Of a stretch of 32,000 nt of DNA, positions 1 to 32,000 are shown one piece after another. The notes under the pieces were generated by a model. The model was not told the origin of the DNA, did not search any database, and saw nothing but the letters and a program-made list of their open reading frames with translations. The DNA lies in NCBI RefSeq assembly GCF_018398935.1, contig NZ_CP074694.1, forward strand, positions 2,340,001-2,372,000. Direction: 5' to 3'. Source of the stretch: Telmatocola sphagniphila. Its GTDB lineage: Bacteria; Planctomycetota; Planctomycetia; Gemmatales; Gemmataceae. Made by a program: the position numbers and the translations under genes. Position 1 is the first letter of the stretch. Every line of letters begins with the position of its first letter.

Positions 1-1459
1 GGGGAGCTGCCGTTTTGGATAAGTTGCGGGCAATCGAACCTAGGCAAAGCTGGGCCAGCGGCGCGAGCCCAGGTATCGGCGAGTTCCTGGCCAGATCGCG
101 CACGGCTTCTTCTAGGGCTAGAGTCGGGGCCTTAATCTGGGAGATCGTAACCAATAAAGATTGTGCCACGAGAGGTTCCGGGGAACGCGCTTTCAGCAGA
201 TTGAGTAGGGCCAGTTGACTCTCATCATCGCCGACACTCACCAAAGCGGTTGGGATGAGCTTCAGGGTCAGACTGCCGGGTGTTGCCCGCCTTGCCAAAT
301 CTCCCCAGCGCTCGCTCGATTCCGGATGAACGACCATAAAGGCCTTAATTTTCAAATAGAGAGGAGTCTGATCTTTTTTCTCCTGTTGGTTACTCTCTTC
401 ACGAACTAAATCCGCGACGAGACTTTCGAAGGTGGAATCGCCGAGCTGCTTAATTTGCAGTTTCTTAATGTCGGCGGGAGCAAAATGATTCGTGAGGGTT
501 TCCGGATTGACGCTCTCAGCTATTTTTGAACTCTGCTTGATGAGAAGGCTCAGCTGTTCTGCAGATGCATGTTCGTTTCTCAGAAATTCATATCGAATGC
601 TCGATTCACTTGTAGAAAGAGTGGTGTCGCTAACTAAAACTTCTGTACTTTCGGTTCCTTCGATGGAGCGCACTAGACCGAGCTGGGAATCGAATATAAT
701 TTGCAAGCTGCCGGCTGGAACGAAGGTCATTCCCATAGTCTCTTCACCAGTTGTTCGATGGAACTTAGGAGGCTCAATTTCTTCTCGGCTTTTAATGAGT
801 GCAATTCGCTCGGGGTGAATACTGAAATTCGACTGATAGACGGCTCGACAACGACCTGCGGGTACGTCCTCCCAAACTTCCCAGGCCTCCGGATCCTGTT
901 CGTCCTTAGGTAAGCTAACTTGAAAGGACGCTATGATCGTCCGAAACGAATTCCGGGATAGTTCGTCATAATATTGAGGAAACAGCAGTGAGTGAATCTG
1001 CCCCTGGAGATCGAGATCCGCAATCACAGGCTTGGCAAAGTCGGTTGATATTTTCTTGGCACTCTCTAAAAGCAACTGCTCGCCCAAAAGAAGCACAATC
1101 TCCGAGTTGGGCATGGAGTAGGCAACTCGCAGCGTGTCGTTATTTCTCTCCAAGACGGCGACCGACAGTTCCCCTTCCGCAATAATTTTCATAGACTGGG
1201 TTTGCTTGCCCGTGACAACCAACTTTTGACCATTACCGAGGGAATTTAAATCGATAGCTCCAGACCCCGCATAGCGGAAACTGTAGATAGAGCGCTCACC
1301 TGGAAGAAGCCGGTACGAAAAGGTGGGAGAATGAAAAAGAAGGGGTCGAAGCACTCCCCCCGCTAAAAAACCGGAACAGATAACGAATACGAGAGAAAAC
1401 CAATACCACTGGATGTGACTGCCGTTTATGATCGAAGACCGAGATTTTAGCGTAATCAT
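1..1459 (-). CDS. Hypothetical membrane-anchored protein, N-terminal 486 codons only (C-terminus lies beyond the window start)
   Basis: Absent from the ORF track because it has no in-window stop. The minus-strand ATG is at 1459-1457, preceded by GGAG (complement of 1468-1471, 8-nt spacer). The translation starts MITLKSRSSIINGSHIQWYWFSLVFVICSGFLAGGVLRPLL (one hydrophobic anchor) and ends ...LAQLCLGSIARNLSKTAAP at position 2. I checked every codon of this frame by hand across 1-600 and found no stop. The remainder read through cleanly but was checked less rigorously. No family recognised. Confidence 0.6.
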   Translation of the reverse strand, partial: MITLKSRSSIINGSHIQWYWFSLVFVICSGFLAGGVLRPLLFHSPTFSYRLLPGERSIYSFRYAGSGAIDLNSLGNGQKLVVTGKQTQSMKIIAEGELSVAVLERNNDTLRVAYSMPNSEIVLLLGEQLLLESAKKISTDFAKPVIADLDLQGQIHSLLFPQYYDELSRNSFRTIIASFQVSLPKDEQDPEAWEVWEDVPAGRCRAVYQSNFSIHPERIALIKSREEIEPPKFHRTTGEETMGMTFVPAGSLQIIFDSQLGLVRSIEGTESTEVLVSDTTLSTSESSIRYEFLRNEHASAEQLSLLIKQSSKIAESVNPETLTNHFAPADIKKLQIKQLGDSTFESLVADLVREESNQQEKKDQTPLYLKIKAFMVVHPESSERWGDLARRATPGSLTLKLIPTALVSVGDDESQLALLNLLKARSPEPLVAQSLLVTISQIKAPTLALEEAVRDLARNSPIPGLAPLAQLCLGSIARNLSKTAAP

Positions 1460-1538
1460 ATTATAATCTCCGATGTAGGCACAAACTTGTTATAATCCGG
1501 TTGCAAATGACAACCAGATGTAAATTATCTTCGAGTAA

Positions 1539-3170
1539 TTATTTCAAAGGAATAATCTTTTCTGTCGGGTAAATTAGATCCCCATTGATGGGGGTCCAAT
1601 CGGGCCAAGAAAACAACTTGTAATCGGCTACTTGCTGCCAGCTAAGATTCCAAACGTCAGGAAAATTAGGCAGATTCATTTTGCCGATGATATCGATTTC
1701 GCCGCCTAGAAGTGAAAGTGTGTCGTTCGCATAATAATCGAATATTAATTCGGGTGTATTAGCAAAACTGAGGGTCACAGATCCATAAAGATTGAATGAT
1801 TCATTGATAAGGTTCAAGGTTCCACTCACATCGAGTTCAACTTCATCCAACAATGAAACACCGACAGTTGCATAAATTGTGCATGAGATCTTCAAAGCGG
1901 GATTTATCGAAGCCGTGGTAGGCGCAAGTAGGAAATTCATGTTGGCTTTAAAATCACCCTTTGTGGCGAGGCCAACATCGACCCCAAAAAAGAGAATGGG
2001 TACCGTAACATCTAAAAGTGGTACATCGTAGGGATAGTCCGCATTGATGATTTGAAAATCGGCGGGCAAGGATTGATTGAGCGGTGTGAAGATATCGTTT
2101 CCTAAAAATGTCGCGGAGAGTTGGACCTGGCCAGTAGAAGTGTTTTCAAAGCTTGCACTGGTCAATTCGGCGTGACTATCAAAGAGGTCAAATTTATTTC
2201 CGAATATATATCCTCCCGCCTGGGTCGCGGCCTTTACGTGCAAATTCTGCGAGAACATGGTAGCATAACCTTCGACCTCATAATTACCATTAACGTAAGC
2301 TTCGACGGAGCCTTGATTACCGAGTTGCCAGTTCCAGGGTTGAGTGTAATTCCAATTCCAGCTTTTAAATAGATTAGCGATCGTGGAGACGGACGAGGTG
2401 CTGATTTTGGTACCATTTATAAATTCGTGTGCGGAAGTGAGTTCTTTCTTCACTATTGCAACACTATCCGCATACTTCTGCCCTTTGACAGGCGTCGCAG
2501 TTAACTTCTTAAATACAGGTTGAAGCTCGCTTAAAAGTTTGGTTTCGGCCGGAGTAATCTTTTGATTATATTTTGTGAAATGTTCGGAATTCGCTTGTTG
2601 CCATTTTGCAATATGAACATCGTTAATCTTGATACTTTTAGAAGAATTAGAAAGGTTAGCTTTAGTATATTTGCTGACGATGGCTGAGGCTTTTTGTTCC
2701 GTTGCTGGAGTGACTTTGGTCATCAAATTGCTGATATGAGCTCTTTGTTTTGCGAAATCTGCTTCTGAAACGTTGCTCTTTGATGTCATCGTCAGTGGAT
2801 GTTTAGCTTTGTTCCGAATACTAAAACCATAGCTATTCAGCTTTTGCTCCGCTTTATTCAGAAAGCTCAAGTAATCTCCGAGTTTTACTGTTTTTTTATT
2901 AGCCAGCGTTAGCTGCATGTCCGAAGTCGCCTTCTTTCCTACTTTATCGAAGTCGGAAAGTTCAAATTTCTTGAACGCCACAGGCTTTAATGCATTCGTT
3001 GCAGTAAAATCCATTTCCTTAAGAGTAACCTTTCGCATTGCAAACTTTGGCTTATTCACTTTATTTTGTGTCTTAGTTTGCCCGAAGCAGACTGCACCCG
3101 TTGTCGTAGAGAGTAGCGCACAAAGCCCGAGTGTCAACAACTTTTTTTTTCGCCCAAATAATCTCATGAC
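1539..3170 (-). CDS. Secreted hypothetical protein encoded by an AT-rich gene (Lys/Asn/Ser-rich N-half, aromatic beta-rich C-half)
   Basis: ORF 1539..3221. I prefer the internal ATG at 3170 because it gives a classical signal peptide (MRLFGRKKKLLTLGLCALLSTTTGAVCFGQ) and has GGAG 7 nt upstream. No family recognised. Hand GC counts for lines 1741-1800 and 2581-2640 are about 33 percent. Confidence 0.75.
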   Translation of the reverse strand, partial: VMRLFGRKKKLLTLGLCALLSTTTGAVCFGQTKTQNKVNKPKFAMRKVTLKEMDFTATNALKPVAFKKFELSDFDKVGKKATSDMQLTLANKKTVKLGDYLSFLNKAEQKLNSYGFSIRNKAKHPLTMTSKSNVSEADFAKQRAHISNLMTKVTPATEQKASAIVSKYTKANLSNSSKSIKINDVHIAKWQQANSEHFTKYNQKITPAETKLLSELQPVFKKLTATPVKGQKYADSVAIVKKELTSAHEFINGTKISTSSVSTIANLFKSWNWNYTQPWNWQLGNQGSVEAYVNGNYEVEGYATMFSQNLHVKAATQAGGYIFGNKFDLFDSHAELTSASFENTSTGQVQLSATFLGNDIFTPLNQSLPADFQIINADYPYDVPLLDVTVPILFFGVDVGLATKGDFKANMNFLLAPTTASINPALKISCTIYATVGVSLLDEVELDVSGTLNLINESFNLYGSVTLSFANTPELIFDYYANDTLSLLGGEIDIIGKMNLPNFPDVWNLSWQQVADYKLFSWPDWTPINGDLIYPTEKIIPLK

Positions 3171-3317
3171 AAACTCCTGGAAGTAATCCCGTAAAGACAA
3201 TGGGTACCAATCGATATGCATGCGAGAGAACGAAATCGCTAGGACTTGGCCAAGCTATCCGGCTGAAGTGTCCTGATCGAAATACTCTCTAAGGATTAAC
3301 TGCCGGGACGAGCGAAC

Positions 3318-3347
3318 AGTATACAGCAAAAATCGATTTCTTTGCAA
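3318..3347 (-). promoter_or_regulatory. Candidate sigma70-type promoter for the 1539-3170 gene
   Basis: Read on the minus strand: TTGCAA (3347-3342), an 18-nt spacer, then TATACT (complement of 3318-3323). It lies about 150 nt upstream of the ATG at 3170, in the 211-nt gap after the preceding gene. Planctomycetal promoter rules are poorly known, so this is pattern matching only. Confidence 0.3.
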
Positions 3348-3381
3348 TTTCTGAGTTCTTGGTCTGGAATGACATCACTCA

Positions 3382-5769
3382 TCAGTTTTTTGTGGGTTTG
3401 ATACTGATGTCGTGCGTGGTGAGTTGATCGGTAACCACAATCGAAGTTTGAACCGTTTGATGACCGGTCAAGCTCACTTCGACTTGGTAAGTACCGGCAG
3501 TCGCTATGGCTGGCAGAAAGTGACCATCGGCACCTGATTTACCCGTTGCCAAGTTGCCCCCTTTTTGGGAAATTACAATCTGAGCTCCGATAAGCGGACG
3601 AACCGGATTCGAACCCGCTTCAATGATCCGGATGCTCAATTTGGTATCGACTTTGGGATCCGATTTAACGGCTTTTTTGAGATGAACATCTTGCTTAAGA
3701 TCGTTATCAGAAAGAGTAAAGTCCACCTTTGCAGGAAGGTAGCCGTTCAAGCTAGCTTCGAACTGAAACTTTCCTGACACCAATCCGGTAGGAGAATAAT
3801 TCCCATCTGCCCCCGTTTTTCCCGTGGCGATTGTTCTTCCAGCTTGACTGATTGTTACTTGAACGTTACCTAAAGGACGTAATGGATTGGTCCCATTTTC
3901 CACAACACGGAAAATAATGGTACCCACCTTGGGGGACGCCCCCGTCGTTTTAACCAGAGGTTTTAAAATGACTTCGCGATCGATACTTTTATCCTTGATG
4001 TTGATCGAGATTTGCACGTTCTGATATCCGGAATGAGAAATATCAACCTGATAATTTCCCGCGCTGAGATTGGATATCTTGATACTCCCATCTTTCTCCG
4101 ACTGCCCTTTAGCCACTTCTTTTTTCATCAGCGATGCGATAATTTTGCTACCTTCCAGAGGATGGGATTTCTCACCGACTTTTTCGATGATATGGAGAAT
4201 CAGCGTGGGTTTACCAGTAGCTGAATCGACGGATGGCTTCAAAAATACATCCCGACTAATCTCTTTTCCCTCGATGGAAATGGTTGATTGCGAGGTCTGA
4301 TAACCCGGTTTGCTGACTTCCAACTGAAAGCGGCCCGAGGCGAGATTCCGCAGGGTACATTGCCCGTCTTTTCCCGTTTTCCCTGACGCCACTTCTTTTT
4401 GATTTTCCATCAAAACCAGTTGGCCCCCTTCCAAGGGGTGTCTTTTTTCGCCGAAATTTTCCCAAACATGTATGTCGAGAACCCCTTGAGCTTTGGGCGA
4501 CAAATTGTTGGCTTCCACTGTAGATCCTGCGACCAAAACCAATTCTGCTCGATTTTCACCCATCGCTTGAATAGTCAGCTTTTTACCAAGCGACTTATAA
4601 CCGTTCGAGGTCACCAATAAAGTATAGCTACCAGCCGCTCTGGGCTGGAATTGGATTTTTCCTTCCCCATTGGTGATACCCCGTAAAGCTTGATTGAGCG
4701 GTTCCCCCTCTTTTCGAAGTAAGATGTTGGCACCTGGTAAAGGTTTCTTCCCTTTACCATCGGAGACGGCGACATAAACGGTCGCCGAGAAAGTCAATTC
4801 TTTCTCCAGTTGAATCTCCAATAATGTGTATCGATGGGGGAGAACTACTTTTAGGCCGCTTTTAGTCGTGCGATAGCCCTGACCAGAAGTCTCAATCTCA
4901 TAATTTCCGGGTGCTAGGTCTCGAGAAAATACCCCTTTCGAATCTACATCGATCAATTCCGCTTTCAGTTCCGGATGACTCAAGTTCCGCAAGCTGACAC
5001 GGAGCGAAGTCCCTTTAGGAAGCGCTGCTACAGATATCGATCCTTTGATTCCTTGACCGATGGCTTGAACTTCTTTTAGGCGGATGAGCGTGAAATCTTG
5101 AACGGCCTTCTCAGCGGTAATAGAAATTGGTTCTCTGGGGGTTAGGGTTTCATAGCCTATCGCCGATAACGAAGCCAGATACTGACCCGGTTCCAAGGAA
5201 ATTTGATAAACCCCGGGGGTATTACTGCTGGGTCCGTCGGCGAACACCTGGATCAACGGACCAGTTTTGTTCATGTTGCGTAAGGTTATCTTGACTTCGG
5301 GAACGCCAAGCGCAGCCCCAGAACTATCTTTTGCGGATACGAAGCCTCGCAACGAACTTAACGTCACCGCAGGCGTTTTGATCGACTTTTCCTTCGGATC
5401 ACTCTTGCCCCGAACCATTGAAAAATCGCAAGTCGCAAACCCCTCACTCTTCGTCAGAGTGATTCCCCTTCCCTCATTTTCGTCTTTAAAGCCCGGGGCC
5501 TGAATTTTGTATACATACGCACCGGGTATAAGTTGAGCTTTATACAAACCATTCTTATCGGAAGTGACGCTTGACACGACCTTCCCCGAACGATCCTGAA
5601 ATTCAATCTTTGCCCCTTCCACCGCACCTGAGATATGTCCTTTCTCATCCAAAGCCAGCACCCGGCCACTTACTCCCGGTCCGGCCGCCCGCAGAGGAAC
5701 GGTGAACAGAAGCACGAACAAAAGAGTCTTTTTTGCGAGGGAGCCGAACTGTAATGGAATCGGGTGCAT
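3382..5769 (-). CDS. Secreted protein made of eight tandem carboxypeptidase-regulatory-like (CarboxypepD_reg / Cna-B-like) beta-sandwich modules
   Basis: ORF 3382..5916. I prefer the ATG at 5769 (MHPIPLQFGSLAKKTLLFVLLFTVPLRAAGPG signal peptide) because the longer ORF would overlap the upstream gene, whose stop is at 5807. The modules follow the pattern G-x-V-x-[DEN]-x(3-8)-P-L-x-G-A-x-[IV]-x(8-12)-T-G-x-x-G-x-[FY]-x(3-8)-G-x-Y-x-[LVI]-x-[VI]-S-x-x-G-Y. An example is IIEAGSNPVRPLIGAQIVISQKGGNLATGKSGADGHFLPAIATAGTYQVEVSLTGHQ. Confidence 0.8.
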   Translation of the reverse strand: MHPIPLQFGSLAKKTLLFVLLFTVPLRAAGPGVSGRVLALDEKGHISGAVEGAKIEFQDRSGKVVSSVTSDKNGLYKAQLIPGAYVYKIQAPGFKDENEGRGITLTKSEGFATCDFSMVRGKSDPKEKSIKTPAVTLSSLRGFVSAKDSSGAALGVPEVKITLRNMNKTGPLIQVFADGPSSNTPGVYQISLEPGQYLASLSAIGYETLTPREPISITAEKAVQDFTLIRLKEVQAIGQGIKGSISVAALPKGTSLRVSLRNLSHPELKAELIDVDSKGVFSRDLAPGNYEIETSGQGYRTTKSGLKVVLPHRYTLLEIQLEKELTFSATVYVAVSDGKGKKPLPGANILLRKEGEPLNQALRGITNGEGKIQFQPRAAGSYTLLVTSNGYKSLGKKLTIQAMGENRAELVLVAGSTVEANNLSPKAQGVLDIHVWENFGEKRHPLEGGQLVLMENQKEVASGKTGKDGQCTLRNLASGRFQLEVSKPGYQTSQSTISIEGKEISRDVFLKPSVDSATGKPTLILHIIEKVGEKSHPLEGSKIIASLMKKEVAKGQSEKDGSIKISNLSAGNYQVDISHSGYQNVQISINIKDKSIDREVILKPLVKTTGASPKVGTIIFRVVENGTNPLRPLGNVQVTISQAGRTIATGKTGADGNYSPTGLVSGKFQFEASLNGYLPAKVDFTLSDNDLKQDVHLKKAVKSDPKVDTKLSIRIIEAGSNPVRPLIGAQIVISQKGGNLATGKSGADGHFLPAIATAGTYQVEVSLTGHQTVQTSIVVTDQLTTHDISIKPTKN
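3394..5673 (-). repeat. Eight tandem ~83-aa protein-coding modules. Modules 5/6 (approx 3958-4482) and 7/8 (approx 3394-3924) are the most similar pairs.
   Basis: Hand alignment of the translated protein. For example, VLDIHVWENFGEKRHPLEGGQLVLMENQKEVASGKTGKDGQC aligns with TLILHIIEKVGEKSHPLEGSKIIASLMKKEVAKGQSEKDGSI. Likewise GTIIFRVVENGTNPLRPLGNVQVTISQAGRTIATGKTGADGNY aligns with KLSIRIIEAGSNPVRPLIGAQIVISQKGGNLATGKSGADGHF. Confidence 0.75.
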
Positions 5770-5806
5770 GTTCGCCTTTCGACTGAGATTTCTAATGATC
5801 CGCCCT

Positions 5807-8605
5807 TCACTGGGAGACCAGTCGGACTCCGAACAAAGCCGGGGGATGTACTGCATCGAAAGGTCCCCCCGTGATCGTGACTCGAATACCCATATAGACT
5901 GCCCCGGAAGGAGCATTCAGGGGCGAAATCAGCCCAGTCAGCGGCGAAGGCATGGGATCTCCGGCCACCGCAGTCACCGGACTGCCTAACGTTTGATAAC
6001 CGGTTATCGGGGCGCCTGCGGAATTGAGCCAGTTACGCTCCAAAAGGGCCGTCGCCGATCCGGAAGCGCCAGGTCCTCCCAAAAAACCGAGATGGGCGAC
6101 CAATCGACGCGAGGAACCGCTCCAACAATTCACCTTGAGAAAGACTTGAGTGCTATCTCCAGCCTGGGGTTGAATTCCGACGTGACAGCCCCGCCCAGTC
6201 GCTTCGAAAAGGATACCGCTATCGCTCACGATTGATCCGGCCGACCAGACGCCGCGATCGGTTCGTTTTGCCGGCATTCCTCCACTTAACAATTGGGTGG
6301 AATGGGAAAAGGCATACGGAGTTCGGTAGGCGAATGTGGAACGGACTCCGCCATAAGCGGGGCCGCCTCCCAGAACCGGTTGTGTCGCGGGATCCCATAC
6401 CGTGCCGGCGGGAAAGAGCATCTTGGCGGCACCGATTTTCAAATGCGGAGTCGAAGTCGGATTGGGAGAAACTATTGGTGTAGCAGAGGGGGCGTTTGGA
6501 TCGCTGGAGGGCGTAGCCGCGGCAGCGGGAGAAGTTACCAGCGGCATCGCCGTAACTACTGGGGCGATAAAATAGTCGCCGTTAGCAGTTCCTGAAGGGA
6601 TCGTCAAGGTCGCGGAACGCGCTCCTCGAGGTTGCGAGACCGTGGTGTAAACCGCTTCTGCTGAGGGGACGGCTTTTTCAGGTCGGATCGGCAGCAGCGA
6701 AATTTCATAATGATCGACGGTGCTCTCATCCCCCGAGATCGTCCAGATTATGCTAAAGGTATCGTCCATTTTATAACCGCTAACTATTCGTACCTGATTG
6801 ATCTGAATGGGCTTTCCAAATGGAACGGCCGTCGAACCGCTCGGAGGAGAAGAACTGCTGGCTGCTGGAGGTAGTGCATTGCTCCCCGGGGGAGAATCGG
6901 TACTGCCCCCTCCACCGCTCGAAGGCGAATTTGAATCGCCGCCCCCCATGGATCCCCCGCCAGAGGAGCCTCCAGTGCCGCCCCCACTGCCATCGAATGA
7001 GGAACCACTCCCACTGCTGGAGCCCTTTTCGCCCGGAAAATTGTTCGAATTATCCGTCTGCGGATCTGGCGTGGTAGAGGAGTTGGAATTGTTCGAATTG
7101 GCATCTTTAGTGTCGTCTGCCTTGGGATCTTTGGGATCATCGGGTTTCGAATCCTCCGGCTGGGTCGGATCGGCTTTAGTATCATCGGGTTTCGAATCCT
7201 CCGGCTTGGAGTCCGCCGGTTTCGGGTCATGTGGCTTAGAATCGTCCGTTTTCGGTTGGCCTGAGTTCATGGCCGTGTTGTCGGACTCGGCTTTAGGAAA
7301 CGCAGGATCACTGGCATCAGGAAGCGGCAGAGGTTGAAGAGTTTTTGGATCCAAGCCTGCGCCATTCCCAGCTTTCCAAACGAAGGTTTCTCGGGATATG
7401 GGAGAATTCGTGATGGGTGTTCCATCGGTATCCGCATGTACGGGGGGAATCATGCGAATGGCTTGCAGAGATTTGCGATCGAGATCGACGGTTTCGCTGT
7501 CATAAACGCTTTTCCCGTCGATTTCGACAATCAGGCGCAGGGGATGCCAACGATCCGGAGTTTTCCCAAATGGTTTGGGCTGACCAATCATGCCCAGCGA
7601 GTAGCCTCGTATATCCGACTGTTTCAAGGGACCGGAAATCAAATCGAGCGAAAAAACTTGTGGCCCGTCAGCCCCCGATAGAGGAGCAGCCGGTGATCCG
7701 AGGAGGTAGGAATGGCCTCCCGTTCGAAAATAGACGTAATTTTGAGTATCTGCCGCACTATGGGTGTCTGTGAGCAAAGTCACTCGCACCGATTGAATCG
7801 GAGCCGCATCCCGCCAAGGGGATGCGAAAGTTTTATCCTCATACCAACAATAGACGCCTGAAAGTTGCCCCTCCAATCTCCGTCGTTCTTGTAATAAGGG
7901 CTGGTAAGTCTGGTTGATGCTTGCCAGATTTTTGGTATCGTCTTCGTTCGCGAGATTCGTGTTAACCAGCTCAATGAGTTCCGAACGATTCGCGTCGATC
8001 GCAGCAATCTTTGTCCCCAGATCCGCCATCTTCAGGCGAGCCAACTCCTGCTCCATTTTGGGTTTAACCAAGGTTTGGGCCGGTGTTTGGTTCGGCGGAT
8101 CTTTACTGGCACTCCCCGATGCAAAAAGCTTTTCATTGACGGTAATTTCGTAGCTTTTAAGAATCCACCCGTGAGTTGCCTGGCTCATGAACCCGATTCG
8201 AGAAATATCGGAAACTTTCACGTCTTTCAGCAGTTGAGAGGTCGACTGGAAAAGGTCCTGCCCCGCATCTCCAGCAAGCTCGAAAGTGAATGTGCCTGTC
8301 GATCCGGCCTTGAGAGTTCCCTGGGCATCCGACTTTTGGGGAATCGCACCGTAAGGAGTAAGTTCGTCGCTTTTTCGCCCAACCGGCTGCAGCCAAAGAG
8401 GAAATCCCAAACCGAGATCGAGTGCGAGAGGTTCGTCGCAGTCACTTCCCTCATCGACATGAATTTTGACCGTCAAGCTAGAGACTAGTTCATCGGCTTC
8501 GAACTTTTCTCGCGGTTTGGGGAGCGAATCCTCTTGCGATCGTAACGCCCAAACTAGCAGCACGATAGAGAAAAGGGCTAATATGCCTTTGGGAAACGCA
8601 GTCAT
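5807..8605 (-). CDS. Large secreted mosaic protein of unknown function (signal peptide, two PLAT-like segments flanking a coiled coil, long acidic/Gly-Ser disordered core, unknown C-terminal ~330 aa)
   Basis: 932-aa ORF with ATG at 8605 and GAGG 7 nt upstream. Signal peptide MTAFPKGILALFSIVLLVWALRSQ. Heptad-like helix ELARLKMADLGTKIAAIDANRSELIELV...LLQERRRLEGQLSG. Low-complexity core spans aa ~425-592. The stop lies 37 nt before the next gene's start, which suggests an operon. The PLAT-like call rests only on the pattern (...W-x-L-x-x-[IV]-x-V at segment ends) and is unverified. Confidence 0.8.
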   Translation of the reverse strand: MTAFPKGILALFSIVLLVWALRSQEDSLPKPREKFEADELVSSLTVKIHVDEGSDCDEPLALDLGLGFPLWLQPVGRKSDELTPYGAIPQKSDAQGTLKAGSTGTFTFELAGDAGQDLFQSTSQLLKDVKVSDISRIGFMSQATHGWILKSYEITVNEKLFASGSASKDPPNQTPAQTLVKPKMEQELARLKMADLGTKIAAIDANRSELIELVNTNLANEDDTKNLASINQTYQPLLQERRRLEGQLSGVYCWYEDKTFASPWRDAAPIQSVRVTLLTDTHSAADTQNYVYFRTGGHSYLLGSPAAPLSGADGPQVFSLDLISGPLKQSDIRGYSLGMIGQPKPFGKTPDRWHPLRLIVEIDGKSVYDSETVDLDRKSLQAIRMIPPVHADTDGTPITNSPISRETFVWKAGNGAGLDPKTLQPLPLPDASDPAFPKAESDNTAMNSGQPKTDDSKPHDPKPADSKPEDSKPDDTKADPTQPEDSKPDDPKDPKADDTKDANSNNSNSSTTPDPQTDNSNNFPGEKGSSSGSGSSFDGSGGGTGGSSGGGSMGGGDSNSPSSGGGGSTDSPPGSNALPPAASSSSPPSGSTAVPFGKPIQINQVRIVSGYKMDDTFSIIWTISGDESTVDHYEISLLPIRPEKAVPSAEAVYTTVSQPRGARSATLTIPSGTANGDYFIAPVVTAMPLVTSPAAAATPSSDPNAPSATPIVSPNPTSTPHLKIGAAKMLFPAGTVWDPATQPVLGGGPAYGGVRSTFAYRTPYAFSHSTQLLSGGMPAKRTDRGVWSAGSIVSDSGILFEATGRGCHVGIQPQAGDSTQVFLKVNCWSGSSRRLVAHLGFLGGPGASGSATALLERNWLNSAGAPITGYQTLGSPVTAVAGDPMPSPLTGLISPLNAPSGAVYMGIRVTITGGPFDAVHPPALFGVRLVSQ
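6830..7333 (-). repeat. Low-complexity coding region (PKTDDSKPHDPKPADSKPEDSKPDD... followed by GSSSGSGSSFDGSGGGTGGSSGGGSMGGG...)
   Basis: Seen in the translation of the 5807..8605 ORF, aa ~425-592. It generates long antisense and off-frame shadow ORFs (6807..7337 +, 6784..7230 -). Confidence 0.85.
7136..7206 (-). repeat. 45-bp tandem duplication inside the low-complexity region (a 26-nt perfect core repeated)
   Basis: atcatcgggtttcgaatcctccggct occurs at 7136-7161 and again at 7181-7206. On the minus strand it encodes PEDSKPDD at aa 483-490 and aa 468-475, a period of 15 aa. Confidence 0.9.
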
Positions 8606-8911
8606 AAGACTACCTCTTCTCAGCCCGGTGAGACTAAAGTGACTCTAAGAAGCTCGTCGATTCAACGATTTAGGGCCGCGCTGCGAACAATCTTTGCGGA
8701 CTGCCGGAAATATTGGGATTTCGCAACGTACACCTAATGACGACTCTTTTCTAATAACTGCGTGTCCGGGGTCCTCGTACACAGGATAGCGAGTAATTTG
8801 TAAAAAAAATTTTCAGTAGCGATAGAAATGATGAACATTAACTTGAATTTCTTTTTCGGGATCTCCAAGGCCGGTTCCCGTTCCCAATTCAGGGACCCCT
8901 GAAGTGAAGTT

Positions 8912-11900
8912 TTAGCGAGGCGCTTCGGAGATTTTCAAAAGGGTTTGCGCTTCCCGGCGGAAAGCGTCCAACTCCTGAGCCAGGGACTCGGTAAGCAACG
9001 CTTCTTTGTGACATTCGTGTGCTTGCTCGTACCAGTTGCGTGCCCTCTCCGCATCTCCCAGCTGATGATAGCTCATTGCTAAAAAGTAAAGATCGCTGGC
9101 CGGATTCTGCCAATTTTTTAGACGACTTTTGTTCAGCAAATCAATCGCCTCCCGATAGCGAGCTGAACGGTAGAGTGTCACCGCCAGGGTGTTTTGGATA
9201 GATCCATCATTCGGATCGAGCTCAAACGCCCGTTGCGCCAGTGGAAGTGCCTTTTTAGCGTCGCGGTACTTCTCGGGTCCGGCCACATAAATCCAGGCCA
9301 GTTGATTATAAGCGAGCAAATCTTGCGGATTGAGTCGAACCGATTCCTGGTAATCTTCGAGGAGTTGCTCGGTTCGGTGGAGCAATTCGCCGAACTCGGC
9401 CCTCTTCTGGTGATAGCGATATTGACCCGGAAGCAACTTGATGGCCATCGAAAGATCTGCAAAAGCATCCTGCAGATGTTCCTCCTTCCAGCACAGAGCC
9501 CGTTGATAATACGCTTCGGGGCTTATCGGATTGAAGGCCAGGGAAATGGACCAGGCGGCCAGCGCCTGTTGGGTAAGATCTCGAACCACCAGCCGATGAG
9601 ATCTAGAGGTCGAACCGATATCGGAGGAGGATTGAACGGCGTCCCAATCGAGATCCATGTTCGCGAGGCCGGTCCGGATGAGGCGAAGATCCCAGATGTG
9701 AATCGATTTACCGATCCGCGAACTGGCGATCAGTTTGGTTCCATCGGGTGTAAATCCAAGCCAACTGGCTTCATGCTGATGCGGATCCTCGAGGCGAGCC
9801 AACTCCCGACCTGTATCGGGTTCTAAAAGACGGATTCGACCGCCTCGGGATTCGACTGCAAGTAAGGAATCGTCCGAATTAAAAGCGAAACTGCTGGCAC
9901 TACCGAGAATCGGTCCTGGATTCCAGCTTTCAACGTGCCAGAGCCGGAGGTGTCCCGAATTCGTGGCCAGCCACTTGCCCCCTGGACTGAATTTGACATC
10001 AATTTGGCCGGTTTCTGGCAGAAGTTCGACCGGCTGCTTGGGATTCGGTAACGTCCAAATCCGAGCACCGGTTCCATGATGGCTACCTGTCGCGAGCCAA
10101 TGTCCATCTGGACTCAATGAGACTCTTCTGCAATCGGGATGGGTAACTTTGATGGGTTTACCATTGTCGATCGAAAAACTGGCCCCATTTTTTCCAGTTC
10201 CCTCTGGAATGGCGATTATCCTTCCATCCCGGCTGATATCAAAATCGCAATCCGATCCGACTTGACTGCCGATTTCCTCAAAACCGAGTTGCAAGTTGTT
10301 CTGGCGGAGTGGTTCAAGACTCAAGGGGTAGCGAGAAAGTCCTTTCCAGGAGAGTACGATGGCCGTACCCGAGTTCTCCAACTTGACGGAGCGCGTGCCC
10401 GCAGGGAAGCGAAAGAGTTTCTGACCGTTTTCTAGATCGAAGAGGGTTGAACCTTTGGAAGTGGCTTGGGCAATGATCCGCCCACTCGGATGGATCGATG
10501 CTTCGTAGGGAAATTCGTCGCCTGAAGGATTCGATAAAGAGATGGTGCGATACTCAATTGCCGGATTAACTCGCCATAATTCGAGTGCGCCTTCTTGCAG
10601 GTTATTTTGAACGAAAAGCCCATCCTCCGTAGTAGGGACCTTAAAAAACTGACCTGGCAATATCATCAGCAACTTACTCGTCCGCCAGTCCCACAACCGA
10701 ATCTGATTTTCCCAGCCACTGGTCGCCAAAATTTCTCCACCGGCGATAAAAGCAATCTCTGTGGTCGGATTGGTAAAGCCTTCTAAAACGGCGTACGGTT
10801 GACCAACTTTTATATCCCATAGATAAACTGTTCGCTCTGGATAATTGCAGTAGGCGAGGATATCTTCCTTGGCATGCCACGCGATGCTGACCCCCGAACT
10901 CGAAGTTTGGGGAGTGGGAAATTGCGACATCACGTGGCCGTCAAACAAATCGCGAATCTGAATCCGATTATTTTCAATGCAAGCGAAACGTTCTCCCCGT
11001 GCATCGACGACCACTGCTCGACCATTCGAAATGTTAGCAATTTGAATGGGCTGCTGCTCCGATTCGAGGGGGCACAAACAAATCGAGCCATCCATCTTCA
11101 GGCAGAGTAGACGATTATCCGGCGTAAAGCACATAGACCGGATTTTATCCTGATAAGGGAGAAATCGAGCCACTCCGCGCTCGGGAGTCCAAACTCGGAG
11201 TTGATGGTCGTCCTGCAAGTGGGCCACAAATTTCCCGTTAGGACTGACCATGAGCGAAGAGTCAATCGGATGAGCAACGAAGTCCTCTGCAACGCGGGAA
11301 TCGTCCGAAACTTTTCGTAAGCTGATTAATCCCTCGCGATTCGCCCGAGCGTAAGTTTCAAAGTGAGAATCGATGGCAAGGGATCTGGTCCCCTCGGGAC
11401 ACCCCGGCCAACTTTTCGTGGTTTCGATATCGGGAAGTACTAAAGCCGCGATAGCGAGATTTCGCAACTCCTCCAAGCTCGAGGAAGGCAATTGAAGCTC
11501 TCTCGCGAGTTGAGCGGCCTCGCCAATAACGCGGAGACTTTCCTGACGTTGACCGCGCCGACGACTCAGAACCCCCGCTTTTGCCTGGTCTTTAAGGGAT
11601 TTCCACAGTTCCTTTTTCATCTCGACATTGGCATCGATCGCTTGTTTTCGGGCACTGACCGCACTGTCTCGTTCGCTTCTCCAAATTGCAGCGGCGATGC
11701 TGGAACCTAACGAACCCAGCAGGAGAAGGAAAACCAAAGCCCCGAGCAATACGGCAACAGTTGGGTTGCGGCGACGCCATCGCAGTAAAAGTTCCTTCCG
11801 AGTCGCCCGACGCGCTTTCACGGGTCGATCGGCCAGATACCTTTGGAAATCTTCCGCCATTTCGGCGGCCGAAGCATAACGTGAGTTGGGGTCTTGAGCT

Positions 11901-13099
11901 ATCGCCTTGAGAACGACCGTTTCGAGGTCAACGGGGATCTGGGGATCGATTTTTCGAGGGGACAACGGAGCGAGCTTGGTGATTTGAGAAATGAGTTGAA
12001 GCTTGTCTCGTCCCTCAAAAGCCGGTTGCAAAGTCAACATCTCGTAGAGCGTTATACCCAGAGCATAAATATCACCGGAGGCTTCTGATTTTCCGGAAAA
12101 CCGTTCCGGGGCCATGTAGCGAATCGTTCCAACGATATCGCCAGTATTGGTTAAATCTTCTGCATCGGTCGCCTTCGCCAGACCGAAATCGGTGATCCAG
12201 ACAATACCCTGGTGATCGAGTAACAAATTGGAGGGTTTGATATCGCGATGAATAACCCCCTGTCGATGCGCATGGGCGAGTGCGTCGGCGATCTGAAAGC
12301 CGATTCCAGCGACTTTGCGAAAATAATCTTTCCCATGGCTGAGTGAACTAGCATTCGATGCAGTCGTGGTGACTTCGGTTATGAAATCCTCCGGTCGGCC
12401 TTTCTGATTGTGTTGAGTTTCTCCGTCGGGTTCCGAACCTTTCTGCACTAGGAATTCGGTCTCAACAGGGTAAGCTAAACTGCGATCCCTCATCTCTTTC
12501 ACGTCTAGTTTTTTCACATTAGATGAACGGCGGGAATGACGCAATTTTCGGAGATCTTGGAGAACCTGATCGAGTCCATCGCCACGTATGAACTGCATCG
12601 CGTAGTAATGAAAACCATCGCTCTCTCCGACGCCAAAAACCGGAACAATATTAGTATGATGGAGCCTAGCCGCTGCTTTGGCCTCACGCCGGAAGCGTTC
12701 CTGGAATGTCGGAGTCAAAGCGGCATTTGGGGCCAAAACCTTTAAAGCGACGTAGCGACCTAGCGACTCTTGCACCGCTTCATAAACAACGCCCATTCCG
12801 CCCCGACCAATCTCCCGCTGAATCAAATAATCCCCCAGTCGTTGCATGGGCCGGCAAAGTAAGCTCGGCGTATTTTCAGATAGGCTGGGAGCCTCCTTCG
12901 GTTTCAGGGATTCCATTAATTCTAAAGCGGGAAAGAGATCCCGAATGCTTTCGGCCCACTGCGGATAACGGAGGGTATAATCGGAAATCGTTGGCTTCTC
13001 GCCTCGACGAAGGCGCTCGGCGAACTGTTCGGCGAGTTCCTCCACGGAATCGCGTTGGTCGCCCGAAGAATCTATCGAAGCCTCTGATTTTGAGAGCAT
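8912..13099 (-). CDS. Ser/Thr protein kinase with a single TM segment, extracytoplasmic WD40-like beta-propeller region and C-terminal TPR repeats
   Basis: 1395-aa ORF. Hanks-kinase motifs: GRGGMGVVYEA, VALKVL, HRDIKPSNLLL, DFGLAK, TIRYMAPE (kinase domain approx 11837-12832, with a ~75-aa insert). TM segment PTVAVLLGALVFLLLLGSLGSSIAAAIW (approx 11681-11764). Blade-end motifs: LRVWTPE, VYLWDIK, IRLWDWR, LELWRVN, ARIWTLP, LRLWHVE, IHIWDLR. TPR-like helices approx 8930-9650. Confidence 0.9.
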   Translation of the reverse strand: MLSKSEASIDSSGDQRDSVEELAEQFAERLRRGEKPTISDYTLRYPQWAESIRDLFPALELMESLKPKEAPSLSENTPSLLCRPMQRLGDYLIQREIGRGGMGVVYEAVQESLGRYVALKVLAPNAALTPTFQERFRREAKAAARLHHTNIVPVFGVGESDGFHYYAMQFIRGDGLDQVLQDLRKLRHSRRSSNVKKLDVKEMRDRSLAYPVETEFLVQKGSEPDGETQHNQKGRPEDFITEVTTTASNASSLSHGKDYFRKVAGIGFQIADALAHAHRQGVIHRDIKPSNLLLDHQGIVWITDFGLAKATDAEDLTNTGDIVGTIRYMAPERFSGKSEASGDIYALGITLYEMLTLQPAFEGRDKLQLISQITKLAPLSPRKIDPQIPVDLETVVLKAIAQDPNSRYASAAEMAEDFQRYLADRPVKARRATRKELLLRWRRRNPTVAVLLGALVFLLLLGSLGSSIAAAIWRSERDSAVSARKQAIDANVEMKKELWKSLKDQAKAGVLSRRRGQRQESLRVIGEAAQLARELQLPSSSLEELRNLAIAALVLPDIETTKSWPGCPEGTRSLAIDSHFETYARANREGLISLRKVSDDSRVAEDFVAHPIDSSLMVSPNGKFVAHLQDDHQLRVWTPERGVARFLPYQDKIRSMCFTPDNRLLCLKMDGSICLCPLESEQQPIQIANISNGRAVVVDARGERFACIENNRIQIRDLFDGHVMSQFPTPQTSSSGVSIAWHAKEDILAYCNYPERTVYLWDIKVGQPYAVLEGFTNPTTEIAFIAGGEILATSGWENQIRLWDWRTSKLLMILPGQFFKVPTTEDGLFVQNNLQEGALELWRVNPAIEYRTISLSNPSGDEFPYEASIHPSGRIIAQATSKGSTLFDLENGQKLFRFPAGTRSVKLENSGTAIVLSWKGLSRYPLSLEPLRQNNLQLGFEEIGSQVGSDCDFDISRDGRIIAIPEGTGKNGASFSIDNGKPIKVTHPDCRRVSLSPDGHWLATGSHHGTGARIWTLPNPKQPVELLPETGQIDVKFSPGGKWLATNSGHLRLWHVESWNPGPILGSASSFAFNSDDSLLAVESRGGRIRLLEPDTGRELARLEDPHQHEASWLGFTPDGTKLIASSRIGKSIHIWDLRLIRTGLANMDLDWDAVQSSSDIGSTSRSHRLVVRDLTQQALAAWSISLAFNPISPEAYYQRALCWKEEHLQDAFADLSMAIKLLPGQYRYHQKRAEFGELLHRTEQLLEDYQESVRLNPQDLLAYNQLAWIYVAGPEKYRDAKKALPLAQRAFELDPNDGSIQNTLAVTLYRSARYREAIDLLNKSRLKNWQNPASDLYFLAMSYHQLGDAERARNWYEQAHECHKEALLTESLAQELDAFRREAQTLLKISEAPR

Positions 13100-13107
13100 T
13101 TCAGTGG

Positions 13108-13740
13108 TTACTCTTTGAAGACTTCCGGATGAGTGGCCAAGATTTCTTTCAGACGTTTTAGAGCTCGCATATATCGATTGCTGGCCGCGGCTTTTTGGAT
13201 GCCGAGAAGGTGGGCCGTCTCATTATTAGACAGTTCCTCGAAATGACGTAAAGTCAGGATTTCTCGATCCAAAGGGGGCATGAGATTCAGAGCTTCCTGC
13301 AAAAAGATCTGTCGCTCCAGACGGATGGCCGCGTGGGAGGGCGTCGATGTACTTCCGAGAACATCCGCGGCCAGAGACGCGGAACTCGCGGGAGGGAGCC
13401 CTGAATGGAGCGGAATTTCCTGCCCGGCATCCCGCATTTTTGCCCCTAGATGCTTCCTGTGCAAAGCCAGTAACCGCTGACCTGTCAAAAAGCGTAGCCA
13501 CAGGTAGGGCGGCATTGTCGGATTGCTCGCATACTGCGGCGCCCTTCGTACGACATCGACACAAGCCTCTTGCAATACATCGGAAGGATCGAGCCGACCT
13601 TGCAGTCGATGATCAAGACGCAGTCGAACCATTCGGCGGAGCCGAGAACGATAATATTCAAACAACTCGAGTGAGGCCCGGGGATCTCCCTCGAGGAGTC
13701 GACGCTTCAGAAGTTCAGAACCGGACCACACGACAGACAT
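13108..13740 (-). CDS. ECF-type RNA polymerase sigma-70 family factor (planctomycete subfamily-like)
   Basis: 210-aa ORF. Region-2-like DPSDVLQEACVDVVRR...YLWLRFLTGQRLLALHRKH. Region-4 HTH-like REILTLRHFEELSNNETAHLLGIQKAAASNRYMRALKRLKE. Its stop (13108-13110) is separated by only 8 nt from the kinase ATG (13099). Confidence 0.85.
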   Translation of the reverse strand: MSVVWSGSELLKRRLLEGDPRASLELFEYYRSRLRRMVRLRLDHRLQGRLDPSDVLQEACVDVVRRAPQYASNPTMPPYLWLRFLTGQRLLALHRKHLGAKMRDAGQEIPLHSGLPPASSASLAADVLGSTSTPSHAAIRLERQIFLQEALNLMPPLDREILTLRHFEELSNNETAHLLGIQKAAASNRYMRALKRLKEILATHPEVFKE

Positions 13741-14213
13741 AGTCGACCCCTGAGTTACTACGACAGTCTATGTTTTTCGCGCGAAGAGATGGGAAACTTA
13801 CAGTGGCTATTGTATCAGTAGAGATTCACCAGAAAGCAGGAACTTGGGAATCAAGGAATAATGATTCACCTTGAAGTCGCAGCTAGACATACAGGAGCGA
13901 ACATCGATCTCCGACTTGGTGCTGCCGGAAACCGCGTCATGTCTTGAAGGTCCCACGAGAGCAACAATCGCACCAGCGGATCTCGCAAGCACGCCCACGT
14001 GAAATTTGTCGCTTTAGCCGAATCGTTCCGAAAATCCCTACTCGTTCCTTCGCAATTGACACTGCCCCAGCATCACAATTCCATGAAGTCAATTTCGAAG
14101 CAATGATCGCTGCTGGAGGTACCAATAGTGTCGTTGAATCGCTAATATCTCTGAGATTCTACTGCGTTACAGCATCGCTCAAATTATTTAATCTCCTATA
14201 GGAGGCAATTAAA

Positions 14214-14690
14214 ATGCGACGGATGTTTGTTCTGCCTGCTACCTTTCTTCTCGTTATGGGGGCAACTTCGTTCTGCAGCGTCGCCGTTGCTCAGAAGGAG
14301 GAACCGCCGAAGACCGGCGCAGAGAAACCTCGCTTCGAGGATTGGAAGTATCCAAAGGCTAAAGAGTTGAGTAGCGGTCAAGGCGCGGGCGGGTCTCATG
14401 CGGTGCTAACTACAACAGACGACTTGGACAAAGTAATAGCGTTTTATGAAAAGAAAACAGGGCAAACGCTCAAGGTCGATCAACCTGGCGGACAGAGTAT
14501 CAGCGGTGGTGCGGGCGAAGCGCGGCTATTCCAGGATGACTCGATACAGCCCGGCATCAAATCCGAGCCGCGACCCGTTGTCGTTCGTATCCTTGTCCAA
14601 CGTGCAACGAGTTACGATTTAACCCTGGTAATCAGTAAGGCCAAGGGTGAAGATTACACTCACATTGCTATGACCTATTTCTCAAGATAA
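14214..14690 (+). CDS. Small secreted hypothetical protein
   Basis: 158-aa ORF with a strong SD (GGAGG at 14201-14205, 8 nt before the ATG). Signal peptide MRRMFVLPATFLLVMGATSFCSVAVAQ. No family recognised. Confidence 0.7.
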   Translation: MRRMFVLPATFLLVMGATSFCSVAVAQKEEPPKTGAEKPRFEDWKYPKAKELSSGQGAGGSHAVLTTTDDLDKVIAFYEKKTGQTLKVDQPGGQSISGGAGEARLFQDDSIQPGIKSEPRPVVVRILVQRATSYDLTLVISKAKGEDYTHIAMTYFSR

Positions 14691-14957
14691 GTTTCCTTAT
14701 TTAAGCACGACCGGGACTTCCCCACTGAAAATGGACACAGATTTAAATCCATTAAGCCAAGTTGGGAAGTTCAGGGGGCTTGCTTGTTTTTGAATGAATC
14801 GAGTTTTTGATCTCGGCCCATTCTTCCGAAGTTATTGCACCCCCTTTTCGACCAACCTTAACACTTATCCGAAAAATTTGATTATAATTACTTCCTGCCT
14901 GTTTCGTGCGATTCTCTGCTGAATTTTTCGTCTCGCTTTGCCAGCCAAGAGACAACG

Positions 14958-17948
14958 ATGTTCCGATCAAGCGTCTTGTTCCTGTCGTTCCTCCTCAGTT
15001 GGGGGCTCCTCCAGTCTAGCCAAGATCCGCTTCTGTGGGCCGACGATAACAAAGAAAAAGCCGACGAAAAAGAGCTGAGCTTTAAAGATATTCTCCCACT
15101 ACTTCAAGCTAAGTGCGTTCGCTGTCACGGGGAGAAGATCCAAAAGGCGGAACTGGATTTGTCATCACCGACCAAAATCTTCCAGGGAGGCGAATCGGGC
15201 CCGGCAGTCGTTTCCCGGCAGCCGGACAAAAGTCCGCTCTTCGAAAAAGTGCATACGGGGGCGATGCCTCCGGCCAAGAATGAGCGACTTACAGCTGCAG
15301 AAGTCGAACTACTCCGACGCTGGATTTCTTCAGGGGCCAAGTCCGATTCTGAAAAAAATCGAGAAATCGCCAACGATCTCGCGGGCACACAGCATGAAGT
15401 CATTCCCATTTTACTTCGACACTGCATTGCCTGTCACGGTTCGCGTCGCCGGGAAGGCGGCTTAGATCTTCGTACCAAAGCGGCCATGCTCAAAGGGGGC
15501 AAGTCCGGTCCGGCGATTGTTCCGGGCAAGCCCGAGGAGAGTTTGCTTGTCAAGAAAATCCGAACGAGTCAAATGCCGCCGCGCGATCGGTTGCTCGAAG
15601 TCAGCTTAAAGCCGATTGAATCCTCTGAAACGGAAACTCTGGTCCGCTGGATCGCTGCTGGCGCGAACGAAAAAGTCGTTGAGCCGGATGTTGCGACAAC
15701 CACGCCGGATCCCCTGGTCGGAGAGAAAGACCGGAGCTTTTGGTCGTTTCAACCCCCTAAAAAGGTCGCAGTTCCCCAACCTGATCAAGCCGCTTTAGTC
15801 AAAAATCCCATCGATGCCTTTGTGCTACGAAAATTGGAATCCAAGGGACTGACGCTTTCGAAGGAAGCCGACCGGGCCACTCTGTTGCGGCGAGCGTCTT
15901 TCGATTTGACGGGATTGCCTCCCGAACCCGCCGAAGTTAAAGCTTTCCTGGCAGATACTTCAGCAGATGCCTATGAGAAACTCATCGATCGCCTCCTGGC
16001 CTCCCCCCGCTACGGAGAGAGGTGGGGTCGCTATTGGCTCGATCTGGCCGGCTATGCCGACTCCGAAGGCAAACGCGAGCAAGATCTCTTTCGACCACAC
16101 GCCTGGCGTTACCGCGATTACGTCATCCGCGCTTTCAACAACGATAAGCCTTATAATCGCTTCCTTTTAGAACAGCTGGCCGGCGATGAGCTGGTCGACT
16201 ACGAGCATGCCGCAGTTATAACGCCCGAGATGGCGGACAACTTAGTGGCAACCGGTTTTTTGCGGATGGCCCCCGATGGAAGTTGGGCCAACATTACCGG
16301 TTTTATTCCGGATCGTCTGGAGGTGATCGCCGACGAGATGGATATTCTCGGCTCCGGCCTGATGGGTCTGACGATGAAATGCGCCCGCTGCCACAGCCAC
16401 AAATTCGATCCGATTCCGCAGCGCGATTACTATCGATTGGTAGATATTTTCAAAGGTGCCTACGATGAATACGATTGGCTGCGGCCGGACATTCGACCCG
16501 GAATAGGTCCCGTCAGCGAAGATCGGCAAGGCGGCCGTCACCTACCTTATGTCTCGACGGAAGAACGAAAGAACTGGGAAGCGACCAACGCGCAGCTTCG
16601 TAAAGAAATCGAAGATCTTAAAACTTCACTAGAACGGAAGACGGCGACCCTAGCGGCGAAGTTCTTAGAAGAACGACTCAATCAGCTGCCTGAAGTCCTG
16701 CGTGCCGACCTTCGGAAAATGGTGGCCACACCACCGGCCCAGCGCGATAGCGTTCAAATTTATCTGGCCGGAAAATTCGAGAAGCAACTGAAGCTCGATC
16801 GCAATGCCCTGAAAAGCGTAGACGCAGCATTCAAGAAAGAAGTTGAAGCAATTGAAGCTCAATTAGGTACGCTGAGAGCAGGCATAAGACCAGAACAGCG
16901 AATTCAAGCACTTTGGGATCGGGGTATACCTTCGCCGACTTACGTTTATCGACGCGGCGATCCGCTTAACACGGGCCGTCTTGTCGGACCGGGCGTCCCC
17001 TCAGTGCTAACCGATGGTAAGACCCCCTTTGTCGTCACGGCTCCCTGGCTGGGAGCGAACAAGACTGGCCGACGACTGGCTTTTGCTCACTGGCTCACGG
17101 AATCCGAACATCCTTTGACGGCCCGGGTGGCGGTGAATCGACTTTGGAAACATCACTTCGGAGTCGGGATTGTCGCCTCGCTGGGCAACTTCGGCAAAAC
17201 GGGAACTTTGCCCACTCATCCCGAATTACTCGATTGGCTCGCTCGCGAGTTCGTGCAAACCGGATGGAGCATGAAAGCCATGCATCGGCTAATGATGACA
17301 AGCGCCACGTATCGGCAAAGTTCCCATCTCTCTCCAAAATTAATCGAACTCGATCCCGACAACCAACTTTACTCTCGGATGCCGCTCCGACGCATGGATG
17401 CCGAATCCCTCTACGATACGCTTCTGCTTTTGGCGGGCCGACTGGACGAAACCCGCTTCGGCCCCGCCGATCCTGTGCAATCCCGGGCTGATGGCTTGGT
17501 GATTCCTACCGGTACCTCCAAAGGCTGGCGACGCATGATTTACGTGCAGCAACTCCGCAAGCAGATGATTTCGCATCTGGAGAACTTCGATTTCCCGCAA
17601 ATGAACCCGAATTGTCTCGAGCGTCGCGATTCGACGGTCGCGCCGCAAGCTTTACATCTGTTGAATGATGGCATGGTGGAACAACTAGCGCAGCAGTTCG
17701 CGGCACGAGTAGCTCGGGAAGCCGGCGGAGATGCCCAAAAGCAAGTCGAGCATATTTATTTGGTCGCTATCAGTCGCCTCCCGAGCCAAGAAGAAATGAA
17801 ACTCGGCGTCGAGGCTCTGCATCAATTGGCCGAAGAGTGGAGCAAATCTGCCAAAAGCAACAAGAGCCCCGAAGATTGCCAGTCGCAAGCTTTAAAGACC
17901 TACTGCCATGCAATTATGAACTCCGCCGGCTTTCTCTATCTCGATTAA
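14958..17948 (+). CDS. PSCyt (planctomycete cytochrome c) / DUF1549 / DUF1553 family protein
   Basis: 996-aa ORF with a signal peptide. Two CxxCH heme-binding motifs: CVRCH at 15114-15128 and CIACH at 15423-15437. [11 protein letters not shown] motif from 16380. C-terminal NRLWKHHFG motif. This architecture is remembered from planctomycete and verrucomicrobial genomes. Confidence 0.85.
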
Positions 17949-18028
17949 TATCGGCTCCAGACACAATCTGGATTGCCAAATGAGCATTGACGGCTGCCGG
18001 TAAGGGCGAATACTTCAGAGAGCAAACG

Positions 18029-19501
18029 ATGTCGAAATTTATCGATTCAGATTTTGCAAGCGCTGCTCGCCTGACGCGCCGGGGAATGTTTCAAAGTGTT
18101 TCCGGTGGCCTGTGCGGCGCCGCCCTGAGCTATCTCGTGGGAGATACGCTAACAGGGAGCGCCCAGCTTTTGGCGTCCGAGAAGCCCGGCGACCTGAAAC
18201 CCCGTCCACCCCATTTTGCTCCCAAGGCGAAGTCGGTCATTCACCTCTTCATGAACGGCGGCCCGAGTCAGATGGATCTGTTCGATCCGAAACCGGAGCT
18301 CGATAAACATCACGGTCAGGCCTATGCGGATCGGATCGCGGGAGAAATCGAGTTCCTCAAAGATGCCGGCTCTTTGATGCGCAGCCCCTTCAAATTTGCG
18401 AAACATGGTCAGTGCGGTGCCTGGGTTTCCGAAGCGATGCCGCATTTGGCCGGTGTGGTCGATGAAGTCGCTTTTATTCGCTCCATGTTCACTACCAATC
18501 TCACGCATGAACCGGCCGTTTACCTGATTCAAACAGGCAAAATGGGCCCCGGCCGACCCACTCTTGGCTCCTGGGTCGTCTATGGTTTAGGGAGCGAAAA
18601 TCAAAATATGCCGGCGTATATCGTACTGGATGACCCCCGCGGTCTACCGGTCAACGGCGTCGAGAATTGGCAAGCGGGATTCCTGCCACCGATGTTTCAG
18701 GGGACGCGATTTCGATCCACGGGTTCGCCGGTTTTAAATTTGAATCCGGAGAAGGAGCGGCCCAAAACGGTTGCAAATGCAGAAAGAGATTTGTTGGCAA
18801 AACTCGACCAGCTGCACAAGACCGAACGACCGGGACAACCGGTCCTCGATGCCCGAATTGCGAGTTACGAATTGGCTGCTCGGATGCAATTAGAGGCTAC
18901 CGACGCTCTCGATATTTCCAAGGAACCTCAATCAATTCGGGATATGTACGGCATCGGCCGCGAGCCGACCGACTCCTATGGTCGACGCTGTCTGATTGCC
19001 CGTCGATTGGTGGAACGCGGCGTCCGATTCGTACAACTCTACATCAATCAGCAGATCTGGGACAACCACACTTCACTCGCGAGTGAACTGAAATCCGCAT
19101 GCAATCGAACCGATCAGCCGACGGCGGCCTTGCTTCGCGATCTGAAACAACGGGGACTGTTTGATTCGACTCTAGTTGTATGGGGTGGCGAATTCGGACG
19201 CTTGCCGATAGCGCAATTACCTCCGGACAAAAACGAACGACAAGCCGGCCGCGATCACAACAAGAATGCGTTCTGTACCTGGATGGCCGGTGCCGGGATC
19301 AAAGGCGGCACCAGCTACGGTAAAACGGATGAACTCGGAATGGCTGCGGTCGAAAACCGGGTGAGCGTCGGGGATTGGCACGCCACCATTCTGCACCTGC
19401 TCGGCATGCACTACGATCAGCTTTTTTATGAACAAAACGGATTGAAAGAGAAACTCACTGGGGTTGAAGAGGCCCACGTGGTTAAAGGAATATTGTCCTA
19501 A
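18029..19501 (+). CDS. DUF1501 family (sulfatase/alkaline-phosphatase-fold-like) protein with Tat-type signal
   Basis: The track ORF starts at TTG 17987. I prefer ATG 18029 (MSKFIDSDFASAARLTRRGMFQSVSG, twin-arginine motif). Family-typical motifs: HLFMNGGPSQMDLFDPKP, WDNH, GGEFGR, GRDHN. It lies 80 nt downstream of its usual DUF1549/DUF1553 partner. Confidence 0.85.
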   Translation: MSKFIDSDFASAARLTRRGMFQSVSGGLCGAALSYLVGDTLTGSAQLLASEKPGDLKPRPPHFAPKAKSVIHLFMNGGPSQMDLFDPKPELDKHHGQAYADRIAGEIEFLKDAGSLMRSPFKFAKHGQCGAWVSEAMPHLAGVVDEVAFIRSMFTTNLTHEPAVYLIQTGKMGPGRPTLGSWVVYGLGSENQNMPAYIVLDDPRGLPVNGVENWQAGFLPPMFQGTRFRSTGSPVLNLNPEKERPKTVANAERDLLAKLDQLHKTERPGQPVLDARIASYELAARMQLEATDALDISKEPQSIRDMYGIGREPTDSYGRRCLIARRLVERGVRFVQLYINQQIWDNHTSLASELKSACNRTDQPTAALLRDLKQRGLFDSTLVVWGGEFGRLPIAQLPPDKNERQAGRDHNKNAFCTWMAGAGIKGGTSYGKTDELGMAAVENRVSVGDWHATILHLLGMHYDQLFYEQNGLKEKLTGVEEAHVVKGILS

Positions 19502-19521
19502 GCTGTCCAATCAAAAACCTT

Positions 19522-19559
19522 TCTCAGAACTCGAATGACTTAAGATTCGAATTCTGAGA
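19522..19559. terminator. Stem-loop between convergent genes, probably an intrinsic terminator (clearest for the minus-strand gene)
   Basis: tctcagaactcgaat (19522-19536) pairs with attcgaattctgaga (19545-19559): 15 bp with one mismatch and an 8-nt loop, gacttaag. On the minus-strand transcript the stem is followed by AAAGGUUUUUG. On the plus strand an A5 tract precedes it. It lies 21 nt after the 19501 stop and 41 nt after the 19600 stop. Confidence 0.6.
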
Positions 19560-19599
19560 TCGAGCCATTCCCTACGCTTTCGCGTTGAGCCCTAACAAC

Positions 19600-20658
19600 T
19601 TATCGTCCGACAAAAATCACATCCAAAAGCTGTGCCGGACGCCCCTCTTTGCTTTCTTTATTCGGAGCCGGTTCTCGAGTGATCAGAATGACTCGATCCG
19701 TCTTGGTATCCAGGGTACACGTTTTCGCTCCGGTCTTGGTTTTAACAGTCTCCAGGACCACAAATTCCTTGGGGCTCTTTTCCTTGATCACGCTGAGAGT
19801 TCCGTTGCCATGAGAGCTAAAGGCTTCCATGGTGCGAGGATTGAAAACGGCCCCATCGCTATTGCCGGCCAAAGGAAGCGTCGTGAGGATCTTGCCGTCA
19901 ATGGAGCTGAGAATAACACAGGTGGGTGTTCCTCCGCTGCCACCTCGGCACATCGCAAAAAGAATGTGATTCTTAGTATCGATGGCCAAGCCTGCCGGGG
20001 CTTTGCCCTTCTCGCCAAGGTCATAATGGCCAGTAACTTTGAGTGTTTTGGCATCGACGACGGCAATGTGGTGTTCGTTGGCAATATCGAAAAACAGATG
20101 CCCTTCGCCATCGGTTACCCCCTGCTCGACAGCGGCATTGCTACCATCAGGACCAATAGCCTCAATCTTTCCGACGACAGTTCCATCTTTGGAATCAACG
20201 ACGAGGACGTTCGGTGCTCGATGGCTGAGAATAAAAAAATGGTGGGTCGTTGGATCGAAGAGATAACCGTCGGCTCCCGGAGCTGGCAGAGTGGTAATCG
20301 CTTCGAGTTTCTTCGTATTAAAAAACGTCGCGGGATTTCCAGCGACCAATCCGGTGTGATTCTCTGGATCGACGGCAACGCCGTGCCCAGACGCTTTTTC
20401 CAAAGTTCCCGTCAGCTTATAGGTATCGAGATCGAACACACTAACTGCATTGCCGCAAGCGACATAAACCCGGCGATTGAGACTATCCGCGGTTACGTAG
20501 TCGATCCCTCCCAGAGCCGGGATCTGTGTGGTCGTAAGAATCTTATAAGGCTTGTCGGAAACATCCTCGGCCGGTGCGATCTTTGCCAAGGTCAAAAAGA
20601 CGGATAGCCCGAAAACTGATGCCAGCAAGAAGCGGAATTTTGTAAATCGCTTACTCAT
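19600..20658 (-). CDS. Secreted YncE/YVTN-like beta-propeller repeat protein
   Basis: The track ORF starts at TTG 20697. I prefer ATG 20658 (MSKRFTKFRFLLASVFGLSVFLTLAKIAPAED signal peptide, GGGGG SD upstream). It shows the repeated blade pattern typical of YVTN-type propellers: RRVYVACGNAVSVFDLDT, GHGVAVDPENH, HHFFILSHRAPNVLVVDSKDG, GHLFFDIANEHHIAVVDAKT, AGLAIDTKNHILFA, SDGAVFNP. The 340-aa plus-strand ORF 19585..20607 is its antisense shadow. Confidence 0.8.
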   Translation of the reverse strand: MSKRFTKFRFLLASVFGLSVFLTLAKIAPAEDVSDKPYKILTTTQIPALGGIDYVTADSLNRRVYVACGNAVSVFDLDTYKLTGTLEKASGHGVAVDPENHTGLVAGNPATFFNTKKLEAITTLPAPGADGYLFDPTTHHFFILSHRAPNVLVVDSKDGTVVGKIEAIGPDGSNAAVEQGVTDGEGHLFFDIANEHHIAVVDAKTLKVTGHYDLGEKGKAPAGLAIDTKNHILFAMCRGGSGGTPTCVILSSIDGKILTTLPLAGNSDGAVFNPRTMEAFSSHGNGTLSVIKEKSPKEFVVLETVKTKTGAKTCTLDTKTDRVILITREPAPNKESKEGRPAQLLDVIFVGR

Positions 20659-20730
20659 ACGTACCCCCTGGATGCCGATAAAAACGATGGATTTCAAAGA
20701 AGTTGTTTAGATAAAGTATGTCGTTTCTTC

Positions 20731-20752
20731 GTTTCACCTGTGAAGTTTCACA
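20731..20752. promoter_or_regulatory. Overlapping inverted repeats TTCAC-ct-GTGAA-gt-TTCAC (includes the perfect palindrome TGTGAA-gt-TTCACA), a candidate operator upstream of the beta-propeller gene
   Basis: gtttcacctgtgaagtttcaca at 20731-20752, 73-94 nt upstream of the ATG at 20658. Three half-sites alternate with 2-bp spacers. Confidence 0.3.
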
Positions 20753-21193
20753 CATTCTCGGAAATTTTATCTTCGCTTTATGCTCCCTTTATTTTCTCGC
20801 TAATTTAGTCCCCTCTCTTCACTCTGCTTAACCCGCAGCCCGTTGTTCCGTTCCCATCAAGTGAAGGATCGAAGATAGTCGACTCCTGTTGGTCAACGAA
20901 TCTGGATCTCCGATGAGTGGATTAAGGGCCCCGGATGGATCGAAGTCGAAATCTCTCTCGGAGCATGAATGTCCTCGCATCCCCAAGGAGTTTTTGGAAT
21001 CGGAACGGCGCGCGTTGAGAGAATGGGTGTGCCGCAAAAAACGTAAATTCGCACGAATATACGATTGATTCAGTTTTCAGTTCTGAGGACATTCAGGAGA
21101 CATTGAGTGACGATGTGAAATCGCTGTTCGGATGAATAATTAGGTTCGCAATATGTTTATAATCCTTTTATTGGATTCGCATGGAGAATAGAC

Positions 21194-21898
21194 GTGACAG
21201 ATGATTATTGGTCAAATTTTAAAGATCCTGATCCGATGCTAGCTTTCCTTCGGCACAAAGCGAGTGATCGCAAGTTTCGGCTTTTTGCTATCGCATGTTG
21301 GCGAAGAATCCTCGATCTTATACCAGATGTTAGAAGCAGAGTTGTTATTGAAATTGCCGAAGGCCTAATTGGAGGAAAATTTAATGAACGCGAACTGGTT
21401 CTTGCGAGGTTCAATGCTCAGGATGTTTTTGATCCTAATGTGAAAGGCGTTAATTTTGTTCAAGAAATTAATGGAGAAATCCGAGATGCTGCGATGGCGG
21501 CACACTGTTTGTCACTCTATGATTTTGTTTCGCTTGATGGAGAACCTTGTAGTCAAAGCGGACTAAACGTTGCTTATGGCACAGCGGATTTAGCTGCCAA
21601 AGCTGCATCTCGATCAAGAACATTTTCTGTAGAACGACAGGCTCAAAGTCAACTGATCCGCGACATCCCCGGTAATCCCTTCCGTCCCGCAACCCTCGAT
21701 CATCGCTGGCAGTCCACCAGTGTCCGTGACCTTGCCCTCTCCATCTACGACAACCGATCCTTCGACCAAATGCCCATCTTGGCCGATGCCTTGGAGGATT
21801 CCGGCTGCAATAATCGGGAGATAATCCAGCACTGTCGCGGTGATGGCCCTCATGTCAAAGGTTGTTGGGTAGTCGAACTCATTCTCGGGAAGGAGTGA
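21194..21898 (+). CDS. Hypothetical protein, paralog A of a tandem pair (variable N-region + conserved 81-aa Cys/His C-terminal module)
   Basis: 234-aa ORF with a GTG start at 21194 (GGAG 7 nt upstream). The start is supported by alignment with paralog B: MTDDYWSNFKDPDPMLAFL vs MTEEEWINSPDWQPLIQYL. N-terminal motif ASDRKFRLFAIACWRRI. C-terminal GNPFRPATLDHRWQS...MPILADALEDSGCNNREIIQHCRGDGPHVKGCWVVELILGKE. I remember this family from Gemmata-type and myxobacterial genomes; its function is unknown. Confidence 0.8.
   Translation: MTDDYWSNFKDPDPMLAFLRHKASDRKFRLFAIACWRRILDLIPDVRSRVVIEIAEGLIGGKFNERELVLARFNAQDVFDPNVKGVNFVQEINGEIRDAAMAAHCLSLYDFVSLDGEPCSQSGLNVAYGTADLAAKAASRSRTFSVERQAQSQLIRDIPGNPFRPATLDHRWQSTSVRDLALSIYDNRSFDQMPILADALEDSGCNNREIIQHCRGDGPHVKGCWVVELILGKE
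21653..21898 (+). repeat. Conserved GC-rich C-terminal module, copy 1 (pairs with 22412-22657)
   Basis: 81 codons + stop. 60/81 residues are identical to copy 2 by hand alignment. Line 21661-21720 is about 63 percent GC, against about 35 percent in the N-terminal part of the same gene. Confidence 0.85.
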
Positions 21899-21901
21899 TC
21901 A

Positions 21902-22657
21902 ATGACGGAGGAAGAATGGATAAATTCGCCCGATTGGCAGCCATTGATTCAATATTTATCCGGATCCCCGCATTTCAGGGAACGAAAGGTGAATCTCTAT
22001 ATTTGCGCAGGTCTTCGTGTTAACTGGAATCTACTTTACAGTAACTTTTCACGTGAGGCTGTAGAAGTAGCGGAGCGGGCAGCCGATGGCCGAGCCACCG
22101 AGAAAGAGATACATGACACACAATGGGCTGCAGAATGTCCGACTTTCGGCTTTGACTTCGATCCAGAATTTATCAGAAATCACAGTTATAATAAATCGAA
22201 CAACACTGAAGTGAAACGCTTAATAGAAATGGGGGTGTTCAAGGAAGAGGATATTCAAGGCAATAATCCACTAGGCGAAAAAAAAATAGTTGATCAACTT
22301 TCCAATTTAGCTCATATAGCCTATCACCTTCCTTATGAATCTAAGAACAACAATTTTTCTGACCATCTTTTAGATCATCTGCAACGCCAAGAAGAATGGC
22401 CGGGTGACTGGCTGGTTCGAGAAATCTTCGGTAATCCCTTCCACCCTGTAACTTTCGACCCTCGCTGGCAAACCACCACCGTCACGGACCTCGCCCGCAG
22501 CATTTATGCCACTCGTGGCTTCGACCAAATGCCCATCCTGGCCGATGCCCTCGAAGACGCTGGCTGCGATAACCAAGAGATCTTGACCCATTGTCGCGGC
22601 GACGGCTCTCATGTCAAGGGTTGCTGGGTCGTGGACCTCATTCTGGGAAAGGAGTAA
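21902..22657 (+). CDS. Hypothetical protein, paralog B of the tandem pair
   Basis: 251-aa ORF. Its ATG is 3 nt after the paralog A stop, with AAGGAG 6 nt upstream. C-terminal GNPFHPVTFDPRWQT...MPILADALEDAGCDNQEILTHCRGDGSHVKGCWVVDLILGKE. Confidence 0.8.
   Translation: MTEEEWINSPDWQPLIQYLSGSPHFRERKVNLYICAGLRVNWNLLYSNFSREAVEVAERAADGRATEKEIHDTQWAAECPTFGFDFDPEFIRNHSYNKSNNTEVKRLIEMGVFKEEDIQGNNPLGEKKIVDQLSNLAHIAYHLPYESKNNNFSDHLLDHLQRQEEWPGDWLVREIFGNPFHPVTFDPRWQTTTVTDLARSIYATRGFDQMPILADALEDAGCDNQEILTHCRGDGSHVKGCWVVDLILGKE
22412..22657 (+). repeat. Conserved GC-rich C-terminal module, copy 2
   Basis: See copy 1. Both copies end ...GCWVV[ED]LILGKE-stop. Confidence 0.85.
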
Positions 22658-22964
22658 CCAACGAATTGCGACAAACGCCGGTGATCCTGGATGTGAGTGG
22701 TGTGAATTCTATCGTCGCTGATCCGGTTTGGGATCGCCTCCAAGGAGGGCTCAGTGCATTATTTTTCAAATGCGACTAGCGACAGACTTACACACTGATC
22801 TATTCGTTGAACTGAATCAACTGTCCAGAAAGTAGTTAAATGAGCGGGAACGGGCAAGCCTCTGCTCGACATCTCTTCGATCTAGGTCGATCTTCCCGAA
22901 GACGATTTCGCAAAGGCTTGCATTGCTAAGTTGATGTTGAAAGAGGCGCCGAGCCTGCCAAGTG

Positions 22965-24509
22965 CTATTTGGCTCCTTCTTCCAGAAGGGGAGCAACCGA
23001 ATTACCCAGCGCCCGGTTCAGTCGGAATTCCGCCCGGTTGTATTCGGCCAGCGAAGCATGATAATCGACGATGGCCTGGCTCATGGCTTGGATCGCCGCC
23101 ACCACTTCCTGAGGACGGATGATCAGCACCAGCAAGTTACCCACTCGTTTGGTTTGCGGCAGTCCTTCGAAGTTCTTCTCCAAGTTTCGCTTGGCTTCGA
23201 TGTAGGCGGGGATGGCCACATCCAGCCGAGTACGAGCCGCGTTCACGGAGGCGTAAGCTTGCGACACATCGGCGGCCACTTGATCTTGTGCCCGCAACAG
23301 GGTCAGCACGGCCACTTCATTTTCAGATCGTCTCTGCCGAATTTTGGCCCGGTTGCCAAATCCCAAGTTCTGCAGTTCCCAGACCAGCTGAAAGTCATAA
23401 TCGACACGGCTGCCGAAATCGCTGTTGCTGTAGCTGCCGCCACCAAAGCTTCCGATTCCCAGGGTTCCCGGAGGAGAAGTGGAAGCCGGTCTTGCGAGAA
23501 CTATCGGCATCAATGGGCGGGTTCGTTCCTGTCTTAAACGCTCGACCGATGCTCTCACCAAGGCAGATTGTGAAGCCAGTTCGGGACGATGCATTAAGGC
23601 TATTTGAATCAGTTCTTTCAAAGGCAAATTGGGATCCACCACTTGAAGGCGAAAATCGATAGCTTCTTTCAAAGCCAGCGATTCGCCGGGAGGAAGCCTC
23701 AAAATTCGGACCAGCTCGGCCATGGCGATGTAATACTGCCCTTCGGTATTAGCGACAGTCTGTTTGCGTCGCGCCAGTTCGACTTTGGCACGGTTGATTT
23801 CGACATCGGGCACCAGACCTTCCGCCATCGCGGAAACCTGGCGAACCAATTCTTCCGCCTGAGCAACCAGGACTTTTTGTGCGGCCAATTCGTATTGGTA
23901 CTGCAGCACCTGGAAGTAAATCTCACACACCTCCAGCGACACATCGTTGTTAACAGCCTGCTTATCGGAGTATCGAGATTCCAAAACGTTGCGGGCAGCG
24001 CGGGGCGCAAATACCGCATCATTGGTGGCCACCACGGCTACGAAACCGACACCATACATCAGGGTTTCCCGAGTGTTAGTCTCAATCGCTCCGGTGGAGA
24101 TGTTCGAGAAAGGGCCGGAATGGTAATAGTAGTCCGCTCCGACGTCGATGTTCGGCAACCAGAGCGCTCGAGCTCCCTGGTACAGCGCACTGGCCACGCC
24201 GATCTGGGCATCCGCCACCCGGTTGTCGATCGCCTGACTATTAGCGATGAGAATCGCCTCTCTCAGCGTGATCGGCTGCCCTCCGGATTTTGGAGGGGTC
24301 GATCCCGACATCGTGAGCGATTCATCGGCTTTGAATTTGGAGGGGAAAGAAAGCTCTTTCTTTTGGTCTCCGGTTGGAAGGGGTGTTGGATTCTTCTGAT
24401 CCGGCACTTTCGGAAGGGGCAAAATGGGGCTGGGTTCCTGAGCTTGTCCCGTCATGGAATAAAGGCATAAAACTGCCGGCAAACAAAAAGCTATATGCCG
24501 ATACCGCAT
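22965..24509 (-). CDS. TolC-like outer membrane efflux protein (OEP family)
   Basis: Track ORF is 22965..24602. I prefer ATG 24509 (MRYRHIAFCLPAVLCLYSMTGQAQ signal peptide, GGGAGA SD). A Pro-rich linker is followed by two OEP-type repeats: LTLREAILIANSQAIDNRVADAQIGVASALYQGARALWLPNIDVGADYYY and LKELIQIALMHRPELASQSALVRASVERLRQERTRPLMP. It is divergent from the RND genes. Confidence 0.85.
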   Translation of the reverse strand: MRYRHIAFCLPAVLCLYSMTGQAQEPSPILPLPKVPDQKNPTPLPTGDQKKELSFPSKFKADESLTMSGSTPPKSGGQPITLREAILIANSQAIDNRVADAQIGVASALYQGARALWLPNIDVGADYYYHSGPFSNISTGAIETNTRETLMYGVGFVAVVATNDAVFAPRAARNVLESRYSDKQAVNNDVSLEVCEIYFQVLQYQYELAAQKVLVAQAEELVRQVSAMAEGLVPDVEINRAKVELARRKQTVANTEGQYYIAMAELVRILRLPPGESLALKEAIDFRLQVVDPNLPLKELIQIALMHRPELASQSALVRASVERLRQERTRPLMPIVLARPASTSPPGTLGIGSFGGGSYSNSDFGSRVDYDFQLVWELQNLGFGNRAKIRQRRSENEVAVLTLLRAQDQVAADVSQAYASVNAARTRLDVAIPAYIEAKRNLEKNFEGLPQTKRVGNLLVLIIRPQEVVAAIQAMSQAIVDYHASLAEYNRAEFRLNRALGNSVAPLLEEGAK

Positions 24510-24792
24510 TGTGAGTCTCCCGAACTTCCTGTTCTGGCAAACAAAATTGTGTCTGTTCGTGGTATCGGTAACGATTATTCTCCGGATGAGGTTTGGTTCC
24601 AATCTTCCGAAAACAATTCGCCAATTATGCGTCGTGTGCGGATTGTACGGAGTGGCCCTTTCTCATAAATACTTTGATCGCTTACACACAATCTGAATTG
24701 CGAGGAAACATACCCACATTTTCACTCTCGGAATTCGAAAAAAACCAATTTGTAGTGAACAAAATCCACAAAAATCGCGATTCTCTTACAGG

Positions 24793-24810
24793 CGTGAAGT
24801 GTATTTCACG
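24793..24810. promoter_or_regulatory. Inverted repeat CGTGAA-N6-TTCACG in the divergent OMF/RND intergenic region, a candidate operator
   Basis: cgtgaagtgtatttcacg at 24793-24810. It is immediately followed by AT-rich -10-like boxes (gataaaat, tagtacaat). It lies 212-229 nt upstream of the RND1 ATG and 284-301 nt upstream of the OMF ATG. Confidence 0.3.
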
Positions 24811-25021
24811 TAAGAAAGTGATAAAATAGATAGTACAATCCCATGGTGAATTTGATGATTTCAAAATGAGATCAATTAGAGTTCGCTATGCGATTGTACC
24901 CTGAGATTCAACTTACCAGAAGATAACTCCAGGCCTTCGCTGATTTTATTTCCTACCTTGATGCTTTTAGTTCGCTTCACCTCCCCTCTCCTTGGATGAA
25001 GTCGAATCGGATCTGTCCTTT

Positions 25022-28000
25022 ATGAAGGCACTCGATTTAGCATTCAGACATCCCGTCGCCGTGATGGTCGCGATGCTGGGTATTGCTTTTGCCAGTTTGT
25101 TCGCGGTCTCTCGCATGCGAACCGATGTTTTCCCCGATCTCAACCTTCCCGTGATTTACGTCGCCCAGCCCTATGGGGGCATGGATCCCGCCCAGATGGA
25201 AGGTCTGATTTCCAGCTATTACGAATATGCCTTCCTCTACATGAATGGCATCGACCACGTCGAATCCCGCAACATTCAGAACCTGGCCTTACTAAAGCTC
25301 TATTTTCACCCGGGTACCAACATGGCTCAGGCCATGGCAGAAGCCGGGATTTATGCCAATCGAGCCAAAGCCTATTTTCCTCCGGGTACCGTTACGCCTT
25401 TCATTATCCGTTTGGACGCTTCCAGTGTCCCCGTGGCGTATTTGACACTCTCCAGTGAGTCGCGCGCGATCAAGGAACTTTCGGACTTAATGCTCTTCCG
25501 GTTGCGGCCGATTCTGGCCAGTCTACCTGGAGCTTCCGCACCGCAACCGTTCGGCGGTAGTTTGAGAAGCATCATCGTAAGTCTCGATCCGGAACGATTG
25601 CGAGCGTACAACCTATCTCCTCAAGACGTAGCCAGCGCGCTCAGCAACGGCAACATCATCACCCCATCCGGTAACGCCCGCATCAAAGATCAGATGCCGA
25701 TCGTTTCGGTGAATTCGATCGTGGTCGATCCGCAGGATTTGGGAAATATTCCCATCAAGGTGGAGGAACACGTTTATCTCCGCGACTTGCTGAAGGGCAA
25801 AATCGAGGATGGTATGGACATACCATCCGGCTGGGCTCTGGTGAATGGTCGCCGAGCGGTTTACATGCCGATCCTCAAAACCGGGGATGCCTCGACATTG
25901 ACCGTAGTGAATGAACTCAAAGAAAATCTGGCTCAGATGCAGTCGGTACTCCCCGAGGACGTCAAACTTTCTCTCGAATTCGATCAATCCCCTTATGTGA
26001 CCGGGGCCGTCAGCGGCGTCGTCGAAGAATCTGCCCTGGGTGCCCTGTTAACCGGTTTAATGGTACTTCTGTTTCTGCGGGATTGGCGGAGTGTCATCGT
26101 CGTCGTTTTGACGATTCCCTTGGCTCTGATGGGCGCGGTCGTAGGGCTTTGGGCAACCGGCCAGACGATTAACCTGATGACGCTCGGCGGCTTATCCCTG
26201 GCCGTGGGAATTCTGGTTGATGAAGGTACGGTCGTCATCGAGAATATCCATTCTCAAATGGAAATCCAGCCCACTACGGCCCGAGCCATTCTAGTCGGGA
26301 CTTCGGAAACAATGGTTCCGAATATGCTGGCCATGCTCTGCATTCTCGCCGTTTTCTTACCCTCGTTTTTGATGGAAGGAGCGGCGCGCGGACTCTTTGT
26401 TCCGCTGGCCATTTCCGTTGGCTTCGCGATGATCACCGCCTTTGCGCTTTCCATCACCTTTGTACCGGTTCTCTCCGTTTGGCTTCTGAAGCACATCGAG
26501 GTGGATGAACATCAAGTACACGGGACCTTCTCCTTCGAAACATTCCGACTCTTCTATGCCCGAACGGTCGGGAGAATTTTACCTCGAAGAAAATTCATCG
26601 TACCAATCTACCTGGTCATTATGGCGAGTTTGCTGGTACTATTCGGAAGCCAGGTCGGACGAGAAATTGCGCCGCAGGTGGACTCCGGCCAATTTCAAAT
26701 GCGCATTAAAGCTCCTACCGGAACGCGACTCGAACTCACTGAAGAGTTGACTCGGGAATCGCTGGAAGTCATCAAGGACGTCGTTGGCGAAGAAAACCTG
26801 GCTATCTCGGTGGCGTATGTCGGCACAACCGCACCAACTTACACCGCTAATGCAATCTACTTGTGGACCAGCGGAACCGATCAGGCCGTGGTTCGAGTGG
26901 CATTGAAAAAAGATAGCGGTCTGCGAGTCGAAGCGATCAAAGAACGCTTGAGAACGGAATTGAATGACCGCCTGAGTGGTTGGCTCAAAAACCGACTAAT
27001 CCAATACGGCATATCCCCCGAACTCGCGGACCAGCGAATTACCCAGCTGAAATTCTCCTTCGAACCGGCCGATGTGGTGAATCAAGTGATGAGCTTTGGG
27101 GCTTCAACGCCCATTGAAGTTGCCGTGAGCGGTCCGTTCCAAACCGAAAATCGACAGTACGCCGAAAAGGTCGCCGCTAAGCTGAGTGAGATTACCTCTT
27201 TGCGAGACCTTCAATTCGTTCAGGCTAACGACTACCCGCGTATTAAAGTGGAAGTCGATCGAGAGCGGGCAGGTCTGGCGGGATTGACGGTGTCTGAAGC
27301 GGCCTCATCGCTGATCGCCGCCACCTATTCCAGCCGTTACGCGAACGTCGTTTTCTGGGCCGATCCCACTAGCGGCATCGGCTATCAGGTCCAGGTACAA
27401 GTTCCTCCTGCCCGAATGAATTCAATGGCAGAAGTGGGTGAAATTCCTGTAAAATCAACGGATGAAGGCGGCTTGGTTCTACTTCGAGACGTTGCACGTA
27501 TCGAAAAAGGGACGATGCCTGAGGAATACGACCGTATTAATCAGAAGCGTATGGTTACTCTCACGGCCAACGTGGTGGGAGAAGATCTCGGTCGGGCCGC
27601 GGATAAGATTGCCGAAGCCATTAAAGAAGCAGGAGATGCGCCGCGCGGTGCTAAGATCGAGGTTCGCGGTCAAGTGCCTCCCATGCTGCAAATGTTCAGC
27701 GGGCTGGCCACAGGTCTGGGCTTGGCCGTGATCGTGGTTTTCTTGATGCTAACCGCTTATTTTCAATCGCTGCGGCTTGCGCTCGTATCGGTCGCTACAA
27801 CGCCAGCGGTTGTTGCGGGGGTTTCGATCGCCCTGTATTCGACCGGGACCACTCTCAACATTGAATCCTTCATGGGTGCCATCATGGCCATCGGCGTTGC
27901 TGTGGCTAACGCGATTCTCCTCGTGACTTTTGCCGAGCGGGATCGGCAGGCGGGAGTGGGTTCTTCGGAAGCCGCCAGAACCGGTGCGGAGGAACGACTC

Positions 28001-28324
28001 CGGCCGATTTTGATGACGAGTTGTGCGATGATTGCGGGGATGGTTCCCATGGCCCTGGGGATGGGAGAAGGTGGCGAGCAAACTGCTCCCCTGGGTCGAG
28101 CTGTGATTGGGGGCCTGCTCTTCGCCACTTTCACAACGCTTCTGGTACTACCGGCGGTCTTCGCCATCGTCATGCACAAATGCCCGATTGGATCTTCCTC
28201 GCTGGATCCCGATGATCCGGAGAGTAAGTTTTTCCTAACTCGACGCCTCAAACAGGCAAAAGCAAAATTGACGGCTCGGAAGCCTACTAAACAAAAAAAA
28301 CCGGCAGTTAGCACTACTCACTAA
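25022..28324 (+). CDS. RND efflux transporter permease subunit, copy 1 (TM4 acidic pair intact, basic C-terminal tail)
   Basis: The track ORF starts at TTG 24992. I prefer ATG 25022 because it aligns with the copy 2 start (MKALDLAFRHPVAVMVAM vs MKPIEIAMRSPMAIMVAM). It has the 12-TM AcrB-like layout with two large periplasmic loops. The TM4 segment LSLAVGILVDEGTVVIENIH and the TM11 segment RLRPILMTS align by eye with AcrB. Confidence 0.9.
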   Translation: MKALDLAFRHPVAVMVAMLGIAFASLFAVSRMRTDVFPDLNLPVIYVAQPYGGMDPAQMEGLISSYYEYAFLYMNGIDHVESRNIQNLALLKLYFHPGTNMAQAMAEAGIYANRAKAYFPPGTVTPFIIRLDASSVPVAYLTLSSESRAIKELSDLMLFRLRPILASLPGASAPQPFGGSLRSIIVSLDPERLRAYNLSPQDVASALSNGNIITPSGNARIKDQMPIVSVNSIVVDPQDLGNIPIKVEEHVYLRDLLKGKIEDGMDIPSGWALVNGRRAVYMPILKTGDASTLTVVNELKENLAQMQSVLPEDVKLSLEFDQSPYVTGAVSGVVEESALGALLTGLMVLLFLRDWRSVIVVVLTIPLALMGAVVGLWATGQTINLMTLGGLSLAVGILVDEGTVVIENIHSQMEIQPTTARAILVGTSETMVPNMLAMLCILAVFLPSFLMEGAARGLFVPLAISVGFAMITAFALSITFVPVLSVWLLKHIEVDEHQVHGTFSFETFRLFYARTVGRILPRRKFIVPIYLVIMASLLVLFGSQVGREIAPQVDSGQFQMRIKAPTGTRLELTEELTRESLEVIKDVVGEENLAISVAYVGTTAPTYTANAIYLWTSGTDQAVVRVALKKDSGLRVEAIKERLRTELNDRLSGWLKNRLIQYGISPELADQRITQLKFSFEPADVVNQVMSFGASTPIEVAVSGPFQTENRQYAEKVAAKLSEITSLRDLQFVQANDYPRIKVEVDRERAGLAGLTVSEAASSLIAATYSSRYANVVFWADPTSGIGYQVQVQVPPARMNSMAEVGEIPVKSTDEGGLVLLRDVARIEKGTMPEEYDRINQKRMVTLTANVVGEDLGRAADKIAEAIKEAGDAPRGAKIEVRGQVPPMLQMFSGLATGLGLAVIVVFLMLTAYFQSLRLALVSVATTPAVVAGVSIALYSTGTTLNIESFMGAIMAIGVAVANAILLVTFAERDRQAGVGSSEAARTGAEERLRPILMTSCAMIAGMVPMALGMGEGGEQTAPLGRAVIGGLLFATFTTLLVLPAVFAIVMHKCPIGSSSLDPDDPESKFFLTRRLKQAKAKLTARKPTKQKKPAVSTTH

Positions 28325-28466
28325 ATTTGGATTCCCGCTGATAAGCAGCTGCTGGAAACTATTTTTTTCACGGATTCCCTGATAGTAAGTAAGCCCGAAG
28401 TGGATTAGGTAATTTTTCGATGCCGAACGCCAGCGACGAATACAGGGATGGGATTGAGGTAGCAGA

Positions 28467-31400
28467 ATGAAACCGATTGAAATCGCCATGCGCAGTCCCA
28501 TGGCCATCATGGTCGCGATGGTATCCATTATCTTCGGAAGTGTCTTTGCCGTTACGCGCATGCGGATCGATGTTTTCCCCGATCTTAACCTTCCCGTGAT
28601 TTATGTGGCTCAACCTTACGGCGGCATGGATCCCGCCCAAATGGAAGGTCTGATCTCGAGCTACTACGAGTACGCCTTTCTTTACATGAACGGCATCGAT
28701 CACGTCGAATCGCGGAATATCCAGAACCTCGCTCTGATCAAAATCTACTTCCACCCGGGCACGGACATGGCTCAAGCCATGGCCGAGGCGGGAATTTATG
28801 CCAACCGTGCCAAAGCCTTCTTCCCGCCCGGGACCGTGACCCCATTTATCATTCGGCTGGATGCTTCGAGCGTACCCGTCGCTTACCTGACACTGTCCAG
28901 CGAAACCCGGGAAATCAAAGAACTTTCCGACCTGATGCTGTTCCGGTTGCGACCCATTCTCGCCAGTCTTCCCGGGGCCTCGGCTCCTCAGCCGTTCGGC
29001 GGAAGTCTGCGCAGTATCATCGTGAGCCTCGATCCGGAGAGATTGCGAGCCTACAACCTCTCCCCTCAAGATGTGGCCACGGCGCTTTCCAAAGGGAACA
29101 CGATTACTCCGTCCGGTAACGCCCGCATCAAAGACCAGATGCCGATCGTCTCCGTGAATTCCATCGTGGTCGACCCGCAGGATTTGGGAAACATTCCGAT
29201 CAAGCCCGAAGTTCACGTTTACCTGCGGGATTTGTTGAAGGGAAAAATCGAAGACGGTATGGACATCGCTTCGGGATGGGCTCTGGTGAATGGACGTCGG
29301 GCCGTGTACATGCCGATCTTAAAAACCGGCGACTCTTCCACTTTGAGCGTTGTGAATGAGATCAAAGAAAACCTGGAACAGATGCAGTCGGTGTTGCCCA
29401 AGGATGTGAAGCTGACTCTCGAATTCGATCAATCCCCTGCCGTTACCAATGGCGTCAAAGGCGTTCTTGCGCAATCTAGTCTGGGTGCTTTATTGACCGG
29501 GCTAATCATCTTGCTGTTCCTGAGAGACTGGCGAAGCGTTGTCGTAGTCGTACTCACCATTCCGCTGGCTTTGATGGGAGCAGTCGTTGGTCTATTCGCC
29601 ACCGGGCAAACTATCAACCTGATGACACTCGGGGGACTGTCGCTCGCCGTCGGTATCTTGGTGAGTTCCGCCACGGTTGTGGTTGAGAACATTCATACTC
29701 GGATGGCCTACTCGGAGTCCATCGCCGAGGCGGCCAAAGATGGTACCCAAGAGACTCTCGTTCCCGCCTTGCTCGCATTGCTCTGCATCCTGGCCGTATT
29801 TTTGCCTTCGTTCTTGATGGAAGGTGCGGCCCGCGGTTTGTTCGTTCCGTTAGCAATCGCGGTAGGTTTCGCCATGATCACGGCCTTTGGGCTTTCAGTC
29901 ACATTCGTTCCCGTGCTTTCAGTCTGGGTTATGAAGCTAATTCCGGAGAATCCCAATTCGAAGTCAGGTCGATTTTCGTTCGCCCGTCTGCGGAGCTTCT
30001 ACGAAGGGTTGGTCGGTAGGTTCCTGAACATTCGAAGATTAATGATTCCGACCTACCTTTTAATCAGTTTGGCTCTCATTGCCGTGGTGGGATCGCAGGT
30101 GGGTCGGGAAATTGCGCCTCAAGTCGATGCCGGTCAATTTCAAATGCGTATTTCCGCTCCGACCGGAACCCGACTGGAAATCACCGAGGATCTGACCCGG
30201 CAGGCGCTCGAGGTGATCAAAGCGAAAATCGGTGAAGATAATATTGCGATTTCCGTTTCTTATATCGGGACGACCGCACCCACATTCACGGCCAACGCCG
30301 TGTATCTTTGGACCGCCGGTACCGATCAGGCGGTGGTCCGAATTTCCTTAAGACCCGAGGCGGGTCTTCGAGTGGAGGATGTCGAAGAAATATTACGAAA
30401 AGAATTGAGCGAAAAGCTAATCGGCTGGTTGTCGAATAAACTCGTAGATGCGGGGGTTACACGAGAAGTGGCCATCCAACGGGCCGGCCGTTTGACGTTT
30501 TCTTTCGAACCGGCTGACGTGGTTAACCAGGTTATGAGCTTCGGCGCAGCGACTCCCCTCGAAATCTCCGTCAGTGGACCTTACCAGGCAGAAAACCGGG
30601 CTTATGCGGAGAAAGTCGCCGCAAAGTTGAGTGAGATTTCCACTTTGCGGGATCTCCGCTTCGTTCAAGCCAATGACTACCCGCGTATCAAAGTGGAAGT
30701 CGATCGGGAACGTGCCGGATTGGCTGGCCTTACCGTTTCGGAAGCGGCTTCCTCACTGATCGCCGCCACCTATTCCAGTCGCTATGCTACAGTGGTGTTT
30801 TGGGCGGATCCAAATAGCGGTATCGGTTACCAGGTCCAGGTTCAGGTGCCTCCCGCCCGAATGAACTCGATGTCCGAAGTCGGCGAAATTCCTGTGAAAG
30901 CCACCTCTCAAGGGGGATCGGTTTTACTGAGAGACGTTGCTCGCATCGAAACTGGAACGATGCCGGAAGAATACGATCGTATTAATCAGAAGCGCATGGT
31001 CACAATCACGGCCAACGTCGTGGGTGATGATCTGGGACGAGCCGCAGATAAAATCGCCGAAGCTATTAAAGAAGTGGGCGAACCTCCCCGTGGAGCACGT
31101 ATTGAAATCGGCGGCCAGGTTCCCGCGATGAAATTGATGTTTAGCGGCCTCGCCTTCGGTTTGGTTCTCGCCATCGGCGTGGTGTTTCTGCTCTTAACCG
31201 CTTACTTCCAGTCGATACGCCTTGCTATCGTCTCGCTCGCCTCAACGCCAGCGGTAGTCGCAGGAGTCGCGCTCACTTTGTATCTGACGCACACGACGCT
31301 GAATATCGAATCGTTCATGGGAGCAATCATGGCGGTTGGCGTCTCGGTGGCGAATGCGATCCTTTTCGTGACTTTCGCGGAACGGGAAAGACAAGCCGGT

Positions 31401-31859
31401 TTGGGTGCTGCCCAGGCAGCAAAGACCGGCGCGGCGGATCGTTTCCGAGCTATACTGATGATGAGTTGCGCGATGATCGCCGGGATGATTCCCATGGCAT
31501 TGGGTATGGGAGAAGGGGGAGAACAAACCGCTCCGCTGGGTCGAGCGGTAGTCGGCGGGTTGGTCTTCACCACTTTCACCACCTTGCTGATACTGCCTTC
31601 CATTTTTGCCTTGGTAATGGGTAAGAGTGCAATCGGTTCTTCTTCTCTGCACCCCGATGATCCCGATAGCAAGTATTTCTCGCACGAAGCAATGCCGGTC
31701 GGTGCGCATACCCCGGCCGTACATCAATCGGCCGTGGAAGTTATTGATGACTCGATATTCCCGCCCGAGGGAACTGACGAATCTGCTGATTCCAATCCCA
31801 ATTCGTCGCCCTTAGATGAACGAAAAACTGATTCTGAAACCGATAAGCCTAAGGAGTAA
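28467..31859 (+). CDS. RND efflux transporter permease subunit, copy 2 (TM4 acidic pair replaced by Ser-Ser, acidic C-terminal tail)
   Basis: 1130-aa ORF with GAGG 7 nt upstream. It is collinear with copy 1, about 93 percent identical over aa 33-332 (hand count) and lower in the second periplasmic loop. TM4 reads LSLAVGILVSSATVVVENIH and TM11 reads RFRAILMMS. Confidence 0.9.
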   Translation: MKPIEIAMRSPMAIMVAMVSIIFGSVFAVTRMRIDVFPDLNLPVIYVAQPYGGMDPAQMEGLISSYYEYAFLYMNGIDHVESRNIQNLALIKIYFHPGTDMAQAMAEAGIYANRAKAFFPPGTVTPFIIRLDASSVPVAYLTLSSETREIKELSDLMLFRLRPILASLPGASAPQPFGGSLRSIIVSLDPERLRAYNLSPQDVATALSKGNTITPSGNARIKDQMPIVSVNSIVVDPQDLGNIPIKPEVHVYLRDLLKGKIEDGMDIASGWALVNGRRAVYMPILKTGDSSTLSVVNEIKENLEQMQSVLPKDVKLTLEFDQSPAVTNGVKGVLAQSSLGALLTGLIILLFLRDWRSVVVVVLTIPLALMGAVVGLFATGQTINLMTLGGLSLAVGILVSSATVVVENIHTRMAYSESIAEAAKDGTQETLVPALLALLCILAVFLPSFLMEGAARGLFVPLAIAVGFAMITAFGLSVTFVPVLSVWVMKLIPENPNSKSGRFSFARLRSFYEGLVGRFLNIRRLMIPTYLLISLALIAVVGSQVGREIAPQVDAGQFQMRISAPTGTRLEITEDLTRQALEVIKAKIGEDNIAISVSYIGTTAPTFTANAVYLWTAGTDQAVVRISLRPEAGLRVEDVEEILRKELSEKLIGWLSNKLVDAGVTREVAIQRAGRLTFSFEPADVVNQVMSFGAATPLEISVSGPYQAENRAYAEKVAAKLSEISTLRDLRFVQANDYPRIKVEVDRERAGLAGLTVSEAASSLIAATYSSRYATVVFWADPNSGIGYQVQVQVPPARMNSMSEVGEIPVKATSQGGSVLLRDVARIETGTMPEEYDRINQKRMVTITANVVGDDLGRAADKIAEAIKEVGEPPRGARIEIGGQVPAMKLMFSGLAFGLVLAIGVVFLLLTAYFQSIRLAIVSLASTPAVVAGVALTLYLTHTTLNIESFMGAIMAVGVSVANAILFVTFAERERQAGLGAAQAAKTGAADRFRAILMMSCAMIAGMIPMALGMGEGGEQTAPLGRAVVGGLVFTTFTTLLILPSIFALVMGKSAIGSSSLHPDDPDSKYFSHEAMPVGAHTPAVHQSAVEVIDDSIFPPEGTDESADSNPNSSPLDERKTDSETDKPKE

Positions 31860-31861
31860 TT

Positions 31862-32000
31862 ATGGACGTTCTCACAGAACCAAAATCTGGGAATGGCGCC
31901 CACTTGGGCGCGAAATTTGTCTGGATCCTTCTCGCCACTTTGCCAATCCTCAGCAGCGGCTGCGGTAAGAAAGTCGCCGCTAAGGCGATCGTAGAGATTC
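31862..32000 (+). CDS. Probable lipoprotein, first 46 codons only. Its position suggests the periplasmic adaptor (MFP) of the RND pump.
   Basis: The ATG at 31862 is 2 nt after the RND2 stop, with AAGGAG at 31851-31856. Translation: MDVLTEPKSGNGAHLGAKFVWILLATLPILSSGCGKKVAAKAIVEI. It has a hydrophobic h-region and a lipobox-like LSSGC. It is not in the ORF track because it runs off the window end. The adaptor identity is inferred from context only. Confidence 0.45.
   Translation, partial: MDVLTEPKSGNGAHLGAKFVWILLATLPILSSGCGKKVAAKAIVEI

Follow-up and report, generated by a model that had tools for sequence, protein, structure and literature searches.

A relay-altered RND permease, conserved beside its canonical twin in a planctomycete tandem operon, as a candidate proton-uncoupled pump subunit

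Telmatocola sphagniphila encodes two adjoining RND permeases that are 79% identical in a gap-free alignment across 1071 residues, and the second of them, copy 2, has replaced residues at the positions of the AcrB proton relay that copy 1 keeps. We propose, with a probability of roughly 0.57, that copy 2 is a proton-uncoupled subunit, a relay-less partner that co-assembles with copy 1 in a two-permease tripartite system. Copy 2 folds as an RND permease and is under strong purifying selection, and in the related loci that we surveyed the loss of the TM4 aspartate Asp400 is strictly associated with tandem pairing of the permease genes.

The window, the whole 32,000-nucleotide stretch of DNA that was analysed, contains an operon of copy 1, copy 2 and the start of a lipoprotein adaptor gene, with an outer membrane factor (OMF) gene running divergently on the minus strand:
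22965-24602, minus strand: OMF (TolC-like) gene, Pfam OEP PF02321 (E 1.9e-22), divergent from the permease genes
25022-28324, plus strand: RND permease copy 1 (RND1), canonical, ACR_tran over its full length (E 3e-176), with Glu336, Asp400-Glu401, Pro995 and Thr999
28325-28466, plus strand: 142-nt spacer between the permease genes
28467-31859, plus strand: RND permease copy 2 (RND2), relay-altered paralog of 1130 aa, ACR_tran over its full length (E 3e-169), WP_213499082.1
31862-32000, plus strand: start of a membrane-fusion (adaptor) lipoprotein gene with an LSSGC lipobox, cut by the end of the window

Copy 1 is identical to the 1100-aa T. sphagniphila protein P0001 at NCBI and starts at ATG 25022, as opposed to the TTG at 24992 given by the ORF listing; copy 2 is annotated by NCBI as intact. 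A consensus scan of the spacer found no terminator-like or promoter-like sites, and in other tandem pairs the two genes overlap by up to 41 nt or lie up to 141 nt apart. The adaptor gene begins at ATG 31862, 5 nt after an AAGGAG at 31851-31856, and the lipobox lies within its translation, MDVLTEPKSGNGAHLGAKFVWILLATLPILSSGCGKK. Matches of the OMF gene to TolC/NodT NCBIfam models are weak. The neighbours expected of a tripartite RND system are nevertheless in place, namely the OEP gene and, where related loci encode a membrane-fusion protein (MFP), the lipoprotein ORF. In all related pairs an MFP gene comes next after the second permease, an OEP gene is likewise divergent or adjacent at L082, L083, L170 and L171, and each locus carries one adaptor gene and one OMF gene. 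Two adjoining paralogous permease genes with a common adaptor occur in the window and at nine more verified loci.

Both permeases are full-length members of the RND superfamily, matching positions 2-1020 of the 1021-position ACR_tran profile (PF00873) with 588 bits for copy 1 and 565 bits for copy 2 against a cut-off of 28. The AlphaFold model of copy 2 (mean pLDDT 77) has helices where TM segments are expected, in line with the 12 TM helices and two large periplasmic loops of the superfamily, and superimposes on BpeF, CusA, AcrD, OqxB and AdeB with Foldseek TM-scores of 0.79-0.87. The nearest PDB sequence match is ZneA (E 2.4e-74). Assignment to more specific families failed: the two copies reach 218-226 bits with the MdtB/MuxB model NF007798 (cut-off 1584), 253-268 bits with the MdtC model NF007905 (cut-off 1774), and 358 and 349 bits with the CusA/CzcA heavy-metal model TIGR00914 (cut-off 701). 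Scores so far under the MdtB and MdtC cut-offs indicate an origin independent of the Mdt clade. We also rejected descent from the proteobacterial B/C duplication and place the duplication inside the planctomycete family, because the copies share 79% identity with each other and about 20-25% with MdtB, MdtC and AcrB.

To our knowledge, a buried acidic residue harvests proton energy in all characterised RND pumps. We established residue correspondence by HMMER alignment to solved structures, by MAFFT alignment with E. coli AcrB, MdtB and MdtC, and from the AlphaFold model. The sites at which copy 2 departs from copy 1 are the following, with the matching site of copy 1 given first:
26219-26224, plus strand: copy 1 codons 400-401, GAT GAA (Asp-Glu), equivalent to AcrB D407/D408
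29472-29474, plus strand: copy 2 codon 336, CAA (Gln), at the periplasmic end of TM2; Glu in copy 1 and canonical relatives
29664-29672, plus strand: copy 2 codons 400-402, AGT TCC GCC (Ser-Ser-Ala) in place of Asp-Glu-Gly, mid-TM4, at AcrB D407/D408
29700-29729, plus strand: cytoplasmic segment after TM4, where copy 2 has Arg for Gln412 (29700-29702) and Glu for Arg421 (29727-29729), both paralog-specific
31449-31463, plus strand: TM11 segment of copy 2, with Pro995 to Ala (31449-31451, AcrB P974) and Thr999 to Met (31461-31463, AcrB T978)
31650-31652, plus strand: copy 2 codon 1062, CAC (His), in the cytoplasmic tail past TM12; Asp in copy 1

An initial annotation of this DNA had matched TM4 and TM11 of the two copies to AcrB by eye, and all three methods uphold that correspondence. 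HMMER aligns the copy 2 segment GILVSSATVVVENI on GIVVDDAIVVVENV of MtrD and GIIVDGAIVVMENI of ZneA; MAFFT equates S400, S401, A962, R992, A995 and M999 of copy 2 with AcrB D407, D408, K940, R971, P974 and T978; and in the model S400 and S401 lie in the middle of a TM4 helix spanning residues 385-413, with the TM11 helix at 993-1012. The codons that the annotation had reported are also correct, namely GAT GAA at 26219-26224 and AGT TCC at 29664-29669 for the TM4 pair, and ACG at 28016-28018 (Thr999 of copy 1) and ATG at 31461-31463 for the T978 position. So are its observations that the R971-equivalent arginine is kept and that both copies have alanine at the K940 position: Arg992 is present in both copies and all relatives, and Ala962 is invariant over the aligned close family. 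Its description of TM4 as carrying an acidic pair needs revision. The aspartate at the D407 position, lost in copy 2, is invariant in canonical members, whereas the D408 position, Glu401 in copy 1 and non-acidic in copy 2, is occupied by Glu, Met or Asp among canonical relatives. Losses in copy 2 extend beyond those first listed to Glu336, Pro995 and Arg421.

The altered positions are related to one another in AcrB, where T978 donates a hydrogen bond to D407, and a water wire for proton uptake is flanked by E346 at the periplasmic end of TM2 (PMC4359379). Position 336 sits three residues N-terminal of the E346-aligned position in the MAFFT alignment. The differences between the copies thus include precisely the residues in mutual contact in AcrB (D407-T978), together with the Glu by the proton entrance on the periplasmic side of TM2, which, with a dN/dS of 0.05, bears out the earlier view that the changes are targeted and not a product of decay. 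Elsewhere copy 2 is preserved. It keeps Arg992 and Arg994 of TM11 (AcrB R971/R973), the cytoplasmic Arg992/Glu407 pair, all periplasmic domains, and Glu407 (AcrB E414) and His410, which could in principle carry a proton. A comparison of every TM helix found no new acidic residue in those of copy 2. The coupling chemistry of this family differs from that of AcrB, since neither copy has the K940 lysine.

We examined how Asp400 is distributed among related loci. It is present in 55 of 55 outgroup homologues and at every single-copy locus of about 160 surveyed (79 genome loci, about 79 metagenome loci, L172 and L175). By contrast, all 10 verified tandem pairs, which come from several lineages (the window, L001, L081, L082/083, L084, L086, L087, L170, L171 and L174), have exactly one copy lacking Asp400; at L176 the second gene is visible at its N-terminus only. 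The association between Asp400 loss and tandem pairing is strong (Fisher p ~1.5e-17, counting P0012/P0040 as an eleventh pair of unverified adjacency and ignoring phylogeny). A stand-alone altered gene at L173 appeared to be an exception, which we rejected because the gene is a chimera produced by the collapse of a tandem pair. Judged by its conservation, Asp400 is essential-looking in this family.

The replacement itself differs among lineages, position 400 being Ser, Asn, Tyr, or Gly with a shifted Glu, in the motifs Ser-Ser, Asn-Thr, Tyr-Glu and Glu-Gly-Thr (Glu399). The dichotomy that the initial annotation had suggested surveying therefore holds for Asp400, with one bearer and one non-bearer per pair and no single-copy loss; it does not hold for Ser-Ser, which we found in Telmatocola alone, nor is the altered copy always the second gene, since at L170 it is the first. 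In the largest altered lineage a Glu lies one position earlier (Glu399), and its members may still be proton-coupled, which would make "rewiring" a better term than "loss" for some members.

Further substitutions accompany the loss of Asp400. All 55 outgroup proteins have Glu336, as does every tabulated Asp400-bearing group of the close clade; the residue is Gln in copy 2, all 6 Asn-Thr types, P0039 and P0051, and 9 of 11 Glu-Gly-Thr types have Gln or Leu there. Pro995 is lost from 19 of 20 Asp400-less proteins, including the second copy of each of the first six pairs, usually to Ala or Ser, and Thr999, often Ala or Met in altered copies, is lost from copy 2, all Asn-Thr types, P0034 and P0039. 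Among second copies, Arg421 has become Gln or Glu in 6/6 and Gln412 has become Arg, His, Lys or Tyr in 5/6. The Asp-to-His change at codon 1062 occurs throughout the second copies of those six pairs and is an imperfect marker, both copies having His at L170 and Asp at L171. The AcrB residues equivalent to the co-ordinated changes (E336 to Q/L, P995 to A/S, T999 to A/M and R421 to Q/E) form one network. The use of Asn, Ser, Thr and Gln in place of charged residues suggests, from sequence, that packing was kept and charge removed.

Altered copies are nonetheless under strong constraint. Between copy 1 and copy 2, dN is 0.156 and omega 0.05, with dS saturated at ~2.9, and orthologues of the second copy give omega values of 0.08-0.13. 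Identity between the two copies is highest in the trimer-contact domains (DN 0.94, DC 0.92, PN1 0.93) and lower in PC1 (0.69) and the TM region (~0.78); PC1 and PC2, which make the substrate-entry cleft of AcrB, are the most divergent periplasmic parts of copy 2. In the Glu-Gly-Thr lineage altered copies outpace their partners in the TM domains only (0.77 vs 0.91 for TM2-6), with periplasmic domains equal; this TM-specific acceleration was absent from the single comparison available for the Asn-Thr lineage.

In the system that we propose, composed of the OMF, RND1, RND2 and one adaptor, the TM proton pathway of copy 2 would have been dismantled through loss of the buried TM4 Asp400 carboxylate with the residue beside it, of Thr and Pro in TM11, and of the Glu at the periplasmic mouth of TM2. 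Lacking a membrane-embedded protonatable residue, copy 2 most likely could not drive a transport cycle of its own, and we infer that proton coupling has been lost. Copy 2, as a conserved relay-less partner, would instead physically join copy 1 in a predicted heterotrimer, in which copy 1 would deliver the proton-driven conformational work and copy 2 would provide a porter/docking domain and, putatively, a share in substrate binding that may differ from that of copy 1. Such an arrangement would be a natural counterpart to the engineered E. coli MdtB2C result. A relay-less protomer is not trivially tolerated, since a single dead protomer abolishes all activity of fused AcrB trimers (PMC5719797).

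Copy 2 might alternatively be an autonomous homotrimeric pump sharing the adaptor and OMF, working through a rewired site (Glu407/His410, or Glu399 elsewhere) or with another ion such as Na+ held by hydroxyl and amide ligands. The replacements are in fact always polar and never hydrophobic, 19 of 20 altered copies have Thr or Ser at position 401, Glu407 is invariant across them, the Ala at the K940 position already sets the family apart from the AcrB network, and a Na+-dependent RND pump, VexF, is on record (PMC10924465). We consider this reading unlikely, however, because, with L173 accounted for as a chimera, every altered copy found has a canonical partner, the TM helices of copy 2 gained no acidic residue, the joint loss of the TM2 Glu and of the TM11 Thr and Pro resembles dismantling more than rebuilding, and a replacement that varies by lineage is not expected of a specific new ion site. 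It seems quite improbable, too, that copy 2 is a non-transporting regulatory or structural pseudo-transporter, whose inert homotrimers or poisoned mixed trimers would titrate the adaptor and OMF or throttle pumping or proton use. The fused AcrB result shows how a relay-less subunit could be a built-in brake, and conserved periplasmic docking surfaces would permit competition for partners; yet a brake constitutively co-transcribed in its own operon is hard to rationalise, constraint on the porter domains is equally strong in altered and canonical copies, which favours substrate handling, and purifying selection has kept the arrangement in several lineages. A further idea, that copy 2 reflects a sequencing artefact, a lesion confined to this strain or a duplicate in decay, would agree with the restriction of Ser-Ser to this genome but is already effectively refuted by a frame open across 1130 codons, the low omega at saturated dS, the 2 and 3 nucleotide changes that D-to-S and E-to-S require (no sequencing slip), a TM11 segment with identical changes in the independently assembled Logan fragment P0136, and paralogs altered at this site in at least four further lineages.

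A proton-uncoupled partner subunit can be compared with known systems. E. coli MdtABC (MdtB2C), P. aeruginosa MuxABC-OpmB and S. maltophilia SmeJK likewise have adjoining paralogous RND genes in one operon with a single adaptor, and the MdtBC analogy drawn at the outset is apt: relay mutations abolish activity in MdtB and are tolerated in MdtC, to which substrate mainly binds (PMC4338810, PMC10924465). However, MdtB and MdtC both keep D407, D408, K940, R971 and T978 in our MAFFT alignment, whereas here one paralog is naturally altered. The gene order also differs (adaptor-B-C in Mdt, RND1-RND2-adaptor in the window), and Mdt-clade paralogs, products of one ancient proteobacterial duplication, are ~50% identical (PMC7015380, PMC10872679), compared with 78-84% in the planctomycete pairs. 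The AcrB mutants D407N, D408N and T978A neutralise the same positions, the Asn-Thr lineage being literally D407N, and in the D407N structure the TM repeat interface is partly disengaged (PMC4359379). Those mutants are engineered and inactive, whereas the neutralised protomer here is natural, selected and long kept. Pumps of the ZneA/CusA type resemble canonical family members in having one essential Asp in TM4 with a non-acidic residue after it and, for ZneA, in lacking the AcrB-type TM10 Lys; unlike the window pair, these HME pumps are single-permease systems.

More tentatively, a planctomycete RND clade may possess two-permease pumps with one obligately proton-uncoupled type of protomer, a state that would have arisen either repeatedly, or once with later retention against ongoing gene conversion, and that is marked by the absence of the Asp in TM4, of the Thr that partners it in TM11 and of the Glu at the TM2 entrance. 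On the need for proton drive in all three RND protomers, fused AcrB, killed by one inactive protomer, and MdtB2C, which tolerates relay mutations in MdtC, point in opposite directions. If one protomer is obligately uncoupled, tripartite RND pumps would run with fewer than three energised protomers, and the strict three-stroke functional rotation derived from AcrB would not be universal. A strongly conserved relay-less permease always encoded beside its canonical twin amounts to a natural experiment, and two genes that are 79% identical, the altered one marked across lineages by a handful of residues, offer a clean and genetically simple model for studying energy transduction and substrate handling separately in RND heterotrimers. 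Tandem two-permease operons also extend beyond the proteobacterial Mdt clade, which contradicts the latest survey, where tandem permease genes were found in that clade only among 920 genomes (PMC10872679), and the annotation "efflux RND transporter permease subunit" can conceal subunits that are probably unable to pump alone.

In the 32-kb window of Telmatocola sphagniphila (Gemmataceae, Planctomycetota), the two permease genes adjoin an outer-membrane factor (OMF) gene and a lipoprotein ORF, arranged as follows.

22965-24602, minus strand: TolC-like OMF gene, Pfam OEP
25022-28324, plus strand: permease copy 1, full-length ACR_tran
142 nt: spacer between the permease genes
28467-31859, plus strand: permease copy 2, full-length ACR_tran
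ATG 31862 onward, plus strand: lipoprotein ORF with an LSSGC lipobox, AAGGAG five bases before its start, leaving the window

In every related locus, a membrane-fusion adaptor gene occupies the position equivalent to the ORF at 31862. The copy 1 sequence matches an NCBI protein of the same species exactly, and copy 2 is WP_213499082.1, a 1130-aa permease annotated by NCBI as intact. Automated ORF calling places the copy 1 start at TTG 24992 (window 24992-25024); ATG 25022 yields the 1100-aa NCBI protein and aligns with the starts of copy 2 and the homologues. The two proteins align without gaps and are 79% identical across 1071 residues. Scanning the operon for promoters and terminators yielded nothing informative. 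Between the OMF gene and a beta-propeller-like gene, two consecutive plus-strand ORFs of 234 and 251 aa (21194-22657) match nothing in Pfam or NCBIfam.

The initial annotation had matched Ser400-Ser401 of copy 2, which replace Asp400-Glu401 of copy 1, to D407/D408 in TM4 of AcrB. Its codon positions were all correct on rechecking, and three independent alignments agree on the correspondence (phmmer, the Pfam profile, and MAFFT with E. coli AcrB, MdtB, and MdtC from K-12). Against solved structures, phmmer aligned the serine pair within GIVVDDAIVVVENV of MtrD and GIIVDGAIVVMENI of ZneA. In the same alignments, Met999 corresponds to T978, Ala995 to P974, and Arg992 to R971; the caveat that both copies depart from AcrB at K940 also stands, with Ala962 at that position in each. 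The description of a TM4 acidic pair holds for Asp400, which is family-invariant, but not for position 401, where canonical (Asp400-bearing) members have Glu, Met, or Asp. An AlphaFold model of copy 2 (mean pLDDT 77; Foldseek TM-scores of 0.79-0.87 to BpeF, CusA, AcrD, and AdeB) places residues 400-401 in the middle of a continuous helix spanning 385-413, with the TM2 helix beginning at 329 and TM11 at 993-1012. In copy 2, the Glu at the entrance, the Asp-Glu at the center, and the TM11 Thr and Pro are all missing; Arg992, Glu407, and Asn408 are retained, and none of its TM helices has acquired a new acidic residue.

When paired copies and the wider clade were compared, altered (Asp400-less) permeases were found to differ from otherwise invariant residues at few sites.

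Residues that distinguish canonical from altered permeases (copy 2 numbering)
Site 336: canonical Glu, in all canonical groups tabulated and in 55/55 outgroup proteins; altered Gln in copy 2, P0039, P0051, and every Asn-Thr type, and Gln or Leu in 9/11 Glu-Gly-Thr types
Site 400: canonical Asp; altered Ser, Asn, Gly, or Tyr
Site 401: canonical Glu, Met, or Asp; altered Thr or Ser in 19/20
Site 421: canonical Arg; altered Gln or Glu
Site 995: canonical Pro; altered Ala or Ser in 19/20
Site 999: canonical Thr; altered Ala or Met in about half

These sites map onto one network in AcrB (Eicher et al. 2014, PMC4359379): T978 donates a hydrogen bond to D407, R971 forms a cytoplasmic-side pair with E414/N415, and protons are proposed to reach D407/D408 along a water wire flanked by E346, a Glu at the end of TM2 that faces the periplasm. 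The family's Glu336 is a putative rather than certain equivalent of E346 because it sits one helical turn off the E346-aligned column. The replacements in altered copies are polar and uncharged, and they include Asn and Gln, which are classic protonation mimics; the pattern resembles a loss of charge in which packing is conserved. In the largest altered lineage, the Glu-Gly-Thr type (second permeases of loci L084, L086, L087, L174, and L001; proteins among P0022-P0057), the motif GI(I/L)EGTAIV has Gly at position 400 and Glu one residue earlier, and partner copies read Asp-Met. Each subunit of such a pair thus has one TM4 carboxylate, at differing helical positions.

The dichotomy between the two window copies recurs in related loci: each pair examined comprises one Asp400-bearing and one Asp400-less permease. 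Among the best 120 homologues in a database of 5.8 billion proteins, Asp400 is present in 102 and absent from 18 (six Asn-Thr and twelve Glu399-Gly-Thr), plus one Tyr-Glu form. A profile search built from 20 altered sequences returned the same close clade of ~67 clusters, and the matches listed included no additional altered members, Ser-Ser or otherwise, so the sample appears near-complete for that database. The related loci share a fixed architecture in which a single adaptor gene follows two adjoining permease genes and an OMF gene is often adjacent, and exactly one permease per pair lacks Asp400 in L081, L082/083, L084, L086, L087, L171, L174, L001, and L170. The last of these, on a peat-metagenome contig (7691-14363), carries its altered gene first and its canonical gene second, opposite to every other pair; its altered permease reads Tyr400-Glu401 with RFRS in TM11, and its two ORFs overlap by 41 nt. 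As a control set, we used genome and metagenome scans with copy 2, which returned at least 160 loci, almost all distant single-copy relatives. Among the matches listed, these scans added only the pairs L001 and L090, and Asp400 was present in all ~160 single-copy loci; it is also present in L175 and in L172, which is the closest outgroup to the Telmatocola pair. Loss of Asp400 is associated with tandem pairing at a Fisher p of ~1.5e-17, a value that ignores kinship and enters P0012/P0040, of unconfirmed adjacency, as an eleventh pair. The comparative evidence for both the relay loss and the obligate pairing is strong. Extra RND neighbors in L038, L120, L152, L160, and L168 were considered as tandem duplicates and rejected, being only 21-35% identical with Asp kept. 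Several single-copy relatives (P0088, P0100, P0115; L002, L003, L014) have ORFs of 1545-1767 aa with both ACR_tran and MFP (BSH/beta-barrel) Pfam domains, and these 1500-1770-aa proteins appear to be permease-adaptor fusions.

The sole apparent exception to pairing is contig L173, where a seemingly stand-alone altered gene lies in the order OMF-RND(Asn-Thr)-MFP. Over the upstream 100 nt and the first ~840 nt of the gene, it matches the canonical first gene of L176 at ~100% identity, and the remainder is of the Asn-Thr type. In L176, a second permease gene begins 17 nt past the canonical gene, and a 5' DNA tract is 100% identical between the two, which is direct evidence of gene conversion between paralogs. 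L176 (314-4028) and L173 (2880-6210) represent a tandem pair and a single hybrid gene from different samples of the same population. We therefore rejected L173 as a counter-example, since a hybrid with the L176 first gene indicates a chimera collapsed from a tandem pair; the collapse could be an assembler artefact or an unequal crossover, and a real deletion variant is possible.

Elsewhere in the window, ~11 kb upstream of the pump (8912-13740), are genes encoding a giant Ser/Thr-kinase-WD40-TPR protein and an ECF sigma factor. L171 (12688-18610) and L172 (7167-7697, 14686-17916) likewise have genes of the ECF sigma and WD40-repeat classes on their flanks. This may be a recurring neighborhood or may reflect the mere abundance of such genes in planctomycetes. 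On the minus strand, an 844-aa ORF of carboxypeptidase-regulatory-like repeats (3382-5916) overlaps by 110 nt a 932-aa ORF without a family match (5807-8605; the pair spans 3382-8605). At 14958-19501, a PSCyt1/DUF1549/DUF1553 cytochrome-domain gene, typical of planctomycetes, precedes a DUF1501 gene and has no relation to the pump.

Divergence between the Telmatocola copies is uneven across subdomains. Identity is 0.94 in DN, 0.93 in PN1, 0.92 in DC, and 0.91 in PN2, falling to 0.78 in PC2, ~0.78 in the TM bundles, 0.69 in PC1, 0.53 in TM1, and 0.42 in the Iα-TM7 segment. Trimer contacts are made by the docking and pore-forming parts, which are thus nearly interchangeable between the copies; PC1 and PC2, which form the substrate-entry cleft in AcrB, are more divergent than these. 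In the Glu-Gly-Thr lineage, altered copies evolve faster than canonical partners only in the TM domains (identity of 0.77 versus 0.91 in TM2-6 and 0.80 versus 0.88 in TM8-12), with equal rates in the periplasmic domains; this TM-specific acceleration is absent in the single Asn-Thr comparison. The C-terminal tail of copy 1 (28220-28321) is Lys/Arg-rich, with a net charge of +10 across 34 residues, and that of copy 2 (31680-31856; 64 residues) is acidic, Ser/Pro-rich, net -10, and disordered in AlphaFold. We discarded these opposite charges as a heteromer signal, as the contrast is missing in the other nine pairs.

All characterized RND permeases need a membrane-embedded TM4 carboxylate (PMC10924465). 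Copy 2 has none, yet it is strongly selected and in every case accompanied by a canonical twin, a single adaptor, and a single OMF, and co-assembly with copy 1 is thus the most economical explanation. The initial annotation had proposed that copy 2 is a proton-coupling-deficient subunit of a hetero-oligomer with copy 1; this is partly supported, in that comparative evidence upholds the relay loss and the pairing and the heterotrimer is a well-motivated extension of them. We infer, with a probability of roughly 0.57, that copy 2 is a proton-uncoupled subunit of a mixed trimer, hetero-oligomerization, coupling loss, and stoichiometry included. Copy 2 would co-assemble with copy 1, whose protomers would be the source of proton-driven conformational work, and would itself supply a porter/docking module. 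E. coli MdtB2C offers a precedent: relay mutations abolish activity in MdtB and are tolerated in MdtC, and substrate binding is attributed mainly to MdtC (PMC4338810, PMC10924465). Function of a mixed trimer is not a given, since a fused AcrB trimer is reported to be killed by a single inactive protomer (PMC5719797).

Alternatively, copy 2 could pump autonomously, using a rewired or Na+-type site, as the polar replacements in altered copies, the invariant Glu407, and the shifted Glu399 of one lineage might suggest; given its constant pairing and missing carboxylate, we regard this as unlikely. Slightly less likely again, copy 2 could be a regulatory subunit that does not itself transport. Decay or artefact is highly improbable because copy 2 is intact, its divergence from copy 1 has an omega of 0.05 (dN 0.156, dS ~2.9), the codon changes are multi-base (two for Asp to Ser, three for Glu to Ser), and an independently assembled Logan fragment matches it identically over residues 721-1017, RFRAILMM included.

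A subunit of a mixed trimer would make the window pair function similarly to MdtBC, MuxBC, and SmeJK, although the pair lies outside that family. It scores 218-268 bits against MdtB/MdtC equivalog cut-offs of 1584-1774, falls under the CusA/CzcA family cut-off, and has a different gene order. Paralogs in planctomycete pairs are 78-84% identical, compared with ~50% for the MdtBC type, and E. coli MdtB and MdtC both have the full relay, whereas copy 2 does not. A 2024 survey of 920 genomes described tandem permease genes as exclusive to the Mdt clade and did not mention planctomycetes (PMC10872679). Our searches of the open-access literature turned up no natural RND paralog described as lacking the relay.

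Distances over the full length cluster the pairs by lineage, a pattern that would mean several separate duplications with Asp400 lost after each. However, the N-terminal 330 residues are homogenized within genomes, the L176 paralogs share their identical DNA tract, and in the TM4-TM7 and TM10-C-terminal regions Asn-Thr copies group away from their partners, a conflict that arises from gene conversion. Both of these regions keep the Telmatocola copies together, and the closest relatives of this pair (P0004, L172) are single-copy. DNA identity between the copies is 72%, compared with 79% for protein. Recent duplication or gene conversion in Telmatocola was rejected because synonymous sites are saturated and identical DNA tracts are absent. 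Loss of Asp400 may be either convergent or an old state held against gene conversion, and in both cases there would be selection for the altered state.
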